The position numbers and the translations under genes are program-made. From positions 1-60,146 of the forward strand of contig CANRKS010000001.1 in the NCBI GenBank assembly GCA_947631285.1: a stretch of DNA of 60,146 nt, read 5' to 3'. Positions 1 to 60,146 of this stretch are shown piece after piece; positions within the stretch are counted from its first letter, which is position 1, and every line of letters begins with the position of its first letter. The stretch is from an uncultured Bacilli bacterium. GTDB taxonomy: Bacteria; Bacillota_I; Bacilli_A; RF39; UBA660. Below the pieces are notes generated by a model. That model was not told where the DNA came from, did not search any database, and worked only from the letters and a program-made list of their open reading frames with translations.

Positions 1-228
1 GATAAAAATTAACAAAAAAACAAGTATTTATGCTACTTGAATTAATATTTTCTCATTTCAACTGTCAAACTCGGGGGAAAACATAAATTAGCTATGGAAT
101 ATAAATGTGAGTTTTCAAAATCAATTATTATATCAATTAGTTTTTTTACTCTTTTCTCTTTTGTAATATTAATAAAAAATTGGATTGATTTAAAAAAAAG
201 AGAAAAAACTTATAAAAATTAAATTTTA

Positions 229-257
229 TTGACACGAAAATTACAGCTTTATAAGTA
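229..257 (+). promoter_or_regulatory. candidate sigma-A-type promoter for the 340-2815 operon
   Basis: TTGACA (229-234), 17-nt spacer, TAAGTA (252-257). Lies in a 339-nt AT-rich non-coding leader. Confidence 0.35.
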
Positions 258-339
258 AGTATTAAAAAATCTTAAATATTAATTGATATTTTAAAAATTA
301 TTAGTTATAATAATTATATATAATAAGGAGGAGATAAGT

Positions 340-603
340 TTGAAAGAAGCGACTGGTGAATTAAATATGACTGTTGTTACAGTTGTTGCAATTGCAGCAA
401 TTCTAGCATTTTTTTATCTTATAATTTGGCCAACAATTAGAACTAGTTTAAGTTTAACTACTGCATGTAGTAGTGCCGGCAATTCGACAATGACTTTTAA
501 AGACGATAATAATAAAGATTCAATAATATGTGCTAATGGTACCTGTACTGATCAAGAAACTCAAACTTCTAAAGTTTGTCAAGAAGAAAACAAAAATGGT
601 TAG
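340..603 (+). CDS. small prepilin-like / bitopic exported protein, Cys-bearing (paralog A1)
   Basis: TTG start behind AAGGAGGAG. 87 aa: 6-aa leader MKEATG, then hydrophobic helix LNMTVVTVVAIAAILAFFYLIIW, then a polar C-terminus with 4 Cys. Aligns with 607..864 (MKE.TG.LN.TVV...AFFY..WP..RT). Confidence 0.6.
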   Translation: MKEATGELNMTVVTVVAIAAILAFFYLIIWPTIRTSLSLTTACSSAGNSTMTFKDDNNKDSIICANGTCTDQETQTSKVCQEENKNG

Positions 604-606
604 ATC

Positions 607-864
607 ATGAAAGAGTCAACAGGTAGTTTAAATTCGACTGTAGTAATTCTTTTGGCTGTTGGGGTTCTAATAGCCTTTTTTTACTATACAGTTTGGCCAT
701 TAGTAAGAACTAATTTTGAGCAAAATTCTCAATGTAGTAAGGCTATTTGCGATGAATGTCCAGCTGATTCTAATGGCCAAAAAAATTGCGATTTTGTAAC
801 ATGTTATCCTAAAGGTAAAGAACATACTGAAGAAAATGCTTTACAATGTGTTTGGAAGGGTTAA
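607..864 (+). CDS. small prepilin-like / bitopic exported protein, Cys-rich (paralog A2)
   Basis: 85 aa: leader MKESTG plus helix LNSTVVILLAVGVLIAFFYYTVW. There are 6 Cys in the last ~45 aa (QCSKAICDECP...NCDFVTCYP...LQCVW). Tandem paralog of 340..603. Confidence 0.6.
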   Translation: MKESTGSLNSTVVILLAVGVLIAFFYYTVWPLVRTNFEQNSQCSKAICDECPADSNGQKNCDFVTCYPKGKEHTEENALQCVWKG

Positions 865-876
865 GGAAGTGAAATA

Positions 877-1383
877 GTGCGAGAAGCAGTTGGAGGAATT
901 CCGATATTTCAAATTGTTGTGGTTTTTATTTTGCTCTTCACTGGAATCATGTGTTTAACTATTAATAGATCAAAAGCATATGGGGTAAAGGATGAAATAA
1001 TTACTATAATAGAAACAGAAGGAATGAGTTCTGCTTCTTTTGAGTTAGATCAAAATGTTAATACTTTAATCGCAGAACAATTAAAAAACGTGGGATATAG
1101 AATTACCGGTAAGTGTCCTGATGGATATACTGGATATAACCGAGATGGTGTAGAGCAAAATAGAGGGGATTCGGCTTATTGTATTAGATACAACCGAGTT
1201 GAACATGTTTTTTATGAAGATGCTCAAAATAAGTGTAGTAATTCAAAATGTACACCGACGGAAGATGATTTTCCAGCAATGGCATATTATGATGTAGTTT
1301 TATTTTATCAACTTGATATTCCCCTTATTAAAGATTTATTTAATTTTAAGGTGACTGGTTCAACCCGAGTATTATTTAAGTAG
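877..1383 (+). CDS. prepilin/TadE-like bitopic exported protein (paralog B1)
   Basis: GTG start behind AAGGAAGTG. 168 aa: leader MREAVG plus helix IPIFQIVVVFILLFTGIMCL. The ectodomain carries GKCPDGYTGY...AYCIRYN...KCSNSKC. The C-terminal DLFNFKVTGSTR is shared with 1391..1825. Confidence 0.55.
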   Translation: MREAVGGIPIFQIVVVFILLFTGIMCLTINRSKAYGVKDEIITIIETEGMSSASFELDQNVNTLIAEQLKNVGYRITGKCPDGYTGYNRDGVEQNRGDSAYCIRYNRVEHVFYEDAQNKCSNSKCTPTEDDFPAMAYYDVVLFYQLDIPLIKDLFNFKVTGSTRVLFK

Positions 1384-1390
1384 GTGAGCT

Positions 1391-1825
1391 ATGAGAGAAG
1401 CGATTGGAACAGAAACAATTTTTAAAGCTGTGTTAGTATTTACTTTAATTTTTGCAGCTTTTGTAGCGGTAGCCATTACCTATAATAAAGCTTATAAAAT
1501 GAAAAATGAAACGATGTTTATTTTAGAAAAGTATGAAGGTATTAATGATAATTCATTAAGAATTATTAATAATTATTTAAGAAATAATGGTTATAAAACA
1601 AAAGGTATATGTGATGCTGGCGATTATGGTATAAATAGTTTAGAAGAAACTTCTTATGTAACTGCAAGTGGTAGTGATTCTTTTTATTACTGTTTGAAGC
1701 CTAATGAAAAATCAGGAAAGACGTTTATAACTATTAAAGTGTTTTTCCGATTTAGCCTACCTTTCTTTGGTGACCTATTTACTTTTAAAGTAACGGGTGA
1801 AACTAAAGGTATTAGAAATTTTTAG
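1391..1825 (+). CDS. prepilin/TadE-like bitopic exported protein (paralog B2)
   Basis: RBS AGGTGA. 144 aa: leader MREAIG plus helix TIFKAVLVFTLIFAAFVAVAI. A conserved Cys pair sits in GICDAGDYG...FYYCLKPN. C-terminal DLFTFKVTGETK. Confidence 0.55.
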   Translation: MREAIGTETIFKAVLVFTLIFAAFVAVAITYNKAYKMKNETMFILEKYEGINDNSLRIINNYLRNNGYKTKGICDAGDYGINSLEETSYVTASGSDSFYYCLKPNEKSGKTFITIKVFFRFSLPFFGDLFTFKVTGETKGIRNF

Positions 1826-1843
1826 TATAGGGGTGAATAAAAA

Positions 1844-2815
1844 ATGAATGTAATTATATCTAATAAATATCAAACTCTTCTGGGAACACTTAATATTGAC
1901 GTTATTAAGTCTATAAATGGAGAATTTACGATTCCTGATTTAGTTAATCAATTTACTAATTTCTTCTATAACAAAATGATTATTGATGTAACGGCGATTA
2001 AAAATTATCAAAATGTTAATGTAATGCGGGAATTATCAATGAATTTTGCAATGGATAAAGTTATTCTTTTATTAGATGACTCACCAGTAGTTAATTCAGG
2101 AAATTATTTATCACAATTGGTTTCTTTTGGCATATATAATTTTACGCGTAGTATAGATGCTATTCCTTTTTTAATCGAAAATCCTAATTCTTATAAAGAT
2201 GTAGCGGGATATCAAAACATTAATAATACCCCGGCAAGTGGTGGTATGCAAATGGCCAAGAGAAAAGAAGATGAAGGAAGAATTGAACAACGGATAATTG
2301 GTTTTAAAAATGTTACTGAGCACGCTGGTGCGACTACTTTAATATATATGTTAAAAAAACATTTAGAAGCAGCTTATAAAGTTAAAGCTATTGAAATTAA
2401 TAGTAATGATTTTGAATATTTTAATGATAAAAGTTTAGAAAGTGCTGATTTTATGAATGTAACATATAAAATTGCCAATTATAGTGATGCTGAAGTTGTA
2501 TTAGTGGATCTTAATGATGGGCCTGATAACATTTGCACAGAAGTTATTTACTTAATTGAACCAGGAATTATTAAACTTAATAAATTAATTAGAAATGACA
2601 GAAAAGTTTTTGAAAAACTTCGCAATAAAAAGATAGTATTAAACAAAAGTGTCTTAAATAATAAAGACGTATCTGATTTTGAGTATGAAAGTGGAAGTAA
2701 AGTTTATTTTAACATCCCTTGTTTAGATGAAAAACTAAGTAATAATAAAAAAATTAACGAATTTTTAATTGCTTTAGGCTTTTCCAGATTAAATTTAGAA
2801 AATGATAAAATGTGA
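1844..2815 (+). CDS. TadZ/CpaE/MinD-like protein with degenerate P-loop (probable pseudo-ATPase)
   Basis: RBS AGGGGTG, 323 aa. The N-terminal ~120 aa has a receiver-like beta/alpha pattern (MIIDVTAI, VILLLDD). The C-terminal half follows the MinD/ParA layout: IIGFKNVTEHAGATTL replaces KGGxGKT[TS] with both Lys missing, followed by VVLVDLNDG, EVIYLIEPG and KIVLNKS. Confidence 0.5.
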   Translation: MNVIISNKYQTLLGTLNIDVIKSINGEFTIPDLVNQFTNFFYNKMIIDVTAIKNYQNVNVMRELSMNFAMDKVILLLDDSPVVNSGNYLSQLVSFGIYNFTRSIDAIPFLIENPNSYKDVAGYQNINNTPASGGMQMAKRKEDEGRIEQRIIGFKNVTEHAGATTLIYMLKKHLEAAYKVKAIEINSNDFEYFNDKSLESADFMNVTYKIANYSDAEVVLVDLNDGPDNICTEVIYLIEPGIIKLNKLIRNDRKVFEKLRNKKIVLNKSVLNNKDVSDFEYESGSKVYFNIPCLDEKLSNNKKINEFLIALGFSRLNLENDKM

Positions 2816-2844
2816 TAAATTATAGTAAAAAAACGGGGATTTTC

Positions 2845-2873
2845 TTGACATATATTTCTAAATTAGATAAAAT
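2845..2873 (+). promoter_or_regulatory. near-consensus sigma-A promoter for 2908..3279
   Basis: TTGACA (2845-2850), exactly 17 nt, TAAAAT (2868-2873). RBS GAAAGAGGAAAGAAGG follows. Confidence 0.65.
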
Positions 2874-2907
2874 TTAGATAAGTGAAAGAGGAAAGAAGGT
2901 AAAAAAT

Positions 2908-3279
2908 ATGTTATTAGCCGATTTTTGTTCAGAAACCGCAGGCATTTGGGCTGTGCTTGGCTATGTTGTTTTAGTTATTAAAATTGTAATTCCTTTAATG
3001 TTAATTATTATGGGAATGATTGATTTAGGAAAGGCTGTTATTTCAAGTGATGAAAAAGCAATTAATAAAGCAGTTAGTACTTTAATTAAAAGATTTATTG
3101 CTGCCGTAATTGTCTTCTTTATCCCAACAATTGTTAGTGCTCTATTTAGTGTTGTTACAAGCATTAATATGAATCAAGATTATGCTACTTGTGTTCAATG
3201 CTTAGTAAATGTTACAGCAGCATCTGGAAATGCCGATTATCATTATTGTAAATCTGACGTTTCAATTGTAGAAAAATAA
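2908..3279 (+). CDS. TrbC/VirB2-like two-helix membrane protein
   Basis: 123 aa. Two hydrophobic helices (IWAVLGYVVLVIKIVIPLMLIIMGMI and FIAAVIVFFIPTIVSALFSVV) flank a short polar loop (DLGKAVISSDEKAINKAVSTLIKR). The polar tail has 3 Cys (TCVQC...YHYC). Confidence 0.4.
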   Translation: MLLADFCSETAGIWAVLGYVVLVIKIVIPLMLIIMGMIDLGKAVISSDEKAINKAVSTLIKRFIAAVIVFFIPTIVSALFSVVTSINMNQDYATCVQCLVNVTAASGNADYHYCKSDVSIVEK

Positions 3280-3288
3280 TAAAAAACG

Positions 3289-3316
3289 AAATCACTTAAA
3301 TTTAGGTGATTTTTTT
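3289..3316 (+). terminator. intrinsic terminator of 2908..3279
   Basis: Stem AAATCACTT/AGGTGATTT (one G:U) with a 6-nt loop, followed by a T7 run. Confidence 0.7.
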
Positions 3317-3323
3317 AATGCGT

Positions 3324-3344
3324 AAAAAAACTCGGTATTCCGAG
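3324..3344 (-). terminator. intrinsic terminator of 3345..3647 (minus strand)
   Basis: The minus strand reads CTCGG-AATA-CCGAG followed by TTTTTTT, directly after the stop codon. Confidence 0.55.
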
Positions 3345-3647
3345 CTATAACATATACATATTAGTTGTATTATTTTCATAATCATCAGCTGAGATAACAT
3401 TACCTGTGTTTTCTAATTTACTTAAGCGATAATCCATTCTATTTAATTGCCTTTCAATTTTGGCTAAACGACTTTCTATATCACTCCCATCATTTCCTGT
3501 GGTATAATTATTAGGCATAGGAGCGGGTCCTTGATAGAAGTAGTTACTACCAGTTTGGTAAGGAGCCGGTCCCATATAATTATTCATATTTGGATTGTAG
3601 GATTGATATGAACTTTCAGCAAAAAAAGAATTTCTTGTCTTACGCAT
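3345..3647 (-). CDS. hypothetical small protein, N/Y/P/Q-rich N-terminus plus short coiled coil
   Basis: 100 aa. YQSYNPNMNNYMGPAPYQTGSNYFYQGPAPMPNNYTTG is followed by IESRLAKIERQLNRMDYRLSKLE. RBS GGAGG lies upstream. Confidence 0.5.
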   Translation of the reverse strand: MRKTRNSFFAESSYQSYNPNMNNYMGPAPYQTGSNYFYQGPAPMPNNYTTGNDGSDIESRLAKIERQLNRMDYRLSKLENTGNVISADDYENNTTNMYML

Positions 3648-3695
3648 AAAATACCTCCTACAACATTATATGTTTTGAGAAAAGAAGTGGTTAAA

Positions 3696-4298
3696 ATGCG
3701 CATGCGCAGTCCTAAATATAAAGATGAAGTTATTGCCAGTTGTCCCTTTTTAATAACTGATGAAATCAATTTTGCTAATCATAATCCCTTACACATTGAA
3801 ATTGGGATGGGTAAAGGTAATTTTATTATTAATATGGCTTTAAATCATCCCGAAATTAATTTTATTGGAATTGAAAAATACCCCTCTGTCGCGGCAATTG
3901 CCATTAAAAAAGCTATGGAATATAATTTACCTAATTTAAAAATAATCATTAGTGATATTGTTAATTTAGAAAGTCTTTTAAAAAAGAAAGTTCAAGTCAT
4001 ATATCTTAATTTTTCTGATCCTTGGCCTAAGAAAAAACATACTAAAAGAAGATTAACATCGCCATATTTTTTAGAACTATATGATAAATTGTTTAAAGAT
4101 AAAAATTTGCTTATAATGAAAACAGATAATGATGATTTATTTTCTTATAGTATCAATTCTTTAAAGGAACATGGTTATAAAATAGAGGATATAAATTATG
4201 ATTTACATGCTACTAATATTCCTAATGTTTTAACTGAATATGAAGAAAAGTTTAGTAATAGAGGAATTAAAATAAAATATTTGAAAGCAAGTAAGTAA
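3696..4298 (+). CDS. trmB: tRNA (guanine46-N7)-methyltransferase
   Basis: MRMRSPKY N-terminus as in Bacillus TrmB. Motifs HIEIGMGKGNF, IGIE, LNFSDPWPKKKHTKRRL and TEYEEKF. I chose the ATG at 3696 over the TTG at 3675. Confidence 0.9.
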   Translation: MRMRSPKYKDEVIASCPFLITDEINFANHNPLHIEIGMGKGNFIINMALNHPEINFIGIEKYPSVAAIAIKKAMEYNLPNLKIIISDIVNLESLLKKKVQVIYLNFSDPWPKKKHTKRRLTSPYFLELYDKLFKDKNLLIMKTDNDDLFSYSINSLKEHGYKIEDINYDLHATNIPNVLTEYEEKFSNRGIKIKYLKASK

Positions 4299-4327
4299 AA
4301 GTGATATAATGAATATGGAGTAAAAAT

Positions 4328-4978
4328 ATGAAAATTAAAAAAATATTTTTCGGAATTATCGCAATATTAATTTTAACAGGATGTACCAATATTAAAAGTT
4401 TATCTTATGATGATATTGTTAATATGTTAAGTATTAAAAATAATTCTTTAAATACCCACAGTAGAGGATTCAATTATTATATTCCTAAGGGTCTAAATGT
4501 TAAAGAACGAGGGGATAATTATGCCGTCATTGAGGGAGAAAGAAATACTTATTATTTGTATATTGATTTAATAAGTTATTTTAATAAAAAGGAATTAAAC
4601 TATGTTATAAATAAAGAAGCTATTTATGATGAGCAAATAAAATATCAAGATAAAAGTGGATATGTGAATATTAAATTATGGGAAAATAATCAATATTTGA
4701 TTGAAATTATGTATAATTATGCTAAAATAGAAGTAATGGTAGATGAAGAATTAATTAAAGAGGCTTTAATTAATTCAGTAAGAATATTAAGAAGTATCGA
4801 GTATAATGATACCATAATTGAAAATTTATTAAATGATGATAATTTAAATTATACTGAAGAGGTATTCGATATGTTTAAAGATACGGAAGATAATTCAAAT
4901 GTCTTAGATTATGCGGAAGATAATTATGACTATAATGAAGAGGCAAATCAAGATAAAGATACCGATTATGTAAATTAG
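4328..4978 (+). CDS. lipoprotein, unknown function, acidic C-terminal tail
   Basis: Lipobox ILTGC after a signal peptide. 216 aa with a D/E/N-rich tail. Confidence 0.6.
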   Translation: MKIKKIFFGIIAILILTGCTNIKSLSYDDIVNMLSIKNNSLNTHSRGFNYYIPKGLNVKERGDNYAVIEGERNTYYLYIDLISYFNKKELNYVINKEAIYDEQIKYQDKSGYVNIKLWENNQYLIEIMYNYAKIEVMVDEELIKEALINSVRILRSIEYNDTIIENLLNDDNLNYTEEVFDMFKDTEDNSNVLDYAEDNYDYNEEANQDKDTDYVN

Positions 4979-4991
4979 AAAGGTGATCCTT

Positions 4992-5918
4992 ATGAGTATA
5001 TTTAAGAAGTTGAAAGATGTTTTGTTTGAAGAAGAGGAGTATACTGAACCAATTAAAATTAGAGAAGATAAAAGAGAAGAAGTTCCTATTCGTCCTAGAC
5101 AAGTTGAGCAAGTAGAGAAAAAAGAAGAAAAAATAGTTTTTAAAGATGAAGAAGAAATACCAACATCTCCTAAAACTAATCCATCTTTAGGACAAGCTTC
5201 CGAATCACGAGTTACAAGAGCTGAGAGTGAAAGAGAATTATTTAAAAAAGAAAATACTTTTGAATTTCCTTCATTTGATGAAGAAGAATTTCAATCTAGC
5301 ATGCGTAAAAATAAGCCAACTACTAATGTATTAGAGTATGAAAGAAAGAAATCAGTTGAAACCAGAAGCGATTATGGTAGATATGATAAAATAGTGGAAA
5401 AAGAGTATAAGGAAAAGAAAAAATTTACCCCATCACCAATTATTTCTCCTGTTTATGGAATATTGAATCAAGATTATAAAGCTGAAGATATTATTGATAA
5501 AACGGATAAATCAATATTAGATTTTGAAAGCGTTCGTAAAAAAGCTTTTGAGCCAAAAATTACAAAAGAAGAAAAAAAAGAAGAAATAAGTATTCCTAAG
5601 GTTTGCGATATTATTGATGAACCAGTTGTCACTTTTTTTGAAGAAAAGGATAATATAAAGGTAGAGGAAGAAAAAACGAAAGATGACTATAAAACAATTA
5701 ATGATTTATTAGAAGAAGCCAGTGATGAAGTACCATTAGATGATACTTTAGAAATTCCTGTATCTAATAATTTAGATGTCATTGAAGAAGAATTAGAAAA
5801 AATAGATGAACATAGTGAAAAAGAAAAAACTTTGGAAGAAGATCTAGAGGAAACAAAAGACAATGAATTATTTGAACTTATCGATTCGATGTATGAGGAG
5901 AGAGAGGAGGATAATTAG
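4992..5918 (+). CDS. highly acidic low-complexity protein with N-terminal amphipathic helix, unknown function
   Basis: ATG at 4992 behind GAAAGGTGA. MSIFKKLKDVLFEEEE start, E/K-rich throughout, with one conserved-looking island FTPSPIISPVYGIL. Confidence 0.5.
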   Translation: MSIFKKLKDVLFEEEEYTEPIKIREDKREEVPIRPRQVEQVEKKEEKIVFKDEEEIPTSPKTNPSLGQASESRVTRAESERELFKKENTFEFPSFDEEEFQSSMRKNKPTTNVLEYERKKSVETRSDYGRYDKIVEKEYKEKKKFTPSPIISPVYGILNQDYKAEDIIDKTDKSILDFESVRKKAFEPKITKEEKKEEISIPKVCDIIDEPVVTFFEEKDNIKVEEEKTKDDYKTINDLLEEASDEVPLDDTLEIPVSNNLDVIEEELEKIDEHSEKEKTLEEDLEETKDNELFELIDSMYEEREEDN

Positions 5919-6215
5919 ATGGAGTTTTTAACTACTTTTTTACCAATTGTTATTTACTTTTTATTAATTATTTTAATCATTATAGGAATAGTTTTAGGAA
6001 TAAAAGTTATAATTACTATAGATAAAGTAGAAAAATCAGTAGATGTAGTTAATGAAAAAATTGCCAAAATATCACCGGTATTAGATACTTTAGGGGCAGT
6101 ATCTGATAAAGTAAGTACAGTTATTGCTACTGTTATTAGTACTTTAGAGAATTTAATTATGCGATTATTTATGAAAAATAAGAATAAAGAAATGGAGAGT
6201 GAAGAGGATGAGTAG
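5919..6215 (+). CDS. DUF948 (YtxG-like) membrane protein
   Basis: An N-terminal TM segment is followed by a coiled region VEKSVDVVNEKIAKISPVLDTLGAVSDKV. Adjacent to a YtxH-like gene, as in the Bacillus ytxGH pair. Confidence 0.6.
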   Translation: MEFLTTFLPIVIYFLLIILIIIGIVLGIKVIITIDKVEKSVDVVNEKIAKISPVLDTLGAVSDKVSTVIATVISTLENLIMRLFMKNKNKEMESEEDE

Positions 6216-6645
6216 TAAGAAAGGTAAATTTTTATTAGGGGCCGGCTTAGGAATAGGGTTAGGATTTTTACTAGCTCCTAAAAGTGGTAAAGAGATGCGA
6301 GATGATTTAGCCAAGTCTATTAATAGTTTAATGGAAAAAGCTAAAGATATCGATGTTGAAGAAGTAAAAAATGCAATTATTGTTAAAGCTAAGGAATTAG
6401 AAAATACAATAAAGGATTTAGATAAAGAAACAGCTAAACAATTAATTGTAGACAAATCTAAAGAAGTAAAAATTAAAGCCCAAGAATTAGTTGACTTAGC
6501 TGTGGAAAAAGGAACACCAGTTGTAGAAAAAACAGCGAAAGAAGTTAAAAGTAAAGCAGTTAAAGTCTTAAAAAGCGCTGCTAATAAATTAGAAGAGGAA
6601 GAAGAAGTAAAAAAGAAGACTACTTCTAAAAAGAAAAAAGCTTAG
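6208..6645 (+). CDS. YtxH-domain protein (general-stress type)
   Basis: MSSKKGKFLLGAGLGIGLGFLLAPKSGKEMRDDL is the YtxH signature. The rest is a K/E-rich helix. The ATG at 6208 overlaps the end of the upstream ORF. Confidence 0.7.
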   Translation: MSSKKGKFLLGAGLGIGLGFLLAPKSGKEMRDDLAKSINSLMEKAKDIDVEEVKNAIIVKAKELENTIKDLDKETAKQLIVDKSKEVKIKAQELVDLAVEKGTPVVEKTAKEVKSKAVKVLKSAANKLEEEEEVKKKTTSKKKKA

Positions 6646-6657
6646 ATATTAAAGTAA

Positions 6658-6687
6658 ATGGTATCTTAATTAGATATCATTTTTTTA
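6658..6687 (+). terminator. intrinsic terminator after ytxH-like gene
   Basis: 9-bp stem ATGGTATCT/AGATATCAT (one G:U), 5-nt loop, T7 run. Confidence 0.7.
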
Positions 6688-6704
6688 TGCCATCAACATA
6701 TAAT
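6676..6704 (+). promoter_or_regulatory. possible mother-cell (sigma-E-like) promoter of dacB-spmAB
   Basis: ATCATTT, 13-14 nt, then CATATAAT (6697-6704). This resembles the kmATATT-14-CATACAmT consensus. dacB is sigma-E dependent in B. subtilis. Confidence 0.3.
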
Positions 6705-6718
6705 TTTCTAGGTGAACT

Positions 6719-7789
6719 ATGAAAAAAATTATATTTATATTAATGATGCTTATACCAATAAAAGTATTTTCGATTAGTGCCTCCAGTGCTATTGCAATGG
6801 ACTTAGATACTGGTAGAGTTTTATATGGATATAATTTAGATAGTCAAAAATTAATTGCTAGTACGACTAAAATCATGACAGCTTTAATAGCCATTGAAAA
6901 AGGGAATTTGGATGAAATAGTTACGGTTAGTGATATAATTTATGAAGCTTTTGGCAGTGCCATTTATATTGAAGTAGGAGAAGAAATTACTTTAAGGGAT
7001 CTTTTATATGGCCTTATGATGCGAAGTGGTAATGATGCGGCTTTAGTGATTGCTGAATATATTGCCGGTAGTAAAGAAGAATTTGTCTATTTGATGAATG
7101 ATTATGCGGCTAATTTAGATATGACAAATACCGTTTTTTATAATCCTCATGGTTTAGAAGAAAGTAATGGTAATGCTAATGTTTCCACCGTTAGGGATAT
7201 GGCAAAATTAACTAAATATGCTATGGAAAATAGTACTTTTAGAGAAATATTTAAAACTAAAGACCATACAGTTAAAACTAATTATAAGACTTATGTATGG
7301 CATAATAAAAATAAATTATTAAATGAAGAATATATTACGGGAGGGAAAACGGGTTTTACTGAGTTAGCGAGGAGAACTTTAGTATCTACTGGAAGTAAAA
7401 ATAATATTAATATTGTGATTGTTACTTTAAATGACCCTAATGATTGGCAAGATCATAAAGATTTATATAATAATATTTTTAAAGAGTATAAAAGTTATCA
7501 AATTATTAATAAAGATAAATTTAAAATAAAGAAAGAGAATTATTATAAAGATGCTAGTTTTTATGTCAAAAATGATTTTTTTATGGCCTTGACTAAAAAA
7601 GAGCTTAAGAAAATAAGTCTCGATATTAATCTTTTAAAATTGCATGAATATGCTAACGATGATGTTGTTGGTTATGCCCTAGTTATGTTAGATGGTGTAA
7701 CTTATCATAAGGAGCCTATTTATATTAAAAAGATAGTTAAAGAAGAAAATCTTAGCTGGTGGCAAAAATTCAAAAGGTGGTTATTTTAA
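6719..7789 (+). CDS. dacB: D-alanyl-D-alanine carboxypeptidase (S11, DacB/PBP5*-like)
   Basis: Signal peptide present. SxxK = ASTTK, SxN = RSGND, KTG = GGKTGFT. Followed by spmA and spmB, as in the Bacillus dacB operon. Confidence 0.85.
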   Translation: MKKIIFILMMLIPIKVFSISASSAIAMDLDTGRVLYGYNLDSQKLIASTTKIMTALIAIEKGNLDEIVTVSDIIYEAFGSAIYIEVGEEITLRDLLYGLMMRSGNDAALVIAEYIAGSKEEFVYLMNDYAANLDMTNTVFYNPHGLEESNGNANVSTVRDMAKLTKYAMENSTFREIFKTKDHTVKTNYKTYVWHNKNKLLNEEYITGGKTGFTELARRTLVSTGSKNNINIVIVTLNDPNDWQDHKDLYNNIFKEYKSYQIINKDKFKIKKENYYKDASFYVKNDFFMALTKKELKKISLDINLLKLHEYANDDVVGYALVMLDGVTYHKEPIYIKKIVKEENLSWWQKFKRWLF

Positions 7790-8376
7790 TGGTAGGTTAT
7801 ATTTGGGCTTTTTTAATAGGAATAGGTATTATTTATTCTCTTTTAAGTGGTAATATCAATGTTATAAATGAAAGTATTTTAACTAATGCTTCAGAAGCTT
7901 TAGATTTAATTTTAAATTTATTACCTATAATTGTTCTTTGGACAGGTGTATTGAAGATTGCTGAAGTAAGTGGATTATTAGATAAATTTGCTCATTTATT
8001 AAATCCTTTTTTATGTAAATTATTTCCTTCTGTTCCTAAAGATAATAAAGCTTTAGGCTATATATCTTCCAATATTGCAGCAAATATGTTAGGACTTGGA
8101 AGTGCGGCCACTCCAGCCGGTTTAAAAGCGATGAATGAACTTCAGAAAATAAATCCCGAAAAAGATACAGCATCTCCACCAATGATTACTTTTCTTATCT
8201 TAAATACCGCAGGAGTTACCATTATTCCCACAACAATATTAGCATTAAGAGTGGCTTATGGATCAAGTAATCCAGGCGAAATAATATTTCCGGCCATTAT
8301 TGCTACTACTTGTTCATCAATCGCCGGAATAACTTTAGATTATTTAATTAGAAAGAAGCATCAAAAATGGAAATAA
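7789..8376 (+). CDS. spmA: spore maturation protein A
   Basis: Polytopic nucleoside-recognition-type membrane protein starting MVGYIWAFLIG. The ATG overlaps the dacB stop (TAATG). Synteny supports the call. Confidence 0.8.
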   Translation: MVGYIWAFLIGIGIIYSLLSGNINVINESILTNASEALDLILNLLPIIVLWTGVLKIAEVSGLLDKFAHLLNPFLCKLFPSVPKDNKALGYISSNIAANMLGLGSAATPAGLKAMNELQKINPEKDTASPPMITFLILNTAGVTIIPTTILALRVAYGSSNPGEIIFPAIIATTCSSIAGITLDYLIRKKHQKWK

Positions 8377-8885
8377 TATCTAAGATAATTTTACCAATTT
8401 TTATTATTGTTATTGTTTTTTATGGTGTTAAGAAGAGGGTAAATGTTTATGATGCTTTTTTAGAAGGAGCTAAAGAAGGACTAGTTACAACATTCAACAT
8501 TTTTCCCGCTGTTATTGCAATGATTTTTGCTATTAATATTTTTTTAGATAGTAATTTTTTAGCGTTTTTAATTAAATTAATTAGTCCTTTATTGGGAAGA
8601 ATAACAATGCCTTTAGAAATTATTCCTATGGCTCTACTTAGACCAGTATCAGGAACGGCCTCTTTAGCTATTATGAATGATATTTTTAAGAATTTTGGTC
8701 CCGATTCTTTTATTGGTCGCCTTGCTTCAGTATTACAAGGATGTACAGATACTACGATTTATGTTATTGCTTTATATTTTGGAACAGTTAAAATTACTAA
8801 AATAAAGCATGCTCTTTGGGGTGGTTTATTTGCGGATTTAGTAGGAATAGGGGCGGCGATTATTTTAACTAATCTTTTCTTTTAA
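8367..8885 (+). CDS. spmB: spore maturation protein B
   Basis: 172-aa polytopic membrane protein that overlaps spmA by 10 nt. Fits dacB-spmA-spmB synteny. Confidence 0.8.
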   Translation: MEIISKIILPIFIIVIVFYGVKKRVNVYDAFLEGAKEGLVTTFNIFPAVIAMIFAINIFLDSNFLAFLIKLISPLLGRITMPLEIIPMALLRPVSGTASLAIMNDIFKNFGPDSFIGRLASVLQGCTDTTIYVIALYFGTVKITKIKHALWGGLFADLVGIGAAIILTNLFF

Positions 8886-8919
8886 TTCTTTTTTTGTTAT
8901 ACTCTTATTGTGATGTTTT

Positions 8920-9633
8920 ATGGAAAGACTGCAAAAAGTTATTGCTAATAATGGCTATTCTTCAAGAAGAAAAGCGGAAGAATTAATTAGCAAGGGAAGA
9001 GTTAAAGTTAATGGAGAAGTAGTAAATACTTTAGGTTTTAAAGTTAGTGAAGATGATATTATTGAAGTAGAAGGTAATATTTTAAAAACTTTAACTACTT
9101 ATGAGTATTATATTTTAAATAAGCCAAGAGAAGTAATTTGTAGTGTTAGTGATGATAAAAAGAGAAAATGCGTAGTTGACTACATAAAAACTGAAGCAAG
9201 AATTTATCCAATAGGAAGATTAGACTATGATACAACCGGCCTTATTATTTTAACTAATGATGGGTTGTTAGCTAATATTTTAATGCATCCACATTATAAA
9301 ATAAAAAAAACATATATTGCTAAAATAAATGGAATTTTAACGGAAGATGATTTTAAAAAATTAAGAAAAAATGTTATGATTGATAATAGAAAAGTTATTA
9401 TTGATAATTTTAAAGTTAAAAAGATTGATAAAATTAAAAATACTTCTTTAGTAGAAGTAACAATTCATGAAGGAAGAAATCATATTGTACGAAGGTTATT
9501 TGAAACCTTACATTATGATGTTTTGAAATTAACTAGAAGTAAGTATGCTTTTTTAGATCTTGGCCATTTAAAAAGTGGCGAGTATCGCCCTTTATCAAAA
9601 GAAGAAGTAAAAGCTTTATATAATTTAAAATAA
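8920..9633 (+). CDS. rluB: pseudouridine synthase, RsuA/RluB family
   Basis: S4 domain (RLQKVIANNGYSSRRKAEELISKGRVKVNG) and catalytic motif GRLDYDTTGLIILTNDG. Confidence 0.85.
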   Translation: MERLQKVIANNGYSSRRKAEELISKGRVKVNGEVVNTLGFKVSEDDIIEVEGNILKTLTTYEYYILNKPREVICSVSDDKKRKCVVDYIKTEARIYPIGRLDYDTTGLIILTNDGLLANILMHPHYKIKKTYIAKINGILTEDDFKKLRKNVMIDNRKVIIDNFKVKKIDKIKNTSLVEVTIHEGRNHIVRRLFETLHYDVLKLTRSKYAFLDLGHLKSGEYRPLSKEEVKALYNLK

Positions 9634-9647
9634 ATAAGGAAATAAAA

Positions 9648-9667
9648 AAACTCCTTTTTAGGAGTTT
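9648..9667. terminator. shared hairpin between convergent rluB and ferredoxin genes
   Basis: AAACTCC-TTTTTA-GGAGTTT. A T run follows on the minus strand and a short T run on the plus strand. Confidence 0.6.
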
Positions 9668-9941
9668 AAGCAGCACTTTCTGCTTCTTCATCATGATTAC
9701 AGCAGCCATTTTTTTCACAATGGAGACAAGGTTCATCTTCTTCATCTTCAACTGTCTCAACGTAATTAATCGCATTAGTTGGGCAAGATGCCATCGCATT
9801 TTGAACGCTTTCTGTTTCAATATTTTCTTCTTTTATAACTTCAGAATAGCCATCATCACCAAAATCAAAATGTTCAGGATCGATTGCTACACAAGCCCCA
9901 CAGCCAATGCAAGCTTCTTTATTAACAATTAGTTTTTTCAT
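9666..9941 (-). CDS. single-cluster ferredoxin with acidic Cys/His-rich C-terminal extension
   Basis: CIGCGACV...SCP cluster ligands in the first ~57 aa, then the tail VEDEEDEPCLHCEKNGCCNHDEEAESAA. Confidence 0.8.
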   Translation of the reverse strand: MKKLIVNKEACIGCGACVAIDPEHFDFGDDGYSEVIKEENIETESVQNAMASCPTNAINYVETVEDEEDEPCLHCEKNGCCNHDEEAESAA

Positions 9942-10077
9942 ATGTTCCTCCTTTTTTAATTATATTAAAAAAGAGGCTTAAAAGCAAATTATATTTAAGG
10001 CTTAATGTCAAATGAAAAAGATAAATTGTTTTAAAATATAAACTTATGTGATATTATTATGTTACGAGGTGTTTACT

Positions 10078-10935
10078 ATGAGTTCAAGAATGAGTAAATA
10101 TTATGAAGAAGATACTGAAATGCCAACTCGTTATCATCGAAATGAGAACTTATATAAAGAAATAAATAAAAATGAAATAGATAATTTTGAAATAAAAAGT
10201 AATTCCACTTTACTTGGGGAAAACAAAAATGAAATTGATGTAGAGAAAGTAAAGAAAATATTAGATACTAAATATAATGAAACAGCCAAACGAAGAAGTA
10301 TTAGGTTGGAAGAAGAAAAAGAACATGAAGAAGAAGAGATAGTAGATACTAAAGAATATGATATAAATGTTGTTTTAGAAAAAGCTAAGGAACAAAAAGA
10401 TGAAAATTACGAAGAGGAAAGACTTAAGAAAATTCGTAATACCCAATTTGATATTTTAAAAAATTTAAAAGTAGACGAGCCATCATATGAAGACGATATA
10501 ATAGATGATGAAGATGATACGACTTCAACTGATAGTGGTTTAATGGAAAAAGATTCAATTGAAGAAGAAAATTTAAAAACTCTAATCAATACAATAGCTA
10601 TTAATGAACATAAAAATAGAGAATATAATACTTCCTTAGATATCTTAAGTGATTTAAAAGGAAGTGATAATACCGAAGTGTTAGAGGGTTTAAAAGAAGA
10701 AATAGATTTAGAAGAAGAGAAAGAATATACGAAAGAAGAAAAAACTTCAGATATGACTAATTCTTTTTATACTTCATCAAATGCTTTAAAGAAAAAGGAT
10801 TTTGAAGAAATTGATGATGATTTTAAAGATACGGTTGAAGTTAATGGTATCTTTCTAAAGATTGTTATTGTTATCATTGTTTTAATATTTTTGGTGGGCA
10901 TAGGTTTGTTAATTAAATCTTTATATTTTTCATAA
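10078..10935 (+). CDS. acidic tail-anchored membrane protein, unknown function
   Basis: ATG at 10078 behind GAGGTG. E/D/K-rich with a single C-terminal TM segment (IFLKIVIVIIVLIFLVGIGLLI). Confidence 0.5.
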   Translation: MSSRMSKYYEEDTEMPTRYHRNENLYKEINKNEIDNFEIKSNSTLLGENKNEIDVEKVKKILDTKYNETAKRRSIRLEEEKEHEEEEIVDTKEYDINVVLEKAKEQKDENYEEERLKKIRNTQFDILKNLKVDEPSYEDDIIDDEDDTTSTDSGLMEKDSIEEENLKTLINTIAINEHKNREYNTSLDILSDLKGSDNTEVLEGLKEEIDLEEEKEYTKEEKTSDMTNSFYTSSNALKKKDFEEIDDDFKDTVEVNGIFLKIVIVIIVLIFLVGIGLLIKSLYFS

Positions 10936-10943
10936 GATTTAAT

Positions 10944-11684
10944 ATGAGAAAGTTTAAAACTTATAAAACTAATAAAAATACAATATGGAAAGAAATTCTT
11001 ATTGTATTTTTTTGTGCTCTAATATGTGCTTTAATTCTTTTTAATTGGTATGCTTTTAAAATAAAAGATAACATAGGAATTTTAATAAATGCTAAAGTTG
11101 ATAAAGTCGTAGATCAATTCTTTAGCGATTTAATTACCGATGATATTATCAATAATGAAAGTGTTAAAGATATTTTAGTAGTAACTAAAAATGATCAGGG
11201 AGATATTTTAACTGTCAATTATGATTTAGAAAAAACTTATGCTATTTTGACTTTAATTTCAAATATTTTAAAAAAAGGTTTAAGTGATTTAGAAAATGGT
11301 CAAATTGATGTAACGATTTATGATAAATATTTAGATAGTAAAGGTAATGGTTTAATTTTATATGTTCCCTTCTTTTTAACTAGTCAAAATATTTTTCTTT
11401 ATAATTTAGGGCCAAAAATACCTGTATTAATTGATTTAAATGAATCTTTATTAACTAATGTTAAAACAAAAGTAACTAATTATGGTTTTAATAATGCTTT
11501 ATTAGAAATTTATGTGACGGTTGAAATTGATAAATTGATTATTACCCCGATGCATAAACAAACTCAAAAACTAAATTATGATATATTAATTGCTTCTTTA
11601 GTAATAAATGGGCGGGTGCCTGAATTTTATGGGGATAGTTTTGAGGCTTTCAGTAATGCTTTTATTCTTCCCAATAAAATATAA
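10944..11684 (+). CDS. yunB: sporulation protein YunB
   Basis: An N-terminal TM segment, then LYNLGPKIPVLIDLNESLLTNVKTKVTNYGFNNALLEIYVTVEI. This parallels B. subtilis YunB (LSNLGPKIPVRF...EYGINNVYMEVFIHI). Confidence 0.75.
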   Translation: MRKFKTYKTNKNTIWKEILIVFFCALICALILFNWYAFKIKDNIGILINAKVDKVVDQFFSDLITDDIINNESVKDILVVTKNDQGDILTVNYDLEKTYAILTLISNILKKGLSDLENGQIDVTIYDKYLDSKGNGLILYVPFFLTSQNIFLYNLGPKIPVLIDLNESLLTNVKTKVTNYGFNNALLEIYVTVEIDKLIITPMHKQTQKLNYDILIASLVINGRVPEFYGDSFEAFSNAFILPNKI

Positions 11685-11713
11685 TTATGTTATACTTATC
11701 ATAGGGTGAGAGT

Positions 11714-12538
11714 GTGAAACCATTCATAAATGAAGCATTTGAAAAAGCAGTAAATGATTATTTAAGCAGTAAAGATTATCCCGAAAGTCTTCTTTATAAC
11801 TCTTTTTTGACTGTTGTAATTAGAATGTTAATCTGTATTTATGGTGAACTTGATATTATTAATCCCTATCGGACCTTTAATGAAAAAGCTTTAGATACTA
11901 ATCTTATGCGTTTTGGGGCATCTAAAGAAGAAATTGATAATTTGAAAAGATTAATGGATGGATATCTTAAAGTTGAAAGAAAAAATCAAGTTTCAATAAA
12001 AACAGAAATCAATCCCTATTTTGTAACGGTGCAAAAAAGTCTCATTGATTTATTTACTTTAAAAAGAGTTAATTTTGGTTTAAGTGAAGGGGAAGATAAA
12101 AAGTTTTTTGCTCTATTGTATACGCCGGGAACCAGTGATTTTTGGAAAATCGCGGAAAATTATCGCAATACGGATAATCCTTATGAAGTTGCGATGTATT
12201 ACCAAGAGAAGATGGAAATAAAGAAAGAAGAAGAGAAAGAAGAAGAAAAAGATTTATTAAGTTTTGATATTTATAAATACTTTAATGTTAGTATTGCTGA
12301 TTTAAGTCAAATGAACCATGAAGAAGTAGATAATTTAAATAAAGAAATTTATAAGTCACTCGATATAAGCGAAAATGCGATTAATAAAGATTATTTATTA
12401 AATGAAAAGATGCGCCAAATTAAAATAAGACGAAATGCAGTTACAACAGGGAATGGTTATGTTGACATTTTATTAGTTATGAGTGTTATTATTACCACGG
12501 TTATGGTGGTTATTATATTTGGAGTATTAGTTTTTTAG
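11714..12538 (+). CDS. tail-anchored protein, unknown function
   Basis: GTG start behind AGGGTGAGA. 274 aa with a C-terminal TM segment (YVDILLVMSVIITTVMVVIIFGVLVF). Confidence 0.5.
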   Translation: MKPFINEAFEKAVNDYLSSKDYPESLLYNSFLTVVIRMLICIYGELDIINPYRTFNEKALDTNLMRFGASKEEIDNLKRLMDGYLKVERKNQVSIKTEINPYFVTVQKSLIDLFTLKRVNFGLSEGEDKKFFALLYTPGTSDFWKIAENYRNTDNPYEVAMYYQEKMEIKKEEEKEEEKDLLSFDIYKYFNVSIADLSQMNHEEVDNLNKEIYKSLDISENAINKDYLLNEKMRQIKIRRNAVTTGNGYVDILLVMSVIITTVMVVIIFGVLVF

Positions 12539-12545
12539 GAGGGTT

Positions 12546-12839
12546 ATGAAAAAAGTTATTAATGAAGTAGAATATGAGGTCTTAAAAGATTATGGTGATA
12601 CCCTTGAAGATCTTAATTTAGATGAAATTGTAACGGATTATTATGATGATTTTGATTATATCGTGGGAGATTGGGCTTATGGTAAAGTAAGACTTAAAGG
12701 CTTTTATGATAATGATCATAAAGGAGTAAAAGAACATAATAATATAAATAATGTTGAAAAATATTTAAACGATAATTGTGCTTATGGTTGTAAACACTTT
12801 ATTTTAAAAAAAGTTATTAAAACAAAACAAGAAAATTAA
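12546..12839 (+). CDS. yutD: YutD-like protein (DUF1027)
   Basis: FDYIVGDWAYGKVRLKGFY and NCAYGCKHFILKK match the YutD hallmarks (YDYI[LV]GDWGY.QLRLKGF, C.FGC.YF[IV]L). Confidence 0.8.
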   Translation: MKKVINEVEYEVLKDYGDTLEDLNLDEIVTDYYDDFDYIVGDWAYGKVRLKGFYDNDHKGVKEHNNINNVEKYLNDNCAYGCKHFILKKVIKTKQEN

Positions 12840-12852
12840 ATCTTGTTTTTTT
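12824..12852 (+). terminator. intrinsic terminator after yutD
   Basis: Stem AAAACAAGA/TCTTGTTTT with an 8-nt loop and a T run. Overlaps the stop codon. Confidence 0.65.
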
Positions 12853-12887
12853 AAAATTTAATTTAAAAAAAATTAAAAAAATAAAGA

Positions 12888-12916
12888 TTGAAAAAGAAGA
12901 CAAGGTTTGTTATAAT
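12888..12916 (+). promoter_or_regulatory. sigma-A promoter with extended -10
   Basis: TTGAAA (12888-12893), 17 nt, TGT-TATAAT (TATAAT at 12911-12916). Confidence 0.65.
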
Positions 12917-12943
12917 GATATAGTAGTGAAAGGGTTGACAAAG

Positions 12944-13681
12944 ATGGGAAAGATTAAATTAAATTTAGTTTCAGGTGCAATAGTAGAAAAACCTTTATTA
13001 TGTGCTTTTAAAGCTAATAATTTTGAATATATAGTTTTAGATAATGAAATGAATGGGTCAATGGGACTACCGATCATTTTAGTTTGTAAATTAGAAAATG
13101 GTAAATTAATAAAAATTGCTGATCAAAATGAATGGCAAATTGTTAAAGAATATTTAAAAAATATTATCGCGGGAAGTCAAGTAGAATTAATAAAGGTAGC
13201 AAGTGAAATGCCTGCTGATGATATTTATTATACCCAACTAACTTTACCTTTACCATCATTTGATGCTTTAAAGAGTGCTTATACCATAGAGGATGAAGTA
13301 ACTGCTACTCCGGTTGCTCCAGAGGTAACTCCTAGTATTATGCCAACAACTCCAGAACCTTCTGTAAGTGCACCAGAAAATATTCAAACGCCATCATCTT
13401 TTGAATCTCCAACTCCAATATCAATGCCTACACCTCCAGTTAGCGAGCAAGCTTCAGTTGAAGTTGAAGCCACTCCAGTTGATATGAGTGCTCCAGCTAT
13501 TGATTTAAGTGCTCCAATTCCAACATTTGAAGAAAAGACGGAAGAAGTTAAAGAAGAGAGTGAAGCACCTTCAGGTGATAATGTTTTCCAAGCGCAAAAA
13601 GAAGCATTCATGCAAGCTTGTGAGAATATGTTTGATGCTTTAGTTCAAAAGTTTGAAAGAGAATTAGAAAATCATAAATAA
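12944..13681 (+). CDS. hypothetical protein: N-terminal globular domain (DUF1292-like?) plus P/T/S/E-rich linker
   Basis: ATG at 12944. FEYIVLDNE...PIILVCKLENGKLIKIADQNEWQIVKEYL is followed by ~90 aa of repeated P-x-P segments (TPVAPEVTPSIMPTTPEPSVSAP...). Confidence 0.4.
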   Translation: MGKIKLNLVSGAIVEKPLLCAFKANNFEYIVLDNEMNGSMGLPIILVCKLENGKLIKIADQNEWQIVKEYLKNIIAGSQVELIKVASEMPADDIYYTQLTLPLPSFDALKSAYTIEDEVTATPVAPEVTPSIMPTTPEPSVSAPENIQTPSSFESPTPISMPTPPVSEQASVEVEATPVDMSAPAIDLSAPIPTFEEKTEEVKEESEAPSGDNVFQAQKEAFMQACENMFDALVQKFERELENHK

Positions 13682-13708
13682 AGGCTGAAATATTTCAGCT
13701 TTTTTTCA
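13681..13708 (+). terminator. intrinsic terminator
   Basis: GGCTGAA-ATAT-TTCAGCT followed by a T7 run. Confidence 0.7.
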
Positions 13709-13721
13709 TATTATTTATTGT

Positions 13722-14648
13722 ATGAAAGATATAATTAATTATTATTATAATTTTGATGTCTTAGAAGTATCTGAAAACCAAAATTATACCTCTTTTAATT
13801 ATCATGGGGATGAATTTTATTTTGCTTTTTTTAATCGAACAGAAGAAGAATTAAATGATATCTTAGAGATAATTAAAGAATTAAAAGAGAAGGGTATTAA
13901 AGTTCATGATATTATTATTAATAGAGAAGGTAGGTATTTAACTAAAGTAGGGGAATTATATTATCTTCTTTTAAAATTAAATGCCAACAAAGATGAAGAA
14001 GTTAATTTTATTATGATGGTTGAATATTTAAACAAATTAAAATTAAATAATGCCCAAAGTAAGCTTTATCGTAACAATTGGGGTTTATTATGGAGTAAAA
14101 AAATAGATTATTTTGAATATCAAATAAAAGAATTAGGAAAAGATAAAAGTATTATTTTAGATTCTTTTAGTTATTTTGTAGGACTGGCTGAAAATGCTAT
14201 AAGTTATGTAAATAAAATTAATCGTCTTATTGGCTTAAGAGAAAATGACGCCATTACTTTATCACATCGGCGAATATTTTATCCCAATACTAATTTAAAT
14301 TATTTAAATCCTTTAAGTTTTATATTTGATTTAGAAGTAAGAGATATCGCTGGTTATTTAAAAATAGAATTTTTTAAAGGAGAAGATAGTTTTTTAGATT
14401 TAAAAACATATTTAAAAATTAAAACTTTAACGCCATATAGTTATCATATGCTTTATGCTAGACTTTTATATCCATCTTATTATTTTGATCTTTATGAAGA
14501 AGTTATGAATAATGATTTAGATGAAGAAGCTTTAATTCCAATTATTAACCAAATACCTGATTATGAAAATTTTTTAAAAAAAGCTTATTGGGAAATAAGC
14601 AAATATACTAATTTAGAAAGAATTGATTGGCTTTTAAAAGAAGATTAA
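13722..14648 (+). CDS. yutH: CotS-family spore coat kinase-like protein (YutH-like)
   Basis: 308 aa, with the N-terminal pattern YYYNFDVLEV...YTSFNYHGDEFYFAFF typical of YutH/CotS proteins. Lies next to yutD-like and yutI-like genes. Confidence 0.55.
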   Translation: MKDIINYYYNFDVLEVSENQNYTSFNYHGDEFYFAFFNRTEEELNDILEIIKELKEKGIKVHDIIINREGRYLTKVGELYYLLLKLNANKDEEVNFIMMVEYLNKLKLNNAQSKLYRNNWGLLWSKKIDYFEYQIKELGKDKSIILDSFSYFVGLAENAISYVNKINRLIGLRENDAITLSHRRIFYPNTNLNYLNPLSFIFDLEVRDIAGYLKIEFFKGEDSFLDLKTYLKIKTLTPYSYHMLYARLLYPSYYFDLYEEVMNNDLDEEALIPIINQIPDYENFLKKAYWEISKYTNLERIDWLLKED

Positions 14649-14878
14649 ATAGGAATGTTAATAATTCCTTTAATTTCTTTAACTTCTTCTTGAAACATAG
14701 GAAGAAGGCTATCATTAATCGTACTATCTTGTCCTAAACAATTATTGCAAGCACCCGTTAATTTAATATAAACAATATTGTCTTCATATTTGACAAATTC
14801 AATGTCGCCACCATCCATGTTAAGATAAGGCCGAATTGTTTCAATCATTTCTTTAATTTTATTTTCTACTTTTTCCAT
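14645..14878 (-). CDS. NifU C-terminal-domain Fe-S scaffold protein (YutI-like)
   Basis: MEKVENKIKEMIETIRPYLNMDGGDIEFVKY...LTGACNNC. I prefer the internal ATG at 14878 over the ORF-track start at 14929. Confidence 0.75.
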   Translation of the reverse strand: MEKVENKIKEMIETIRPYLNMDGGDIEFVKYEDNIVYIKLTGACNNCLGQDSTINDSLLPMFQEEVKEIKGIINIPI

Positions 14879-14976
14879 ATAAATCACAATCTTATTATAG
14901 TATTTGTAATTTAAAAATGTCAATGTCAAGAGTATTTTTAGGAATTTAAAGTTTTTTATGCTATAATTATTATGAG

Positions 14977-15342
14977 ATGATTTTCATGGGAGAAGAGTAT
15001 AAAGTTGGAGATATAATAAAAGGCCAGGTTACCGGCATTGAAAAATATGGCATATTTGTTAATATTGATCCTTGGTATGATGGACTTATTCATATTTCAG
15101 AAGTATCAGATGATTATGTTAAAGATATTCATGATTATGTAAAGATTGGCGAAACAATTTATTGCCAAATTTTGGAAGTTAATGAAGATAATTTACAATT
15201 AAAGCTTTCAATTAAAAATATAAATTATAAAGCGAGCAATAGCAATAATCCTATTAAAGAAACCAGAAGAGGCTTTTTACCTTTAAAAGAGCAATTACCC
15301 ATCTGGTTGGATGAAAAAGTTAAAATTTATAAAAAAAATTAA
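14977..15342 (+). CDS. S1 RNA-binding domain protein (YugI/GSP13-like)
   Basis: GDIIKGQVTGIEKYGIFVNI...GLIHISEVSDDYVKDI..YVKIGETIYCQILEV. The start may instead be the ATG at 14986. Confidence 0.8.
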   Translation: MIFMGEEYKVGDIIKGQVTGIEKYGIFVNIDPWYDGLIHISEVSDDYVKDIHDYVKIGETIYCQILEVNEDNLQLKLSIKNINYKASNSNNPIKETRRGFLPLKEQLPIWLDEKVKIYKKN

Positions 15343-15363
15343 ATGGGTTAACCGTTTTTTTGT

Positions 15364-16170
15364 TTATCTAAACCAAATAAAGATAAATAGAGCTAGAACT
15401 AAACAGTAAATGGAAAAATGCCATAATTTGCCTTTTTTTACCATACTGCTTAACCAACTATAAGCAAAATAAGTGACAATTAAAGCCGCTATAAAACCAC
15501 TTAGATAGGGAAGAATCAACTCTTGGGTAGTATCTAAAATAGTTGGTACTTTTAACATCATTGTTCCCATACTGACAGGGAAATATAACATAAAAGTATA
15601 TTTTAGAGCATCTTCTCTTTTTAATTTACATAAAAGACATGCAACTAAAACAGTTCCACTTCGACTGATACCTGGAATAATAGTAATGGCTTCAAAAAGG
15701 CCAATGATAATGGCATCTTTAAAAGTTATATCTTTACTTGTTTTTTCCCCCTTAATATTTCGAATGATATAAAGCATGAGAGCCGTAAATAAAAAGGCAA
15801 ATCCCAAAATATGTAAATTAGTAAAATGACTTTCTAAATAATCGTTTAAAAGTAAACCGGTAATACCAACAGGGATAGTACTAACAATCATTTTCATAAC
15901 ATACATAAAGCCATCTTTATATTTAGAACGATCTTTAGCTTTAAAGATAAAGCCAAAGAAATCTTTAATTAAAGCAATAATATCTTTTCGAAAAATAAAA
16001 AGAATAGCTAAAAAAGAAGCAAAGTTAGAAATTATTTCAAAATTAAAAGTATTAAACATTTCGGTATTGAATAAATTTTTAAATAAAAAAATATGTCCAC
16101 TGGAAGAAATTGGTAATGGTTCAGTTATACCTTGGATTATTCCTAAAATAATATATTTTATATAATTCAT
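15364..16170 (-). CDS. uppP: undecaprenyl-diphosphate phosphatase
   Basis: BacA/UppP motifs GIIQGITEPLPISSSGH and PGISRSG. 8-TM profile, 268 aa. Confidence 0.9.
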   Translation of the reverse strand: MNYIKYIILGIIQGITEPLPISSSGHIFLFKNLFNTEMFNTFNFEIISNFASFLAILFIFRKDIIALIKDFFGFIFKAKDRSKYKDGFMYVMKMIVSTIPVGITGLLLNDYLESHFTNLHILGFAFLFTALMLYIIRNIKGEKTSKDITFKDAIIIGLFEAITIIPGISRSGTVLVACLLCKLKREDALKYTFMLYFPVSMGTMMLKVPTILDTTQELILPYLSGFIAALIVTYFAYSWLSSMVKKGKLWHFSIYCLVLALFIFIWFR

Positions 16171-16234
16171 TTGTTATCACCTAATATAATTATATAATAA
16201 TTTTGTTAATTTATAAATAAAATATAGAGATAGT

Positions 16235-16456
16235 ATGTTAAGAATATTTTTATTTATAATTGGTTTTATTTTAATGGTATTAGGTTTATTTTTTATAATA
16301 TTAGATTTAAATTTATTAGTTATTGGGTATACTTTTTTCGATTTTGTTTATTTTATTATTAGAAGTATTTATTCTGAATTATTTTTAATGGGCAGTATCT
16401 TAATAATATTTTTATTAAAAAGAAGAAAGGTGCGAAAGAATGGATTATTATTATGA
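16235..16456 (+). CDS. small polytopic membrane protein
   Basis: 73 aa with 2-3 hydrophobic helices and a basic tail. Overlaps the next ORF by 17 nt. Confidence 0.45.
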   Translation: MLRIFLFIIGFILMVLGLFFIILDLNLLVIGYTFFDFVYFIIRSIYSELFLMGSILIIFLLKRRKVRKNGLLL

Positions 16457-17072
16457 TGTATTATTAAATTTTCAGGAAAAATATTGTATGTTTTATGAAT
16501 GGGATGAAAATGATGTCATAGATCACGTTAAAAAGATTCCTCTTATTCATATTACTTCAAAAGCATTTGAGGATTTAAGGCAAAATAAAATAAAAGTAAA
16601 TGAATCCTTTTTAGAAAGAATTTTATATAAAACAAAGCTAAAACACAATAATTATTTAAAGTATACGGCTATTTTTAGTGATGGCAAGAATAGTCTAGCT
16701 TTAGAATTTGATGATAATGGTTATAGTTTAAATAAAAGTAGTCTAATTCTTGATGATGAATTAAATATTAACGAATTTACTTATAACGTTAATTTAGAGA
16801 AATTAGAATATGAAATAATTGCTAATGAAAAAGTTAATCAAGAAACAAGACAAGAAGCTAAAGTTAAGAAGATATTAAAATTAGAAATAGATAATATGTA
16901 TCGAAGTAAAAATTATAGTAAATTAAAATATATTTATTTAGAATGGTTTGCTAATTTAAAAAATGATATGGATGAAATGTATCAAGAAATGATAAATAAA
17001 TTAAATGATAAATTAACAGATAAAGAATATAACATTTATGAATTAATTAAATTATCTTATAATAACGTATAA
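16440..17072 (+). CDS. conserved hypothetical protein (DUF3603-like, FYEW motif)
   Basis: 210 aa starting MDYYYDVLLNFQEKYCMFYEWDENDVIDHVKKIPL. Confidence 0.4.
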   Translation: MDYYYDVLLNFQEKYCMFYEWDENDVIDHVKKIPLIHITSKAFEDLRQNKIKVNESFLERILYKTKLKHNNYLKYTAIFSDGKNSLALEFDDNGYSLNKSSLILDDELNINEFTYNVNLEKLEYEIIANEKVNQETRQEAKVKKILKLEIDNMYRSKNYSKLKYIYLEWFANLKNDMDEMYQEMINKLNDKLTDKEYNIYELIKLSYNNV

Positions 17073-17114
17073 AAGTATAAAATTAGGAAATATTAAAACT
17101 AGGATGTGGTTTAA

Positions 17115-17648
17115 TTGAAGAAAATTTGTTCTTTATTACTAATAGTATTATTACTTTCAGGATGTGGAGAAAATACTGCAAGGGGTGTTGTAGAAAGTTA
17201 TCTTAAAAAATATAAAACTTTAGATAGTGAAGTATTAGTGGATTTAGAAGAAGTAGTGGAAAAGGAAGATTTAGATAAAGAAGAAAAAGATAAATATCGA
17301 GATATTTTAAAAAAGCAATATAAAGATTTAAGTTATGAAATCAAAGAAGAAGAGTATGATAATGATATTGATTATGTTACGGTTCTTATAACGGTCTATG
17401 ATTTAAAAGAAGCAATGGATGATGCTAAAATTTATTTAGAAAATAATCCTTCGGAATTCAATCAAGAAGATGGTACATTTGATAAACATAAATACAATAA
17501 TTATAAACTAGATAAAATGAAAGACACAACGAAAAGAATATCATATACTATTGTGTTTACAGTAACTAAAGAAGACGATAAATATGTAGTTGAACAACCA
17601 ACCGAAAATGATTTATTAAAAATACATGGTGTTTACCAAAATGCTTAA
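17115..17648 (+). CDS. lipoprotein, unknown function
   Basis: TTG start behind AGGATGTGG. Lipobox LLSGC. Confidence 0.6.
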   Translation: MKKICSLLLIVLLLSGCGENTARGVVESYLKKYKTLDSEVLVDLEEVVEKEDLDKEEKDKYRDILKKQYKDLSYEIKEEEYDNDIDYVTVLITVYDLKEAMDDAKIYLENNPSEFNQEDGTFDKHKYNNYKLDKMKDTTKRISYTIVFTVTKEDDKYVVEQPTENDLLKIHGVYQNA

Positions 17649-17668
17649 AGACGATTAAGTCTTTTTTT
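17644..17668 (+). terminator. weak intrinsic terminator
   Basis: AAGAC-GATTAA-GTCTT followed by a T7 run. Confidence 0.45.
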
Positions 17669-17678
17669 AGTTATAATC

Positions 17679-17707
17679 TTGAAATATTTATAAGATTGTG
17701 CTAGAAT
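17679..17707 (+). promoter_or_regulatory. sigma-A promoter with extended -10
   Basis: TTGAAA (17679-17684), 17 nt, TGc-TAGAAT (TAGAAT at 17702-17707). Confidence 0.6.
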
Positions 17708-17731
17708 CGTAACTGTTTTGGTGATATAAAA

Positions 17732-18166
17732 ATGAATAATAAGTTAAAGAAGAATGTAAATCATTTCTTTCATCATTCTTCTAATGAAGAAAAAAGAAAA
17801 AAAGAAAATACTAAGTTAGAAACAAAAGAAAAAGATATGGACTATTCTTTTGGTTTGTCTTTAGATGAAGAAGTTAATAAACTATATGCGATTACTATGC
17901 GAAATGGTATTATTAAAAAGGGAGAGGAAAGTGAATGGCTAGCCTACTTAAAAGTAACTCTTCTAAGTCATTCAGATCTTCCTATGCTTAATAAATTAAT
18001 TTATCAGTTATTCATTCTAGCGCAACATCCCCAAAAGTTTATTCAAATTCTTCCTAATGAAGCTGAATATTTAGACTTATTAATGCATTTTAGTGTTCAT
18101 GGAGAATTACTTAAAGAATATTTAAATAACCCTTTAGAAGATAATTTAAAAATTACTTCTCGTTAG
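17732..18166 (+). CDS. hypothetical protein
   Basis: 144 aa with a basic N-terminus. Has its own promoter. Its 3' end overlaps the convergent ORF by 14 nt. Confidence 0.45.
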   Translation: MNNKLKKNVNHFFHHSSNEEKRKKENTKLETKEKDMDYSFGLSLDEEVNKLYAITMRNGIIKKGEESEWLAYLKVTLLSHSDLPMLNKLIYQLFILAQHPQKFIQILPNEAEYLDLLMHFSVHGELLKEYLNNPLEDNLKITSR

Positions 18167-18500
18167 TTTTTTTAGCTTTAGGATTATTTTTAACATAAGA
18201 TATATTTGTTTTATAATTACGCTTCTTTAAGGAAGTGTTTTTACTTTTGGTTTTATTTGGTCTTTTACTGTTCTTTTTCTTTTTACTTTTTGGTTTACTA
18301 TTTGTTTTATTTTTAGTTTGATGAGTAGGAGATTTCTTATTTACTTTTTTAATTACTTCTTTTTGGGCTTTTTTATTATCTAAATCAAAGTATTTATTAA
18401 TAAAAATTAAAATAAAGCTGATTAAAGTTAGTAAATAAATAGAAATTATGATGATAAAAAAAATATCGATAGGATCATAACTTTTAGACATACTACTCAT
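18153..18500 (-). CDS. small bitopic membrane protein with Lys-rich tail
   Basis: 115 aa. TM segment IFFIIIISIYLLTLISFILIFI, then a K/N/T/S-rich tail (KSKKKKNSKRPNKTKSK). Confidence 0.45.
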   Translation of the reverse strand: MSSMSKSYDPIDIFFIIIISIYLLTLISFILIFINKYFDLDNKKAQKEVIKKVNKKSPTHQTKNKTNSKPKSKKKKNSKRPNKTKSKNTSLKKRNYKTNISYVKNNPKAKKTNEK

Positions 18501-18555
18501 TTCCTTTCAATAAAGTATTATAATATATGTTTAAAAAAAATAATAGATGGAAAAT

Positions 18556-18579
18556 GTCAAATATTTGAAAATATTTGAC
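18556..18579. promoter_or_regulatory. 11-2-11 perfect palindrome, candidate operator
   Basis: GTCAAATATTT-GA-AAATATTTGAC. The right arm contains TTGACA (18575-18580), and TTGAAA (18565-18570) lies inside the palindrome. It sits ~70 nt upstream of 18648. Confidence 0.45.
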
Positions 18580-18647
18580 ACAAATTTATATATGTTATGA
18601 AAAAGAGCAAGAAATTATGATAAAATTAGATAAGGAGAGTAGGTATT

Positions 18648-20366
18648 ATGCATCATAAATGGTTAAATTTATTTTTTTTAACACTTTTTTCCTTTATCTT
18701 AAATTTAAGTATTTGTTATGCTGATACTTATAGAGGAAAAATTACCGGAACGGGTGTTAATTTACGAAGTGGTCCCGGAACTAATTACAGTAGTATTAAA
18801 ACTTTAAGTAAAAATAGTGAATATACTTTAGTAAGTAATAAACTTTATCCATCTGAGAAGAGTTGCTCTAAAGGATGGTATCAAATGTATTATGAAGCTA
18901 GTGCCACTGGTTATGTTTGTGCTGATTATGTTTCTGTTTCTACTTTAGTATTTAATGAAAATGCTACAACAAATTGTGAACAAAATATGCAAGCTGCGGG
19001 CTTTCCATCTTCTTACTGGCCAGGATTATGTAAAATGCAACAAGATCATCCCAGTTGGCAATTTAAAGCTATTGCTACAGGTCTTGATTGGGTAACAGCC
19101 GTTAATAAAGAAAGTGCCTGTGGTGAAAGCTATGTTGCTAGTAGTGATCCCGCCAATATTGATACATCTTGTAAAAATCCTTACTCTAAAACTTGGTATC
19201 CAGCCTCAGCTAGTGCGGTTGCTTATTATATGGATCCTCGTAACTGGTTAACTGATAATGCCGTTTTTCAATTTGAATATTTAAAATACGATAATGGCTT
19301 AGCTTCATCTTATGCTTCAGCTGCATCTGATTTAATTGATCATTCTGAATTTTATAAATATCATTATGCTAAGGGTACTAATTTAGGCGATGTAATGAAT
19401 GATGTGGGGAAAGAATTAGACGTTAGTCCTGTGCATATTGCTTCCAGAGTTTTGCAAGAGCTAGGGGCTAAAAATACTTTATATAATTTATATAGTGGTG
19501 TTTATCCTGGTTATGAAGGATACTATAATTTCTATAATTTTGGTGTTAGTGATAGTTGTGCCACTAGTAATGGAACGACGGTTTGTGGTTTAACTTATGC
19601 CAAAAATAATGGCTGGTATGGCTTATATGAAGCTATTAAAGGGGGAGCAGATCAAATTTCTAGAAATTATATTGCTAAAGGACAATATACGATATATTTA
19701 CAAAAGTTTAATGTTGTTCCAACTGAAAGTAATAAGTTATATGGTCATCAATATATGACTAATCTAAGTTCACCATCAGAAGAAGCTAAATCTTCTTATA
19801 AAACTTATAATAATGCCGGTCTTATCAATAGTCCTTTTGTCTTTTATATTCCGGTTTATAATAATATGAATAATACTAATTACTATTCTAGTAATGGCGC
19901 GGTTGATAGTAATGATTTAACAGATCCATCAAAACTGGCTATAAGTACAATCGTTACTAGTAGTGGTTATACATATCAAAGTGGTAAAATTTCTGGCATT
20001 AGTGCCAATACTTCTATAAGTCAAATTAAAAGTACCATTGAAAGTATTTCAGGTTCTAATACTGTTGTGGTAAAAAATAACAAAGGAAATCTCGTAGTCG
20101 ATGGTAATATTGGAACTGGTTATACAGTTACAGTTAATAATTCTACCACAAATGAAACTTTAACCGCTATTGTTAAAGGTGATACATCTGGTGATGGAGA
20201 GGTAAACGCTCTGGATTTATTACAAGTGCAAAAGAAATTATTAGGAACATATACTTTAAATGATGTATATGATACAGCTGGTGATACATCAGGGGATGGA
20301 GAAGTAAATGCTCTTGATTTATTACAAATTCAAAAAAAGATATTAGGAACTTATGAAATAAAATAA
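18648..20366 (+). CDS. secreted SH3b + GH73-like N-acetylglucosaminidase + dockerin protein
   Basis: Signal peptide present. SH3b-like GKITGTGVNLRSGPGTNYSSIKTL. Glucosaminidase hallmarks YYMDPRNWL..AVFQFEYL, ASRVLQELG and GHQYMTN. The C-terminus carries two 34-aa-spaced segments GDTSGDGEVNALDLLQ[VI]QKK[LI]LGTY, which are dockerin Ca-binding repeats. Confidence 0.75.
   Translation: MHHKWLNLFFLTLFSFILNLSICYADTYRGKITGTGVNLRSGPGTNYSSIKTLSKNSEYTLVSNKLYPSEKSCSKGWYQMYYEASATGYVCADYVSVSTLVFNENATTNCEQNMQAAGFPSSYWPGLCKMQQDHPSWQFKAIATGLDWVTAVNKESACGESYVASSDPANIDTSCKNPYSKTWYPASASAVAYYMDPRNWLTDNAVFQFEYLKYDNGLASSYASAASDLIDHSEFYKYHYAKGTNLGDVMNDVGKELDVSPVHIASRVLQELGAKNTLYNLYSGVYPGYEGYYNFYNFGVSDSCATSNGTTVCGLTYAKNNGWYGLYEAIKGGADQISRNYIAKGQYTIYLQKFNVVPTESNKLYGHQYMTNLSSPSEEAKSSYKTYNNAGLINSPFVFYIPVYNNMNNTNYYSSNGAVDSNDLTDPSKLAISTIVTSSGYTYQSGKISGISANTSISQIKSTIESISGSNTVVVKNNKGNLVVDGNIGTGYTVTVNNSTTNETLTAIVKGDTSGDGEVNALDLLQVQKKLLGTYTLNDVYDTAGDTSGDGEVNALDLLQIQKKILGTYEIK
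20178..20354 (+). repeat. tandem dockerin repeat (two ~75-nt copies, 102-nt period)
   Basis: 20178-20252 and 20280-20354 share GGTGATACATC.GG.GATGGAGA.GTAAA.GCTCT.GATTTATTACAA. Confidence 0.85.
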
Positions 20367-20383
20367 GAAAGGATTGAAGGAAA

Positions 20384-21901
20384 GTGAAAAAATTAAAATT
20401 ATTAGTATTTACTTTTTTGAGCTTAATTGTTTTACCAAGTCTAGTTATTGCTGCCTCTGGTAGTATTACGGTAAGTGGAGCAGACAAAGTAGTTGTTGGT
20501 AATAAAGTTACTTTAACGGTTACTTTATCAAGTAGTAGTGCTATAGGTAGTTGGGAAATGAGTTTAGACTATAATAAAAGTTATCTTCAACTTACATCTT
20601 CTTCAGCAGAAGCTGGAGGAGTAAAAATGGCAGGTTATGCAACGGGAGCTAATGGAACTAAGAAAAAGACTTATACTTTTACCTTTAAAGCCTTAAAAAC
20701 AGGATCTACTAAAGTATCTGTTGATATGTATGATGTGTATGCTAATGATTTTAGTAGCATGAGTATTAATTCTAATAGTAAAACTTTAAAAATAATTACC
20801 CAAGAAGAATTAGAAGCTAGTTATTCTAAAGATAATGATTTAAAAGATTTAAAAGTAGAAGGATTTGAAATAAGTCCGGCTTTTACTAAAGATACTTTAA
20901 ATTATAGTGTAACGGTTCCTGAAGGAACTACTTCCGTTAATGTTATAGCTACTCCGAATGATAGTAAATCTTCCGTAAGTGGAGCAGGTAGTGTTGAAGT
21001 TAGTGAAGGTACAAATAATATAAATATTGTTGTCAGGGCTGAAAATGGTAGTGAAAAAACTTATAATTTGGTCGTAGATGTTATTGATGCTAATCCTATA
21101 AATGTAAAAGTTGGCGAAGATAATTATACCGTTATTAAATTAAGGAGTAATTATCCTTGTCCGGAATTATTTACCGAAAGCGAAGTTCTAATCAATGGTA
21201 TAGAAGTTCCTAGTTGTTATAATGAGAAAACCAATTATACCTTAGTGGGTCTTAAGAAAGAAGATGGAACAGCCTTAAGCTTTATTTATGATAATGGAAA
21301 ATATACAAAATATAATGAAGTAACGGGAACAAGTTTAAAAATAGTTATTTTAGAATATGATAAAGAAATTCCAGGTCTTACTAAAGTAACTTCAATGATT
21401 GATGGTAAAAGTTATGCTGCTTCAACTTATCAAAATAATAAAGACTACTATGTTGTTTATGGTTTAAATATTGCAACAGGCGAAAAAGATTTTTATCTCT
21501 ATGATGCGATTAACAAAACGTTTTCTTTATACAATAATGAACAAGTAAAAGCTTTAATTAATACTAACAAAATATATTTATATGTTATTATTGTATTTGG
21601 TCTTGGTTTATTCTTATCTTTAATTTGTATTGTTAAATTAAATAGTCAAAAGAAAAAGAAAAAAGAAGAAGATAAGGATAAAAAGGTTAATGAAAAAGAA
21701 AATAAAGAAGTTAAGAACAAAACTAAAAGTAAAAAAGATGATCAAAAAGAGATAAAAAAAGAAGAGAAAAAAGAAGAAAAAACAAAAGAAGTAGATGTTA
21801 ATGAAATAAAAGATCTTAGTGAAGATAATGGTGAAGATGAAACGGAAACTTATTATCTTTTTGAAAGTGATCGCCGAAAAAAACATAAAAAAAATAAATA
21901 A
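20384..21901 (+). CDS. membrane-anchored cohesin-domain protein with cadherin-like beta-sandwich domain and Lys-rich cytoplasmic tail
   Basis: GTG start behind AAGGAAA, signal peptide present. Cohesin-like SGSITVSGADKVVVGNKVTLTVTLSSSSAIGSWEMSLDYNKSYLQL. Cadherin-like DLKDLKVEGFEISPAFTKDTLNYSVTVPEGTTSVNVIATP...YNLVV. TM segment IYLYVIIVFGLGLFLSLICIV, then a K/E tail. Confidence 0.7.
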   Translation: MKKLKLLVFTFLSLIVLPSLVIAASGSITVSGADKVVVGNKVTLTVTLSSSSAIGSWEMSLDYNKSYLQLTSSSAEAGGVKMAGYATGANGTKKKTYTFTFKALKTGSTKVSVDMYDVYANDFSSMSINSNSKTLKIITQEELEASYSKDNDLKDLKVEGFEISPAFTKDTLNYSVTVPEGTTSVNVIATPNDSKSSVSGAGSVEVSEGTNNINIVVRAENGSEKTYNLVVDVIDANPINVKVGEDNYTVIKLRSNYPCPELFTESEVLINGIEVPSCYNEKTNYTLVGLKKEDGTALSFIYDNGKYTKYNEVTGTSLKIVILEYDKEIPGLTKVTSMIDGKSYAASTYQNNKDYYVVYGLNIATGEKDFYLYDAINKTFSLYNNEQVKALINTNKIYLYVIIVFGLGLFLSLICIVKLNSQKKKKKEEDKDKKVNEKENKEVKNKTKSKKDDQKEIKKEEKKEEKTKEVDVNEIKDLSEDNGEDETETYYLFESDRRKKHKKNK

Positions 21902-21915
21902 TACATAAAAAAATT

Positions 21916-21964
21916 AAGAAAGATTATCCTAATAATATAAATTAAATAGATAATCTTTCTTTTT
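21916..21964 (+). terminator. intrinsic terminator (13-bp stem, 20-nt loop)
   Basis: AAGAAAGATTATC ... GATAATCTTTCTT is a perfect 13-bp stem, followed by a T run. Confidence 0.55.
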
Positions 21965-22001
21965 AAATGGTTATCATTTATAATATTGCTAGGTGTTTTA
22001 A

Positions 22002-23048
22002 ATGAATTGGATGGTTAATGGACATTATATATTAGAAATTGTTATTGTTACTTTCGTAACAAGTCTTTTATTAGTGCCAGTATCAAAAAAATTAGCTAAT
22101 CATGTTGGAGCAATGGATATTCCTAATGCCAGAAAAATTCATAAAGTTCCTATTCCTAGATTAGGAGGATTAGCTATATTTGGCTCTTTTCTTTTCGGCT
22201 ATATTTTATATGGTGAAGCTACAACCCAAATGTTGTCCATTTTAATAGGATCATTTTTAATTGTTTTAGTCGGGGTATTTGATGATATTAAACCCATAAG
22301 GGCTCTTTATAAATTTATAGTACAATTAGGGGCGGCTTTAATTGTTGTTATATACGGCAAAATATATTTTACTGAAATTACTTTTTTGGGTTTTAGAATG
22401 GAATTTAATTTAATCACTAGTTATATTTTATCTACATTCTTTATCTTAGCTATTTCTAATGCTTTAAATTTTATTGATGGAATGGATGGCTTATCAAGTG
22501 GTGTTAGTTCTATCTACTTTTTAACTATTGCTATTATTGCTATTATTCTAAATAGATTAGGTGGTCTTGATATTATTCTTTCTTTAATTATGCTTGGTTC
22601 AACATTAGGTTTTTTAGTTTATAATTTTCCTCCGGCTAAAATATTTGTCGGCGATTCGGGTAGTGTTTTCTTCGGCTTTATTATTTCTATTATTGCTCTT
22701 TTAGGATATAAAGTAGCTACTTTAACTTCTTTAGTCATTCCCATCACTATTTTAGCTATTCCTGTTTTTGATACGGTATTTGCTATTTTAAGAAGACTCA
22801 TAAAACATAAGAATATAGCGGAAGCTGATAAAGAACATCTTCATCATCAACTTTTAAAATTAAAGTTTTCTCCCAGAGTTAGTATTCTAATTATTTATTT
22901 AGTCAATATTATCTTTTCAGCCATTTCTATTTTATATGTAATTGGTGATAGTAGAGATGTAATAATTTTATATCTAGTAGCAATGATACTAGTCTTATTT
23001 GTAGTCCTTAAAACTGATATTTTATATGATCATAAGAAGAAAAAGTAA
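22002..23048 (+). CDS. tagO: UDP-GlcNAc:undecaprenyl-phosphate GlcNAc-1-P transferase (WecA/TagO family)
   Basis: MraY-like motifs DIPNARKIHKVPIPRLGG, FDDIKP, NALNFIDGMDGL and VGDSGS. ~10 TM segments. Confidence 0.85.
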   Translation: MNWMVNGHYILEIVIVTFVTSLLLVPVSKKLANHVGAMDIPNARKIHKVPIPRLGGLAIFGSFLFGYILYGEATTQMLSILIGSFLIVLVGVFDDIKPIRALYKFIVQLGAALIVVIYGKIYFTEITFLGFRMEFNLITSYILSTFFILAISNALNFIDGMDGLSSGVSSIYFLTIAIIAIILNRLGGLDIILSLIMLGSTLGFLVYNFPPAKIFVGDSGSVFFGFIISIIALLGYKVATLTSLVIPITILAIPVFDTVFAILRRLIKHKNIAEADKEHLHHQLLKLKFSPRVSILIIYLVNIIFSAISILYVIGDSRDVIILYLVAMILVLFVVLKTDILYDHKKKK

Positions 23049-23107
23049 AACTTTCTTTTTATATCTTTTTAAGCTATAATAAAATAAATAGAAAAAACGA
23101 GGTTATT

Positions 23108-25294
23108 ATGCAAAAATACAAGAAACTTTTTTCTAAGGAAATGCTTGTTAATTATGTCTTTATTTTTTATATATTATCTCTTTTTTTAGATATGCATTTT
23201 TTCTATAATAGTATCTCCACTTTAATAAGAGTTATTATTATTAGTTTTTTATTTTTAATTATTTTTCTTTTTTATGCTAATAAAAAAGAAAAAAGATTAT
23301 TAATTGCTTATTTTTTAGCTCTTTTACTCTATCTAATTATTCATTTAATAAATGTTAATAATTTTCAAGTTGTAAATATTAAGCCCATTAATAATTTAAA
23401 TGAAATTTTATATTTTGTTAAAATGAGTATGAATGTTTTTCTCATTTTTATTCTTTATAAATTAGAAATGGATAAATCCAAATTTTATAATCTTATCTTT
23501 TTGTCCTCTTTTTTAATTTCTTTTATAATTATTATTACTAATCTTTTTAAAATAGGTTATACATCTTATGATTTTGTAAGACCTCTTTCTAATATTTTTG
23601 ATTGGTTCACTAAGTCAGTATCTTTTTTAACAGCATCTACTAAAGGTTATTTTCATCTTACTAATCAAATTTCGGCGATTTTAATTTTATATTTACCTTT
23701 AATGCTTATTAGTTTAAAAGAGAAGATAACAATGCCTAAAATAATAAATATTATGCTCGTTATTATTTCTTTATTTATGTTAGGAACGAGAGTATCATCT
23801 TATTCACCTTTTATAATTATCGGTATCTCTTTAATTATATATTTTATCATGGCTATTATTTATAAAAACTTTAAAATATCTTATGTTTTGAGTTTAGTCT
23901 TATTTTTTATCTTAAGCTTAAGTTTATATAATGTTTGTCCTCTTTTATCTAGAAATAGCTATTATGAAAGTTTATTTAGTGAAAAAGAAAAAGGAAAAAA
24001 TGAAGAAGAGTTTAAAAGACTAGATAAAGAAAATAAAAAAGAATTAAGTAATGAGGAATTTAAAAAATATTTAGGTTATTTTAATATCGATAGTGATTTT
24101 TATAATAACTATTATCCTTTAGAAAATGATCGGGAATTTTATGAAAATTATTTAACTTTAGGAATAAAAATAAATGATACAAGATTTTTAGAGCGAAAAA
24201 TTATTGAAAGAGTAGAAGAGTTAAATAATAATAAAAATGATATTTTATGGGGTATTGGTTATGATCGGGTTATGCATATTTTTAATATTGAAGCTGATTA
24301 CATCATGCAGTATTATGCTCTAGGCTTAGTTGGGGTCATAATCCTTTTGGGAGTTAATATCTTGTTACTTATTTGGGCAAGCTTTAAATTTTTATTTAAC
24401 TTAAAAAGATATTTTAACTATGAAAATGTAATACTTATATTTAGTGCTCTTTATTTTTTACTAAGTGCTTATTTTACAGGTAATATTTTAAATGCCATCA
24501 GTACGATTATTCCTATTTCTTTTGTTATAGGGTATCTTTTAAGTATTATTTTTAAAAAGAGTAATAAAGAAAGTGATGAGTATTATTTAGGATTTAGAAC
24601 AACGACTAAAAGTAAAGAAGAAGTTTTAAATAAAATTTTTAAAGAAAAAGAGCCCGTTATTATTTATAATATAAATCCTATCATTATTAATAATTTTTTA
24701 AATAATGAACTCATAAAAAAAGAAATAAATAAGGGAAAATATAATATTCCCGATGGAAGTGGAATTGCTTTAGCTTCAATTATGACGAGCAATCATATTA
24801 AAACTAGTATTCCAGGGATTGAACTAATGGAAGATATCGTTTCGCGTAGTCAAAATTTTAAATATTCTATTTATTTATATGGCGCCAAGGAAAAAAGTGT
24901 GAAAAAGACGAAGGAATATTTAGAAGGAAAATATCCATCAGCTAAAATAATTGGTTATCAAAATGGTTATAATAAAAATAAAGATAAAGATATAAAGGAA
25001 ATTTTAAAGTTGAAACCTGATATTTTATTTGTAGCATTAGGTAGTCCAAGGCAAGAAGAGTTTATTATAAATAATAAAGATAAATTTCAAGATATTAAAA
25101 TTATTATGCCAGTTGGCGGATCATTTGATGTCTTAAGTGGCAATTTAAAAAGAGCTCCGAGAATAGTTCAAAAATTAAAAATAGAATGGTTATATCGAAT
25201 GATTAAAGAACCTAAAAGATTTAAAGAATTATTCTCCCTTATAAAATTTGGTTTTCTAGTATTACTCTTTAATTTTTGGTATAATGATAAATAG
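23108..25294 (+). CDS. fusion of a polytopic Wzy/O-antigen-ligase-like membrane domain to a WecG/TagA (GT26) glycosyltransferase
   Basis: Residues 1-~490 contain >=10 hydrophobic helices plus an E/K-rich loop. Residues ~495-728 carry GT26 motifs: PDGSGI, IYLYGAK, FVALGSPRQEEF, MPVGGSFD and EWLYRMIKEPKRF. Confidence 0.7.
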   Translation: MQKYKKLFSKEMLVNYVFIFYILSLFLDMHFFYNSISTLIRVIIISFLFLIIFLFYANKKEKRLLIAYFLALLLYLIIHLINVNNFQVVNIKPINNLNEILYFVKMSMNVFLIFILYKLEMDKSKFYNLIFLSSFLISFIIIITNLFKIGYTSYDFVRPLSNIFDWFTKSVSFLTASTKGYFHLTNQISAILILYLPLMLISLKEKITMPKIINIMLVIISLFMLGTRVSSYSPFIIIGISLIIYFIMAIIYKNFKISYVLSLVLFFILSLSLYNVCPLLSRNSYYESLFSEKEKGKNEEEFKRLDKENKKELSNEEFKKYLGYFNIDSDFYNNYYPLENDREFYENYLTLGIKINDTRFLERKIIERVEELNNNKNDILWGIGYDRVMHIFNIEADYIMQYYALGLVGVIILLGVNILLLIWASFKFLFNLKRYFNYENVILIFSALYFLLSAYFTGNILNAISTIIPISFVIGYLLSIIFKKSNKESDEYYLGFRTTTKSKEEVLNKIFKEKEPVIIYNINPIIINNFLNNELIKKEINKGKYNIPDGSGIALASIMTSNHIKTSIPGIELMEDIVSRSQNFKYSIYLYGAKEKSVKKTKEYLEGKYPSAKIIGYQNGYNKNKDKDIKEILKLKPDILFVALGSPRQEEFIINNKDKFQDIKIIMPVGGSFDVLSGNLKRAPRIVQKLKIEWLYRMIKEPKRFKELFSLIKFGFLVLLFNFWYNDK

Positions 25295-25308
25295 ATAGGA
25301 AGAAAAAG

Positions 25309-26091
25309 ATGAAGAATATAATTTATAGTATTAAAAAATATAAATTTTTACTTTATGAACTGGTTGCAAGAGATTTTAAAGTTAAATATAAAAGAAGTGT
25401 TTTAGGGGTATTATGGAGTTTACTTTATCCGGTTTTAACGATGACGGTTATGGCTTTAGTTTTCTCTAATATGTTTAGAGTTAGTATGCCTGATGTTAAC
25501 TATTTAGTTTATTTAATGAGTGGGCTTATCATCTTTAACTATTATAGTGAAGCATCTAATTTAGCCATGAGTAGTGTCGTTGGAAACTTTTCTTTAATTA
25601 ATAAAGTATATATTCCGAAATATATTTTTCCCTTATCTAAATGTATTTTTGTTGGCATTAACTTTTTACTTACTTTAATACCTTTATATGCAATTATTTT
25701 GTTAACGGGAACAGGGGTTAATATTCATCATTTACTTTTACCATTTGGTTTTATTTGTTTATTTATGTTTACCGTTGGTATGGGCTTTATCTTAGCTACT
25801 ATATCTGTATTTTTAAGAGATATGTTTTATATCTATGGTGTTATGATTACTTTATGGATGTATGTAACACCGATTATGTATGATTTTGCCATGATACCAG
25901 CTAAATTTCAATTAATATTTAAACTTAATCCCTTATATTGGTATATTTATTTTACACGTGATATTATTTTATATAATCAAGTTCCAAATTTAAATGTTTG
26001 GATATATTGCTTAGGTTCTTCTTTACTATTCTTATTTATAGGAATGTTTATCTTTAAGAAGTATCAAGATAAATTTATTTATTATGTGTGA
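25309..26091 (+). CDS. tagG: ABC-2 type polymer-export permease (TagG/Wzm-like)
   Basis: LVARDFKVKYKRSVLGVLWS N-terminal motif, 6 TM segments, 260 aa. Confidence 0.85.
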   Translation: MKNIIYSIKKYKFLLYELVARDFKVKYKRSVLGVLWSLLYPVLTMTVMALVFSNMFRVSMPDVNYLVYLMSGLIIFNYYSEASNLAMSSVVGNFSLINKVYIPKYIFPLSKCIFVGINFLLTLIPLYAIILLTGTGVNIHHLLLPFGFICLFMFTVGMGFILATISVFLRDMFYIYGVMITLWMYVTPIMYDFAMIPAKFQLIFKLNPLYWYIYFTRDIILYNQVPNLNVWIYCLGSSLLFLFIGMFIFKKYQDKFIYYV

Positions 26092-26098
26092 GGTTATT

Positions 26099-26869
26099 AT
26101 GGATAAAGATATAATGATAAAAGTTAAGGATGTTTCAATGCGTTTTAATTTAGGTATTGATAAAGGCTTTTCGCTTAAGCAGGGTTTTGTTAATTTATTA
26201 GATCCTAAAATGCGCAAAAAACATAAAGAAGAAAAAAAGAAAAATGATTTTTGGGCCTTAAAAGATGTTAATTTTAATGTGCAAAAGGGAGAAGTAGTAG
26301 GATTCATTGGGAGTAATGGCGCTGGGAAATCAACTCTTTTAAAAGTAGTGGCGGGAGTTATGAAACCCACAAAGGGAAAAGTAGAAGCCTATGGTACAAT
26401 TTGTCCCATGATTGAACTAGGGGCTGGTTTTGATATGGATTTAACAGCCAGGGAAAATATTTATTTAAATGGGGCGGTAATGGGTTATTCCAAACAATTT
26501 TTAGATGAAAAATTTAATGAAATTGTTGAATTTTCTGAGTTAAAAGATTTCCTTGATGTTCCAGTTAAAAACTTTTCATCAGGAATGATTGCTCGTCTCG
26601 CTTTTAGTGTCGCAACCCTCGTCGAGCCAGAAATTTTAATCGTGGATGAAATCTTATCTGTTGGTGATTTGGCTTTTCAAGCTAAAAGTGAAGCTAAAAT
26701 GTTAAATATGATCACGGGTGGAACAACGGTTTTATATGTGTCCCATTCGCTTGAATCAATTAGAAAATTATGTGATAAAGTAATATGGATAGAACATGGT
26801 GTTATTAAAGCTATTGGGGGAAAAGAAGTGTGTGATAAATACGCGGAATATATAAATAAAAACATTTAG
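26099..26869 (+). CDS. tagH: ABC polymer-export ATP-binding protein (TagH/Wzt-like)
   Basis: Walker A GSNGAGKST, signature FSSGM, Walker B ILIVDE, H-loop VSHS. I prefer the ATG at 26099 because it follows GAGG. Confidence 0.85.
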   Translation: MDKDIMIKVKDVSMRFNLGIDKGFSLKQGFVNLLDPKMRKKHKEEKKKNDFWALKDVNFNVQKGEVVGFIGSNGAGKSTLLKVVAGVMKPTKGKVEAYGTICPMIELGAGFDMDLTARENIYLNGAVMGYSKQFLDEKFNEIVEFSELKDFLDVPVKNFSSGMIARLAFSVATLVEPEILIVDEILSVGDLAFQAKSEAKMLNMITGGTTVLYVSHSLESIRKLCDKVIWIEHGVIKAIGGKEVCDKYAEYINKNI

Positions 26870-26890
26870 CAAAATTTATGAGGTGGAGTT

Positions 26891-27928
26891 ATGCAAAAAA
26901 TATTAACAATTTTAATTCCTGTTTATAATACAGAAAAATATATTAAAAGATGTCTAGATAGTGTTTTATTGAAAGATGTTTTAGAGCAAATAGAAATTTT
27001 AGTTGTAAGTGATGGGAGTGGTGATTCTTCCGTTTCTATTATAAAAGAATATCAACAAAAATATAAAAGGACACTTAGATTAATTGAAAAAGATAATGGG
27101 GGACATGGCTCTACAATAAACGTTGGCATAAAGGAAGCTAAAGGTAAATATTTCAAAGTATTAGATAGTGATGATTGGTTTAATTGTAACGATTTTAAAA
27201 AATTTGTTGAGCGCCTTTCTCAAGAAGATGCTGATTTAGTTGTAACTAACTATAGACAAGAGCACGTCTATAATGAAAAATCAATTTTAAATGAATACAA
27301 TGGATTAGAAGAAGGGAAACTTTATAATTTTGATTCCGTTGATTTAAAGAAGTTAAAAGGTGAATATTTTGTTATGGCAACATCAACATATAAATTAGAA
27401 GTTTTAAAGAAATCTAATTTACATTTATTAGAGAAAACCTTTTATGTTGATATGCAATATAATATTGAACCCATTATTAATGTTAAAAATTTTATTTATT
27501 ATAACTTAGATATATATAGATATTATATAGGTCGTCCAGAACAGAGTGTTAATGTAGCCTCATTTGTCAAGAATCAAGATTCTCATAAAAGAGTAGTTAA
27601 ATATTTAATTGCATATTATAACAAGCATCAAGAAGAATATTCTAAAGTAAAAAAAGAATATATTGAAACTATTTTAATATATATGTTAAATACTCATTAT
27701 ACAATATACTGTGAATATGAAACAAACTATTGTAATGCTTATCAAGAAATTAAAGAATTTGATAAATATTTAAAAAATGAATCGCAATTTTTATATGAAA
27801 AGTTAAATGCATTTGGATATATTAGGTATTATCGCAAAAACAAGTTTATTTTTATAAGATATTTTAATAAACTATACAAAAAAATATATACTTTATTTGT
27901 AAAAATCAAAAGAAAATTAGGAGTATAA
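26891..27928 (+). CDS. family-2 glycosyltransferase
   Basis: [54 protein letters not shown]. Paralogous to the C-terminal domain of 32386..35082. Confidence 0.8.
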   Translation: MQKILTILIPVYNTEKYIKRCLDSVLLKDVLEQIEILVVSDGSGDSSVSIIKEYQQKYKRTLRLIEKDNGGHGSTINVGIKEAKGKYFKVLDSDDWFNCNDFKKFVERLSQEDADLVVTNYRQEHVYNEKSILNEYNGLEEGKLYNFDSVDLKKLKGEYFVMATSTYKLEVLKKSNLHLLEKTFYVDMQYNIEPIINVKNFIYYNLDIYRYYIGRPEQSVNVASFVKNQDSHKRVVKYLIAYYNKHQEEYSKVKKEYIETILIYMLNTHYTIYCEYETNYCNAYQEIKEFDKYLKNESQFLYEKLNAFGYIRYYRKNKFIFIRYFNKLYKKIYTLFVKIKRKLGV

Positions 27929-27932
27929 AATT

Positions 27933-29213
27933 ATGAAAAGAATATTAGTAATTAGTTGGTATTTTCCACCCATTAATTCATCAGAAGGATTAGTAACTTA
28001 TAAATTGTTAAATAATTCCAAATATGAATATGATGTCTTTATGCAAAACAATAATGAATTATGGTCTTATGGTAAAGATGAAGCTCTAAATATAAATAAA
28101 AATATAAATAAAATTATATCAAAAGCTAAAGAAATAAATGATTTTTATAATGATGCCATTAATTATTTTAAAATTAATCAAGACAAATATGATATAGTTA
28201 TGACTCGTTCTATGCCAGAAGTTTCTCATAAAATAGGTTTGGAAATCAAAAAAATTAAAAAAGATATTATTTGGTTAGCCTCTTTTGGTGATCCAATTGC
28301 CAACAATCCATTTTCTATAAAAAATTTGCAAATTGAAAATCCTTATAAAGCAAGGTTATCTAATTTTTTATCTCTAAAAAGATTTTTAAAATCATTGATT
28401 CATCAAAGAAGATGTCGAATTAGTTATAAATTATTAATAAAAAATAATAATAAGTTACAAGAGAAAATTTTGAATAAATGTGATTACTTTATATGTAATA
28501 ATACTTATGAAAAAGATTATATGTTAAAAGATTATAGTAATAAAGAAAATCTAAATAAAAAAGCCATAATAATACCTCATAGTTTCGATGAAAGTATGTA
28601 TACTAAAGGAAAGAAAGAAACATCTAAAAAAATAATTTTTAATTATATTGGTCATTTAGATGATATAAGAACGCCCCATTTGTTATTAGAGGCCATAAAA
28701 AAATTAGCTGATAATGATCCTAATTTAAAAAACAAAATGGAATTAAATTTTTATGGTAATGTAAGTGATAAAGAAAAATTATATATTATAGATAATGATT
28801 TACTGGAAATAGTTAAATTTAAAAAAAATGTTAGTTATTTAAAGAGTTTAGAAATAATGAAACAAACTGATTGGTTAGTTCATATTGATGCTAATTTAGC
28901 AGATATTATTTCGGAAAATATTTTCTTCGCGGCTAAGTTAGTGGATTATATGGGATCTAAATCAAAAATATTGGCTATTACAATGTTAAATGGTATTAGT
29001 GCGGATATTTTAAAAAATTATAATGCTTTATGTGTAGAACATAGTTGTGAAGAAATATATAATTATTTATTTTTAATTTTGGATGAAAATTATTCTAAAG
29101 AGCCTAATACAGAATATGCTTCTAAATATTCAGCGCCGAATGTTGCCGCTGATTTTGATAAAAAAATTAGTAAAATAATAAAAGAAAGAATGGTGAATTA
29201 TGATAAAAGTTAA
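27933..29213 (+). CDS. putative GT-B fold glycosyltransferase
   Basis: MKRILVISWYFPPINSSEG N-terminus and a Rossmann-like C-terminal half. No TagF-type motifs seen. Confidence 0.4.
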   Translation: MKRILVISWYFPPINSSEGLVTYKLLNNSKYEYDVFMQNNNELWSYGKDEALNINKNINKIISKAKEINDFYNDAINYFKINQDKYDIVMTRSMPEVSHKIGLEIKKIKKDIIWLASFGDPIANNPFSIKNLQIENPYKARLSNFLSLKRFLKSLIHQRRCRISYKLLIKNNNKLQEKILNKCDYFICNNTYEKDYMLKDYSNKENLNKKAIIIPHSFDESMYTKGKKETSKKIIFNYIGHLDDIRTPHLLLEAIKKLADNDPNLKNKMELNFYGNVSDKEKLYIIDNDLLEIVKFKKNVSYLKSLEIMKQTDWLVHIDANLADIISENIFFAAKLVDYMGSKSKILAITMLNGISADILKNYNALCVEHSCEEIYNYLFLILDENYSKEPNTEYASKYSAPNVAADFDKKISKIIKERMVNYDKS

Positions 29214-30465
29214 AAATCTCATAATTGGAGCTGGTATATCAGGTTTAACATATGCCAATTATATCAATGACGATTATTTAATTATTGAAAAAGAAGATAG
29301 TGCCGGTGGTTATTGTAAAACTATTATAGAAGGAGATTATATTTGGGATTATGCTGGTCATTTTTTTCATTTCAAAGAAGAAGAGTTTAAGAAAAAATTT
29401 ATTGATAGCTTAGATGCATCACAATATGTTACTAAAGATAAAAAAACTTATATTTATTACAACAATTCATTAATTGATTATCCTTTTCAAATGAATATTC
29501 ATGAACTGCCAAAAGAAGAATTTATTGCTTGTTTATATGATTTATTTAATAAAAAAGAGAAGGAAAAATATGATAATTTCCTTGATATGTTATATGGCAA
29601 ATTTGGTGCTTCTATCGTAGAAAAATTCTTAAAGCCATACAATGAAAAATTATATGCCTGTGATTTAAAAAAATTAGATGTTGACGCTATGGGAAGATTT
29701 TTTCCTTATGCGGATTTAAAAGCAATTATTGAAAATATGAAAAATGGTTCATCTAAATCTTATAATGATACCTTTTTGTATCCTAAAAAAGGTGCTCAAG
29801 TAATAATTGATATACTACTGACTAAGATTCCTAAAGAAAAAATAAAATTAAATGCTTTTGTTAAAAGCATTGATTTAAAGAATAAAACTGTTGTTTTAAA
29901 TGATGGAGAAAAAATAGAATATGAAAGATTAATAAATACTATTCCTTTTAATCAATTTTTAAAGTTAACAAATAATAAAGAATATAGTGATTTAAGTGAT
30001 AAACTTACTTATAATCAAGTTTTGGTATTTAATTTAGGATTTGATAAAAAGTCTAGTTTTAATAAAGAAAGCTGGATTTATTTTCCTGATAAGGACATCA
30101 ATTTTTATCGAGTAGGTTTTTATGATAATATTTTAAATGGTGAAAAACTTAGTATGTACATAGAAATTGGTTATGCTAAAGATTATCAAATTACTAAAGA
30201 AGAAATAAAAAGACAATTAGATTTAACACTAAGCAATTTAAAAAAGGTTGGTATAACTGATGATAGTTTTAATTTAAAAGCTGAAATGAGTATTGTTATG
30301 AATCCGGCTTATGTTCATATTGATACTAAAAATAATTTAAAAATAAAAGAGATTATGGCTATTTTAGCTCAAAATAATGTTTATAGTATTGGTAGATATG
30401 GTGGTTGGACTTATTGTTCGATGGAAGACTGTATGTTAGAAGCTAAAAATTTAGCTCAAAAATAA
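29200..30465 (+). CDS. FAD-dependent enzyme, UDP-galactopyranose-mutase-like
   Basis: Dinucleotide fold LIIGAGISGLTYANY..IIEKEDSAGG, then YAGHFFHF and PYNEKLYA. 421 aa. Confidence 0.5.
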   Translation: MIKVKNLIIGAGISGLTYANYINDDYLIIEKEDSAGGYCKTIIEGDYIWDYAGHFFHFKEEEFKKKFIDSLDASQYVTKDKKTYIYYNNSLIDYPFQMNIHELPKEEFIACLYDLFNKKEKEKYDNFLDMLYGKFGASIVEKFLKPYNEKLYACDLKKLDVDAMGRFFPYADLKAIIENMKNGSSKSYNDTFLYPKKGAQVIIDILLTKIPKEKIKLNAFVKSIDLKNKTVVLNDGEKIEYERLINTIPFNQFLKLTNNKEYSDLSDKLTYNQVLVFNLGFDKKSSFNKESWIYFPDKDINFYRVGFYDNILNGEKLSMYIEIGYAKDYQITKEEIKRQLDLTLSNLKKVGITDDSFNLKAEMSIVMNPAYVHIDTKNNLKIKEIMAILAQNNVYSIGRYGGWTYCSMEDCMLEAKNLAQK

Positions 30466-30478
30466 AGAAAGGATTAAA

Positions 30479-32269
30479 ATGAAACTTGATATAAAGAAAA
30501 TATTACTAGTAATTTATAGCTTTTTAGCAGTTTTAGGATTACAGTTCTTTATAAGAATTAGTACAAATGGATATACAGAATTTATATTTATTTTTGTCTT
30601 GGCATTATATTGTTATTACTTAAGTAAGCAAAATTATGATAAATCTCAAAAACGACTTTATATTTTTAGTGGAATTATTACTTTAATTTTAGCGATATTT
30701 TTGATTATTGGTAAAATGTTAGATTTGTACTCAACACTGTTTTATACCCTTGGGACTTTTTTAAAAATTATTCTTTTAAGTTTATTTTTGTTTCCTTTAA
30801 TTGTAAAATTTATAAGAATAGTGGAAAAGTTTAACTATTCCAAAATTAAAGCTCCTTTTAAAAATAAAAAATTCTTAAATTTAAAAATATTTATCGCTTT
30901 ATTAATTACTTCAATTATTATTTATTTAGCGATGTATCCTGGCATTTTTGGCTATGATGCAGGCTATCAAATTTATGAATTTATGTTTAAAGATGTACCC
31001 ATTGGTAATCGTTTTTCACCACTTTTATCATATGTTATGTATACATGTGTTATGCTGGGGAAAAATTTATTTAATTCTTATGAAATGGGTTTTGGATTTT
31101 TTATTTTAGGCCAAATTTTGTTTTTAGACCTTGTTTGTAGTTATTTGCTAACTTACATTTATAAAAAGACCGAAAATAAATATTTAACTTTAATTTTAAC
31201 CTTTTTCTTTATGTTTTTTCCACCCCATTTAATAATGCAAATTTCTTCTAATCCTGATGCTCCCTTTACTGGTTTCATGCTTTTATTTTTAATAAAGTTA
31301 ATGCAAATAGTAAATGATAAAGAAGATAAATTAATAAATTATTTTGTTTTAGGTATATCTTTATTTATGGCCTTTTTAATGAGAAATAATGGAATATATG
31401 TTATGGTATTTTTAATCCCTTGTCTTTTAATTTTCTTCTTTAAGTATAAAAAATTAATTTTAACTCTTTTTGTAAGTCTTGTTTTATACTGTGGTTATTC
31501 CTATATGCTTCCATCATTGGGAGTTGAAAAAGAAAATCTTATTAGAGAAATGTTAGGAATTCCTTCTCAACAAATAGCTAGAGCAGTTTTATATAATGAG
31601 GCATCTTTAAATACAAAAGATTTAGACAAGGTAAATAAGTTTTATCCTAATTATAATTTCTCTGATTATAATTATCGTTTATCAATTTCTGATCCCATAA
31701 GAGGTCAAATTGATGCTGTTTATACTAAAGAACATTTTATTGATTATTTAAAAATGTATTTAACCATTGGTCTAAAGGCTCCGCAAGAATATATTGATGC
31801 TTTTTTACTTAACACATTAGGCATTTGGTATCCTGACAAATTTTATAATGATTCAAGAATGTATCATCCATATTTAGAACTTGATATGTTAGATTCAAAA
31901 ATTTATAATGAAAGATATATTGTAATAGAAAGAAATTCTCAAATTCCTTTTGTTAAAGATTTAATATATAAAGTAATGGATGATGGCGGTTGGCAAAAAA
32001 AGATTAGTGGGGTAGGAATTTTAAGTTTATTTAATTTTGGCTTTTATTTTCTAATGTTGTTGTTTATTTTAATGTATTCATTTTATAAAAAGAATAAAAT
32101 GGTTATTTTGCCTTTAATATTTATGATTGGTTATACTTTAACCATTGTAGTTTCACCAGCAATACTATTTAGATATGTATATCCCGTTGTAATATCTAGT
32201 CCTTTATTTATAATAATGATTTTAGAATTAAATAAAAATAATAATAGAAATAAAGAAAAGAATGAATAA
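30479..32269 (+). CDS. large polytopic membrane protein (GT-C-like / DUF6020-like), unknown function
   Basis: 596 aa with >=12 hydrophobic helices and a ~170-aa soluble loop before the last helices. Confidence 0.4.
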   Translation: MKLDIKKILLVIYSFLAVLGLQFFIRISTNGYTEFIFIFVLALYCYYLSKQNYDKSQKRLYIFSGIITLILAIFLIIGKMLDLYSTLFYTLGTFLKIILLSLFLFPLIVKFIRIVEKFNYSKIKAPFKNKKFLNLKIFIALLITSIIIYLAMYPGIFGYDAGYQIYEFMFKDVPIGNRFSPLLSYVMYTCVMLGKNLFNSYEMGFGFFILGQILFLDLVCSYLLTYIYKKTENKYLTLILTFFFMFFPPHLIMQISSNPDAPFTGFMLLFLIKLMQIVNDKEDKLINYFVLGISLFMAFLMRNNGIYVMVFLIPCLLIFFFKYKKLILTLFVSLVLYCGYSYMLPSLGVEKENLIREMLGIPSQQIARAVLYNEASLNTKDLDKVNKFYPNYNFSDYNYRLSISDPIRGQIDAVYTKEHFIDYLKMYLTIGLKAPQEYIDAFLLNTLGIWYPDKFYNDSRMYHPYLELDMLDSKIYNERYIVIERNSQIPFVKDLIYKVMDDGGWQKKISGVGILSLFNFGFYFLMLLFILMYSFYKKNKMVILPLIFMIGYTLTIVVSPAILFRYVYPVVISSPLFIIMILELNKNNNRNKEKNE

Positions 32270-32302
32270 ATATCTTTTGAAAAACGTTTTTTCAAAAGAT
32301 AT
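32270..32302. terminator. perfect 15-bp hairpin (3-nt loop) splitting the glycopolymer locus
   Basis: ATATCTTTTGAAAAA-CGT-TTTTTCAAAAGATAT immediately after the stop codon. No clean T run follows. Confidence 0.5.
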
Positions 32303-32311
32303 GGGTATTTC

Positions 32312-32341
32312 TTGCTTTTCTAAAGAGATATAGGTTATAAT
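32312..32341 (+). promoter_or_regulatory. candidate sigma-A promoter for 32386-39076
   Basis: TTGCTT (32312-32317), 18 nt, TATAAT (32336-32341). Confidence 0.5.
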
Positions 32342-32385
32342 CTAATTAGTTAGTAGATTAATTTAATAATTAAGGAGTATAAATA

Positions 32386-35082
32386 ATGAAGTATATTATA
32401 AAATGTCACGAATGGATTATTAATGATAATAGAACAAAAGTAGAAACTAGTGGTAATCAAATATCAATTCAAAATACTAGTAATGAAAAAATAACTTTTA
32501 AATGTTCGCAAAAAATTAAAATTACTAATGCTAATTTAGAAAAATGTTCTATTAAAGTATTAGGAGAATGTTTTAATAGTGGAGGCTTTATCACTATAAA
32601 TGAACTGTGTAGTATTCCTATTGATAGTGAATGTGTTATGCCTATTAAAAGTGAAACTACAATGAACGTAACCTTGACAATTGCGGCCAATAGCAAAATA
32701 ATCTTAAAAGATGTTATAATTGATGTTTCTTCTGTTCCTAATTTAGTAGAAGAATTAGATAAAGAGGCAAATGTTTTAATAATTGTGCCTGATTATCCTA
32801 GTTATGTTAATTTATATAGTTGTGCTTTTGCTCATTCTAGAAATAAAGAGTATTTAAAAAAAGGACTTAAAATTCAAGTTTTTGCCACTAATGATGGTAG
32901 TTGGTATCAAGTCAAATATGATAAAGGAAATGTGCCAGTATTAAAAGGAACTTATCAAGATTTAAAAGAAATATTAGCTAAGCATCAATACCAAGTTATT
33001 GTAACCCATTTTGTGGATGAATATTTCTTTTCTATTTTTGATGGTAATATTTATGATAATCAAAAGTTGATTTTCATATGTCATGGTCCGGAAACAATTT
33101 ATCGGTTTTTAACTAATAGAATAAGGCCTTATTTTACGGCTCCTTTAAAAGAACCTATTCAAAATGAGACTTTTGATTTAAAAGATTTTTTTGTTAAAAA
33201 ATATGCTCAAAAAGATAATGTAGAGTGGGTATTTGTATCATCTTGGTTAAAAGAAATTTCGGAAAAAGAACAAAATATTGTTTTTAAACATGCAAGAGTT
33301 ATTAACAATATTATTGATGAAGACTTATTTCCTTATGTAAAGAAAAATATTGATGATCGTAAAAAAATTTTAGTCGTTCGAAAATTTGATAATATATCGC
33401 AACATTCAATTGATCAAGTTGTTTTAACTATTTTAGAATTATCAAGAAGAAGTATTTTTAAGGATTTAGAATTTGATATTTATGGTGATGGTGATTACTA
33501 TGATGAACTTGTTGAACCAATTAAGAATTTTGCTAATGTTCATTTATATAAAAGATTTGTTCCTAATGAAGAATTAAAAGATGTTTATCAAAGTCATGGT
33601 ATTATGCTTATTCCTTCTCGTCATGATACTCAAGGCGTATCTATGTGTGAAGCTGCCTCATCAGGTTGTGTTCCTGTAGGAACTAATACAACAGCTGTTC
33701 CTTATTTCATGAATGAAGAGGAAAATCATACTTTAGCTTCTTATGAAGATTATGTTGGTCTAGCAGATATTATTGAAAGATTATATAATAATCCAGAAGA
33801 ATTTTTGAAAATTAGTGCTAATATGGCTCAATTTATGAAAAATTTTAATAAAGAAAATACAGTATTTAAAGAAATTGAATTAATTAAAGAATCTTTACAA
33901 GAATATAAAAATAAAGAAGAATTCAAAACTTTAAAGCCAGCAAAGAAGCCAATTCTTACAATAGGGATTCCGGCTTATAATGTATCTAAATATATTGCTA
34001 AATGTTTAATATCTATTTTAAATGCTTATAATAGTGATAAAATAGAAATATTAGTTATTAATGATGGTTCAACTGATGATACTGTTAAAATAGTTAAAAA
34101 ATATGAGAAGAAAGCAAATGGTATTGTTAGATTAATCAATAAAGAAAATGGTGGTCATGGTTCGACAATAAACAGAGCGATAAAAGAAGCCACTGGCAAA
34201 TATTTTAGATTAATTGATGGTGATGATTGGGTTGATTCTAATAATCTAGCTAAATTAATTGAAATTATGGAAAAAGAAGATAGTGATATTATTTTAACTA
34301 AAGGCAGTTATGATTATGTAGAGGAAGCTTTATTTGAAGACATTATTAAATATGATAGTTTAAAAGAAGGGTATCAGTATAATTTTGAAGATTTGGTTTA
34401 TGATAATTATGGGTTTAGTACTTATGGTCCTTTACTTACAACAGGCAATTATAAAACGGAATTATTAAGGAAAACGGGATTTACAATAACGGAAAAGAAA
34501 CCGTATGTTGATATGGAATTTAATTCCTTTAGTATTAAATTAGTTAAAACATTAACTTATTATAATTTAGATATTTATCGTTATTTAATTGGGCGAGTAG
34601 GTCAAACAATATCACCAGAATATTGGAAAGGCAAATATAAAGATCATGAATATATTATCTTTAATATTTTAGATAAAGTATATAATGATTCTGGTTATTC
34701 CCCTTTAAAAAGAATGTATGTATTAAAAAATATTATTTCTTCAATGGTTGATTCTCAAATATTTATGTATGATACTATTTGTAAATGGGAAGAAATAGAT
34801 GAATTTTTGGCTAAATTAAAAAAATATCCTGAAGCTTATGATTATAGTATGAAATTCATTGAAAAAAAAGATGGTAATTGTCGGTTAATTTTGCATTATT
34901 ATAAAAATTGGTTAAGATTGCATCGTAAAACTCCAATTATTATTCCGGAAAAAAGGGAAAAATTAAGTGATGTCAAAGAAGAACCAGTTAAAAGAAGTTT
35001 TAAAGGTCAAATAAAAAGAGTTATTAAAGCTATTATGCCATATGGTTTATTGGTATTTATAAGAAGATGGCGGGAAAAATAA
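32386..35082 (+). CDS. three-part glycosyltransferase: N-terminal beta-rich module + GT4 domain + GT2 domain
   Basis: 898 aa. GT4: [29 protein letters not shown]2: [55 protein letters not shown]. Confidence 0.75.
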
Positions 35083-35104
35083 TAATATAATTAAGGAGAT
35101 TAAG

Positions 35105-36664
35105 ATGAAAAAGAAAGTGATAATTATTGGGGCAGGTCCCGCTGGTTTAACGGCCGGATATACGCTTCTTAAAAAAAGTAAAGATTATGATGTAACTATT
35201 TTAGAAGAAACCAAAGAAATTGGTGGTATTTCGAGAACAGTTAAATATAAGGGAAACCGAATGGATATTGGTGGGCATCGCTTTTTCTCTAAAGATGATG
35301 ATGTTATTAAATTTTGGGAAGAAGTAATGCCAACGCAAGGTAAACCTTCTTATGATGATAAAAAATTAAAGAGAAGTAAAAATTTAGCGAAGAAAGGTCC
35401 TGATCCCGAAAAAGAAGATCGTGTAATGTTAGTTCGAAATCGGGTATCTAGAATTTATTATTTAAAGAAATTTTTTGATTATCCGATTAGTATGAAATGG
35501 CAAACATTTAAAAATATGGGATTTCTTAGAACTTTTGAAGCTGGTTGTAGTTATTTAAAATCAACGGTTATTAAAAAAGAAGAAGACTCTTTAGAAAATT
35601 TTTATATTAATCGGTTTGGTAAAAAATTATATAGTATGTTTTTTGAAAAATATACCGAAAAATTATGGGGAAGACATCCTTCACAAATATCAGCTGACTG
35701 GGGTAGTCAACGGGTAAAAGGTTTATCAATTTCTGCCGTCATTAAAGATATGTTTAAAAAGTTTTTCCACCTTAATAGTAAGGAAGTGGAAACTTCTTTA
35801 ATTGAAGAATTTAAATATCCTAAATATGGTCCTGGTGAATTATGGGAAATGGTAGCCAAAGATTTTGCAAAAATGGGAGGTCATCTTCTAAAAGATCATA
35901 AAGTTATCAAAATTAACCAAAAGAATAATCAAATTAATTATTTAATTTGTGATGTCTTAGGAAAAGAAGAAAAAATAGAAGGCGATATATTTATTTCTAG
36001 TATGCCTTTAAAAGATTTAATTGAAGGATTAAATGATGTGCCTAAAGATATCTATAAAATTGCCACCGGTCTTCCTTATAGAGATTTTGTTACAGTAGGA
36101 CTTTTAGTTAAAAAGTTAAATTTAAAAAATGAAACTAATATTAAAACAATCAATAATATTGTTCCTGATTGTTGGATATATGTGCAAGAACCAGATGTTA
36201 AATTAGGTAGAATTCAAATCTTTAATAATTGGAGTCCTTATATGGTTAAAGATATTAATAAAACGGTTTGGATTGGCTTAGAGTATTTCTGTAATGAAGG
36301 CGATGAATTTTGGAACTTAAGTGATAAAAAATGTATTGATTTTGCTAAGGATGAATTAATTAAAATGGGTATAATTACGGAAGCTGATGTGTTAGATTTT
36401 CATCGTGAAAAAGTAAAAAAAGCTTATCCTGCTTATTTTGATACCTATAAAGATATTAATGAATTAATTCGTTATTTAAATAAAATTAATAATCTTTATT
36501 GCGTTGGTAGAAATGGTCAACATCGTTATAATAATATGGATCATTCAATGGTAACTTCTTTTGAAACAGTTAATAATATTTTAAATAATGTTAAAAATAA
36601 AGATAATATTTGGAATGTTAATACAGAAAAAGAATTCCATGAAGAGAAAAAAGTAACGGAATAA
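35105..36664 (+). CDS. NAD(P)/FAD-dependent oxidoreductase, Glf/amine-oxidase-like
   Basis: [42 protein letters not shown]. 519 aa. Confidence 0.55.
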
Positions 36665-36677
36665 ATTAAGGTATAAG

Positions 36678-37787
36678 ATGAAAAAAATAAAAGTAATGAG
36701 TATTTTTGGAACTAGACCAGAAGCTATTAAAATGGCACCCCTAGTTAAAGAGTTAGAAAAAAGAGAAGAAATCGAAAGCATTGTTTGTGTAACAGCTCAA
36801 CATAGAGAAATGCTTGATCAAGTTTTAAAGACGTTTAATATTAAACCTGATTATGATTTAAATATTATGCAAAAGGGTCAAACTTTAGGGGACATTACAA
36901 TTAAAGCGTTAAAGGGATTAGAAAAAATCATAAAAGAAGTAAAACCAGATTTAGTATTAGTTCATGGTGATACGACAACAGCTTTTGCCGGATCCTTAGC
37001 GGCGTTTTATAATGCAGTTTCCATTGGACATGTGGAAGCAGGACTTAGAACTAATGACAAATATAGTCCTTATCCAGAAGAAATGAATCGACAAATGATT
37101 GATCGGATGAGTGATATGTTATTTGCCCCGACTGATGTTAGTAAGAATAATTTACTTAAAGAAAACATAAAAGCTGAAAATATTTATGTTACGGGTAATA
37201 CAGTGATTGATGCATTAAAAACAACGGTCAAAGAAAATTATCATCATCCCGAGTTAGAATGGATTAAAGATAAAGAAAGAATGATTTTACTTACTTGTCA
37301 TCGAAGAGAGAATTTAGGAAAACCCATGGAGAGAATCTTTAAAGGTATAAAAAAAGTGGTGGAAGAAGTTCCTGATGTTAAAGTAATATATCCTATCCAT
37401 TTAAATCCTTTAGTAAGAGATACTGCGAATAAAATCTTTAAGGGAATAGATCGCGTTAAATTAATTGAGCCTTTAGAAGTTCATGACATGCATAATTTTC
37501 AAAATAAAGCTTACCTTGTTTTAACTGATTCAGGAGGATTGCAAGAAGAAGCACCATCTTTAGGAAAGCCTGTCTTAGTATTAAGAGATACTACTGAAAG
37601 GCCAGAGGGAATAAAGGCTGGTACTTTAAAATTAGTTGGTACTAGGGAAGATGCTATATATAAAGAGTGCAAGAAGTTATTAAAAGATTCTAAAGAATAT
37701 GAAAAGATGAGTAAAGCTTCTAACCCTTATGGTGATGGTAAGGCTAGTCTTTATATTGTTGATGCAATTATAAAGAGATTTAAATAG
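36678..37787 (+). CDS. mnaA: UDP-N-acetylglucosamine 2-epimerase (non-hydrolysing)
   Basis: IFGTRPEAIKMAPL, VHGDTTTAF, GHVEAGLRT, TDSGGLQEEAPSLGKPVLVLR. Confidence 0.9.
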   Translation: MKKIKVMSIFGTRPEAIKMAPLVKELEKREEIESIVCVTAQHREMLDQVLKTFNIKPDYDLNIMQKGQTLGDITIKALKGLEKIIKEVKPDLVLVHGDTTTAFAGSLAAFYNAVSIGHVEAGLRTNDKYSPYPEEMNRQMIDRMSDMLFAPTDVSKNNLLKENIKAENIYVTGNTVIDALKTTVKENYHHPELEWIKDKERMILLTCHRRENLGKPMERIFKGIKKVVEEVPDVKVIYPIHLNPLVRDTANKIFKGIDRVKLIEPLEVHDMHNFQNKAYLVLTDSGGLQEEAPSLGKPVLVLRDTTERPEGIKAGTLKLVGTREDAIYKECKKLLKDSKEYEKMSKASNPYGDGKASLYIVDAIIKRFK

Positions 37788-37813
37788 CTATTTTAGCTTG
37801 AAAGAAGGTTAGA

Positions 37814-39076
37814 ATGAAAGATAAAATATCTAAGTTAGTTAATGTCTATAAAAAGTATGGTTTATGGGGATTTATTAAAAAATGCTATCGCTATATTGTT
37901 GCTAATTATTTAGATAAAATTAGTTTGCTGGTTTTTCTAAATCCATATAGATATCATAAAATAATTAAAACATCTTTAGAAGGACAATATGATAGAGTAA
38001 TATTATGGCGAAGTAGTTTTGGCTATAATGTACCTCTTTTTCAAAGACCTCAACATATCGCTAATAATTTAGTTAAAAATAATTCTTTAGTTTTTTATGA
38101 AGTAACAACGATGACGGATAAAGTTAAAACAATAAAAAAACATCATGATAATTTATATTTATTTAATTTTAATAATATTTTGCTCAATAGAATATTAATG
38201 AAGGAACTAGCTAAAATAAATAAGCCAAAATATATTCAACTTTACTGTACTGATTGGAAATTAACGGTGCAAAATATTGAAGATTATTTAAAAAAAGGAT
38301 TTAAATTAATCTATGAATATGTCGATCATTTAAGTCCTATTTTAGCCGGCACCAAAGACTTACCTAAAAACATTCAAGATAAATTTGATTATGTTATGCA
38401 TAATCCTTCTGTTTATGTAGTTGTTACAGCTGAAGAATTAAAAAAAGATGTGGAAAAAAGACGAGGTAAAGAAAATTTAGCTTATTCTACGAATGGAGTT
38501 GATTATGCTTTCTTTCAAAAGATGGAAGATTATCCTTTAGAAAAAGAATACTTAGATATTATTAATAATGGTAAGATAAATATATGTTATTATGGAGCTT
38601 TAGCTAAATGGTTTGATTATAATTTAATTAAAAAAGTAGCTAAAACCGATAAATATAATATAATTTTATTTGGTTTAAAATATGATGATTCATATGATTT
38701 AAATAAAATGGATGAAGTAAAAAATGTTTATTTTTTAGGTGCTAAAGATTATCAAGTATTAAAATATTATGCTAAAATGAATGATATTTTAATTATTCCT
38801 TTTTTAATTAATGATATTACTAAATCAACTAGTCCAGTTAAAATATTTGAATATATGGCTTTATCATTGCCTATTGTAACGACTGATTTATTGGAATGTC
38901 ATAAATATAAGTCAGTTTTAATTGGGAGTGAAAAAGAGTTTTTAAAAAAATTAGAAGAAGCTTATAAATTAAAAAATGATCAAAAATATAAAAAATTATT
39001 ACAAAAAGAAGCAAAGGAAAATGATTGGCAAAATAAAGCTAAAATTATTGTTGATTTAATTAAAAAAGATGAGTAA
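37814..39076 (+). CDS. putative GT4-type glycosyltransferase
   Basis: C-terminal Rossmann half with the E-x7-E-like SPVKIFEYMALSLPIV. 420 aa. Confidence 0.45.
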   Translation: MKDKISKLVNVYKKYGLWGFIKKCYRYIVANYLDKISLLVFLNPYRYHKIIKTSLEGQYDRVILWRSSFGYNVPLFQRPQHIANNLVKNNSLVFYEVTTMTDKVKTIKKHHDNLYLFNFNNILLNRILMKELAKINKPKYIQLYCTDWKLTVQNIEDYLKKGFKLIYEYVDHLSPILAGTKDLPKNIQDKFDYVMHNPSVYVVVTAEELKKDVEKRRGKENLAYSTNGVDYAFFQKMEDYPLEKEYLDIINNGKINICYYGALAKWFDYNLIKKVAKTDKYNIILFGLKYDDSYDLNKMDEVKNVYFLGAKDYQVLKYYAKMNDILIIPFLINDITKSTSPVKIFEYMALSLPIVTTDLLECHKYKSVLIGSEKEFLKKLEEAYKLKNDQKYKKLLQKEAKENDWQNKAKIIVDLIKKDE

Positions 39077-39081
39077 TAAGC

Positions 39082-39107
39082 ACAAAAGAATTATTTGTTC
39101 ATATAAT
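39082..39107 (+). promoter_or_regulatory. possible mother-cell sigma (K/E-like) promoter of spoVIF
   Basis: AC (39082-39083), 16 nt, CATATAAT (39100-39107). The same octamer occurs upstream of dacB. Confidence 0.3.
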
Positions 39108-39124
39108 TTACTAGAAGGTGAAGT

Positions 39125-39367
39125 ATGAATTTAAATGATTCTTTTTTTAATAAGGTCGAAAAAAAGACGAAAGTAGATAAAAATACTATTATTAGTTTGG
39201 CTCAAAAATTACAAAATGGTAATATGAAAGATGAGAAAACTTTAAGAGAGGTAATTGATACATTAAGCCAGATGACAGGAAAAAAAGTAAGTAAAGAACA
39301 GAGTGACAAAATAATTTCTAAAGTAGTAGGGGGAGAAGTCCCAAAAAATATTGATAAGATGTTTTAA
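39125..39367 (+). CDS. spoVIF: stage VI sporulation protein F
   Basis: 80 aa. SFFNKVEKKTKV...LAQKLQNGNMKDEKTLREVI...KVSKEQSDKII parallels B. subtilis SpoVIF (YjcC). Confidence 0.7.
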   Translation: MNLNDSFFNKVEKKTKVDKNTIISLAQKLQNGNMKDEKTLREVIDTLSQMTGKKVSKEQSDKIISKVVGGEVPKNIDKMF

Positions 39368-39431
39368 AATATTGCAATATCTTGTTTTTTGTGATAATCT
39401 AATATAGTAAGAATAAAGAGGTGTAACCTAA

Positions 39432-40355
39432 ATGGAAGAATTTTTAAATAAATTATATAATTACGAATATTTTGGAACTTATTTGATGATTTCAATCGCG
39501 GTTTTAGTTTTGCTCTTTATTATCATTTTAATTTTTGGCAAAAAAGATCAAAAAAATAGAGAAATTGAAGCAACTAAAAAGTTACAACAATTAAATCCAG
39601 AAACAGGAAATCAAGTTAGTAATGAAAATAGTGAACTTAATGCCTTTAAGGAAACTAGCACGCCTCTTAGTGTAGAAGCTCCCGTTAATGCTATGAGTCT
39701 TAATGAAGCTCCGCTTAATCCTGAAGTTAAATCAAATGATATTTTAGAACCGAAACTAGAAAACGAAACAATTGTGGTTCCTAATCCTAGTAATAATCAA
39801 ATTATTCCAGATACCATAAATACTCCTCTTAATGAAATGTCAGTTAATAATATGAATGTTGATAATATGACTTCTCTTAATTCTCCAGTTAATAATCAAG
39901 AATTTATTAATCCTGTTATGCCAAATGAAAATTTAGTAAGCGAAGAAAGAAGAGAAGAAGAAAAACCGGTATTAGAAAAAGTAGAAGAACAACCATTTAG
40001 CTTTAGTAATGTCGTCGTTGAACCTATAACTCCAGTTATTCCAAAAGAAGATGTTAGTCCATATGAAGCTAAAGAAGTAAGTGTTCCAACTTTTAATTTT
40101 AACGATATTGTTTCGAATGAACCCTTAAAAAATCCTGAACCCGTAAATTCAGCAAAAGATATATTTAGTTCAGTTTATGCTCCAAATAGCGAGGTTAAAG
40201 AGCCATCACCTGTAGAGATGCCAATTAAAAAAGAAGAAGATGAAGATATTGAATTACCAACATTAAAAAAAGAAGTAGAAGAAATTGAAAAGCCAATTTT
40301 AAATGATTATAATTTAAATGATTTAGCTGGCGAATCATATGATATTAATGAATAA
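39432..40355 (+). CDS. bitopic membrane protein with long N/P/E-rich extracellular region
   Basis: TM segment YLMISIAVLVLLFIIILIF, then ~260 aa of low complexity (PLNEMSVNNMNVDNMTSLNSPVNNQEFINPVMPNEN...). Confidence 0.45.
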   Translation: MEEFLNKLYNYEYFGTYLMISIAVLVLLFIIILIFGKKDQKNREIEATKKLQQLNPETGNQVSNENSELNAFKETSTPLSVEAPVNAMSLNEAPLNPEVKSNDILEPKLENETIVVPNPSNNQIIPDTINTPLNEMSVNNMNVDNMTSLNSPVNNQEFINPVMPNENLVSEERREEEKPVLEKVEEQPFSFSNVVVEPITPVIPKEDVSPYEAKEVSVPTFNFNDIVSNEPLKNPEPVNSAKDIFSSVYAPNSEVKEPSPVEMPIKKEEDEDIELPTLKKEVEEIEKPILNDYNLNDLAGESYDINE

Positions 40356-40377
40356 TGAGCTTGATGCTCATTTTTTT
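40354..40377 (+). terminator. intrinsic terminator
   Basis: AATGAGC-TTGAT-GCTCATT followed by a T7 run. Confidence 0.7.
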
Positions 40378-40389
40378 CTGCTTATTCAT

Positions 40390-40418
40390 TTACTAAGTAG
40401 CATTATCCGTGATATAAT
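40390..40418 (+). promoter_or_regulatory. promoter with extended -10 for 40446..44384
   Basis: TGa-TATAAT (TATAAT at 40413-40418). The -35 (TTACTA) is weak. Confidence 0.5.
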
Positions 40419-40445
40419 TAGTTTAGATATAGTACGGAGTGTAGG

Positions 40446-43400
40446 ATGATGACAAAACTATTTAAAATATTAAATGTAGTAATCATAACAATGTTTTTAA
40501 ATATATTTGTAGTTAGGGCTGATGGCTGTAGTAACGTAAGAATTGTTACGGATGGAGTAGGTAGTCCAACTAGTTTTTCTTATGGTTATCAATCTGGCAG
40601 TGTTCGTTATAAAATTTATGATTATCGTGTTAGAGTTAATGGAGGTGCTAGTATCAGTGCCTATTGTCATAATCCTGGTATTCATGCTTGGGAAAAAACT
40701 AACGAAGTACTAAATTGTGAAAGAGAATTATTTGATCCAACGAATAATAGTGTTAAGCAAAATATTTATGATTCAGGGATCATATATCTTTTAAAATCTG
40801 CTCCTAATAAATGGTTAGCCATAAATTTATATCAATTATTATTTTCCGATAGAGTTGATGTTAGATATGCGGAAACTGATATGTATTCTTCTCAACTATA
40901 TTATTTAGAAAATCAAATCAATAAATATTTAGATGAAAAAAATGAAAATAATAAAGCCAAAAGATTAAGAGAAAAAGTAAGTGCCTTAAAGAAAACATAT
41001 GGCTCTAGTATAGGGAAAAAATATAGTGGCGTCAGTAGATATAATGATTCTAATGGTGTAGATAGCGCTATGGATTATGTTTTAAATGCCCTTGATGTTG
41101 CCATTGATTACGCAAATAATGGAGGACCAACTGTCAAAATAGGTAATCCAACCAGAAAGAAAGCTAATACGGAAACAGAGTTAAGATCAACTTTTACTTA
41201 TAAAATAGATATTAAAGAGTTTGCTGAAAATAGTGAAATTTATTTATCTTATAATTGTACAAGAGGCTGTAATATTGCTGATGTTAAATTTTATTTAAAT
41301 AATGAAGTAAAAAGTGCTTCTGAATTAAGTAATACAAATTTAGTCAAATTAGTTCAAAATAATAGTTCAAGTAAAAAATATTCAGGAACGGTTGAATTTG
41401 TTATTGAGTATAGTGGTCCAGTTAGAGAAGATTGTGATGAAACTAGATATAAAATAAGTTTAAAATATCGAGATGAAGCTTTAGCTGCCGAAGCATATGA
41501 GGTTGATGAGTGTTCTAATGTTGAAAAGTGCCAACGACTTTATGTTTTAGCAGGGAATAATACCCAAAATTATCGAACAACGGATATAGAAAATCAATTT
41601 CAATTATGTTCTACTTCTAAAGAAGTTGGAGAATGTAAGACTTATGTTGGTGATGCTTCTTGTGTCCCTTGTGAAGAAAATGATAATAAAGTAGAAATAA
41701 AAGAAGGTTATGATACGGAAGATGTATGTACTGAACCAACTGAAGATGATTTAAACATTAAAAAATGTGTTGCTAGTAATAGTGCCAGAGATACATCGGG
41801 AAATACTCATAAAAGTAATGATTATACAAGTGAAGCAGGCAGTGGCAATTTTGCTGGTACTGATGGAGGTAATGGTATTTATTGTAAAGAAGATTATACT
41901 TTAACCTTACCAGGTTCAAGAAAAGTAGATGCCGGAAGATATTTTGTCCTTCGTTCACAAATTGAAGGAACTAAGTCTTGTTATTCAACTAGAATAAAAG
42001 ATAATACTGCGACTAATTCGTCTGTCAAAGCGGCAGCTCAAAGTACAGTGAATGTCTATAAAAACTATGCCAAAGCCAAAGCTTTACTAGAGTGCTTAAA
42101 TGGAGGCGGAAGTGGTAGATGCCATGTGTCTTCGTTTTATACCAGCGGCGGTGTCTGCCGAACAAGACCCGTAACAAGGAAACGTTATGCTCAAAAAGAA
42201 GAAGATGAACCGTGTCCTGAAGGTTATACAGAAACTACGTTTGCTGGCAAGCCTACTTGTGAACAAGAGTATACAGACATTGATAGAATTTATTATTTAG
42301 TACCTGGTATTGATGTTTATTGGGATTATACATATTATAATGGTAACTCTTGCACACCAGTAACAGAAAATGCTTTTAAAACTTGGACAACTAGTAATCG
42401 TGGTAGATGGCTATGTTTAAATGATGATGAGCTAGCTGATTCTAAATTTATGGAAGAACTTTATAATAGTGTAGATGAATTAACTCCGTCCTTAGAGCGA
42501 GAATTAGGAGAAGAAGCTAATTTTACTTGTAACTGTACTGGCGATCCTTCTAAAGGTCCCGTTGATTGCCCTTGTTCTGGCCGGGGAGCCACTGGATTTA
42601 CCGCAGGTCTTGGTACAGGAGGAATGTGGTCAATTTTAAAAAATTATAATAAAGTCATTGGTTTTTATACTGGCGGCTCTGATATTGGTGGAGGTACGGT
42701 AACTGAAGGAGGCGGAGGTTACTCTGGAACTGGTGAAGGATCTTACGGAGTTACTTTAAATCCTAATCCATTTGGAGGCTGGCAAGTTGGTTATAACTTT
42801 AATCCAGAAATGCATTTTTGGTATCAAGAAAGATATATGAAAAATGTTTTAACTGATACTTTAGACCGTTATGATGAATCTATTGAAAGATTGGCGCCTT
42901 TATATTGTACGGGTGATGTTTCTGATGACTATGAAGAATGTTCTGGTCTTGGAGGATGGAAAAAATCTTTAAGCTTAGGGGCAATCGGAGATACAAGTGC
43001 CGATATTTATCAAGACCGAGCTTGTGCTTGTACAACAGAAGGATGTAAATGGTATACCTATGCTATTGCTAATGTTAAATATATTAAACAAACTGCTAAA
43101 GCTGAAGCTAAATTTGTAACACCTACCCAATTTTATAACATTTATCCAACCGGAGCAGTTCCTGTCGGATTACCAGGCTTAGAAATTGATAATGCGACAG
43201 TAATGGAAAATGGCTTACCAGTTGAGTTAGGTAGTGAAAGTGGGGGAAAAGTTTACTTATTATGGTATGAAAATTTAGGTGAATACTATAATGGTGATAC
43301 TTTAGGAAGAATTTGGGGTAATTATAATAGTGTGGTAGCTACAACCTTACAAGCGAGTGAAGCATGTCGAACTGAGAGATCTTCAATTATTTTTGAAGAT

Positions 43401-44384
43401 GAAACAAATGATGTTTACCATGATGAAGGACTTTATAAATGCCGTTATGATGTTAACGAATGTAGTCAATGTAAAGAAGAAGTGGACAATTATTGTGACC
43501 CAGCTTGTCCAAATGATCCTGATTGTCCAAGTTCTGGCAGTTGTTCTAGTGTAAGTGATGGTATGTGCAAAGCTGGTTGTCCTGCCGATCCGGATTGTTA
43601 TTGTGCATCTTGCCCTCCGGATATCAAAAACAGATGTGCTGTTTTAAAAGATGAAAATGGAGGAAGTCATTATTATGATAGAACCGGTAAAGAAACTAGT
43701 ATGGGAACATATTATTCTCAATGTTGTCCAAATGGTAGATGCCAAGTAAATTGTAAGAGTTGCTTGTTTGATGGTACTGATCTAAAAGCTAGTTATAGAC
43801 AAATAACAAATGAGGACTTAAACCCTAATGATCGTTCTTTAGGTACTAACTGGGCTTGGGATAATAATATCAATACGGCCATTGAATTAAAAGCTTATGT
43901 AACAACTAAAGAAATTGAAGAAAATAGTAATTCAATTTATGAAGTTGATTTTGAAAATACTTCAGATGAACAAGATTTTGCCATGCAAGTTACGATGGAT
44001 CCAAAAGCTGTAAATTGGATTAGAGATTATAATCAAACGGCTTCGGGAGGATATCTAAATAATACTTTAGAGTGCTATGATCTAGAAGTTGGGGAAAATA
44101 TTTACGATAATGTTTATTGCTATAGTACTTTCATTGATGAAATGATTAATGATAATGTTGGTAATATTAAAATTGCAGGAGCTGAAAGACCAATGGATGA
44201 AAATGGCCGAAAAGCTTATAGTAATGGTTATTTTATAAGTTGGCAAACTGATAATATTAATACCCAAGAATGGGAAGTAAGAACCGAAAGAGGAATTGAA
44301 TACTATACATCTAATTTTGGTATGGTATACGATAAGACAGCAAATAAAGATGTAGATTATCGGGTTGGACCTTCTTGGAAATAA
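40446..44384 (+). CDS. giant secreted cysteine-rich protein, unknown function
   Basis: 1312 aa with signal peptide MMTKLFKILNVVIITMFLNIFVVRADG. I hand-counted ~53 Cys. It has a Gly-rich segment and a 109-aa stretch with 18 Cys that includes CPNDPDC and CPADPDC. There is no LPXTG motif and no C-terminal TM segment. Confidence 0.6.
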   Translation: MMTKLFKILNVVIITMFLNIFVVRADGCSNVRIVTDGVGSPTSFSYGYQSGSVRYKIYDYRVRVNGGASISAYCHNPGIHAWEKTNEVLNCERELFDPTNNSVKQNIYDSGIIYLLKSAPNKWLAINLYQLLFSDRVDVRYAETDMYSSQLYYLENQINKYLDEKNENNKAKRLREKVSALKKTYGSSIGKKYSGVSRYNDSNGVDSAMDYVLNALDVAIDYANNGGPTVKIGNPTRKKANTETELRSTFTYKIDIKEFAENSEIYLSYNCTRGCNIADVKFYLNNEVKSASELSNTNLVKLVQNNSSSKKYSGTVEFVIEYSGPVREDCDETRYKISLKYRDEALAAEAYEVDECSNVEKCQRLYVLAGNNTQNYRTTDIENQFQLCSTSKEVGECKTYVGDASCVPCEENDNKVEIKEGYDTEDVCTEPTEDDLNIKKCVASNSARDTSGNTHKSNDYTSEAGSGNFAGTDGGNGIYCKEDYTLTLPGSRKVDAGRYFVLRSQIEGTKSCYSTRIKDNTATNSSVKAAAQSTVNVYKNYAKAKALLECLNGGGSGRCHVSSFYTSGGVCRTRPVTRKRYAQKEEDEPCPEGYTETTFAGKPTCEQEYTDIDRIYYLVPGIDVYWDYTYYNGNSCTPVTENAFKTWTTSNRGRWLCLNDDELADSKFMEELYNSVDELTPSLERELGEEANFTCNCTGDPSKGPVDCPCSGRGATGFTAGLGTGGMWSILKNYNKVIGFYTGGSDIGGGTVTEGGGGYSGTGEGSYGVTLNPNPFGGWQVGYNFNPEMHFWYQERYMKNVLTDTLDRYDESIERLAPLYCTGDVSDDYEECSGLGGWKKSLSLGAIGDTSADIYQDRACACTTEGCKWYTYAIANVKYIKQTAKAEAKFVTPTQFYNIYPTGAVPVGLPGLEIDNATVMENGLPVELGSESGGKVYLLWYENLGEYYNGDTLGRIWGNYNSVVATTLQASEACRTERSSIIFEDETNDVYHDEGLYKCRYDVNECSQCKEEVDNYCDPACPNDPDCPSSGSCSSVSDGMCKAGCPADPDCYCASCPPDIKNRCAVLKDENGGSHYYDRTGKETSMGTYYSQCCPNGRCQVNCKSCLFDGTDLKASYRQITNEDLNPNDRSLGTNWAWDNNINTAIELKAYVTTKEIEENSNSIYEVDFENTSDEQDFAMQVTMDPKAVNWIRDYNQTASGGYLNNTLECYDLEVGENIYDNVYCYSTFIDEMINDNVGNIKIAGAERPMDENGRKAYSNGYFISWQTDNINTQEWEVRTERGIEYYTSNFGMVYDKTANKDVDYRVGPSWK

Positions 44385-44396
44385 AAAAATAAAAAA

Positions 44397-44417
44397 AATC
44401 AAGTAATAGCCTTGATT
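44397..44417. terminator. hairpin after the giant ORF
   Basis: AATCAAG-TAATAGC-CTTGATT. The T run is poor on the plus strand and long on the minus strand. Confidence 0.35.
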
Positions 44418-44465
44418 CTTCTTAGAACATGTAGTATTATTTATTTAAATAGAGAGTGGTAGTAA

Positions 44466-44822
44466 ATGAATAGAAACAAAGATATCTTAAAATATTGTCC
44501 TAATTATTATACTATAATCAATTTTGATTTTAAGGAAAGTGATTTAGTAAGTGATAGATTAATAAAAGTTTATAAAAGCTATATCTTTTCTATCGATGAA
44601 AATAATTTAGATGATATTAAAAGAGTCCAAGAGTTAGATAGAGTTTTAGCTAGCTACATTAAGGATTATTTATTTAGAAGCACTCTGCAAAAAGAAATTG
44701 TAACTGTAAAAATTCAAAAAGATACTAATATTTTAAGAACTTTAGTAGATATAATTATTAAAATATTTACTAATTATGAAGAATATACAACGAGAAAAAT
44801 TTATATAAGTAAATGGATTTAA
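44466..44822 (+). CDS. hypothetical protein
   Basis: 118 aa. No recognisable motif. Confidence 0.4.
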   Translation: MNRNKDILKYCPNYYTIINFDFKESDLVSDRLIKVYKSYIFSIDENNLDDIKRVQELDRVLASYIKDYLFRSTLQKEIVTVKIQKDTNILRTLVDIIIKIFTNYEEYTTRKIYISKWI

Positions 44823-44823
44823 G

Positions 44824-44856
44824 ATAAGGAAAGTTAATCTTTTCTTATTTTTTTTA
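44824..44856 (+). terminator. intrinsic terminator of 44466..44822, embedded in the 3' end of the convergent gerKB-like gene
   Basis: 10-bp stem ATAAGGAAAG/CTTTTCTTAT (one G:U), 5-nt loop, T8 run. Confidence 0.65.
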
Positions 44857-45850
44857 AGTAAAAGAAAAGGGTAATAAAAAGAAGAAAGAAAATAAATAAG
44901 ACAAGAGGATAAGAATAGAAGACGGTAATGATAAAGCGATAGTTGCTGCCTACGATGAAAATACTTAAGATGATGGTTATAAAGATTGCTAAGTAATAAT
45001 AGATAGATTTGTATTTATGAGGGAGGATTTCTTTAACATTAAAAGTTAAAGTTGAAAGTGTTATAAACATATCAAAATACCATATAAAAGTTGAAAGATT
45101 TTCAATGTTTTCGATAAAATCAAGAATTTTAATTTGTTTTAAAACAGCATATTCAGGGAAACTATAAATTCTAATTAAAGGTTCACCTAAACATAAAATG
45201 GTTGATAAAGTAATTAAGAAGAGCATTAAACTAGAGATAAGATAAACTTTAAGTTCATATTTAAAATTATAATTATTAAAATTTAGAGTAATAATATTAG
45301 GTATTGTAGTAATGGATGCATAAATTAAAGAAGCTTTAATAATACCTTTTGAATTATTAGATAATATTGGTGTAATGGCTTTAAAGTCGATATATTTAAT
45401 CAGGGCAAAGATATAAATAATGATGGTAAAAATACTGATGACAAAAAGAAGATTACTTAAAGTTTCTAAAACTCTTTTTTCTTTATAAGTAAGATATATA
45501 GCTAAGAATAAGAAAGGTAAAATAACAATTATTTTTGGAGTGTATAGAAGATAAAAAGAGTTAACAAACATAGGAAGTAAAATTAAAATAATGGTTATTA
45601 AATAAAGATAAAAGAGAAAGAAAATAAATAAATAAAATTTGCCTAAATAACTATTTTTTAAAGTTTCTTTTAGATTGTTATCTTTTAGACATTCTTTAAT
45701 TTTACTATAAATAAAGAGAATAATAATTCCTAGCATGGTGCCAAGGATAAGAGATATCCAAGCATCTTTAGAGGCATTTTTAAAAAGTAAAAAGAAACCA
45801 ATTCCAAACATTGAAGAACTAGAAATAAAATAAGTTAATTTATTTTTCAT
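44834..45850 (-). CDS. gerKB: spore germination receptor subunit B (GerAB/GerKB family permease)
   Basis: ~10 TM segments with an APC-like profile. Last gene of an A-C-B operon. I prefer the ATG at 45850 (behind GAGGTGG) over the TTG at 45862. Confidence 0.75.
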   Translation of the reverse strand: MKNKLTYFISSSSMFGIGFFLLFKNASKDAWISLILGTMLGIIILFIYSKIKECLKDNNLKETLKNSYLGKFYLFIFFLFYLYLITIILILLPMFVNSFYLLYTPKIIVILPFLFLAIYLTYKEKRVLETLSNLLFVISIFTIIIYIFALIKYIDFKAITPILSNNSKGIIKASLIYASITTIPNIITLNFNNYNFKYELKVYLISSLMLFLITLSTILCLGEPLIRIYSFPEYAVLKQIKILDFIENIENLSTFIWYFDMFITLSTLTFNVKEILPHKYKSIYYYLAIFITIILSIFIVGSNYRFIITVFYSYPLVLFIFFLLFITLFFYLKKIRKD

Positions 45851-46919
45851 TTTCCACCTCAAAGATAAAGCCTTTTGTATTAATTTTTAAATCAACATTA
45901 ACAGAAACGTCACTTGTTTGCCATAAATTATGATTTTCTTTGCGAAACTTTTTATAATACATTTCTTGAAAGCCTAAAATATCAGTTTGGTTTTGTTGTA
46001 ATTTTTTGATAAAATCCTTTACTTTTTCTTTTATTAAAAGGGCAAAATCTTCATTTAATTTTTGATATGATTTTTCATCTTTTAAATTAAAATCAGCACT
46101 GTTATCTAAAATTTTACCATCGAGTTTTAAATCTAGAGTAATTTTATCATTGGTAATAGCTGTCTTAGTTTGGGAATGACTAATATTAATAGTTATGTTT
46201 CCCGTGGGATAATTTTTAGTAAATTTTAAAGCAAAAACATCATTAGTTAATAAATTAAATAAGGGAGATTCTTCTTTAGTTAAAGTATTTTGAAAATAAA
46301 AGCCTTTAAAAAGATAAAATTCGTCTAAAGATATCTCATCATTTTCATTTATAGTAAGAGAACTTAAAACAACATCCGTTCGCGGACTAACAAATTGCGC
46401 TAAAACTTTTTGAAATGTTTTAGTTGTTGCTAAATTATTATTATAGACTTCATTATTTAAAAGATTAATAATGAAATCACTTACAACAGGGATGTTTTCA
46501 CTATTATGTTTTAAAATATCTTCGGGACTAACTTTTTTCGCCACCACACTGATGAATTCATCTCGAATATCAGTATCTCTTAAGAGAAAATCACTAATTT
46601 CATCAAGGTGATCTTTAATGACGCTTTCACTTAAGATTACTACTTTTAGATGAGCAAAATAAGGCTTTTTCCCAACCTTATAATTAGTGGCCGTAAAAGC
46701 ATCAACTATTTTTTCACCCATTCCTTTCACGGTAAAACTTTTCATCGCTGTATTTTCTTCCGTTTTAATATCGTTTAAAATTTCATAAGTTAAAATGAAA
46801 TCATTATCTTGATAATCAATACCAATGCCACTTATAATAGCTAAATTATTAAGTTCAATATTGTCATAACAGCCTCCTAGAAGGAGGGAACTAATGATTA
46901 AAATAATTATTTTTTTCAT
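45840..46919 (-). CDS. gerKC: spore germination receptor subunit C (Ger(x)C lipoprotein)
   Basis: Lipobox LLGGC followed by YDNIELNNLAIISGIGIDY, the typical Ger(x)C N-terminus. 359 aa. Confidence 0.8.
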   Translation of the reverse strand: MKKIIILIISSLLLGGCYDNIELNNLAIISGIGIDYQDNDFILTYEILNDIKTEENTAMKSFTVKGMGEKIVDAFTATNYKVGKKPYFAHLKVVILSESVIKDHLDEISDFLLRDTDIRDEFISVVAKKVSPEDILKHNSENIPVVSDFIINLLNNEVYNNNLATTKTFQKVLAQFVSPRTDVVLSSLTINENDEISLDEFYLFKGFYFQNTLTKEESPLFNLLTNDVFALKFTKNYPTGNITINISHSQTKTAITNDKITLDLKLDGKILDNSADFNLKDEKSYQKLNEDFALLIKEKVKDFIKKLQQNQTDILGFQEMYYKKFRKENHNLWQTSDVSVNVDLKINTKGFIFEVENEK

Positions 46920-48325
46920 GAAAATTTTCCTCTCGTTAAATTTTTATTAGTAATAAGTCGACTTCTTTTGGTATTTTTTATATCTTTTCTTTTTAAAACT
47001 GATTGATAAAAATATTCTTTATTATAAGGAGCAATCGGGGCAAAAAAAGGAGCATTTAAAGATTTTAAAGAAATTAAATTGATTAATAAGAGCATGGCAC
47101 AGAGGAAGATACCGTATAAGCCAAAAAAGGCAGCGAAGAATAAAAATAAATAGCGGTAATATCTTAAAGCATTATTAATCTCTAATTCTGTAAATATTAA
47201 ACTAGTAATAAAAGTAAAGGATGCGACAATGATAGCGATGGGAGAAACAAGTCCGGCATTAACCGCGGCATCACCAATTATTAAAGCTCCTAAAATGGAA
47301 ATAGCGGAGCCAAAATTAGAAGGGAATCTTAAATCACTTTCTCTTAAGACATCACAAATAAAAAGTAACATGATTATTTCGACAATACTAGGAAAAGGAA
47401 CACCAGATCTCTGGGTACTAAAATTAATTAGTAAACTAGCCGGGATAGTTTCTTGATTATAATTAATGATTGCAATATATACGCCTGGAGTAATCATAGA
47501 CATAATAAAGGAAAATAGCCTTAAAAGTTTTATAAAAGCAACATTGATACTTTTAACATAATTATCGTTAACAGGATTAATAAAATCAATTAAAAAAGTA
47601 GGAAGAATAAGAGCAAAAGGCGAAGTATCCATCATGATAACAATTTTTCCTTCTAAAAGAGCATTAACAGCTAGATCTGGTCTTTCAGTTCTTTTAATCG
47701 TAGGGAAAACGGTTTTGTTTTCACTTTCTAAATAATTAATAATCGTCCCTTGATCAATCACACCATCGACATCAATTTTTTTTAATTTTTCCTTAATAAT
47801 ATTAACATTTTGTAAATCAGCAATACTATCAATATAATTAATGCTAATAGTAGTTTTTGTAATTCTGCCCATGACCATTTCAATAGTTTTTAAAGTATGG
47901 CTTTTGATTCTTCTTTTAATAAGTCCCATATTAATTTGATAATTTTCATTAAAAGAATCTTCGGGTCCTAAAAGAGATGGTTCTCTTAAAGATTGAGTAA
48001 TACTTCGATTTAAATCCCCTCGGGCTTCAATAGCTATAATTTTATTTTCAAAAATGACAATGGCAAAACCATTCGTCAAATAAAATTCAATTTGATCTTC
48101 TTCGGTAATATTAATGGCATTAGGACCGGGAATAGAGTTTTCAATATCTCGAGTTTTTTTAAAAGTTAAGTTTTTTAAAATATATTCATTGATTTTATCA
48201 GATGAACAAACCGTTTCAATAAAAATGACATAAACTGATTTTAAGAAGTTAATTTTAACTTCTTTTATTTTTAAATCAGGTGTTTTAGAAAATTCTTTTT
48301 TTATTCTTTCTACAATTTTATTCAT
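46916..48325 (-). CDS. gerKA: spore germination receptor subunit A (GerA/GerKA family)
   Basis: 469 aa. A soluble N-domain is followed by 5 TM segments (e.g. FGSAISILGALIIGDAAV). Overlaps gerKC by 4 nt. Confidence 0.8.
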   Translation of the reverse strand: MNKIVERIKKEFSKTPDLKIKEVKINFLKSVYVIFIETVCSSDKINEYILKNLTFKKTRDIENSIPGPNAINITEEDQIEFYLTNGFAIVIFENKIIAIEARGDLNRSITQSLREPSLLGPEDSFNENYQINMGLIKRRIKSHTLKTIEMVMGRITKTTISINYIDSIADLQNVNIIKEKLKKIDVDGVIDQGTIINYLESENKTVFPTIKRTERPDLAVNALLEGKIVIMMDTSPFALILPTFLIDFINPVNDNYVKSINVAFIKLLRLFSFIMSMITPGVYIAIINYNQETIPASLLINFSTQRSGVPFPSIVEIIMLLFICDVLRESDLRFPSNFGSAISILGALIIGDAAVNAGLVSPIAIIVASFTFITSLIFTELEINNALRYYRYLFLFFAAFFGLYGIFLCAMLLLINLISLKSLNAPFFAPIAPYNKEYFYQSVLKRKDIKNTKRSRLITNKNLTRGKFS

Positions 48326-48386
48326 CTTATCTTCCTCTTCTTAAATTTATTATTGGCAAATTTAACCAATTTAATACTTAAAAAAA

Positions 48387-48415
48387 TTGACAGGAAGAAA
48401 GTATTTTAATATAAT
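48387..48415 (+). promoter_or_regulatory. perfect consensus sigma-A promoter for 48444..50369
   Basis: TTGACA (48387-48392), 17 nt, TATAAT (48410-48415). RBS AGGGGG follows. Confidence 0.75.
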
Positions 48416-48443
48416 ATTTTCTGCTTTTTAGGGGGCGTAAGTT

Positions 48444-50369
48444 ATGTTAGAAAATATAGAGCAAACTTTAAATAAATATTATTTTGAGTTAGAAAGTAAA
48501 AAAAGAGAATATATAGAAATCTATGAAGGCGCTAGGGAAGGGATAGCTTATACGCAAAAGCTTTTAAAAATGACTTATGAAGAAGCAGAAAAAGAAAAAA
48601 GAACCATAAGTATTTATGATCTCGCTAGAATTTTAAGATTTGCTAGTTTAACTATGTGGGAAAAAATGCAAGTGGTTATTCATTTTTTAAAGTTAAATAT
48701 TTATGCGGGTATTATGGAAGAAGAATATGCTCTTGATAAGAATATAATCTGTGCTTATCCCTTTAAAACAATGAATAAGGAAAGAATAAAAAATCTTATA
48801 GAAAGTGGCGACTTTTTAAAATTAGTTGAAGCAAAAGCAAGAGAATTATCCCCTAATGAAAGATTGGAGCAAGAAGAAATTAAAGAAGCACTTAAAGAAT
48901 CAGGGAGAAATATTCTTAATACAGCTTTAGCTCACCGGCAAATAAAAGAACATTTTTTTGACAAATATCCTTATTTAACTAAAGAAGATATCGATATATT
49001 TGTAGAGTGTTTAGCTTCTTTAGGAATGTCTTTAGATATATGTGAAGGTTTTAAAGTTTTTTTAAATCAAGAATGGGAGAATCAAAAATTAAGAGTTCCT
49101 TCTTATGAGGATAGTTTATTGAGTAAATACTATAATGGTTTAAAACAAGCATCTAAAATATATGAAAAGAGTGTAGCCAATTTTGAAAATACTTTATATA
49201 AAATGGCAACTAAGCAAGTATATCGAAAATTAGCATCAGGCAATAGACGCATTACATCTAAAATGGCGAGTGTTATTGCTTCAGGTACAGCTGATTTTGA
49301 TGATTATATTACAGACGCGGAAAAAGCTATTGCTTCTATTTCCGTCTATGGAGGAGGAGTTTACAATTGGCTTTCTTATCCAGAGATGAGTAGATTTAGT
49401 AATTTATTAATCGCTGATTTTGCCTCATTAAGTGAAACAATTAGTCAAGCATCCTTTACCAAAAGTGAACTTTCCGATTTTATCTTTCTAATTATTAAAA
49501 GAGATATTGAACTAGGTATATTAGATGAAAAAGGAAGTTTACAATCAGATGAATTTCTTAGCTATGAAGATGACGTCCTTAGTGCTTGCCGGGAAGGCCG
49601 ATTTTGGGAAATGATTTTAAAAAATGAAAATCATCATGAAGTAGCGAAGTCTCATCTATATTGTCCCCTTGATTGTGAAAAAGATGATCTAAAATGGCCT
49701 TTACTTCAAGAACAAATTAAAATTATTGCGGAAATATATTTTGCTAAAGATAAACTTACGAAAGAAGATATTACGAAAATTTGTGAATCTCTAACATCTT
49801 TAGGCTTTTCGAAAGCTCATGTTGATGCCGTCGAATCAACTTTAGTTAAAAGAAATTTACGGAAGGAAAAAGAGAAAAAAGAAGATAGCATTACTATTCA
49901 AAAGTCTTTAATTACATTAAGACCTCTTATTAGTAAGAAAGAGTATAACCGCCTTTGGAATGAATTAAATGAATGCTATAATTTTGATCAAATGATCCCT
50001 TTTAGATATTTAAGTGAAGAAGAAATAATTACTTGTGTTTATAAGTTAAAATATTTAAATTTTGCGGATGCTGTTATTTTAAAATTTTTAGAAACTTCCC
50101 TTAAGTATAATAAAACAAATTCTTTTAATGCGATCGTTAAGTATAAAGATACTTATGCCAAAATTAAATATTTTTTAGAAAATTATCCTGAAGATGAAAA
50201 AATAAAAGAAATTGCTTTAGAACTAGATGAAGCATTAAAAAAAGCCGGCATTAGTAGTGATGAAGATTTTGAATTTTATAAAGAATATATTGATATGGAG
50301 CTAGCTTCTTTTACAGATGCCACTTTTCATAACTATGAATATGAAATAGAAATGGCTAAACTTCTTTAA
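48444..50369 (+). CDS. hypothetical all-helical protein with an internally repeated module
   Basis: 641 aa. Repeats YLTKEDIDIFVECLASLGMS, KLTKEDITKICESLTSLGFS and LSEEEIITCVYKLKYLNFA. Confidence 0.45.
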   Translation: MLENIEQTLNKYYFELESKKREYIEIYEGAREGIAYTQKLLKMTYEEAEKEKRTISIYDLARILRFASLTMWEKMQVVIHFLKLNIYAGIMEEEYALDKNIICAYPFKTMNKERIKNLIESGDFLKLVEAKARELSPNERLEQEEIKEALKESGRNILNTALAHRQIKEHFFDKYPYLTKEDIDIFVECLASLGMSLDICEGFKVFLNQEWENQKLRVPSYEDSLLSKYYNGLKQASKIYEKSVANFENTLYKMATKQVYRKLASGNRRITSKMASVIASGTADFDDYITDAEKAIASISVYGGGVYNWLSYPEMSRFSNLLIADFASLSETISQASFTKSELSDFIFLIIKRDIELGILDEKGSLQSDEFLSYEDDVLSACREGRFWEMILKNENHHEVAKSHLYCPLDCEKDDLKWPLLQEQIKIIAEIYFAKDKLTKEDITKICESLTSLGFSKAHVDAVESTLVKRNLRKEKEKKEDSITIQKSLITLRPLISKKEYNRLWNELNECYNFDQMIPFRYLSEEEIITCVYKLKYLNFADAVILKFLETSLKYNKTNSFNAIVKYKDTYAKIKYFLENYPEDEKIKEIALELDEALKKAGISSDEDFEFYKEYIDMELASFTDATFHNYEYEIEMAKLL

Positions 50370-50414
50370 AGATATCTCTTTTTTCTTTTTTGAAGTTGTG
50401 TTATATTTATATTT

Positions 50415-51614
50415 ATGGAAATAGATATTGTAAAAATGGATAACTTAGGAAGAGGAATTGGATATTTAAATAACAAAATTATTTTTGTCCCTAAAAGTTT
50501 TCCTGGTGATAGATTAAAAGTAGAAATAGTTAAAGAAAAGAAAAATTATTTGGAAGGAAAAATAGAAAAGATAATCACTCCTTCTAAAAAGAGGGTAAAA
50601 CCTATTTGCCCTTATTTTTTAGAATGTGGTGGTTGTGATCTTTTGCATATTCCTTTAAGTGAAGCGCTTTTTTATAAATTAGAAAAAGTTAAGGCTATTT
50701 TAAAAACTTTTGGGATTAATTATGAAGTTAAAAAAATAATTAAAAGTAAAGAAAGATATAATTATCGTAATAAATTATCTTTAAAAGTAGTGAATGGAAA
50801 AATATCTTTTTATGAAAGTGAAAGTCACCGGGAAGTAGAAATATCTTCTTGTTATTTAGCCAAAACTAAAATTAATGAATTAATAAAAGATTTAAGTAAA
50901 TTAAGAATCCAAAATGGATTAATAACAATTAGAGTTAATTATAAAAATGAAATTATTCTCATTATTAAAAGTAAAGATGAAGTAAGTATTCCTAAAACAT
51001 TAATCAATAATTATTCTCTGGTCGGCATTATATATAATGATAAATGTTTGTATGGAGAAGATTATTTTATGGAAAAAGTTTTAGACTATATCTTTAAAGT
51101 TAGTTATAATTCTTTTTTTCAAGTTAATCTTTCTATATGTGAAGAATTATTTAAACTAGTTTCTAAATATACTATTAATAGTTTAAAAGTTTTGGATTTA
51201 TATTGTGGGGTAGGTACTCTTAGTGTGGTAGCTAGTGGAAATGCACAAAAAGTTGTCGGCATTGAAATTGTCGAAAATGCTATTAAAGATGCTAATTTAA
51301 ATAAAAAAATTAATAACTTAAATAATTTGGAATTTATTTGTGATAATACTAGTTGGGCTGTTAATAAAATAAATAGTGAGTATGATACAATTATTTTGGA
51401 TCCTCCGAGAAGTGGAGTTAGTAAAAGGGTTATAGAAAAAATAAAAGAGGCGAAGATAGCTAAAATTATTTATATATCTTGTGATCCTTTTACTTTAGGA
51501 AGAGATTTAAACTTATTATTAGATCTTTATCAAATCCAAGATTTTGTTTTATTAGATATGTTTCCTAATACAAAACATGTAGAAAGCTTTTGCATTTTAA
51601 ATTTAAAGGGATGA
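50415..51614 (+). CDS. rlmCD: 23S rRNA (uracil-C5)-methyltransferase, RlmCD/TrmA family
   Basis: TRAM-like N-terminus. Cys cluster CPYFLECGGCDLLH plus a distal C. SAM motifs DLYCGVGT, ILDPPRSG and YISCDP. Confidence 0.8.
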   Translation: MEIDIVKMDNLGRGIGYLNNKIIFVPKSFPGDRLKVEIVKEKKNYLEGKIEKIITPSKKRVKPICPYFLECGGCDLLHIPLSEALFYKLEKVKAILKTFGINYEVKKIIKSKERYNYRNKLSLKVVNGKISFYESESHREVEISSCYLAKTKINELIKDLSKLRIQNGLITIRVNYKNEIILIIKSKDEVSIPKTLINNYSLVGIIYNDKCLYGEDYFMEKVLDYIFKVSYNSFFQVNLSICEELFKLVSKYTINSLKVLDLYCGVGTLSVVASGNAQKVVGIEIVENAIKDANLNKKINNLNNLEFICDNTSWAVNKINSEYDTIILDPPRSGVSKRVIEKIKEAKIAKIIYISCDPFTLGRDLNLLLDLYQIQDFVLLDMFPNTKHVESFCILNLKG

Positions 51615-51619
51615 TTTAA

Positions 51620-52369
51620 ATGAATTATAAAGGAAGTATTGGGATATTTGACTCTGGTATTGGTGGGGTAACAGTCTTAAAAGAAATAATTAAACTTCTA
51701 CCTTTAGAAAACTATATTTATGTAAGTGACTCTAAAAATAATCCCTATGGGGATAAAGAAGAAGATAAAATAAAAGATATTTGTGATCATATTGTAGAAT
51801 TTTTGTTAAATAAAAATTGTAAAATTATTGTTATTGCTTGTAATACAGCGAGTGCGATTGCATCTTCTTTTTTAAGAGAAAAATACCCTCATATTATATT
51901 TATTGCTATTGAGCCAGCTTATAAAATGGTTTATGATTTTGCTTACCAAGAACCAACTCTTATTATGGCTACAAAAGGAACAATGGTAAGTGAAAAGTTT
52001 CATTTGCTATTAACCAAATATAATAATGGGCAAACTTATTTACTTTCTTGTCAAGGTCTAGCTGATTTAATCGAAAAGGGGGATCAAAAAGCTATTTTAA
52101 ATTATTTACAAGTTCATTTAAAAAAATATCAAGGTAAAGTAAAAAATGTTGTTTTAGGTTGTACGCATTATCCTTTAATAAAGAAAGAAATTAATAAAGT
52201 TTTAAAAGATGTTCAATTTTTTGATGGATCTTTAAGTGTGGCTAAACATTTAGCTACCGTTTTAACTGAAAATAATTTATTAAATAAAGAAGGGGGAAAG
52301 ATAGAGTTTATTGATACTTCTAATTCAAAAGAGAAAGAAAAGAGATTTTATGATTTATTAAATTTGTAA
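51620..52369 (+). CDS. murI: glutamate racemase
   Basis: IGIFDSGIGG, IACNTAS, LGCTHYP. Confidence 0.9.
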   Translation: MNYKGSIGIFDSGIGGVTVLKEIIKLLPLENYIYVSDSKNNPYGDKEEDKIKDICDHIVEFLLNKNCKIIVIACNTASAIASSFLREKYPHIIFIAIEPAYKMVYDFAYQEPTLIMATKGTMVSEKFHLLLTKYNNGQTYLLSCQGLADLIEKGDQKAILNYLQVHLKKYQGKVKNVVLGCTHYPLIKKEINKVLKDVQFFDGSLSVAKHLATVLTENNLLNKEGGKIEFIDTSNSKEKEKRFYDLLNL

Positions 52370-52385
52370 AGTTTAAACAAATTAT

Positions 52386-52414
52386 TTTAACAATGAATAA
52401 AATGATGCTATAAT
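52386..52414 (+). promoter_or_regulatory. promoter with extended -10 for 52439-54416
   Basis: TTTAAC, 17 nt, TGc-TATAAT (TATAAT at 52409-52414). Confidence 0.5.
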
Positions 52415-52438
52415 AATTATAGAGTAGAAAGTGATTAT

Positions 52439-53950
52439 ATGGCTATTGAAGAATGCTTTAAACAAATGAATTATGTAGATGCTGTTTTTAATCCAATTCC
52501 GGCGTATGATGGGTATTGGACTTTTTCTCTTAATAATTTGTTTGAGAATTCCTTAAAAGAAGAGGGAGAATTAAAATTTGCCAAATTTTATCAAAAAACT
52601 TATCAAGAACCTCTTTTAGCTATTTTTCAAAATCCAGATATATTAAAAAACTTAGCTTATATGGTTTCTCTTCCTAAGCAAAATCGAATAGGAAGAACTT
52701 TAAAGTACTCTGAACATCATTTTTATGTTTCTTTAATTGAAATGGTTAATCATCATTTAGATAGATATGGTAAAAGTAAAGAAGAACAACGAAACTTTAT
52801 TAATGGTTTAATTGATGAGTATTCTAAAGGAAGAGATGCTATTAATACAGCTTTAATGGAAGCTTTTAAAGCTAAGAATATAAAATTAAAAGATGTTATT
52901 GATAACGAATTTAATTCTGAATTTTTTGAAGCCGCGCGGGAAGATTATGAAGTATATAATCACGGAGAAGAATTTGCTATTTATTTAAAGAATAATTATA
53001 AATTAGTCGAAGATATTATTAAGGGTTTACCTAAATTAGGCAATTTTTTTGATCAAGAAATAGATTATACGGCTTTAGCTAATTGTTTTGACCCAGATAC
53101 TTTTTGCTTAATGTTTGCTAAAATAATATATGAATATTCTATAAGTAGACAAGAAGATACTTTACCCAATTGTTATCAATATCTTATGTTTTATAAAAAA
53201 GCCATTGAAGAGATGGTTAAAACAAATAAAAAGTATGATCCAAGGATAACTTTTATTTTACCTAGTCAAGCTAAATTAAGAAGATATTCCCGATGGAATT
53301 TTCATGAAGAATATTATGCTTTATTAAATACTCATCCTGAGATAAAAGAAATAAATATGCCTTTTATTCCTAAGGGTCAAGAAAATATTTATCGAGATAT
53401 AAACTTTATGGCTAAGTTTAATCATTTATATGATCAAGATATCTCTTTAAATTGGGAATTTCTGCCGGAAGGAGTTAGAATACCTAAAGGAGAATATCAA
53501 AAAGCACCAAAAGGAAATGCTAGTAAAAAGAGCCGTGATGAATTAATTAAAGAGGTTAATGAGAGAATTGTTACCTTAGAAAATTCGGGATTTGTAGGAA
53601 GACCTTTTAAAGGACTTTCGCAAGGATTTAATGGCTACTATGCTTTTTTCTATCCTAATGGAGTCGTAATTTTAGAAATGTTTTGGGAAAAAGAAAATGT
53701 TCCGGCAGTGGGAAGAGCTACCTATGTTATGAATATTGATAATTTTTTAGAAATGAGTAAAATGCCTAAAATTGATTTAGTTAGTTATATAAAAACTGTT
53801 CCTAATTGTAAAAGATTATATCATACTTCTTTTGAATTTTGGCAAACAGGAGTATATGAGGCGATAAATAATCCGAATATGAATGAAAAAATTGCCACAG
53901 TTGTGGAATTTATGAATAGTCTAGAAAGTGAGAAATTAGAGCATGAATAA
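52439..53950 (+). CDS. hypothetical protein (503 aa)
   Basis: No P-loop or other motif recognised. The C-terminal region GFNGYYAFFYPNGVVILEMF...ATYVMNIDNF looks like a compact beta-rich domain. Confidence 0.4.
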   Translation: MAIEECFKQMNYVDAVFNPIPAYDGYWTFSLNNLFENSLKEEGELKFAKFYQKTYQEPLLAIFQNPDILKNLAYMVSLPKQNRIGRTLKYSEHHFYVSLIEMVNHHLDRYGKSKEEQRNFINGLIDEYSKGRDAINTALMEAFKAKNIKLKDVIDNEFNSEFFEAAREDYEVYNHGEEFAIYLKNNYKLVEDIIKGLPKLGNFFDQEIDYTALANCFDPDTFCLMFAKIIYEYSISRQEDTLPNCYQYLMFYKKAIEEMVKTNKKYDPRITFILPSQAKLRRYSRWNFHEEYYALLNTHPEIKEINMPFIPKGQENIYRDINFMAKFNHLYDQDISLNWEFLPEGVRIPKGEYQKAPKGNASKKSRDELIKEVNERIVTLENSGFVGRPFKGLSQGFNGYYAFFYPNGVVILEMFWEKENVPAVGRATYVMNIDNFLEMSKMPKIDLVSYIKTVPNCKRLYHTSFEFWQTGVYEAINNPNMNEKIATVVEFMNSLESEKLEHE

Positions 53951-54416
53951 TATATTTATTTATCGCAAATTATTAGATTATATAAAAAAAGAAAGAGAAG
54001 CTTTTGATATTTTAGTAAATGCTGATAATACTTTAGGATTAAGTCCTAGTAGTAATGATATAATTGATTTTTTAGAATTTTCTAATGATGCTAAAACATT
54101 AACGGCCCCCATTGCGGGTAATATTCTTTTAACAGAAGGTGATGTTTTAACAACTCTAAAAATAATTCATGATATTATAAACTATGAAGGAGAATTTATC
54201 ATACATGTTAATGAAAGTAATGTTGGAGTTAATACTTATTTAATTGATCGGGCGAATAAAATATATCAAGATTATAATTTAAATATTAATTTAAAGATTG
54301 ATTATGCTCCCAATTATAATGCTTATCTAAATAGTTTAGTGTCTATTATTGGTAGTGAAGATTTTGTTAAAGTAGCATCTTTAGATTTTAAAAATGCTAA
54401 TCAAATAATTATGTAA
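53943..54416 (+). CDS. hypothetical protein (157 aa), translationally coupled to 52439..53950
   Basis: The ATG lies 8 nt inside the end of the upstream ORF (GAGCATGAATAA). Confidence 0.4.
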   Translation: MNNIFIYRKLLDYIKKEREAFDILVNADNTLGLSPSSNDIIDFLEFSNDAKTLTAPIAGNILLTEGDVLTTLKIIHDIINYEGEFIIHVNESNVGVNTYLIDRANKIYQDYNLNINLKIDYAPNYNAYLNSLVSIIGSEDFVKVASLDFKNANQIIM

Positions 54417-54426
54417 ATTAGCGTCT

Positions 54427-54464
54427 AGTATAGAGAAAAAATTATTTTCTTTATACTTTTTTTT
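54427..54464 (+). terminator. intrinsic terminator
   Basis: 13-bp stem AGTATAGAGAAAA/TTTTCTTTATACT (one G:U), 5-nt loop, T8 run. Confidence 0.75.
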
Positions 54465-54493
54465 CATTATTATTAATATAGGAGATGATTATT

Positions 54494-55249
54494 ATGTTTA
54501 TTGGCGAAGAACCAATTCATATCAATGCTGAGAAGGGGAGTATTGCTCCTTTAGTATTAATGCCGGGGGATCCTTTAAGAGCTAAATATATTGCTGAGCA
54601 TTTTTTAGATAAAGCCATTTTTAATGAATTTGCTATTAGTAATAAAAATGTAGCTAATTTAAGAAATATGTTGGGCTATACGGGTTTTTATAAAGGAATT
54701 AGAGTAACTGTTATGGCTTCAGGTATGGGAATGCCAAGTATGGGTATTTATGCTTGGGAATTATTCCATTATTTTAATGTTGAAAAAATTATTAGAATAG
54801 GTACATGTGGAGCGGTTAAACCTACAGTGAGAGTGCCAGAGTTAATATTAGCAACAAGAGCTTATTCTGAATCTAATTTTGCTTATACCTTTAATGATTA
54901 TAAAGAACACATTACTTATCCATCTAATGCTTTAAATGAAAAAATAAAAAAGACAGCTGAAGAGTTAAATTATAAAATTCATGTGGGAGATATTACCACC
55001 ATGGATGTTTTTGGCCCATATATTGATTATGATCGCGTTTTAAATAGAATTCCTAAAGAATTAGATATTTTAGGTGAAGAGATGGAAGCTTTTGCTTTAT
55101 TCCATATTGCCTCTTTCTTTAAAAAAGAAGCTTCTTGTCTTTTAACGGCAGTTGATTCTAAATTTAGTAATACCGTTTTAAGTGGAGAAGAAAGACAAAA
55201 CAGTTTAAATGAAATGATTACTTTAGCTTTAGAGGCAATTATTAAATAA
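54494..55249 (+). CDS. deoD: purine nucleoside phosphorylase (DeoD type)
   Basis: HINAEKGSIAPLVLMPGDPLRAKYIAEHFL, GMGMPS, RIGTCGA, EEMEAFAL. I prefer the ATG at 54494, 9 nt after GGAG. Confidence 0.85.
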   Translation: MFIGEEPIHINAEKGSIAPLVLMPGDPLRAKYIAEHFLDKAIFNEFAISNKNVANLRNMLGYTGFYKGIRVTVMASGMGMPSMGIYAWELFHYFNVEKIIRIGTCGAVKPTVRVPELILATRAYSESNFAYTFNDYKEHITYPSNALNEKIKKTAEELNYKIHVGDITTMDVFGPYIDYDRVLNRIPKELDILGEEMEAFALFHIASFFKKEASCLLTAVDSKFSNTVLSGEERQNSLNEMITLALEAIIK

Positions 55250-55270
55250 AAAAATAACCCGAAGGCTATT
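55244..55270 (-). terminator. intrinsic terminator of the PMM/PGM gene (minus strand)
   Basis: The minus strand reads ATAGCC-TTCG-GGTTAT (UUCG loop, one mismatch) followed by a T-rich run. Confidence 0.5.
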
Positions 55271-56621
55271 TATTATATAATTTAATTAGAGCAAGAAAGA
55301 TATTGTGAAGGTTTTCTAAATCTTCCTTTTTTTTGGCTTCGCATCTAAGAGTTATATTAGGTCCTGTATTACTGCATCTAACATAGGCCCAGGCATCTTT
55401 AAAAGTAACTCTTAAGCCATCAATTTCTAAATAATGCCATTTTTTATTATCACAATATTTTCTAATATTTTCAATTACTTCTTTTTTAATTTCATCTTGA
55501 GAAGCAAATTTTTCTTCGCTAGTATTATAATAATGAGGAATAGTATTAACAAGGCTACTTAAAGTCTTATCTGTTTTACTAAGAATTTCTATTAATCTTA
55601 AAGAAGAATACATAGCACTTTCCGTACTAAATAAACGATCATTTAAGGAAATATGACCAACATATTGAATACCAAAAGGAATATTTTCTCTTAATATTTT
55701 TTCTTGGGTATAACTAGTTCCAGTCCGACATATAATTGGCGTTCCTCCTAATCTTTCAATTTCATCTTTAAAGGAAGAAGAACATTTAGGATCATATAAG
55801 AACTTTTTTTCTTTAACTTTATCAATAATATTTCTTAAAATTATAATGGCATAATCTTCAATTAAAACTTTATTACCAAGTTCATCAACAATGCCAATAC
55901 GATCTCCATCGCCATCAAAACCAATTCCTATGTCAGCTTTAATTTCTTTTACTTTTTCTTTTAACATGGAAAGATTTTCTTCAATAGAAGGATCGGGATG
56001 ATGGCTTGGAAAAGAACCATCAGATTCTTCATTAATAATAGTTAGATCAATGTTTAATTTAGAAAAAATATCTCTAGCAACGATACTAGTTACGCCATTG
56101 GCCGGATCAAGAACAACTTTTATTCTTTTTTTGCCAAATTTTAAATTACTGATAACATAATTTATATATTCATCTTTAATATCTTTTTGATAATATTCGC
56201 CTTGACCTTTTAAAAAATGACCTTCATCAAGATATTTCTTAAAATCTTTAATCATGCTACCACGAGCATTGGCATATTCATCAAAAGAAAATTTAAAACC
56301 ATTTTCATCTTTGGGATTATGACTAGCAGTAATCATAATTCCGTATAGATTATTTATATGCCTAGCATAGTAATGCATGGGAGTAGTTGTAATTCCATAA
56401 TCATAAACCGTAATACCTGTCTCTAATAATCCTTTAATTAAACTATCATGTAAGGCTGGACTAGAAAGACGATTATCCCGAGAAATAACACAAGCTTTCA
56501 TATCTAAATGTTCTTGCAGATATGAGCCATAACCAAGGCCTATTTGATAAGCTCCCTCTTCATTAATTTCACTTGGTACTTTGCCTCTAATATCATATTC
56601 TCTAAATATATTATCTTTCAT
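55266..56621 (-). CDS. phosphomannomutase/phosphoglucomutase (alpha-D-phosphohexomutase)
   Basis: FREYDIRG start, phosphoserine loop TASHNP, Mg site GFDGDGDR. 451 aa. Confidence 0.85.
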   Translation of the reverse strand: MKDNIFREYDIRGKVPSEINEEGAYQIGLGYGSYLQEHLDMKACVISRDNRLSSPALHDSLIKGLLETGITVYDYGITTTPMHYYARHINNLYGIMITASHNPKDENGFKFSFDEYANARGSMIKDFKKYLDEGHFLKGQGEYYQKDIKDEYINYVISNLKFGKKRIKVVLDPANGVTSIVARDIFSKLNIDLTIINEESDGSFPSHHPDPSIEENLSMLKEKVKEIKADIGIGFDGDGDRIGIVDELGNKVLIEDYAIIILRNIIDKVKEKKFLYDPKCSSSFKDEIERLGGTPIICRTGTSYTQEKILRENIPFGIQYVGHISLNDRLFSTESAMYSSLRLIEILSKTDKTLSSLVNTIPHYYNTSEEKFASQDEIKKEVIENIRKYCDNKKWHYLEIDGLRVTFKDAWAYVRCSNTGPNITLRCEAKKKEDLENLHNIFLALIKLYNK

Positions 56622-56708
56622 CTTTAAGCCCCTTTTCTACTTTCTTTTATTTTAGCATAAAACAGAAAAATTTTATAGCTTTAATTTACTAGTTAGAAAA
56701 GATTTAAG

Positions 56709-56737
56709 TTGACTAAAGATTAATTTTTGCATATAAT
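56709..56737 (+). promoter_or_regulatory. sigma-A promoter of the ileS leader
   Basis: TTGACT (56709-56714), 17 nt, TATAAT (56732-56737). Confidence 0.7.
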
Positions 56738-56744
56738 TTAAAGT

Positions 56745-56975
56745 ATGAATTTAAAGGCCGGGAATAAGACAAGTAAATTAAAGAGCTTTTAAAAGAGAGT
56801 TAGTGGTTGGTGAAAACTAATAAAAGAATTTAATTTATATCACTTAGGAGCTGTCCTTGGGAAAGAAAGTACTGAGGATTCGCAGCGATGCGTTAAAATA
56901 AGAAGATGAATAAAGTTCATAAATTAAGGTGGTACCACGGGAATACTCGTCCTTAAGTTTATGAACTTTTTTTAA
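56745..56975 (+). promoter_or_regulatory. T-box riboswitch leader, isoleucine specifier
   Basis: AGAGA element near 56803. Candidate specifier ATC-A at 56839-56842. T-box sequence AATTAAGGTGGTACCACGG at 56922-56940. Terminator arms at 56912-56929 and 56951-56969 (one bulge) plus a T7 run. Confidence 0.8.
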
Positions 56976-56989
56976 AGGAAGGTGTTAGT

Positions 56990-59900
56990 TTGAAAAAATT
57001 TGAAAGTTTGGATAGTAGAGAAGTATCTAAAGTAGAAGAAGCCATCAGAGAAAGATGGATTAAAGATAATATTTTAGATAGATGTATTAAAAATAGAGAT
57101 AATGATCCATATTGGGTTTTTTATGATGGACCAGCCACAGCGAATGGAATGCCTGGCCTTCATCATATGTTAGCTAAATTTTTAAAAGATACTTTTTGTA
57201 AATATAAAACGATGCAAGGCTATAAAGTTTTAAGAAAAATTGGTTGGGATACTCATGGACTTCCCGTTGAAGTGCAAGTTGAAAAAAATTTAGGCTTTTC
57301 CTCTAAAGGAGATATTGAAAACTATGGAATTGAAAAATTTAATAAAGAATGTCGACAAGCTGTCTGGGAAAATGAAAAAGCTTTTGCGGATCTTACTAAT
57401 AAAATGGGACAATTTATTGATTTAGATGATCCTTATATTACTTATAAAGATGATTATATCGAAACAGAATGGTGGATTTTAAAGAAATTTTTTGAAGCCG
57501 GTTTATTTTATGAAGGAAGTAAAATATTACCATATTGTCCAAGATGTGGAACAGGCTTAGCTTCTCATGAAGTAGCCCAAGGGTATAAAGAAGTTTCCGT
57601 TGAGACCGTTATTGTCCCAATGAAAAAGAAAGATGAAGATGCATACTTTTTGGTATGGACAACAACTCCATGGACTTTACTTGCCAATGTGGCTATTTGT
57701 GTAAATCCAAAAGAAGAATATGTTAAAGTTTTATCTAAAGGTTATAAATTCATTATTGCTAAATCTTTAGCTAATAAAGTTTTAGGAGATGATTATGAAG
57801 TTTTAGAAACTTATAAAGGTAAAGATTTAGAATATAGTGAATATGAACAATTAATTCCAATTCTTAAGGTTAATAAAAAAGCTTTCTTTGTAACTTGTGA
57901 TGAATATGTAACAATGGAAGATGGAACGGGTATTGTTCATATTGCTCCGGCTTATGGTGCAGATGACGCTACAGTTGGTAAAAATTATAATCTTCCATAT
58001 TTAAATCCTGTCGGAGAAGATGGTTGTTATACGGAAGGTCCTTGGAAGGGAATGCTTGTCTTTGACGCTGATGCCGAAGTTATTAAGTATTTAAAAGAAA
58101 ATGATAAATTATTTAGAAAACAAAAGATGGTTCACAATTATCCTCATTGTTGGCGTTGTAAATCACCCCTTATCTATTATTCGAAGCCATCTTTCTATTT
58201 AGAAATTACTAAATTAAAAGATAAAATTATTGAAAATAATAATAAAATTAATTGGTATCCATCTTATGTTGGTGAAAAAAGATTTGGTAATTGGTTAGAA
58301 AATTTAAATGATTGGGCTATTTCTCGTTCTCGTTATTGGGGAACTCCTCTTCCTTTATGGCGCTGTTCGTGTGGATATGATGAAATGATTGGCTCTAGAA
58401 AAGAATTAGTGGAAAGAGCTATTGAAAAAATTGATGAGACAATTGAACTTCATCGTCCTTATGTTGATGATATTCATCTTTTATGCCCTAAATGTGGTAA
58501 AGAGATGAGTAGATGTAAAGATGTAATTGATTGTTGGTTTGACTCTGGTAGTATGCCTTTTGCCCAATATCATTATCCTTTTGAAAATGAAGAATTATTT
58601 ATGAGTCAATTTCCAGCTGATTTTATCTGTGAAGGAATTGATCAAACCAGAGGTTGGTTCTATTCTTTACTGGTTATATCAACTTTTATTAAAGGAGTAT
58701 CTCCTTATAAAAATGTTTTAGTTAATGAATTATTACTTGATAAAAATGGTCAAAAAATGCATAAATCCAAAGGAAACGCTATTGAACCATTTACGATAAT
58801 GGAAAAATATGGCGCTGATACTGTTAGATGGTATTTACCTTATGTATCTCCTGTATGGACTCCTTTAAAATTTGATGAAGATGGTTTAAAAGAAGTATAT
58901 TCTAAATTCTTTAACCCTTTAAAAAATACTTATAATTTCTTTAGTATGTATGCCACGACTGATCAAATTGATATTGAAAAATGTCATATAAATATTAGCG
59001 ATCGTGAAGAAATTGATAAATGGCTACTTTCTAAATATAATAGTATGTTAAAAGAAGTAACTAATGGGTATGAAGAATATGATTTGAATAAAGTTGTGAG
59101 AATTATTACTAATTTTGTATCAGAAGATTTATCTAACTGGTATATAAGAAGATGTCGAAATCGTTTCTGGGGTAGTGAACTTGATAATTCTAAAAAAGCA
59201 GTTTATGGCACTACTTATGAAGTTTTATTAGGATTGTCAAAAATTATCGCCCCAATTGTTCCATATATTAGTGAAGAAATTTATACTCATTTAACTTCTA
59301 ATTATTCTGTTCATTTAGAAGATTTCCCTAAATATGATGAAGATTTAATTGATAAAGCTTTAGAAGAAAAAATGGATTTAGTTAGAAATATAATTTCTAT
59401 GGGTAGAATGGTTAGAGAAGATGCTAAAATTAAAGTAAGAACACCTTTAAAAGAAGCCATTATTGAAGTTAAAGTATATGATAAAATTGCGGATTTAGTT
59501 CCTCTAATCCTAGAAGAATTAAATGTTAAAGAAATAATTCCTGAAACTCAACTTTCTAAATATATGAATATTTCTCTAAAACCCAATTATAAAGAAGTGG
59601 GTAAAATATTTGGTTCAAAAATAAAAGAATATGAAGAATTTTTACAAAATACTTCTTTAGATGAATTAAATAAAGAAACAGTTAAATTTAATGATACATT
59701 AATTACTAAAGATATGTATGAAGTAAAAATATCTTCTAAAGAGGGATTTAATGTAGGAGTAATGGATAATCTATTTATTATTCTTAATACTAATTTAACA
59801 GAAGATTTAATTTGGGAAGGTCATGCTCGAGAATTTATTTCTAAAATTCAAAATATGCGTAAATCAATGGGCTTAGATGTAAGTGATCGCATAGTTATCT

Positions 59901-60058
59901 ATTATGATAGTGAAGAATTTAAAGATATAATTTTAAAATATAAAGAGTATATTCAAAATGAAACTTTAGCCGTTGAAATTAAAGAAGAACATTTAGAAAA
60001 AGAAGAAGTAAATGTTAATGGTATTAAAGTTTTAGTTAATATTGAAAAGGTAAAATAG
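56990..60058 (+). CDS. ileS: isoleucine--tRNA ligase, type 2 (eukaryote/Thermus-like)
   Basis: TTG start behind AAAGGAAGGTG, 1022 aa. WVFYDGPATANGMPGLHHMLAK, GWDTHGLPVE, PYCPRCGT.L.SHEV, KMHKSKGN (KMSKS). The layout parallels T. thermophilus IleRS. Confidence 0.9.
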   Translation: MKKFESLDSREVSKVEEAIRERWIKDNILDRCIKNRDNDPYWVFYDGPATANGMPGLHHMLAKFLKDTFCKYKTMQGYKVLRKIGWDTHGLPVEVQVEKNLGFSSKGDIENYGIEKFNKECRQAVWENEKAFADLTNKMGQFIDLDDPYITYKDDYIETEWWILKKFFEAGLFYEGSKILPYCPRCGTGLASHEVAQGYKEVSVETVIVPMKKKDEDAYFLVWTTTPWTLLANVAICVNPKEEYVKVLSKGYKFIIAKSLANKVLGDDYEVLETYKGKDLEYSEYEQLIPILKVNKKAFFVTCDEYVTMEDGTGIVHIAPAYGADDATVGKNYNLPYLNPVGEDGCYTEGPWKGMLVFDADAEVIKYLKENDKLFRKQKMVHNYPHCWRCKSPLIYYSKPSFYLEITKLKDKIIENNNKINWYPSYVGEKRFGNWLENLNDWAISRSRYWGTPLPLWRCSCGYDEMIGSRKELVERAIEKIDETIELHRPYVDDIHLLCPKCGKEMSRCKDVIDCWFDSGSMPFAQYHYPFENEELFMSQFPADFICEGIDQTRGWFYSLLVISTFIKGVSPYKNVLVNELLLDKNGQKMHKSKGNAIEPFTIMEKYGADTVRWYLPYVSPVWTPLKFDEDGLKEVYSKFFNPLKNTYNFFSMYATTDQIDIEKCHINISDREEIDKWLLSKYNSMLKEVTNGYEEYDLNKVVRIITNFVSEDLSNWYIRRCRNRFWGSELDNSKKAVYGTTYEVLLGLSKIIAPIVPYISEEIYTHLTSNYSVHLEDFPKYDEDLIDKALEEKMDLVRNIISMGRMVREDAKIKVRTPLKEAIIEVKVYDKIADLVPLILEELNVKEIIPETQLSKYMNISLKPNYKEVGKIFGSKIKEYEEFLQNTSLDELNKETVKFNDTLITKDMYEVKISSKEGFNVGVMDNLFIILNTNLTEDLIWEGHAREFISKIQNMRKSMGLDVSDRIVIYYDSEEFKDIILKYKEYIQNETLAVEIKEEHLEKEEVNVNGIKVLVNIEKVK

Positions 60059-60100
60059 AAGGAAAAACCCGAGACTGCTGAAAAAGTAGTTAAAATTAAA

Positions 60101-60139
60101 ACTGATATTTAGAATTAATTTCTAGTTATCAGTTTTTTT
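60101..60139 (+). terminator. intrinsic terminator of ileS
   Basis: ACTGATA...TATCAGT outer stem with inner TAGAA/TTCTA pairing, followed by a T7 run. Confidence 0.7.
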
Positions 60140-60146
60140 ATGATTT

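Follow-up and report, generated by a model that had tools for sequence, protein, structure and literature searches.

The six genes at positions 340-3279 of the window (the whole stretch of DNA analysed, 60,146 bp) are probably the distal half, the one that encodes the subunits, of a divergent operon for a Tad-like (type IVc / archaeal-type) type IV filament. It is likely that the operon as a whole is a divergent, uncharacterised Tad-type pilus operon, so that the cassette would be the pilin side of a Tad-type system and not self-standing. The operon is conserved in the chromosomes of uncultured RF39-type gut Bacilli. Indeed, a survey of gene order in related genomes found the order small pilin, small pilin, minor pilin-like, minor pilin-like, pseudo-NTPase intact in all 82 loci with enough flank, so it is conserved well outside this strain. 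A reduced set of pilin, minor pilin and pseudo-NTPase is also kept in a distant lineage, in line with this reading. This conservation far exceeds chance. The pseudo-NTPase, ORF5, has more than 6,700 relatives and is present in at least 229 species-level genomes of gut Bacilli; CAG-460 and CAG-776 are both members of the order RF39. Tad-like operons with unannotatable pilin-like genes have been reported in other gut Firmicutes (PMC11680825; PMC9523054).

Gene layout at the contig edge

All six co-oriented ORFs described in an earlier note on this DNA are present (Table 1), with intergenic gaps of 3, 12, 7, 18 and 92 nt from ORF1 to ORF6. The same note had given each of the first five genes its own SD; purine-rich SD-like motifs do precede five of the six starts, but that of ORF2 is weak. 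The window is an entire contig and gene 1 starts 339 nt past its beginning. What had been taken for a 339-nt non-coding gap is really the contig start, and it holds the remnant of a YfhO-family gene. A 42-aa ORF at 94-222 aligns to the C-terminus of the intact YfhO in L004 and L008, and positions 76-345 share 74% nucleotide identity with the region upstream of pil1 in L008. In the closest relatives (L004, L007 and L008) YfhO lies between a TadC-like gene and pil1; the remnant ties the window to this arrangement, in which the TadC-like gene stands just beyond YfhO.

Table 1. Features of the pilin-like locus, in order along the window.
Feature	Position	Strand	Description
YfhO-family gene, 3' remnant	~58-222	+	interrupted by in-frame stops; marks the contig-end cut of the locus
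Promoter of the pilin sub-operon, sigma-70-like	283-311	+	TTGATA-17-TATAAT; 11/12 positions match
ORF1 (pil1)	340-603	+	87 aa, TTG start; N-terminus MKEATGELNMTVV, hydrophobic helix, small Cys-containing tail
ORF2 (pil2)	607-864	+	85 aa; MKESTGSLNSTVV; Cys-rich tail ending C-V-W-K-G; pil1 paralog
ORF3 (pp3)	877-1383	+	168 aa, GTG start; MREAVGGIPIFQIVVV; minor-pilin-like
ORF4 (pp4)	1391-1825	+	144 aa; MREAIGTETIFKAVLV; pp3 paralog
ORF5 (Zlike)	1844-2815	+	323 aa, predicted cytoplasmic; receiver/flavodoxin-like N-domain, SIMIBI P-loop C-domain, dead Walker A (GFKNVTEHAGATT)
Promoter of ORF6, sigma-70-like	2845-2873	+	TTGACA-17-TAAAAT; 11/12 positions match
ORF6	2908-3279	+	123 aa; T4SS_pilin-like (VirB2-like); two TM helices, conserved external Cys
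Terminator-like hairpin and U-run	3288-3320	+	end of the unit; -9.9 kcal/mol, z -4.85

The two promoters in Table 1 are the top two sigma-70-like matches within positions 1-3750, and the second agrees with the proposal that ORF6 is transcribed on its own. Upstream of pil1, positions 283-345 are 82-89% identical to the corresponding region in seven other lineages (e.g. L001, L014 and L033). At the other end of the unit, none of 200 shuffled sequences folded as well as the hairpin, and trmB lies 3' of ORF6 both here and in the closest relatives. Among the other genes of the window are dacB-spmA-spmB and a gerA operon. The host is a spore-former and a walled monoderm.

Pilin-like subunits and a pseudo-NTPase

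Four proteins with a short polar leader followed by a hydrophobic helix are present, in two paralogous pairs as had been noted: the N-terminal 46 aa of ORF1 and ORF2 align at 48% identity (E 1e-14), and ORF3 aligns with ORF4 at 30% over 165 aa (E 2e-18). A nearly invariant N-terminus (MKEATGELNMT / M[KR]EA.GG) is common to all four and is found in DUF5411 too. On either strand of the 60 kb, only these four carry the pattern M[KR][EDQN][ASTG] with a strongly hydrophobic stretch after it. The leader fits neither the Flp rule (G|xxxxEY) nor the ComG rule (G|FxxxE), in agreement with the earlier note; as regards ComG and type IVa pilins, the leader proteins show no E at +5 and no N_methyl match. 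None of the four reached a Pfam or NCBIfam threshold. The Flp_Fap profile (PF04964) gave no match, and TadE (PF07811) none for ORF3 or ORF4. The candidate major subunit, pil1, belongs to a family of 1,784 members, none of them named, and its N-terminal ~31 residues are nearly invariant in all lineages; pil2 has a conserved Cys pattern and a conserved C-terminal C-x-[YW]-K-G.

Weak but recurrent similarity was found to archaeal type IV pilins with a class III signal (Pilin_N, PF07790), for which 9 of 40 pil1/pil2 members score E <= 0.1, the best of them 5.7e-4 and none reaching the 25.2-bit threshold. These pilins likewise carry a short leader that ends in G before a hydrophobic helix and do not require E at +5. 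However, the RF39 leader has a conserved acidic E3 and an E at +1, and no PibD/FlaK-type peptidase was seen at the RF39 loci. On the established view, reportedly that of Denise et al. 2019, Tad systems themselves derive from archaeal ones.

Directly after pp3 stands pp4 in every locus examined (82/82). The AlphaFold model of pp3 (pLDDT 84.6, pTM 0.72) has a 44-residue N-terminal helix (residues 8-51) as well as another helix and a sheet of four strands. This predicted architecture, a long N-terminal helix with a beta-sheet head, appears pilin-like and favours the minor-pilin-like reading of ORF3 that had been offered before. The model had no significant match among PDB folds (best E 0.46), and pp3 no Pfam match.

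ORF5, as modelled, appears to be a nucleotide-dead pseudo-NTPase of the MinD/ParA class with a receiver-like domain. Its Walker A motif had been called dead, and indeed all 37 sequences compared have the same H160, A161, G162, A163, T164 and T165: alanine takes the place of the lysine, GKT/S is absent and the degenerate P-loop itself is invariant. In the AlphaFold model (pLDDT 72.8) the N-domain has the DSSP pattern of (beta/alpha)5, and Foldseek matched MeaB, HypB, UreG, FtsY, FleN, ParA, MinD and BcsQ. Thus the MinD half of the earlier label MinD/TadZ-like holds for the fold, as a SIMIBI (MinD/ParA-class) protein at the level of the model, but sequence provides no link to TadZ/CpaE. Even a 78-member profile found no Pfam or PDB sequence match, none of the 78 members matches the AAA_31, CbiA or ParA families, hhalign gave a 9% probability against a bona fide CpaE-like protein, and the solved TadZ was not in the top 50 Foldseek matches. 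ORF5 does resemble TadZ/CpaE (e.g. TadZ of Eubacterium rectale) in joining an atypical receiver-like N-domain to a MinD/ParA-class domain at a Tad-type locus. It differs in having no HMM, PDB-sequence or hhalign support, in the replaced Walker A lysine (HAGATT) and in a lengthened P-loop.

Putative assembly machinery in related genomes

No secretion ATPase, platform or RcpC gene lies within the 60,146-bp window. The earlier report of a missing motor is thus correct, but as the contig ends within the locus it carries no information; the absence is apparently an artefact of a locus cut mid-way. As the window is the whole contig and begins just 5' of gene 1, the 'orphan' status given to the cassette is an edge artefact too. 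In 44 of 70 informative loci of relatives, the genes of an RcpC/CpaB-like protein, of a CpaF-type ATPase and of two polytopic membrane proteins lie upstream of the cassette, either directly or at a distance of 0.3-4.3 kb; in the other 26 the upstream flank that could be inspected, about 3-8.5 kb, contained no machine. Where contigs are longer, the cassette is preceded by genes for a large secreted protein, DUF5411, an RcpC/CpaB-like protein, a CpaF/TadA-type ATPase and two polytopic proteins. On contigs of 95-171 kb the order runs 236-aa protein, ~1,200-aa protein, DUF5411, RcpC, T2SSE ATPase, 301-aa and 262-aa polytopic proteins, and then the six genes. The earlier note had read the parts list well, but its 'orphan' or 'unrecognised minimal system' gives way to a machine encoded upstream in those 44 loci, with the YfhO insertion in L004, L007 and L008; its other suggestion, an accessory module for machinery encoded elsewhere, was essentially correct. 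Since the YfhO gene beside the cassette has decayed, this particular strain may have lost the machine.

The upstream ATPase of the relatives matches T2SSE (E 3e-30), and its best PDB relatives are CpaF (5e-20), FlaI (5.5e-19) and VirB11. Upstream of the ATPase in L005, the RcpC/CpaB protein matches PF16976 at 31.5 bits (threshold 28.8). The 301-aa and 262-aa proteins, in the presumed platform position, gave no T2SSF Pfam match, no PDB match and no mutual homology in hhalign. No A24 prepilin peptidase (TadV/CpaA) was found among the eight window ORFs with at least four predicted TM segments, or among the recurrent multi-TM ORFs of 87 flanking loci (about 1.3 Mb of flanks).

This ATPase, the RcpC/CpaB-like protein and two separate platform-sized polytopic proteins are shared with the Tad/Flp systems of Aggregatibacter (tad), Caulobacter (cpa) and Bifidobacterium (tad), as are very small major-pilin candidates together with minor-pilin-like proteins of ~150 aa, and a ParA/MinD-class accessory protein with a receiver-like N-domain. 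Unlike those systems, the RF39 cassette has no Flp (G|xxxxEY) or TadE Pfam signature, its leader being MKEATG and then ELN; its platform proteins do not match T2SSF; its TadZ-like protein has a dead Walker A and no detectable sequence homology, and lies after the pilins instead of before tadA; and no TadV peptidase was found among window and flank ORFs. Canonical Tad genes coexist separately in genomes of the L054 type, and in L054 itself canonical Flp/TadE leaders, among them the Flp leader MGKRGQALVEY, stand apart from the cassette.

With its single ATPase, its platform proteins and its pilin-like proteins, two of them small and two to three larger, the same gene set also resembles comG and T2SS pseudopilus sets. 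A non-adhesive pseudopilus, that is, a short piston spanning the periplasm or wall for uptake of DNA or nucleotides (ComG-like) or for secretion (T2SS-like), would suit a walled monoderm, and RF39 bacteria, which are reported to make no nucleotides de novo (PMC13155120), would profit from taking up DNA. We nevertheless consider this unlikely: the ATPase is nearest to CpaF and FlaI and not to ComGA, PilB or GspE, RcpC/CpaB is a hallmark of Tad, neither ComEA nor ComEC was seen beside the locus, and the leaders depart from the ComG rule. It is very improbable that the six proteins form a membrane complex or filament of their own, with no dedicated ATPase or platform. The motorless window, the 26 of 70 relatives in which the cassette stands apart from any machine with its own conserved promoter kept, and the distant lineage L087, where a minimal module of pilin, minor pilin and Zlike stands alone, would be consistent with such self-sufficiency. 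However, most relatives with informative loci, the closest ones included, have a CpaF-type machine next to the cassette, the window is cut only 339 nt upstream of gene 1, and no type IV filament is known to assemble without an ATPase. Scarcely credible, in our judgement, is a membrane complex of sporulation or division, such as a SpoIIIA-like feeding channel or MinD-like positioning, although the host is a spore-former with dacB-spmA-spmB and gerA genes in the window, ORF5 has a MinD/ParA-class fold and the SpoIIIA operon likewise has a T2SSE-like ATPase. No protein matches a Spore_III_A* or Min family; the promoter is sigma-A-like, and RcpC with the CpaF-type ATPase points to Tad.

For the Tad-like operon favoured here, we infer a filament, its assembly, processing and function along the following lines. 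The small pil1 and pil2 and the larger, lollipop-shaped pp3 and pp4 would enter the membrane through their N-terminal hydrophobic helix. A hexameric CpaF/TadA-type ATPase would drive the two polytopic platform proteins, so that subunits are extracted and polymerised into a surface filament, which pp3, pp4 and the pilin-like DUF5411 may prime or cap. The RcpC/CpaB-like protein belongs to this upstream gene set as well, and in relatives ATPase, platform and RcpC/CpaB genes are all seen immediately upstream. A candidate for an adhesin is the giant Cys-rich secreted protein. On the cytoplasmic side ORF5 may serve for docking or as a scaffold, in a role like that of TadZ. As a recognition signal distinct from that of Flp, the leader M-[KR]-E-[AS]-x-G would be either cut by some peptidase or left uncut.

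Two operons of gut Firmicutes come close in content. An uncharacterised operon of 8-9 genes in Clostridia (Roseburia, Ruminococcus and Eubacterium), known from gene-context prediction only (Miller et al. 2022, PMC9523054), likewise combines a CpaF ATPase, DUF5411, a large surface/invasion-type protein and unannotatable small genes; the likeness is drawn from gene content, and the RF39 platform proteins, unlike its PilC, are not recognisable as PilC/GspF. In TANB77, another uncultured, genome-reduced gut Firmicute, CpaB-TadZ-CpaE-TadA-TadBC is followed by six short single-TM proteins called 'pilin-like' from context only (Nat Commun 2024, PMC11680825). TANB77 differs in belonging to another order (Clostridia), in its recognisable TadZ/CpaE and in its fused TadBC, and the likeness of its small proteins to those of RF39 is one of context.

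ORF6 and type IV secretion

ORF6 is a putative T4SS_pilin (VirB2-like) protein that scores below threshold: it matches PF18895 over profile positions 4-71 of 71 with E 4.3e-5 and 23.9 bits against a gathering threshold of 26.6. The VirB2-like label given to it before thus stands as to a two-helix protein matching this family, but not as to a score that passes. Sequence and alignment indicate a two-TM hairpin with a basic connecting loop, and 25 of 32 members of the ORF6 family match PF18895 at E <= 0.01 (best 2.8e-6). In 51 of 81 loci the gene follows Zlike within 300 bp, frequently in arrays of 2-4, and larger proteins also carry the ORF6-type domain.

We hold it as a tentative possibility that ORF6, and perhaps ORF5, functions in a T4SS and not in the pilus. 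ORF6 would then supply a monoderm T4SS with its VirB2-like subunit, and the link of that system to the Tad-like operon would be one of synteny only. The family-wide PF18895 matches, the paralog arrays, the larger proteins with the same domain and the separate promoter and terminator of ORF6 all favour this, as do PrgI/VirB3-like, TraC-like and VirB4 genes 3-6 kb downstream in 22 loci of relatives. However, no VirB4/VirB3-type T4SS gene lies beside ORF6 in the window, where, as in the closest relatives, trmB follows instead, and T4SSs of monoderms are said to lack VirB2 homologues (PMC12102498). The same study offers a parallel, since in Patescibacteria VirB2-like arrays adjoin a T4SS. Those PF18895 arrays resemble ORF6 in the two-TM hairpin, in HMM similarity at sub-family level and in their tandem divergent paralogs, and resemble the loci of the relatives in lying near a VirB4/VirB3-type T4SS in a genome-reduced bacterium. 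They differ in that the RF39 host is a walled, spore-forming Firmicute, and ORF6 of the window is sub-threshold, with no signal peptide and no T4SS neighbour. Within the Tad-type pilus operon that we prefer, ORF6 would be a separately transcribed VirB2-like membrane protein that probably serves the T4SS following in many relatives. In one clade, two ORF6-type copies start 9-21 nt after Zlike, which argues against a T4SS role and suggests co-transcription with the pilin operon.

The cassette and the edge of its contig

All six open reading frames that the earlier note had proposed were confirmed (table below), with gaps of 3-18 nt among ORF1 to ORF5 and 92 nt before ORF6. Both suspected tandem paralog pairs were borne out by BLASTP, ORF1 and ORF2 sharing 48% identity over the N-terminal 46 residues (E 1e-14) and ORF3 and ORF4 30% across 165 residues (E 2e-18). 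The region's top two sigma-70-like matches (11/12) lie before ORF1 and ORF6, in agreement with the separate promoter proposed for the latter, and a terminator-like hairpin with a U-run (-9.9 kcal/mol, z -4.85) ends the unit. A convergent gene and then trmB follow ORF6. The convergent gene encodes a Q/N/Y/P-rich, coiled-coil protein with weak XhlA and coiled-coil matches only; L004, a close relative's locus, has a 110-aa minus-strand gene of like size at the same position.

Coordinates of the cassette, other features of the window and features of homologous loci (in the window unless a locus is named; loci in their own coordinates)
Feature	Position	Strand	Length	N-terminal consensus or basis
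YfhO 3' remnant	~58-222	+		42-aa ORF at 94-222
sigma-70-like match before ORF1	283-311
pil1 (ORF1)	340-603	+	87 aa	MKEATGELNMTV[VI]T[VI]VAIAA..FFY..[IV]WP
pil2 (ORF2)	607-864	+	85 aa	MKEATGELN.T
pp3 (ORF3)	877-1383	+	168 aa	M[KR]E[AS].GG.S[IL]F[QN]IV
pp4 (ORF4)	1391-1825	+	144 aa	M[KR]....[GS]T
Zlike (ORF5)	1844-2815	+	323 aa
sigma-70-like match before ORF6	2845-2873
ORF6	2908-3279	+	123 aa
terminator-like hairpin and U-run	3288-3320
convergent gene	3345-3647	-	100 aa
dacB-spmA-spmB-like operon	6719-8885
SH3_3/dockerin protein	18648-20366	+	572 aa
homolog of the giant secreted protein	40446-44384	+	1,312 aa
gerAA/gerAB/gerAC operon	44834-48325
Rce1-like/CPBP protease gene, L063	7589-8272	-
conserved T4SS region, L001	11049-19199			T4SS_pilin-like array, then PrgI/VirB3-like, TraC-like, VirB4
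canonical Tad locus, L054	13786-18636
Zlike, L087	10001-11515		504 aa

An identical ORF5 protein is on record from a contig of 60,146 bp, so the window is the complete contig; it starts 339 nt before pil1. This stretch had been taken for a non-coding gap; it contains what is left of a YfhO gene, a decayed 3' remnant whose 42-aa ORF matches the C-terminus of intact YfhO genes, with stops upstream of that ORF. In the loci of the closest relatives (L004, L007 and L008, with ORF5 88-89% identical), an intact YfhO gene lies between the gene for a 262-aa membrane protein and pil1. Intact YfhO directly upstream of pil1 was seen in 8 loci from two distant lineages, the YfhOs being ~25% identical to each other. 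YfhO is a glycosyltransferase family, and pil1 and pil2 have a conserved N-x-T (ELNMT); a link between the cassette and glycosylation is speculative.

No gene of a filament machine was found in the 60,146-bp window, and the earlier note was correct that it encodes neither a secretion ATPase nor a platform protein. However, the cassette looks like an orphan because the contig begins so close to pil1. In relatives on long contigs, the same six genes are directly preceded by genes for, in order, a 236-aa secreted, anchored protein, a Cys-rich secreted protein of ~1,200 aa, a DUF5411 protein (E 2.5e-51), an RcpC/CpaB-domain protein (31.5 bits against a threshold of 28.8), a T2SSE ATPase (E 3.4e-30) and two polytopic membrane proteins of 301 aa and 262 aa. 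We therefore reject an orphan or minimal system as a contig-end artefact, whereas the alternative reading, in which the cassette is accessory to a type IV filament machine, is supported. "Orphan" calls at contig edges need checking against relatives.

The nearest solved structures to the relatives' ATPase are those of CpaF (5e-20), archaeal FlaI (5.5e-19) and VirB11, placing it in the Tad/archaeal branch of secretion ATPases. Profiles of the two polytopic proteins, which we label TadB-like and TadC-like, matched neither the PDB nor each other. Scores of e-145 with our TadA family HMM were rejected as a sign of orthology, since that HMM had taken in the canonical TadA proteins of loci L053-L060, which belong to a separate canonical Tad locus. 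The window does encode a homolog of the giant Cys-rich protein (36-37% identity over the C-terminal ~550 aa), a paralog or ortholog; its gene stands alone in a GC-richer block (0.37 vs ~0.27), followed by the convergent gerA operon.

Conservation of the gene order

Relatives of ORF5 number more than 6,700 in the protein collection, with no Pfam domain and no name other than 'hypothetical protein' among the top matches listed. The gene is carried by at least 229 species-level genomes, among them Firmicutes bacterium CAG:460 and Mycoplasma sp. CAG:776; the genera CAG-460 and CAG-776 are placed in family UBA660, order RF39 (PMC13155120). When family HMMs were mapped onto 86 loci, the order pil-pil-pp3-pp4-Zlike was complete in 82 of the 82 with enough flank, and an ORF6-type gene, frequently in arrays of 2-4, followed within 300 bp in 51 of 81. 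The machine lies directly upstream in 32 loci, upstream across an insertion of 0.3-4.3 kb in 12 and outside the available flank in 26, while a further 12 were unclassifiable. Even L087, from a very distant lineage, keeps a minimal module of three genes. Two of their products are short, a MKEASGELNMT protein of 52 aa and a MREAIGG protein of 123 aa; the third is a Zlike protein in which a low-complexity, Q/N/P/M-rich stretch of ~200 residues links the two domains. Several members of the Zlike family are 400-520 aa long.

On this evidence the cassette is an ancient module, inherited vertically, and it has a conserved promoter region of its own. A mobile element was considered and rejected, the neighbours being housekeeping and sporulation genes and the locus vertically conserved. 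These data give names and context to families hitherto 'hypothetical', comprising ~1,800 pil1-like and more than 6,700 Zlike sequences.

Leader proteins and their possible processing

None of the four leader proteins (pil1, pil2, pp3 and pp4) reached the threshold of any Pfam or NCBIfam family. The profile searches suggested for them gave a single recurrent, weak match, with archaeal Pilin_N for pil1/pil2 (9/40 members, best E 5.7e-4). Their N-termini are strikingly conserved over all lineages, and in the whole window, on both strands, the pattern M[KR][EDQN][ASTG] with a strongly hydrophobic stretch behind it occurs in these four proteins only. DUF5411, in the machine half, begins with MK[EN][AS][YF]WGYWL. 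The earlier note had held that the leaders obey neither the ComG/PilA nor the Flp rule, and this holds across lineages: no E at +5, EY or EF occurs in the cassette consensus sequences. In one clade, the DNA stretch that carries the cassette (L054) also has, 3 kb further downstream, a complete and separate canonical Tad locus. It encodes an Flp (MGKRG|QALVEY), a TadE (MKKG|QALVEF) and a TadG-like protein (MNKRG|QTLIIF), together with a ParA-type CpaE, two T2SSF proteins and a T2SSE ATPase. The leader grammar of the cassette is thus a distinct one that occurs side by side with the canonical grammar, and some genomes of this clade carry two Tad-type subunit sets.

pil1 and pil2 consist of a helix and a small Cys-rich tail and are of Flp-like size. 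The AlphaFold model of ORF3 (58 sequences; pLDDT 84.6, pTM 0.72) has two helices, the N-terminal one 44 residues long, and a four-stranded sheet: the lollipop architecture of pilins. A Foldseek search of the PDB with this model returned no significant match and no pilin, which may reflect the lollipop shape and truncated crystal constructs, not true dissimilarity.

A screen of the window's multi-TM ORFs, and of the recurrent ones in ~1.3 Mb of relatives' flanks, revealed no A24 prepilin peptidase; the families it gave were only BacA, glycosyltransferases, Ger proteins, Lgt, PAP2, Rce1-like, Zip, VanZ and ABC-2. Of the 22 loci in a clade without an adjacent machine (L047-L075, for example L063), 18 have a divergent gene for an Rce1-like/CPBP intramembrane protease at 73-165 bp upstream of pil1; the window has no such gene. 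The protease may be a leader peptidase or may merely mark the synteny of that clade, and we regard it as a lead only. A near-invariant, non-Flp leader and a missing prepilin peptidase together raise a testable question of how the subunits are recognised and processed.

ORF5, ORF6 and a probable Tad-like filament system

At the position of the Walker A GKT, an alignment of 37 sequences has H160, A161, G162, A163, T164 and T165 invariant, confirming that ORF5 is Walker-A-dead, and a Walker-B-like VDLND and a VLNK motif are present. In the AlphaFold model (pLDDT 72.8), a disordered linker joins a (beta/alpha)5 N-terminal domain to a C-terminal alpha/beta domain, and the latter resembles in Foldseek the SIMIBI NTPases MeaB (4e-5), HypB, UreG, FtsY/SRP54, FleN, ParA, MinD and BcsQ. 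However, PDB and Pfam searches with ORF5 profiles (37 and 78 members) were empty, none of 78 diverse family members matched AAA_31, CbiA or ParA, and hhalign of the family against the bona fide CpaE of L054 was not significant (9% probability), although Walker B and VLNK fell in register. An exhaustive search of 1.84 billion representatives recovered family members only (519 clusters at 50% identity, a small family) and no bridge to ParA or CpaE. The TadZ/MinD-like label thus stands for architecture, context and SIMIBI fold, but no sequence method makes ORF5 a demonstrable member of the TadZ/CpaE family. We therefore describe it as a pseudo-NTPase of the MinD/ParA class, nucleotide-dead and equipped with a receiver-like domain.

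ORF6 forms a two-TM hairpin whose loop is basic and whose outer cysteines are conserved. Its resemblance to VirB2 is upheld by nearly full coverage of the PF18895 (T4SS_pilin) profile, also matched by 25/32 of its relatives, although its own score of 23.9 bits is under the 26.6 threshold. This domain also occurs at the C-terminus of larger proteins (352 aa and 463 aa in L001). In 22 relatives, PrgI/VirB3-like, TraC-like and VirB4 genes (VirB4 85-91% identical) lie 3-6 kb downstream of the ORF6-type array, with the PrgI domain confirmed and, in L001-L003, an M23/lysozyme hydrolase gene after VirB4. Together these genes make up a conserved chromosomal T4SS adjoining the Tad-like operon; in the window, no T4SS gene follows ORF6. 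The arrangement is similar to that in Patescibacteria, where VirB2-like arrays also lie beside a T4SS (PMC12102498).

The best-supported reading of cassette and machine is a divergent Tad-like type IV filament system, on the basis of gene content, order, conservation, ATPase class, the RcpC domain, the pilin-like architecture of pp3 and the dead P-loop fold of ORF5. The four subunits would insert into the membrane, have their leaders processed, and be extracted and polymerised by the ATPase and platform; pp3, pp4 and DUF5411 may prime the filament or form its tip, ORF5 may serve in docking and the giant protein as an adhesin. A SpoIIIA or Min complex was rejected, as no protein matches any such family. 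Among the closest known systems are canonical Tad/Flp pili, which the RF39 system would match in its way of working, but from which it differs in having no Flp motif, TadE or T2SSF HMM matches or live TadZ, and in that the screen above gave no TadV peptidase; a CpaF/PilC operon with DUF5411 that gene context predicts for Roseburia, Ruminococcus and Eubacterium (PMC9523054); and the Tad-like operon of TANB77, an uncultured gut clade, whose pilin-like genes are likewise unannotatable (PMC11680825). Our literature searches yielded no account of the RF39 system or its protein families.

It is possible, though we think it unlikely, that the locus is a separate branch of the type IV filament superfamily, with a subunit grammar of its own. 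The invariant M-K-E-A-T-G-E-L-N N-terminus, lacking E5, and the missing A24 prepilin peptidase would then point to a different maturing enzyme, with the Rce1-like/CPBP protease as candidate, or to no maturation, with E3 replacing E5. A nucleotide-dead MinD-class scaffold would take the place of TadZ, and the filament would be coupled physically and functionally to a VirB2-bearing monoderm T4SS, as a cell-contact or DNA/nutrient-acquisition apparatus behind the dependent lifestyle of these gut bacteria with their reduced genomes; T4P and T4SS of Patescibacteria offer a parallel.

The bacterial order RF39, uncultured and with reduced genomes, is prevalent in the guts of humans and animals. Its members reportedly lack de novo nucleotide synthesis (PMC13155120). 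The predicted surface-filament machine, conserved in all of the lineages sampled, is a prime candidate for attachment to, or feeding from, hosts or other microbes, with subunits invisible to current HMM libraries and a T4SS often linked. Four features are worth pursuing in this order: its distinct leader grammar, the peptidase that is missing, the pseudo-NTPase and the repeated association with a T4SS that bears VirB2. Elsewhere in the window, the dacB-spmA-spmB-like and gerA germinant-receptor operons indicate that the RF39-type host bacterium forms spores, and a further gene encodes a protein that has an SH3_3 domain and ends in a type I dockerin at the C-terminus.

Follow-up and report, generated by a model that had tools for sequence, protein, structure and literature searches.

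Two families of pilin-like proteins, probably disulfide-bonded, in a pLS20-type gene cluster of uncultured gut Bacilli

The conjugation operon of the pLS20 plasmid family of Bacillus comprises genes 34-52 (Val-Calvo et al. 2021, PMC8557374). Among these, genes 38-44 are given only as unknown conserved conjugation proteins, and Gram-positive conjugation systems are held to form no pili (PMC8557374). Our search of the literature found no report of a pLS20 pilus; DUF5411 was mentioned once in passing and DUF4320 never. The Tad (type IVc) loci of monoderm bacteria are organized in the order tadA-tadB-tadC-flp-tadE-tadF. Archaeal class III signal peptides are cut by PibD/EppA, with Gln at +1 in the EppA substrates, and the Glu at +5 is not universal among minor or archaeal pilins. 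Here we analyse a locus of uncultured gut Bacilli that bears likeness to both the pLS20 operon and these pilus systems.

The DNA studied, referred to as the window, is a stretch of 60,146 nucleotides. Near its beginning it encodes four small proteins, P1 to P4, with the following features:

283..311, plus strand: predicted promoter-like site TTGATA-17-TATAAT (11/12), upstream of P1 in a conserved 5' region
325..331, plus strand: ribosome-binding site AAGGAGG, read from the sequence, 8 nt 5' of the P1 TTG
340..603, plus strand: P1, 87 aa, TTG start, MKEATGELN...; helix of the invariant type and variable beta-rich head with four cysteines
607..864, plus strand: P2, 85 aa, ATG start, MKESTGSLN...; six cysteines, paralogue of P1
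877..1383, plus strand: P3, 168 aa, GTG start, MREAVGGIP...; helix 7-48 and alpha/beta head
1391..1825, plus strand: P4, 144 aa, ATG start, MREAIGTET...; paralogue of P3

The original prediction of four open reading frames sharing an M-[KR]-E-[AS]-x-G leader and a helix is fully borne out at these coordinates, and in all four the leader is immediately followed by about 20-25 hydrophobic residues. The accompanying worry that the true start codons might lie elsewhere could be excluded: the orthologues of P1 begin at the same residue, be it encoded by ATG (49 cases), TTG (27) or GTG (1), and a ribosome-binding site precedes P1. Among the 150 matches listed in a search with the P3 profile, the N-termini lie at or near the profile start, except for a few truncated sequences without an N-terminus. 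The start codons of P1-P4 are sound and the shared motif is not a chance pattern. Positions 273-345 of the window, around the promoter-like site, are 89% identical to the corresponding region of loci L002-L005, where the P3 proteins are only about 53-57% identical.

To describe the leader, we counted residues over 78-80 distinct orthologues per family. Gly6 proved to be as good as invariant in P1 (78/78) and P2 (78/79), but not in the other two proteins, where a small residue (G, S or A) is kept in about 95-100% of sequences. In P3, the position is occupied by Gly in 67 of the 78 orthologues, by Ser in 10 and by Ala in one; in P4, by Gly in 64 of 80, Ser in 10, and Ala, Thr and Glu in two each. 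Taken by class, position 6 is thus G, S or A in 78/78, 79/79, 78/78 and 76/80 orthologues of P1 to P4, respectively. Residues 2-9 of P1 are identical in 77-78 of the 78 orthologues and residues 1-31 are almost invariant, while the codons vary freely at their fourfold-degenerate positions, so that it is the protein that is constrained. With its invariant N-terminus and variable C-terminus, P1 follows the typical pattern of a major pilin. At +5 of the putative mature proteins we found Thr (P1/P2) or Phe (P3/P4), in keeping with the predicted absence of Glu. With K2 and E3, the leader lacks the net positive charge of classical prepilins. A P1 paralogue in locus L080 carries a 15-residue leader that still runs into ...TG/QLN, which would fit a junction set by a cleavage site and not by the distance from Met1.

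The ectodomains of P1 to P4 contain 4, 6, 4 and 2 cysteines, respectively: C43/C64/C69/C80 in P1, C43/C48/C51/C61/C66/C81 in P2, the conserved pair C80/C102 and a second pair, C120/C125, in P3, which has an additional C26 inside the membrane helix, and the conserved pair C74/C101 in P4. The conservation of these pairs and clusters, which had been proposed from the window sequence, is confirmed, with the main columns kept in 86-100% of orthologues and four invariant cysteines in P2. The number of cysteines is always even in P1 orthologues (4, 6 or 8) and is 4 or 6 in those of P2, with one exception. Cysteine amounts to 4.6% of P1, 7.1% of P2 and 3.0% of P3, versus about 0.8% in typical open reading frames of the window. 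P1-P4 are probably pilin-like surface proteins stabilized by disulfide bonds. On the other hand, the suggested resemblance to the pilin D-region disulfide was not upheld: the conserved pair of P3/P4 sits mid-domain and is therefore not a C-terminal D-region. The proposed search for a thiol-disulfide oxidoreductase was likewise negative, with no thioredoxin-type CxxC protein encoded in the window.

P1/P2 and P3/P4 are two pairs of paralogues, as hhalign relates P1 to P2 with 99.8% probability and P3 to P4 with 100% over 136 columns; an N-terminal module, aligned in register, is common to both pairs. Both families are large and unnamed, with 1790 clusters at 90% identity and 1168 at 50%, and have no Pfam model. 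Scans of P1-P4 and of Z, the protein encoded after P4, against Pfam and NCBIfam gave nothing significant, and P1-P4 have no above-threshold match to a pilin family (N_methyl, Flp_Fap, TadE, Class III signal). In particular, N_methyl (PF07963) did not match P1-P4; Flp_Fap (PF04964) matched neither P1, P2 nor any of 109 family members, even at E<=5; and TadE (PF07811) matched neither P3, P4 nor any of 115 family members at E<=5. No recurrent Pfam family emerged from the scan of these 115 members of the P3 family, and the G/XXXXEY processing motif is absent from P1-P4. The archaeal Pilin_N model (PF07790) gave 15.2 bits (E 0.04) with the P1 of the window, below its gathering threshold of 25.2 bits, and matched 48 of the 109 P1-family members, all sub-threshold (best 2.7e-4).

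In AlphaFold2 models, P1 (pLDDT 79.9) consists of a helix at residues 10-46 followed by four strands, which make a small beta-rich head, and P3 (pLDDT 86.6) of a helix at 7-48 followed by an alpha/beta head. The predicted architecture of both is the pilin-like "lollipop", a long N-terminal helix with a small head. Foldseek comparison of the two models with the PDB gave best E-values of 0.4 and 2.5, and so no structural relative, whether VirB8, PilO or known pilins. Searches of PDB sequences with the profiles of P1, P3, Z, the 301-aa membrane protein described below and CpaB gave no meaningful match. P1/P2 and P3/P4 define two new families of pilin-like proteins. The proposal that prepilin-like leaders precede pilin-like proteins has gained much plausibility from the models, the major-pilin pattern of P1, the PF07790 matches and the synteny presented below, although no known pilin family or structure was matched.

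Several further features of the window belong to, or are related to, the cluster that surrounds P1-P4 in related genomes:

76..222, plus strand: 3' remnant of a gene for a YfhO-like membrane protein (tblastn, 57% identity over the final 45 residues of the L007 YfhO-like protein)
1844..2815, plus strand: Z, conserved cytoplasmic protein, 323 aa, always encoded after P4 (82/86 sources)
2845..2873, plus strand: predicted promoter-like site TTGACA-17-TAAAAT (11/12), before the VirB2-like gene
2908..3279, plus strand: VirB2-like T4SS pilin-like membrane protein, 123 aa, with a PF18895 (T4SS_pilin) match and four cysteines in its tail
40446..44384, plus strand: secreted protein of 1312 aa with 53 cysteines (phmmer 2.5e-197 to the L016 protein)

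Synteny was examined in 80 related genome loci and in metagenome contigs; all 80 genomes are metagenome-assembled and assigned to uncultured gut Bacilli or "Tenericutes". The relatives display a fixed gene order, which opens with a giant secreted Cys-rich protein, DUF5411, CpaB/RcpC and a CpaF/VirB11-like ATPase, and continues with two polytopic membrane proteins, P1-P4, a possible ParA-like protein (Z) and VirB2-like pilins, often followed by VirB3, VirB4 and sometimes VirD4. Of this operon, the window contains no more than P1-P4, Z and the VirB2-like gene, and the motor genes are known from the relatives; those of the present genome escape view, as the contig breaks off 339 bp before P1. Just inside this end lies the YfhO remnant, with stop codons upstream of it. 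In the closest relatives, an intact YfhO gene of 750 aa is located between the gene of the 262-aa membrane protein and P1, and the YfhO-like protein of L006 matches PF09586 (3.6e-77). The window also carries a GerA-type germination operon, so that the original description of the organism as a spore former is reasonable.

Z has a set of invariant residues (G153, N156, T158, H160, G162, T164, T165 and D222), and the CbiA/MinD/ParA domain was matched in 3 of 29 members of its family (best E 1.1e-3); PDB sequences gave no match. Z could possibly be a degenerate ParA/MinD-type protein similar to TadZ/CpaE, as these few domain matches weakly suggest. The VirB2-like protein scores 23.9 bits with PF18895 (4.3e-5), under the cut-off of 26.6 bits, and its homologues occur in 66 sources, frequently as arrays. 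The 1312-aa protein, encoded about 37 kb away, is homologous to the giant protein with which the cluster begins in relatives; it has no Pfam domain and is a candidate adhesin of the system.

Among the components known from relatives, CpaB/RcpC has a PF16976 match in each of 28 members (best 1.6e-7), and its match to TIGR03177, at 1.4e-9, falls short of the curated cut-off. The ATPase, present in 57 related loci, matches T2SSE (1.4e-30); its best solved relative is CpaF (1.7e-20), with FlaI and VirB11 close behind. Its NCBIfam matches are all far below cut-off, and its closest annotated relatives are pLS20-type VirB11-like proteins. No similarity to T2SSF (TadB/TadC) was detectable in either polytopic membrane protein, including a scan of the 262-aa family, and their size, topology and position point to a putative platform. 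The possibility that the 301-aa and 262-aa proteins are paralogues was rejected, since hhalign shows no similarity between them. Genes for PrgI, a TraC-like protein and VirB4 lie downstream in 23-35 loci, and VirD4 homologues (about 1e-47 to 1e-49) are found near the operon in four. Canonical N_methyl pilins (KGFTLIE) adjoin P1 in L009, L010, L049 and L058. Tblastn searches of 72,556 plasmids with P1, P3 and both membrane proteins found no match, nor did a scan of viral contigs.

Comparison with pLS20 relates this cluster to conjugation genes. The ATPase of the relatives is 32-33% identical to the 'VirB11-like/CpaF' product of gene 37 in the pLS20 family (tblastn, 1e-37 to 8e-43), DUF5411 corresponds to gene 36 (hhalign 92.4%, Pfam 1.4e-5) and the 262-aa membrane protein to gene 39 (hhalign 94.6%, 6.8e-8), while gene 45 has an above-threshold T4SS_pilin match. 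By these profile and sequence comparisons, the cluster of the relatives is homologous to pLS20 genes 36, 37 and 39 and, at the family level, to gene 45. The 301-aa family is collinear with gene 38, without significant hhalign similarity. P1-P4 aligned with the products of genes 40-44 (DUF4320 and 47-aa proteins) at hhalign probabilities of 0.1-15%, and the identification of P3/P4 as DUF4320 and of P1 as the pLS20 47-aa protein was rejected as not significant. The system is thus tied to a pLS20-type T4SS cluster, and not to a stand-alone type IVa pilus, a link that could not be read from the window sequence alone.

On balance, we lean towards the explanation that P1-P4 build the filament of a Tad-like type IV module within a chromosomal, pLS20-type T4SS cluster of gut Bacilli, with P1/P2 as candidate major and P3/P4 as candidate minor subunits. 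The proteins would enter the membrane by their hydrophobic helix, with the N-terminus inside, and a prepilin peptidase whose gene lies elsewhere would remove the six-residue leader behind the small residue 6. No A24 prepilin peptidase (G-x-G-D motif) was found in the 60-kb window or the 80 related loci; canonical KGFTLIE pilins in relatives make the presence of the enzyme likely. A CPBP (Rce1-like) protease seems an unlikely processing enzyme: its gene, divergently upstream in some loci, was present in only 14, and elsewhere the neighbouring genes differ. In the next step, the mature subunits would be pulled from the membrane and polymerised by the ATPase together with both membrane proteins. 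P1, and perhaps P2, would form the shaft, in line with a core helix that is invariant and an exposed head that varies, whereas P3, P4 and perhaps the DUF5411 protein may be subunits of low abundance that prime the filament or sit at its tip. The very small heads would be stiffened outside the cell by disulfides, of which P1/P2 would have two or three and P3/P4 one or two. Finally, the filament, possibly displaying the giant Cys-rich protein, could serve the neighbouring secretion or DNA-transfer machine by making cell contact.

A bolder version, tentative and open to doubt, is that P1-P4 make an unrecognised kind of filament, a Tad-derived, disulfide-bonded pilus integral to a Gram-positive T4SS/conjugation machine. 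Genes 36-44 of pLS20 would be a reduced version of it, the machine of the gut lineage would be a chromosomal, vertically inherited organelle of cell contact or DNA exchange, and the MKEATG leader might be processed by a means different from the classical A24 peptidase.

Alternatively, P1-P4 could be uncleaved bitopic components of the machine, of the PilN/PilO, GspL/M or VirB8 type, with M-[KR]-E-A-x-G as a cytoplasmic docking motif for the ATPase or Z. We consider this unlikely, but it accounts for the conservation of the entire six-residue N-terminus, which goes beyond what classical prepilin leaders need, and for the missing peptidase gene in the window and the 80 loci. Moreover, the membrane helix of P3/P4 is predicted to extend into a long helix and an alpha/beta domain, as in alignment subunits, and the pLS20 counterparts 38-44 are conserved conjugation proteins of unknown role (PMC8557374). 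Against it, P1/P2 have only 77-100 aa and combine an invariant helix with a hypervariable head, the signature of a polymerising surface subunit; Foldseek finds no structure like VirB8, PilO or GspM; the L080 paralogue places a longer N-terminus ahead of the same TG/QLN junction; and position 6 is limited to G, S and A, as at a peptidase site.

It is far less probable that P1-P4 are small Cys-rich proteins exported by Sec, with signalling, bacteriocin-like or surface-exclusion roles, and cut after the helix by signal peptidase I. An invariant Ala42-Cys43, or a similar context of small residues, does lie just past the P1/P2 helix; the parts of P1/P2 beyond it, about 40-45 residues with 4-6 cysteines, have the typical size of disulfide-rich peptides; and two P1-family members weakly match Class II bacteriocins. 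However, the hydrophobic stretch of about 22-25 residues, modelled as part of a helix reaching residue 46-48, exceeds a Sec h-region and is the most conserved part of the protein, the opposite of a disposable signal peptide. The n-region, in addition, has no net positive charge, and P1-P4 are tightly linked to the set of CpaB, ATPase and membrane proteins. That the shared motif is a gene-calling artefact or an AT-rich start-codon preference (AAA GAA) can practically be dismissed: Lys-Glu after Met is common in low-GC genomes and two of the four starts are non-ATG, but the same start residue recurs in over 80 genomes and over 1000 sequence clusters, residues are fixed while synonymous sites vary, and the ribosome-binding site before P1 is strong.

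If P1-P4 are indeed filament subunits, a widespread group of uncultured gut Bacilli makes a filament on its surface out of two pilin families that escape every database model, and current surveys of pili and secretion systems would therefore miss them. Since the filament genes would be embedded in a cluster that shares at least three genes with pLS20, a Tad-like module may be a general, overlooked part of some Gram-positive conjugation systems. The reading of an integral pilus, if true, contradicts the textbook view that Gram-positive conjugation systems make no pili. Furthermore, the exported proteins of the system are 4-9 times richer in cysteine than the rest, in an organism with germination genes and a gut habitat, which raises the question of how an anaerobic Firmicute makes and keeps extracellular disulfides. 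As pLS20 is genetically tractable in Bacillus subtilis, the hypothesis is directly testable there.

How, then, does this locus compare with known systems? P1-P4 resemble type IVa pilins (PilA, ComGC) in the six-residue leader ending in Gly, the alpha-beta lollipop and the probably disulfide-stabilised head, but lack an N_methyl match, Phe at +1 and Glu at +5, and differ in the placing of the P3/P4 cysteine pair; the same lineage, besides, encodes separate canonical KGFTLIE pilins. With archaeal type IV pilins they share a short leader with a small last residue, a hydrophobic helix and the absence of a conserved Glu at +5, and the +1 residue of the P1 family, Glu (Gln in one paralogue), recalls the EppA substrates. 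The host, on the other hand, is bacterial, no PibD/EppA-type gene was seen, and the PF07790 matches are all sub-threshold.

The likeness to Tad systems lies in the CpaB/RcpC homologue and the possibly CpaF-clade ATPase of the relatives, in two polytopic membrane genes in tandem, after which come two small and then two mid-sized proteins, each with a helix at the N-terminus, an order that matches tadA-tadB-tadC-flp-tadE-tadF, and in the possibly ParA-like protein Z. Unlike Tad components, however, P1-P4 match neither Flp_Fap nor TadE, and the membrane proteins are not recognisable as T2SSF; the leader of P1-P4 has six residues, whereas Flp leaders are longer; P1/P2 bear a beta head that is probably rich in disulfides, whereas Flp pilins have no globular domain; and the present locus has no TadV, while its cluster is fused to type IV secretion genes. 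Chromosomal MPF-FATA-like VirB4/VirB3 genes with arrays of PF18895 VirB2-like proteins have also been described in Patescibacteria, likewise bacteria known from metagenomes only (bioRxiv 10.1101/2025.01.22.634366). That work deals with a different host phylum and reports no embedded Tad-like module or P1-P4-type proteins (bioRxiv 10.1101/2025.01.22.634366).

In pLS20, the place of P1-P4 is taken by DUF4320 (gene 40) and by one-helix proteins of 47 aa (gene 41). pLS20 lacks the MKEATG motif, Cys-rich heads and CpaB, and is a plasmid with a relaxase, whereas the cluster described here is chromosomal and syntenic across many species. The two agree in their overall gene order: an adhesin, a DUF5411-like protein (36), a VirB11/CpaF-like ATPase (37), a pair of membrane proteins (38, 39), small proteins that start with a helix (40-44), a VirB2-like pilin (45), two large proteins and, finally, VirD4, VirB6, VirB3 and VirB4.

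The original prediction of a leader shared by four exported proteins was confirmed. The adjacent small pilin-like ORFs P1 to P4, which form the paralogue pairs P1/P2 and P3/P4, are arranged in tandem on one strand at 340-1825 and carry the predicted motifs.

283-311: promoter-like site TTGATA-17-TATAAT, upstream of P1
340-603, + strand: P1, TTG start, 87 aa, leader MKEATG
607-864, + strand: P2, ATG start, 85 aa, leader MKESTG
877-1383, + strand: P3, GTG start, 168 aa, leader MREAVG
1391-1825, + strand: P4, ATG start, 144 aa, leader MREAIG

In each protein, a hydrophobic stretch of 20-25 residues directly abuts the leader motif; Glu at +5 is absent and the cysteine pattern is the one previously described. 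P1 and P2 also carry an invariant N-x-T at residues 9-11, though any link to glycosylation is pure speculation. The sequence AAGGAGG is found 8 nt upstream of the TTG start of P1. The 70 nt upstream of P1 (273-345), including the promoter-like and ribosome-binding sites, are 89% identical to those of the related loci L002-L005 (about 9419-9491), whereas the P3 proteins of these loci are only about 53-57% identical. Therefore, the regulatory or 5' untranslated region of P1 appears to be under conservation.

In a collection of 5.8 billion proteins, P1 has 1790 homologues and P3 has 125 close ones, and a P3-family profile search retrieved 1168 clusters at 50% identity; a functional name or Pfam domain was found in none of them. 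The N-termini of both families align from residue 1 (M-[KR]-[ED]-[AS]-x-[GS]). Among orthologues taken from 80 genome loci, Gly6 is present in 78/78 P1 and 78/79 P2 proteins, while position 6 is Gly in 67 of 78 P3 (Ser in 10, Ala in 1) and in 64 of 80 P4 proteins (the remainder having Ser, Ala, Thr or Glu). The suggested invariance of Gly6 thus holds for the small pair P1/P2, but in P3 and P4 it is reduced to "a small residue". Four Cys columns are conserved at 86-100% in P1 and at 100% in P2, C80/C102 of P3 at 92-100% and C74/C101 of P4 at 99%. Cys totals are even in all P1 orthologues and, with one exception, in P2; P3 has mostly one or two Cys pairs, the membrane-helix C26 set aside, and P4 mostly two or four Cys. 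Such conserved, even-numbered Cys within heads of 40-55 residues argue for predicted structural disulfides in P1 and P2. No candidate thiol-disulfide oxidoreductase was seen in the window.

Residues 1-31 of P1 are nearly invariant, with 20-50% column identity in the C-terminal half. At the fourfold-degenerate sites of codons 4-6, 11 and 14, three or four synonymous codons occur while the residues are fixed, so the constraint acts on the peptide rather than the mRNA. Comparison with hhalign relates the paralogues P1/P2 (99.8%) and P3/P4 (100%), the likeness between the two pairs being weak, in register and limited to residues 1-28. The shared motif is neither a chance event nor a gene-calling artefact. 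In an extra P1 paralogue (L080, 9466-9732), an N-terminal extension of 15 residues, MNEATKNSGMTVATG, precedes QLNTTVV; this leader still ends ...TG/QLN, which fits a site-defined junction. The junction is at residue 6 in 119/120 close P1 relatives, and the single exception looks like an over-extended gene call.

Confident AlphaFold2 models built with family alignments gave for P3 a helix 7-48, a helix 59-72 and then a mixed sheet (mean pLDDT 86.6, pTM 0.75), and for P1 a helix 10-46 followed by four short strands (mean pLDDT 79.9). As modelled, P1 and P3 share the pilin "lollipop" plan. A Foldseek search of the PDB found no significant neighbour of either model, so the heads are not recognisable as a solved pilin or as a VirB8-, PilO- or GspM-type domain. 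The only recurrent sequence signal was the archaeal type IV pilin N-terminal domain PF07790, in 48/109 P1-family members (best 2.7e-4, all below threshold). The Flp, TadE and N_methyl models matched none of P1-P4 or the family members scanned, and P1-P4 belong to no pilin family described so far.

Since the window is one complete 60,146-bp contig that starts 339 bp before P1, the context was read from longer contigs of relatives. Across metagenome contigs and the 80 loci, the gene order is almost fixed:

Gene 1: secreted protein, roughly 240 aa
Gene 2: giant secreted, very Cys-rich protein, 900-1400 aa
Gene 3: DUF5411 protein, with its own start MKE[SA]YWG, then a hydrophobic helix
Gene 4: CpaB/RcpC-like protein
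Gene 5: ATPase
Gene 6: 301-aa membrane protein
Gene 7: 262-aa membrane protein
Position 8: P1, P2, P3 and P4
Gene 9: Z, a conserved protein of about 320 aa
Position 10: one to five VirB2-like "T4SS_pilin" proteins

The hosts are uncultured "Bacilli", "Tenericutes" and "Mycoplasma sp." MAGs, including Clostridium sp. CAG:609, from the gut of rabbit, goat, mouse, chicken and human. By profile matches, the fourth gene is a solid CpaB/RcpC at family level (PF16976 in 28/28 members, best 1.6e-7; TIGR03177 1.4e-9). A T2SSE domain (1.4e-30) is present in the ATPase, whose closest relatives of solved structure are CpaF (1.7e-20), FlaI and VirB11. Conservation is extreme in the 301-aa and 262-aa membrane proteins (about 80% column identity), which are assignable neither to T2SSF nor to one another; the ParA/MinD likeness of Z is weak. 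PrgI/VirB3-like, TraC-like, VirB4-like and cell-wall hydrolase genes lie downstream in 23-35 loci. In relatives, the VirB2-like genes form arrays of 2-5, some fused to large N-terminal domains (L002 12084-15061 and equivalents), and genes resembling VirB3, VirB4 and hydrolases come next; chromosomal arrays of such type were recently described in Patescibacteria (bioRxiv 10.1101/2025.01.22.634366). VirD4-type genes (about 1e-47 to 1e-49 to pLS20 VirD4) are found near the P1-Z operon in four loci:

L057 12179-17235
L079 7015-12201
L053 4179-6404
L073 15158-17323

In the window, the following further features are seen:

76-222, + strand: YfhO-like 3' end at the contig start, last roughly 47 residues only, stop codons upstream
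2908-3279, + strand: VirB2-like T4SS_pilin gene (PF18895, sub-threshold) after Z, with its own promoter-like site
40446-44384, + strand: giant Cys-rich homologue, 1312 aa, secreted, 53 Cys (4.0%), 2.5e-197 to the giant protein of relatives
44834-48325, - strand: GerA-type germination receptor operon (Spore_permease, GerAC, GerA)

In the two closest relatives the YfhO gene is intact (750 aa) and sits inserted between the gene of the 262-aa membrane protein and P1 (L006 7057-9309, L007 7062-9320; PF09586 3.6e-77). The giant gene, in whose product no Pfam domain was found, lies 37 kb from P1-P4 among unrelated genes, beside the germination operon, whose presence supports the earlier assumption of a spore former (GerA 7.2e-132). 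The YfhO remnant and the distant giant gene indicate that the locus is rearranged in this genome. The Cys content of the giant protein and the 3.0-7.1% of P1-P3 compare with a background of about 0.8%, so that everything the system exports is Cys-rich. The motor genes are not on the 60,146-bp contig, and the P1-Z operon is apart from them in at least seven further genomes. Directly upstream of P1, four split-locus genomes carry canonical type IV pilin genes (KGFTLIELL / KKGFTLIELL, PF07963):

L009 5251-7319
L010 6184-8256
L049 6156-6617
L058 7394-7837

The lineage therefore also owns a classical pilin set, and a prepilin peptidase is presumably encoded somewhere in the genomes of these relatives.

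On the most parsimonious reading, P1-P4 would be subunits of a Tad-like filament module within a Gram-positive type IV secretion cluster. P1 and perhaps P2 would provide the major subunits, given their small size, invariant core helix and a head that is exposed and variable; P3, P4 and perhaps the DUF5411 protein would be minor subunits. The MKEATG-type peptide, which matches class III signal peptides in length and in its -1 residue, is a candidate leader. The main rival is that P1-P4 stay uncleaved as bitopic components of the machine and dock a cytoplasmic partner through the N-terminal peptide. It arises because a search of the 60-kb window and of the DNA up to 10 kb from the operon in 80 genomes found no A24 peptidase gene, and because the leader is not net positive and is completely conserved, which is unusual. 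In 14 loci a divergent gene for a CPBP/Rce1-like intramembrane protease (PF02517, 6.2e-18) is found upstream of the cluster, the upstream neighbours differing in the other genomes; the protease is a possible alternative processing enzyme:

L002 99-794, - strand
L004 681-1376, - strand

It is unlikely that the helix is an ordinary Sec signal peptide or, given the alignment from residue 1 across the families, that the motif is an annotation artefact. The pilin-like reading is partly supported and is better refined: P1-P4 would be the subunits of a Tad-like module that sits in a secretion cluster of pLS20 type.

Among 72,556 plasmids, the best matches of the cluster ATPase are "VirB11-like/CpaF family" proteins from pLS20-family plasmids of Bacillus (32-33% identity, E 1e-37 to 8e-43), to which it is clearly nearer than to CpaF itself. 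The pLS20 operon (genes examined at NC_015148.1, 9446-14265) has the same layout as the cluster, namely an adhesin (Tie), gene 36, gene 37 (ATPase), the membrane proteins 38 and 39, genes 40, 41 and 45, two large proteins, VirD4, VirB6, VirB3 and VirB4; VirD4 similarly follows two large proteins downstream of Z in L057 and L079. Gene 36 resembles DUF5411 (Pfam 1.4e-5; hhalign 92.4%), the 262-aa protein has its homologue in gene 39 (hhalign 94.6%, 6.8e-8), and the T4SS_pilin match of gene 45 exceeds the Pfam threshold (32.1 bits). Gene 40 has an N-terminal helix and resembles DUF4320 with a score under the Pfam cut-off (17.2 bits), and the homologue in B. atrophaeus bears the annotation DUF4320 family protein; gene 41 encodes a one-helix protein of 47 aa and is repeated in tandem. 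P1-P4 have no detectable counterpart in pLS20, any of the 72,556 plasmids or viral contigs. In the published description of the pLS20 family, genes 36 and 38-45 are listed as unknown and such systems are stated to encode no pilus components (PMC8557374). The main interest lies in a possibility that can be tested: an overlooked pilus module may be carried by some conjugation-type systems of Gram-positive bacteria.

Follow-up and report, generated by a model that had tools for sequence, protein, structure and literature searches.

The stretch of DNA analyzed here (the window) comprises 60,146 nucleotides from an uncultured Bacilli bacterium, and its gene of principal interest is an intact open reading frame on the forward strand at 40446..44384, encoding a giant protein of 1312 amino acids. 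This protein contains exactly 53 cysteines, equivalent to 4.0% of its residues, compared with 1.2% in the other open reading frames of at least 200 amino acids in the window, and the probability of 53 or more at this background rate is 8e-14. The N-terminus is a typical Sec signal, read from the sequence as residues 1-25 (40446..40520, +), in which MMTK is followed by a hydrophobic core (KD19 maximum 2.36) and a predicted cleavage site between VRA and DG. An LPXTG-like motif is absent from the protein, as is a second hydrophobic segment, the KD19 maximum past residue 40 being 0.73. An earlier note on this DNA had described about 53 cysteines, a clear signal peptide, no sortase motif and no transmembrane anchor, all of which were borne out. 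Neither the whole protein nor any of eight segments of it matches a Pfam or NCBIfam family. The protein is probably heavily disulfide-bonded; a strict anaerobe would require an oxidizing system to form disulfides outside the cell, which is a point against a disulfide-bonded adhesin.

The giant gene lies, as the earlier note had placed it, between spoVIF (39125..39367; PF14069, E 1e-20) and a germinant-receptor operon, represented downstream on the minus strand by GerA, GerAC and spore-permease genes, and six related metagenome-assembled genome (MAG) or metagenome loci share the arrangement. A hairpin with a T-run at 40354..40372 (+), found by terminator scan, ends the gene immediately upstream and insulates the giant gene, with an equivalent in all five orthologous loci. 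It is followed by a motif of the sigma-A promoter type at 40389..40418 (+), consisting of TTTACT, an 18-nt spacer and the extended -10 element TG-A-TATAAT, which is predicted to drive the gene, and by the ribosome-binding site GGAG at 40436..40439 (+). The positions of promoter and hairpin are kept in the five orthologous loci, and the extended -10 element, TG[GA]TA[TC]AAT, stands at an equal distance from the ribosome-binding site in L004, L005, L006 and L008, in agreement with the separate extended -10 promoter proposed earlier for this gene.

The gene at 39432..40355 (+), between spoVIF and the hairpin, encodes a single-pass membrane protein of 307 amino acids with an acidic tail rich in Asn, Pro and Glu (37% N+P+E). 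Its description in the earlier note as a one-helix protein of this composition was accurate, but its suggested role as an anchor for the giant protein is contradicted by several observations. The family of this product is far wider, spanning 161 or more clusters; its members always follow spoVIF, also in genomes where no giant gene comes after; and the terminator at 40354..40372 separates the two genes. Additionally, the N-terminal flank of its helix carries a charge of -2 and the flank after the helix +3 with six Lys or Arg residues, and by the positive-inside rule this distribution places the acidic tail in the cytoplasm. The product belongs to a widespread partner gene of spoVIF that stands outside the system of the giant protein, and it shows no homology to the 236-aa partner protein encoded in the operon of the relatives described below.

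The distribution of the giant protein in related genomes, which the earlier note had proposed to measure, was addressed by an exhaustive search that recovered at least 311 related clusters, with proteins of 1000-1900 amino acids. The giant protein is therefore neither an orphan nor nearly unique, and belongs to a large unnamed family. All members possess a signal peptide or an equivalent N-terminus, and nearly all terminate in GPSWK, the pattern GP[SA][WY][KR] being present in 139 of 143 members; in the alignment of 143 full-length relatives, G1308 and P1309 are conserved at 100%, W1311 at 95% and K1312 at 90%. Not one of these 143 members contains LPXTG in its last 80 residues or a hydrophobic segment beyond residue 45, and no Cna_B or related Pfam match indicating a CnaB, isopeptide or ester stalk was obtained for the giant protein, 40 relatives or the region consensuses.

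The layout of the giant protein (all positions on the forward strand) begins after the signal peptide with a predicted Class II-like thioester domain (TED) at residues ~26-390 (40521..41615), in which the AF2 model orders N-terminal strands, a helical bundle, an inserted beta-sandwich (residues ~229-342; 41130..41471) and a strand bearing a Gln. It is followed by a conserved Cys-containing core at residues ~395-560 (41628..42125), which includes YCKEDY..LPG..G.YF.L..I.G.K.CY and is the most conserved stretch of the N-terminal half among 143 sequences; even its consensus matches no Pfam or NCBIfam family. The subsequent hypervariable segment 1, at residues ~560-740 (42123..42665), includes a Gly-rich stretch, shows only 3-7% identity between orthologs with a dN of 0.4-0.64 and an omega of about 0.4-0.56 (L005/L006), and consists mostly of gaps in the deep alignment. 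A conserved module at residues ~770-1000 (42753..43445), likewise without a Pfam or NCBIfam match, carries the near-invariant residues W779, Y793, P925, G945 and G954-R955. Residues ~1000-1110 (43443..43775) form a cysteine-knot region and hypervariable segment 2, with 15 Cys in 100 residues and the repeats CPNDPDC and CPADPDC; at residues 1007-1078, dN reaches 0.94 and omega 0.79. The most conserved C-terminal domain, residues ~1110-1312 with the stop codon (43773..44384), gives the best match in most of the 311 clusters and ends in the family hallmark GPSWK-COOH (44367..44381); it may serve as a docking module.

The N-terminal domain most likely constitutes a thioester "warhead" for covalent attachment, as judged from several lines of sequence evidence. 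Within the first ~400 residues of the 143 full-length relatives, essentially only two residues are near-universal, namely C74 (100%, 143 members; codon 40665..40667, +) and Q363 (96.5%, 138 members; codon 41532..41534, +), which are predicted to form the thioester bond of the giant protein. The bond-forming Cys of TEDs lies in a strand motif [YFL]-C-hydrophobic-hydrophilic, and the family presents it as [YF]C[LRIM][DN]P, with Y in 105 and F in 28 members before the Cys, L47/R38/I17/M10 after it, and then D87/N38 and P. The bond-forming Gln of TEDs likewise has its counterpart in Q363, situated in the window protein in CQRLY and in the family in x-Q-R-[F/Y/L]-[Y/V/I]-[V/I], after the predicted sandwich at residues 229-342. 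Taken together, the family motifs [YF]C[LRIM][DN]P, T-x-phi-A-phi-R and xQR[FL]Y resemble the TED motifs [YFL]C-phi-zeta, TQxx-phi-W and phi-Q-zeta-phi-phi, and also the segments VYCIDPD, KTYVALNNW and SYQRLM of TIEpLS20, an experimentally studied Class II TED adhesin encoded by gene 34 of the Bacillus subtilis conjugative plasmid pLS20. Additionally, the number of cysteines in the mature protein is odd in 123 of 143 members (p = 2.8e-19), and is 53 in the window protein, which indicates that one Cys is not engaged in a disulfide and fits one thioester Cys plus disulfides.

Profile and structure comparisons gave mixed results. The deep-family consensus matches the Pfam TED model with 25.5 bits (gathering cutoff 22, E 1.9e-5) as its sole match, close to the 24.6 bits of the positive control TIEpLS20. 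With the models PF08341 and TIGR03934, no match was obtained for the window protein alone or for the consensus of its clade and nearest relatives, and among 40 members searched singly one matches TED (E 0.0015) and one TQXA_dom (E 0.011). The Foldseek comparison proposed in the earlier note yielded as top match the TED of EfmTIE86 (6fwy, E 4e-5, probability 0.99, TM 0.28), a Class II TED, followed by Cna and pilin sandwiches, from a poor AF2 model with a mean pLDDT of 44.5 and confident prediction only at residues ~155-345. The predicted order of strands, a Cys at a strand end, helices and a beta-sandwich was obtained from this model. An hhalign comparison of the family with TIEpLS20 gave a probability of 39%. 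Several features depart from the canonical pattern. [quoted passage not shown] In the window clade, His or Arg follows the Cys where the TED motif expects a hydrophobic residue; the window motif itself, AYCHNPG, carries His at this position and sits at the end of the predicted strand E43-49. The spacing from Cys to Gln is 289 residues in the window protein and 316 in the family median, against 171-204 in solved Class II TEDs. The earlier note had been able to name no domain in the protein, which holds for the other ~900 residues, without any family match, but no longer for residues ~26-390, where homology to a characterized family, which the earlier note would have taken as a refutation, is established in part.

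Relatives outside the window clade have a consistent genomic home, as all seven sampled sit in the same conserved operon, where a CpaB-like protein is encoded together with a TadA/VirB11-type ATPase and pilin-like proteins. The PF00437 ATPase is present in all seven operons and matches the NCBIfam models VirB11, TrbB and TadA at E 1e-35 to 4e-28. The CpaB model TIGR03177 matches at E 2.6e-11, with 43 bits against a cutoff of 71, and the precomputed PF16976 match of the same protein is weak. Two further proteins, of 301 and 262 amino acids, have four hydrophobic segments each, are not detectably paralogous (hhalign probability 1.2%), and show no Pfam or NCBIfam match, the T2SSF domain of TadB/TadC included. 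The pilin-like proteins share the leader [ML][KR]E[AST]xG followed by a hydrophobic helix, which is conserved across loci and contains no EY and no Flp-type G/xxxxEY processing motif. No prepilin peptidase (Peptidase_A24) appears in any of the seven locus tables, and VirB4, VirD4, a relaxase and VirB6 are all absent in and beside the seven operons, which are bordered upstream by conserved genes of the chromosome (UvrB, Metallophos, Rce1-like and tRNA synthetase genes). The term "Tad-like" for this operon denotes resemblance and makes no claim of membership.

The distal part of the same operon is present in the window at 340..3279, all on the forward strand. It begins with two small pilin-like proteins of 87 and 85 amino acids (340..864; tblastn to the L009 operon proteins, E 3e-24 and 7e-26), in which the leader [ML]KE[AS]TG is joined to a hydrophobic helix and a Cys-rich head, and which weakly match an archaeal type IV pilin N-terminus (E 0.04). 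Two larger, minor-pilin-like proteins of 168 and 144 amino acids follow (877..1825; 57% and 47% identical to the L009 operon proteins), where a hydrophobic helix accompanies the leader [MV]REA.G, and then a cytoplasmic protein of 323 amino acids without a transmembrane segment or Pfam match (1844..2815; 80% identical to its L009 homolog), which appears to hold a TadZ-like position. The last gene encodes a VirB2-like T4SS pilin, a membrane protein of 123 amino acids (2908..3279; 64% identical to its L009 homolog), which matches PF18895 T4SS_pilin at E 4.3e-5 over model positions 4-71 of 71, with 23.9 bits against a cutoff of 26.6. The window contig does not include the secretion-ATPase gene; the proximal part of the operon is off its 5' end. 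The giant gene is 37 kb from this operon remnant and has no 236-aa partner beside it.

The relationship between the two genomic settings is clarified by one MAG that contains both an operon copy (P0010, on CANQXW010000029) and a copy at the spoVIF/gerA locus (P0003, on CANQXW010000001), which identifies the window gene as a displaced paralog. The pair of spoVIF and a 39432..40355-type gene occurs elsewhere without the giant gene, from which it follows that the present neighborhood results from insertion. The giant gene has an omega of 0.16-0.23, compared with 0.02-0.10 for its neighbors, and is intact in all orthologs, no disruption of the kind raised in the earlier note being seen in related strains. 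The window protein keeps the full C-terminal modules and the GPSWK end of the operon-encoded members.

Based on these observations, the favored explanation, held at somewhat better than an even chance, is that the giant protein is a thioester adhesin, a displaced paralog serving a filament-like machine of the Tad/VirB11 type. The protein would be Sec-secreted and disulfide-bonded, with its N-terminal ~365 residues forming a divergent Class II-type TED whose internal Cys74-Gln363 thioester could bind the protein covalently to a target surface by reaction with a nucleophile there. The ancestral home of the family would be the second gene of a conserved operon for a type-IV-filament-like machine made up of a protein resembling CpaB, an ATPase of the TadA class, a pair of polytopic membrane proteins, four to five pilin-like proteins that share one short leader, and a VirB2-like pilin. 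The C-terminal modules with their GPSWK end would most likely dock the adhesin on the filament or machine, while the TED and the hypervariable segments would face the putative target. The window gene would be a lineage-specific paralog that moved from the operon to its place between the spoVIF pair and the gerA operon, gained a separate promoter of the sigma-A type and evolves at several times the rate of its neighbors; own promoter and fast evolution suggest that it probably serves the same machine as an alternative adhesin under separate regulation, this machine probably being the one with distal genes at 340..3279. Family membership, residue conservation, Cys parity, operon context, paralogy and the promoter motif are direct observations; the thioester bond, the disulfides, contact with the filament and the target are inferences. 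Besides the departures from the TED pattern described above, points against this explanation are that the machine shows no TadB/C homology, no canonical Flp motif and, in these loci, no prepilin peptidase, and that the window copy is distant from the operon remnant and lacks the 236-aa partner. Of the candidate roles listed in the earlier note, adhesin is supported by the thioester domain of the family, and appendage component by the usual home of its members in a pilus-like operon. A precedent is offered by TIEpLS20, a non-sortase TED adhesin with matching downstream gene order, including tadA.

An autonomous secreted or cell-surface thioester adhesin, independent of any pilus-like machine, is possible but unlikely. 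Such a protein would be released, or held at the wall by a non-covalent mechanism, and would bind host mucus, epithelium or food particles alone, a view favored by the separate promoter and the terminator on the upstream side of the giant gene, by its distance from the operon remnant and the lack of an adjoining 236-aa partner or DUF5411 gene, and by TIEpLS20, which likewise lacks a known anchoring signal. However, the C-terminal modules and GPSWK are retained as in operon-encoded members, which would be surprising had docking been lost, and the operon is present in the same genome.

Alternatively, the protein could be a cell-cell adhesin for mating or aggregation as in pLS20, the TED attaching covalently to bacteria rather than to a host and the module being a chromosomal counterpart, by relationship, of the 5' part of conjugation operons of the pLS20 type. 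Genes 34-45 of pLS20 have the same order, which runs from a TED adhesin through small proteins, the ATPase and two membrane proteins to further small proteins; a VirB2-like T4SS_pilin ends the operon, one family member weakly matches conju_CD1108, and TIEpLS20 is required for efficient conjugation (PMC8092201). This reading is nevertheless quite improbable, as the seven operons are devoid of the conjugation genes listed above and are flanked by conserved chromosomal genes, and TIEpLS20 has neither the giant size nor the disulfide richness and C-terminal modules of the family.

A spore-surface protein (coat, exosporium or appendage), made during sporulation and cross-linked through its cysteines, was suggested earlier and is suggested again by the location between spoVIF and the gerA operon, conserved in six related loci; some coat and exosporium proteins are known to be rich in Cys. 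This role now seems very improbable, since it is the neighbors alone that speak for it. The closest paralogs sit in pilus-like operons, as do all sampled relatives outside the small clade, in operons without sporulation genes; both kinds of locus occur in one MAG, the promoter has a sigma-A-like form and an extended -10 element, the spoVIF pair occurs elsewhere without the giant gene, and neither the giant protein nor its relatives match a coat or exosporium family in Pfam or NCBIfam. Export through Sec, for which the giant protein has a signal peptide, is also not the normal route of coat and exosporium proteins synthesized in the mother cell. Finally, the toxin-like effector of the earlier note, or a cysteine-protease-type enzyme with the conserved Cys as catalytic nucleophile, is barely credible despite the universally conserved unpaired Cys and the large, secreted nature of the protein, as the first 400 residues contain no conserved His or Asp beside C74, Gln363 being the sole other universal residue, and no peptidase, toxin or enzyme family is matched.

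On a broader scale, it is tentatively proposed, as a possibility still some way short of probable, that gut Bacilli and, in reduced form, pLS20-type modules share an unrecognized type-IV-filament-like machine with a GPSWK-docked, disulfide-stabilized thioester cargo or tip, and that copies at other loci under separate promoters diversify attachment. If true, this would be the first link of covalent thioester adhesion to a non-sortase filament system and would settle how TIEpLS20 comes to be displayed, so far an open question; genomes would then diversify attachment specificity by duplicating adhesins to separately promoted loci, the window gene being one such copy.

Among known systems, TIEpLS20 is one of the closest. 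Both it and the giant family have a signal peptide followed by a TED, predicted in the case of the family; its Cys motif VYCIDPD is near-identical to AYC[LI]DPG of the family, the YDxG(I/V)xxIL motif is so as well, and its bond-forming Gln256, in SYQRLM, lies in a YQRLM motif near-identical to xQR[FL]Y. LPXTG, a lipobox and known wall-binding modules are missing from both TIEpLS20 and the giant protein. The TIEpLS20 gene is followed, as in the family operons, by genes for small membrane proteins, a TadA/VirB11-type ATPase (35% identical between pLS20 and family operon, E 3e-44), two polytopic membrane proteins and small hydrophobic proteins. In contrast, TIEpLS20 has 767 amino acids, a single Cys, a CnaB-type stalk and a Cys-to-Gln spacing of 188, whereas the giant protein has 1312 amino acids, 53 Cys, no CnaB, a spacing of 289 and C-terminal modules ending in GPSWK; its gene is chromosomal without conjugation genes, unlike the TIEpLS20 operon with VirB4, VirD4, VirB6 and a relaxase. 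The sortase-anchored Class II TIE proteins BaTIE, SaTIE and EfmTIE86 (PDB 6FWV, 6FX6, 6FWY) share with the domain predicted in the giant protein an N-lobe strand Cys, a helical bundle, an inserted beta-sandwich and a Gln strand, with only Cys and Gln universally conserved, and EfmTIE86-TED is the best structural match of the modeled domain. The giant protein differs from them in having no LPXTG, sortase dependence or isopeptide/ester stalk, in the replacement of TQxx-phi-W by the family and window motifs described above, and, as compared with the Cys-poor classical Gram-positive surface proteins, in its richness in Cys.

Tad (type IVc) systems and the relatives' operon have in common a CpaB/RcpC-like protein, a TadA/CpaF-class ATPase, small pilins, larger minor-pilin-like proteins and two polytopic membrane proteins in the TadB/TadC position, but the operon differs in its CpaB match below the curated cutoff, the lack of T2SSF homology, the M[KR]E[AS]xG leaders, the absence of a prepilin peptidase from the loci and the presence of a VirB2-like T4SS pilin. 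PilY1 proteins have ~1100-1200 amino acids. Like the giant family, the non-pilin PilY1/PilC tip adhesins of type IV pili are large, Sec-secreted and encoded beside minor pilins, and combine a conserved C-terminal docking part with a variable N-terminal adhesive part, both functions being putative in the giant family. The giant protein and its relatives show no PilC/PilY1 family match and no detectable fold relationship, and the Kil/Tad tips (TadE/F/G) are true minor pilins with prepilin leaders, unlike the giant protein with its ordinary signal peptide; the resemblance to PilY1, Tad and Kil tips would be one of functional analogy only. At this level, the Kil pili of Myxococcus, with several interchangeable tip sets per machine (PMC12075869), provide a parallel to the operon copy and the displaced paralog of the giant family.

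The giant gene at 40446..44384 on the forward strand is an intact open reading frame of 1312 aa. Its product carries a classical Sec signal at the N-terminus (MMTK, a hydrophobic core, followed by VRA|DG) and contains exactly 53 Cys, a content of 4.0% compared with 1.2% in the window's other long ORFs (probability of at least 53 Cys at the background rate, 8e-14), and it has neither an LPXTG-like motif nor a second hydrophobic segment. Upstream of the gene, a sequence scan located a hairpin with a T-run (40354..40372), followed by a promoter motif composed of TTTACT, an 18-nt spacer, and TG-n-TATAAT (40389..40418); the hairpin and the extended -10 occupy the same positions in five orthologous loci, the remaining intergenic DNA of which has diverged. 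Upstream lies spoVIF; the operon found downstream, on the opposite strand, encodes GerA, GerAC, and a spore permease. The earlier note had described this ORF, its signal peptide, about 53 Cys, lack of a sortase motif or TM anchor, extended -10, and position between spoVIF and a germinant-receptor operon accurately. Lipoprotein formation via C28, located after the signal peptide, was considered and rejected, as A-D-G-C (A-G-S-C in relatives) is unlike a lipobox and C28 occurs in only 34% of the deep family. No match was obtained in Pfam or NCBIfam with the whole protein or with eight segments of it, nor in PDB sequence searches with the protein alone or with a 40-sequence profile.

The apparent rarity of this protein is an artefact of the word index, which badly underestimates the family. 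The word-indexed search returned only three relatives at 46-59% identity, a rerun with the 40-sequence profile brought no additions, and a genome scan for the giant gene found five loci, every one in rabbit-gut MAGs labelled 'uncultured Bacilli'. Exhaustive phmmer searching against 1.84 billion cluster representatives (clusters at 50% identity) recovered at least 311 proteins at E <= 1e-3, including 78 at E <= 1e-30, nearly all 1000-1900 aa long, and with at least 311 clusters the view of the protein as near-unique had to be given up. None of the ten clusters looked up carries a name. All members possess a signal peptide, the median Cys content is 3.4%, and neither LPXTG nor a membrane anchor occurs in any of them. 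The extreme C-terminus reads GP[SA][WY][KR] in 139 of the 143 full-length members, GPSWK being the commonest form.

Structure prediction and residue conservation together indicate that this family very probably possesses a thioester domain (TED). The AF2 model covering residues 26-700, for which four close homologs only were used before the deep family was found, was poor overall (pLDDT 44.5) and confident in a helical bundle and the beta-sandwich behind it. In the Foldseek comparison with the PDB, a check that the earlier note had proposed, the best match was the Class II TED of E. faecium TIE86 (6fwy; E 4e-5, prob 0.99), ranked ahead of Cna and pilin sandwiches, with a TM of only 0.28; the model of the C-terminal half (pLDDT 28.6) was unusable. 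TEDs are defined by a Cys in [YFL]C-phi-zeta on a strand and by TQxx-phi-W on helix alpha-2, within a three-helix bundle with an inserted seven-stranded sandwich (PMC6194298). In a deep alignment of 143 full-length relatives, with identity down to ~26%, C74 is present in 100% of sequences and Q363 in 96.5%, and the only other positions conserved at 80% or more in the first 400 residues are 115, A125, 127, C330, and C397. Q130 and Q150 were tried as the thioester or TQ-motif Gln and discarded, neither being conserved in the deep family. The family motifs are [YF]-C-[LRIM]-[DN]-P, T-x-phi-A-phi-R, and x-Q-R-[FYL]-phi-phi. Against Pfam, the N-terminal consensus of the family has TED as its sole match (25.5 bits; gathering threshold 22), beginning exactly at the Cys motif; among 40 single members scanned, one matches TED (E 0.0015) and one TQXA_dom (E 0.011).

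The nearest point of comparison is TIEpLS20, the adhesin of the B. subtilis conjugative plasmid pLS20, which is an experimentally studied Class II TED adhesin with Cys68 and Gln256 (PMC8092201) and itself scores 24.6 bits against Pfam TED. Its motifs VYCIDPD, YDDGVKAILYYGF, KTYVALNNW, and SYQRLM correspond in the giant-protein family to AYC[LI]DPG, YDAGIxxILxxGY, ATSIALRAY, and xQR[FL]Y, the last being CQRLY in the window protein. The C-terminal part of TIEpLS20 shows no similarity to the C-terminal modules of the family. Additionally, the Cys count of the mature protein is odd in 123 of 143 members (p = 2.8e-19; counts from ~30 to 62, with 53 in the window protein), which is the expectation if one Cys is kept for the thioester and all others are disulfide-paired.

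Several observations stand against this assignment. Neither the window protein nor a consensus of its own clade only matched the TED model, and in this clade the residue following the Cys is His or Arg, and KWLAIN stands where the family has T-x-phi-A-phi-R. The Cys-to-Gln spacing, 289 in the window protein and 316 at the family median, is larger than in solved TEDs, and hhalign of the family with the single TIEpLS20 sequence reached only 39% probability. With this evidence taken together, the window protein is predicted to form the thioester bond, and we consider it likely that it does so.

In the rest of the protein, residues conserved family-wide cover ~395-560, ~770-1000, and ~1110-1312, the C-terminal ~200 residues being conserved most. 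Ortholog comparison delimits two hypervariable segments, at 42123..42665 (residues ~560-740) and 43443..43775 (residues ~1000-1110), the second of which is a 15-Cys CPxDPDC knot. Between close orthologs otherwise 78% identical, these segments reach a local dN of 0.4-0.94 and an omega of up to 0.79; their local G+C is 0.35-0.39, compared with ~0.26 for the window. Even as a consensus or profile, the conserved and hypervariable regions outside the TED had no match in Pfam, NCBIfam, or PDB.

The genomic context of the family was looked up for seven diverse members that do not belong to the window clade (P0018, P0017, P0024, P0049, P0010, P0009, and P0147), and the same operon was present in all seven. 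Adjoining or overlapping the giant gene, which follows it, is the gene for a ~236-aa secreted protein that has a C-terminal TM anchor and four conserved Cys. The operon further encodes a DUF5411 protein, pilin-like at its N-terminus, a CpaB/RcpC-like protein matching TIGR03177 below cutoff (E 2.6e-11), an ATPase of the TadA/VirB11 class (PF00437), and a pair of membrane proteins, each with four TM segments. Four pilin-like proteins, two of ~80 aa and two of ~150 aa, share the start [ML][KR]E[AST]xG ahead of a hydrophobic helix, and the remaining products are a cytoplasmic protein of ~320 aa and a membrane protein resembling VirB2. No VirB4, VirD4, or relaxase genes occur in these loci, the wider flanks of which consist of ordinary chromosomal genes. 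The operon is predicted to encode a Tad-like type-IV-filament machine. By strict Tad criteria the likeness is incomplete: the loci showed no T2SSF domains, no Flp motif, and no prepilin peptidase, and TadB/TadC homology of the operon's 301-aa and 262-aa proteins was not detectable.

Genes for an Rce1-like (CPBP) protease and a metallophosphoesterase, both transcribed divergently, lie directly 5' of the operon in a relative's locus (L009, 7673..9177) and in the comparison loci L012, L013, L014, and L016. The loci have no prepilin peptidase gene, the giant protein has a strictly conserved GPSWK, and it is conceivable that the CPBP protease serves as a processing enzyme. In some genomes the operon is interrupted between platform and pilin genes, or carries insertions upstream (L012, 17580..18410; L016, 15139..16461 and 3692..5745), the inserted genes encoding a Bro-N protein, AAA_14/DUF4143, and an AbiEi/AbiEii toxin-antitoxin pair. 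The pilin genes of L014 do not lie adjacent at all.

A comparable arrangement is present on pLS20 (NC_015148.1, 6477..14265), where the TED adhesin gene is followed, in the order of the chromosomal operon, by genes for small proteins, tadA, two membrane proteins, and small hydrophobic proteins. The tadA product is 35% identical to the ATPase of the chromosomal operon (E 3e-44); the 301-aa and 262-aa membrane proteins have no detectable homology to p38/p39 of pLS20. In the plasmid literature these genes are termed 'putative VirB11' or 'unknown', and Gram-positive conjugative elements are said to make no pili (PMC8557374), while the mode of display of TIEpLS20 is acknowledged as an open question (PMC8092201). 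The genes downstream of the adhesin may constitute a candidate Tad-like module displaying TIEpLS20.

The start of the window corresponds to the distal half of such an operon, by similarity to the L009 operon (47-80% identity). It comprises two pilin-like genes (340..603 and 607..864; products ~86 aa) and two minor-pilin-like genes (877..1383 and 1391..1825; products ~150 aa), their products having identical short leaders, the gene for a 323-aa cytoplasmic protein (1844..2815), and a VirB2-like gene (2908..3279; T4SS_pilin match, E 4.3e-5). The proximal part with the ATPase and CpaB-like genes must lie beyond the 5' end of the contig, and probably includes a second giant adhesin gene. The reverse strand immediately past the operon (3345..3647) encodes a 100-aa protein whose N-terminal half is rich in Q/N/Y/P and whose C-terminal half is a short coiled coil; its XhlA-like match is weak (E 0.02).

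Both gene types coexist in the MAG GCA_947627925.1, where contig CANQXW010000029 bears P0010, an operon-type copy with 41% identity to the window protein, and contig CANQXW010000001 bears the spoVIF/gerA-type copy P0003; the window clade (seven sequences in four sub-lineages) therefore arose via duplication and relocation. It retains the whole architecture, C74, Q363, and GPSWK. The gene is intact in every ortholog, and it is under purifying selection (omega 0.16-0.23 in unsaturated pairs). It evolves much faster than its neighbours, with 46-59% amino acid identity compared with 65-94% for the latter, whose omega is 0.02-0.10.

The earlier note had offered the 307-aa N/P/E-rich membrane protein encoded upstream (39432..40355) as a possible anchor or partner, a suggestion that did not survive. 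Its family exceeds 161 clusters, and in distant genomes its gene again lies directly 3' of spoVIF and is followed by topoisomerase IV or DUF285 genes with no giant gene. It has no homology to the operon's 236-aa partner, and a cytoplasmic position of the acidic tail follows from its flank charges (-2 on the N flank, six K/R just past the TM helix). Judged by gene order, the giant gene is an insertion downstream of a conserved spoVIF gene pair. The combination of spoVIF with a single-pass membrane protein of ~270-320 aa recurs in many Bacillota (window 39125..40355; comparison loci L017, 6679..7948, and L018, 6676..7831). The ends of these membrane proteins are conserved (MEEFLNKLYNYEYFGTY at the N-terminus, DIELPTLKK..NDYNLNDL near the C-terminus) around a variable acidic N/P/E-rich middle, no Pfam family covers them, and they may represent an unrecognised sporulation protein. 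Downstream of the giant gene, the 118-aa protein encoded at 44466..44822 is 86% conserved and cytoplasmic, with no homology to DUF5411.

Elsewhere in the neighbourhood, the 641-aa ORF at 48444..50369 is a second fast-evolving protein, with no family match and 37% identity to its positional ortholog in two comparison loci (L002 and L008), the flanking genes being 64-90% identical. Just upstream of spoVIF, ~25300..39076 holds an extended series of genes for glycosyltransferases and cell-envelope polysaccharide, including those for an 898-aa GT1/GT2 fusion, DUF6020, an amine oxidase-like protein, UDP-GlcNAc 2-epimerase, and a TuaH-like GT; a different gene set occupies the corresponding region of comparison locus L001. 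An ordinary T-box leader (RF00230, 123.7 bits; 56751..56957) lies 5' of the isoleucyl-tRNA synthetase gene (56990..60058).

Once exported by Sec, the giant protein would fold with about 26 disulfides, and C74 and Q363 would form a thioester with which a target amine reacts to give a covalent bond, as is established for SfbI and further TEDs. Docking to the filament machine, perhaps to its tip, would fall to the conserved C-terminal modules with their GPSWK ending, by analogy with PilY1-type adhesins and with Tad/Kil pili, whose tips are interchangeable, and the displaced copy with its own promoter could supply an alternative specificity. The strongest rival is an autonomous secreted adhesin, for which the window copy's own promoter and its distance of 37 kb from the operon remnant speak, and against which its complete C-terminal modules with GPSWK and the operon in the same genome count. 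Next comes a bacterial cell-cell adhesin as in pLS20, favoured by the shared gene order; no VirB4, VirD4, or relaxase genes accompany the seven operons, and the giant size, disulfide richness, and C-terminal modules of the family are absent from TIEpLS20. A spore-surface protein is suggested by the spoVIF and gerA neighbours of the window copy; the seven members looked up outside its clade all lie in the pilus-like operon. A toxin or enzyme fares worst, the absence of any conserved His or Asp alongside C74 in the 143-sequence alignment arguing against a cysteine protease.

TEDs are the only known bacterial means of covalent attachment to targets. If this operon link is functional, it would represent a new mode of presenting covalent adhesins in uncultured gut Firmicutes, and the 'VirB11' module of pLS20-family plasmids, so far unexplained, would gain a concrete hypothesis open to testing. 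An odd cysteine count, as a simple sequence signature, could serve to find further thioester proteins where Cys is abundant. No description of this architecture and operon context was found in the searchable literature. TEDs have so far been found in sortase-anchored, Cys-poor fibrillar adhesins, in sortase pili, and in one plasmid adhesin, TIEpLS20; the present family joins a predicted TED to ~26 predicted disulfides, lacks a wall anchor, ends in a strictly conserved GPSWK, and is linked to a Tad/VirB11-type operon. The domain type is already known, and what is new is the giant disulfide-rich architecture devoid of a sortase signal, its GPSWK end, and its Tad/VirB11-type operon context.
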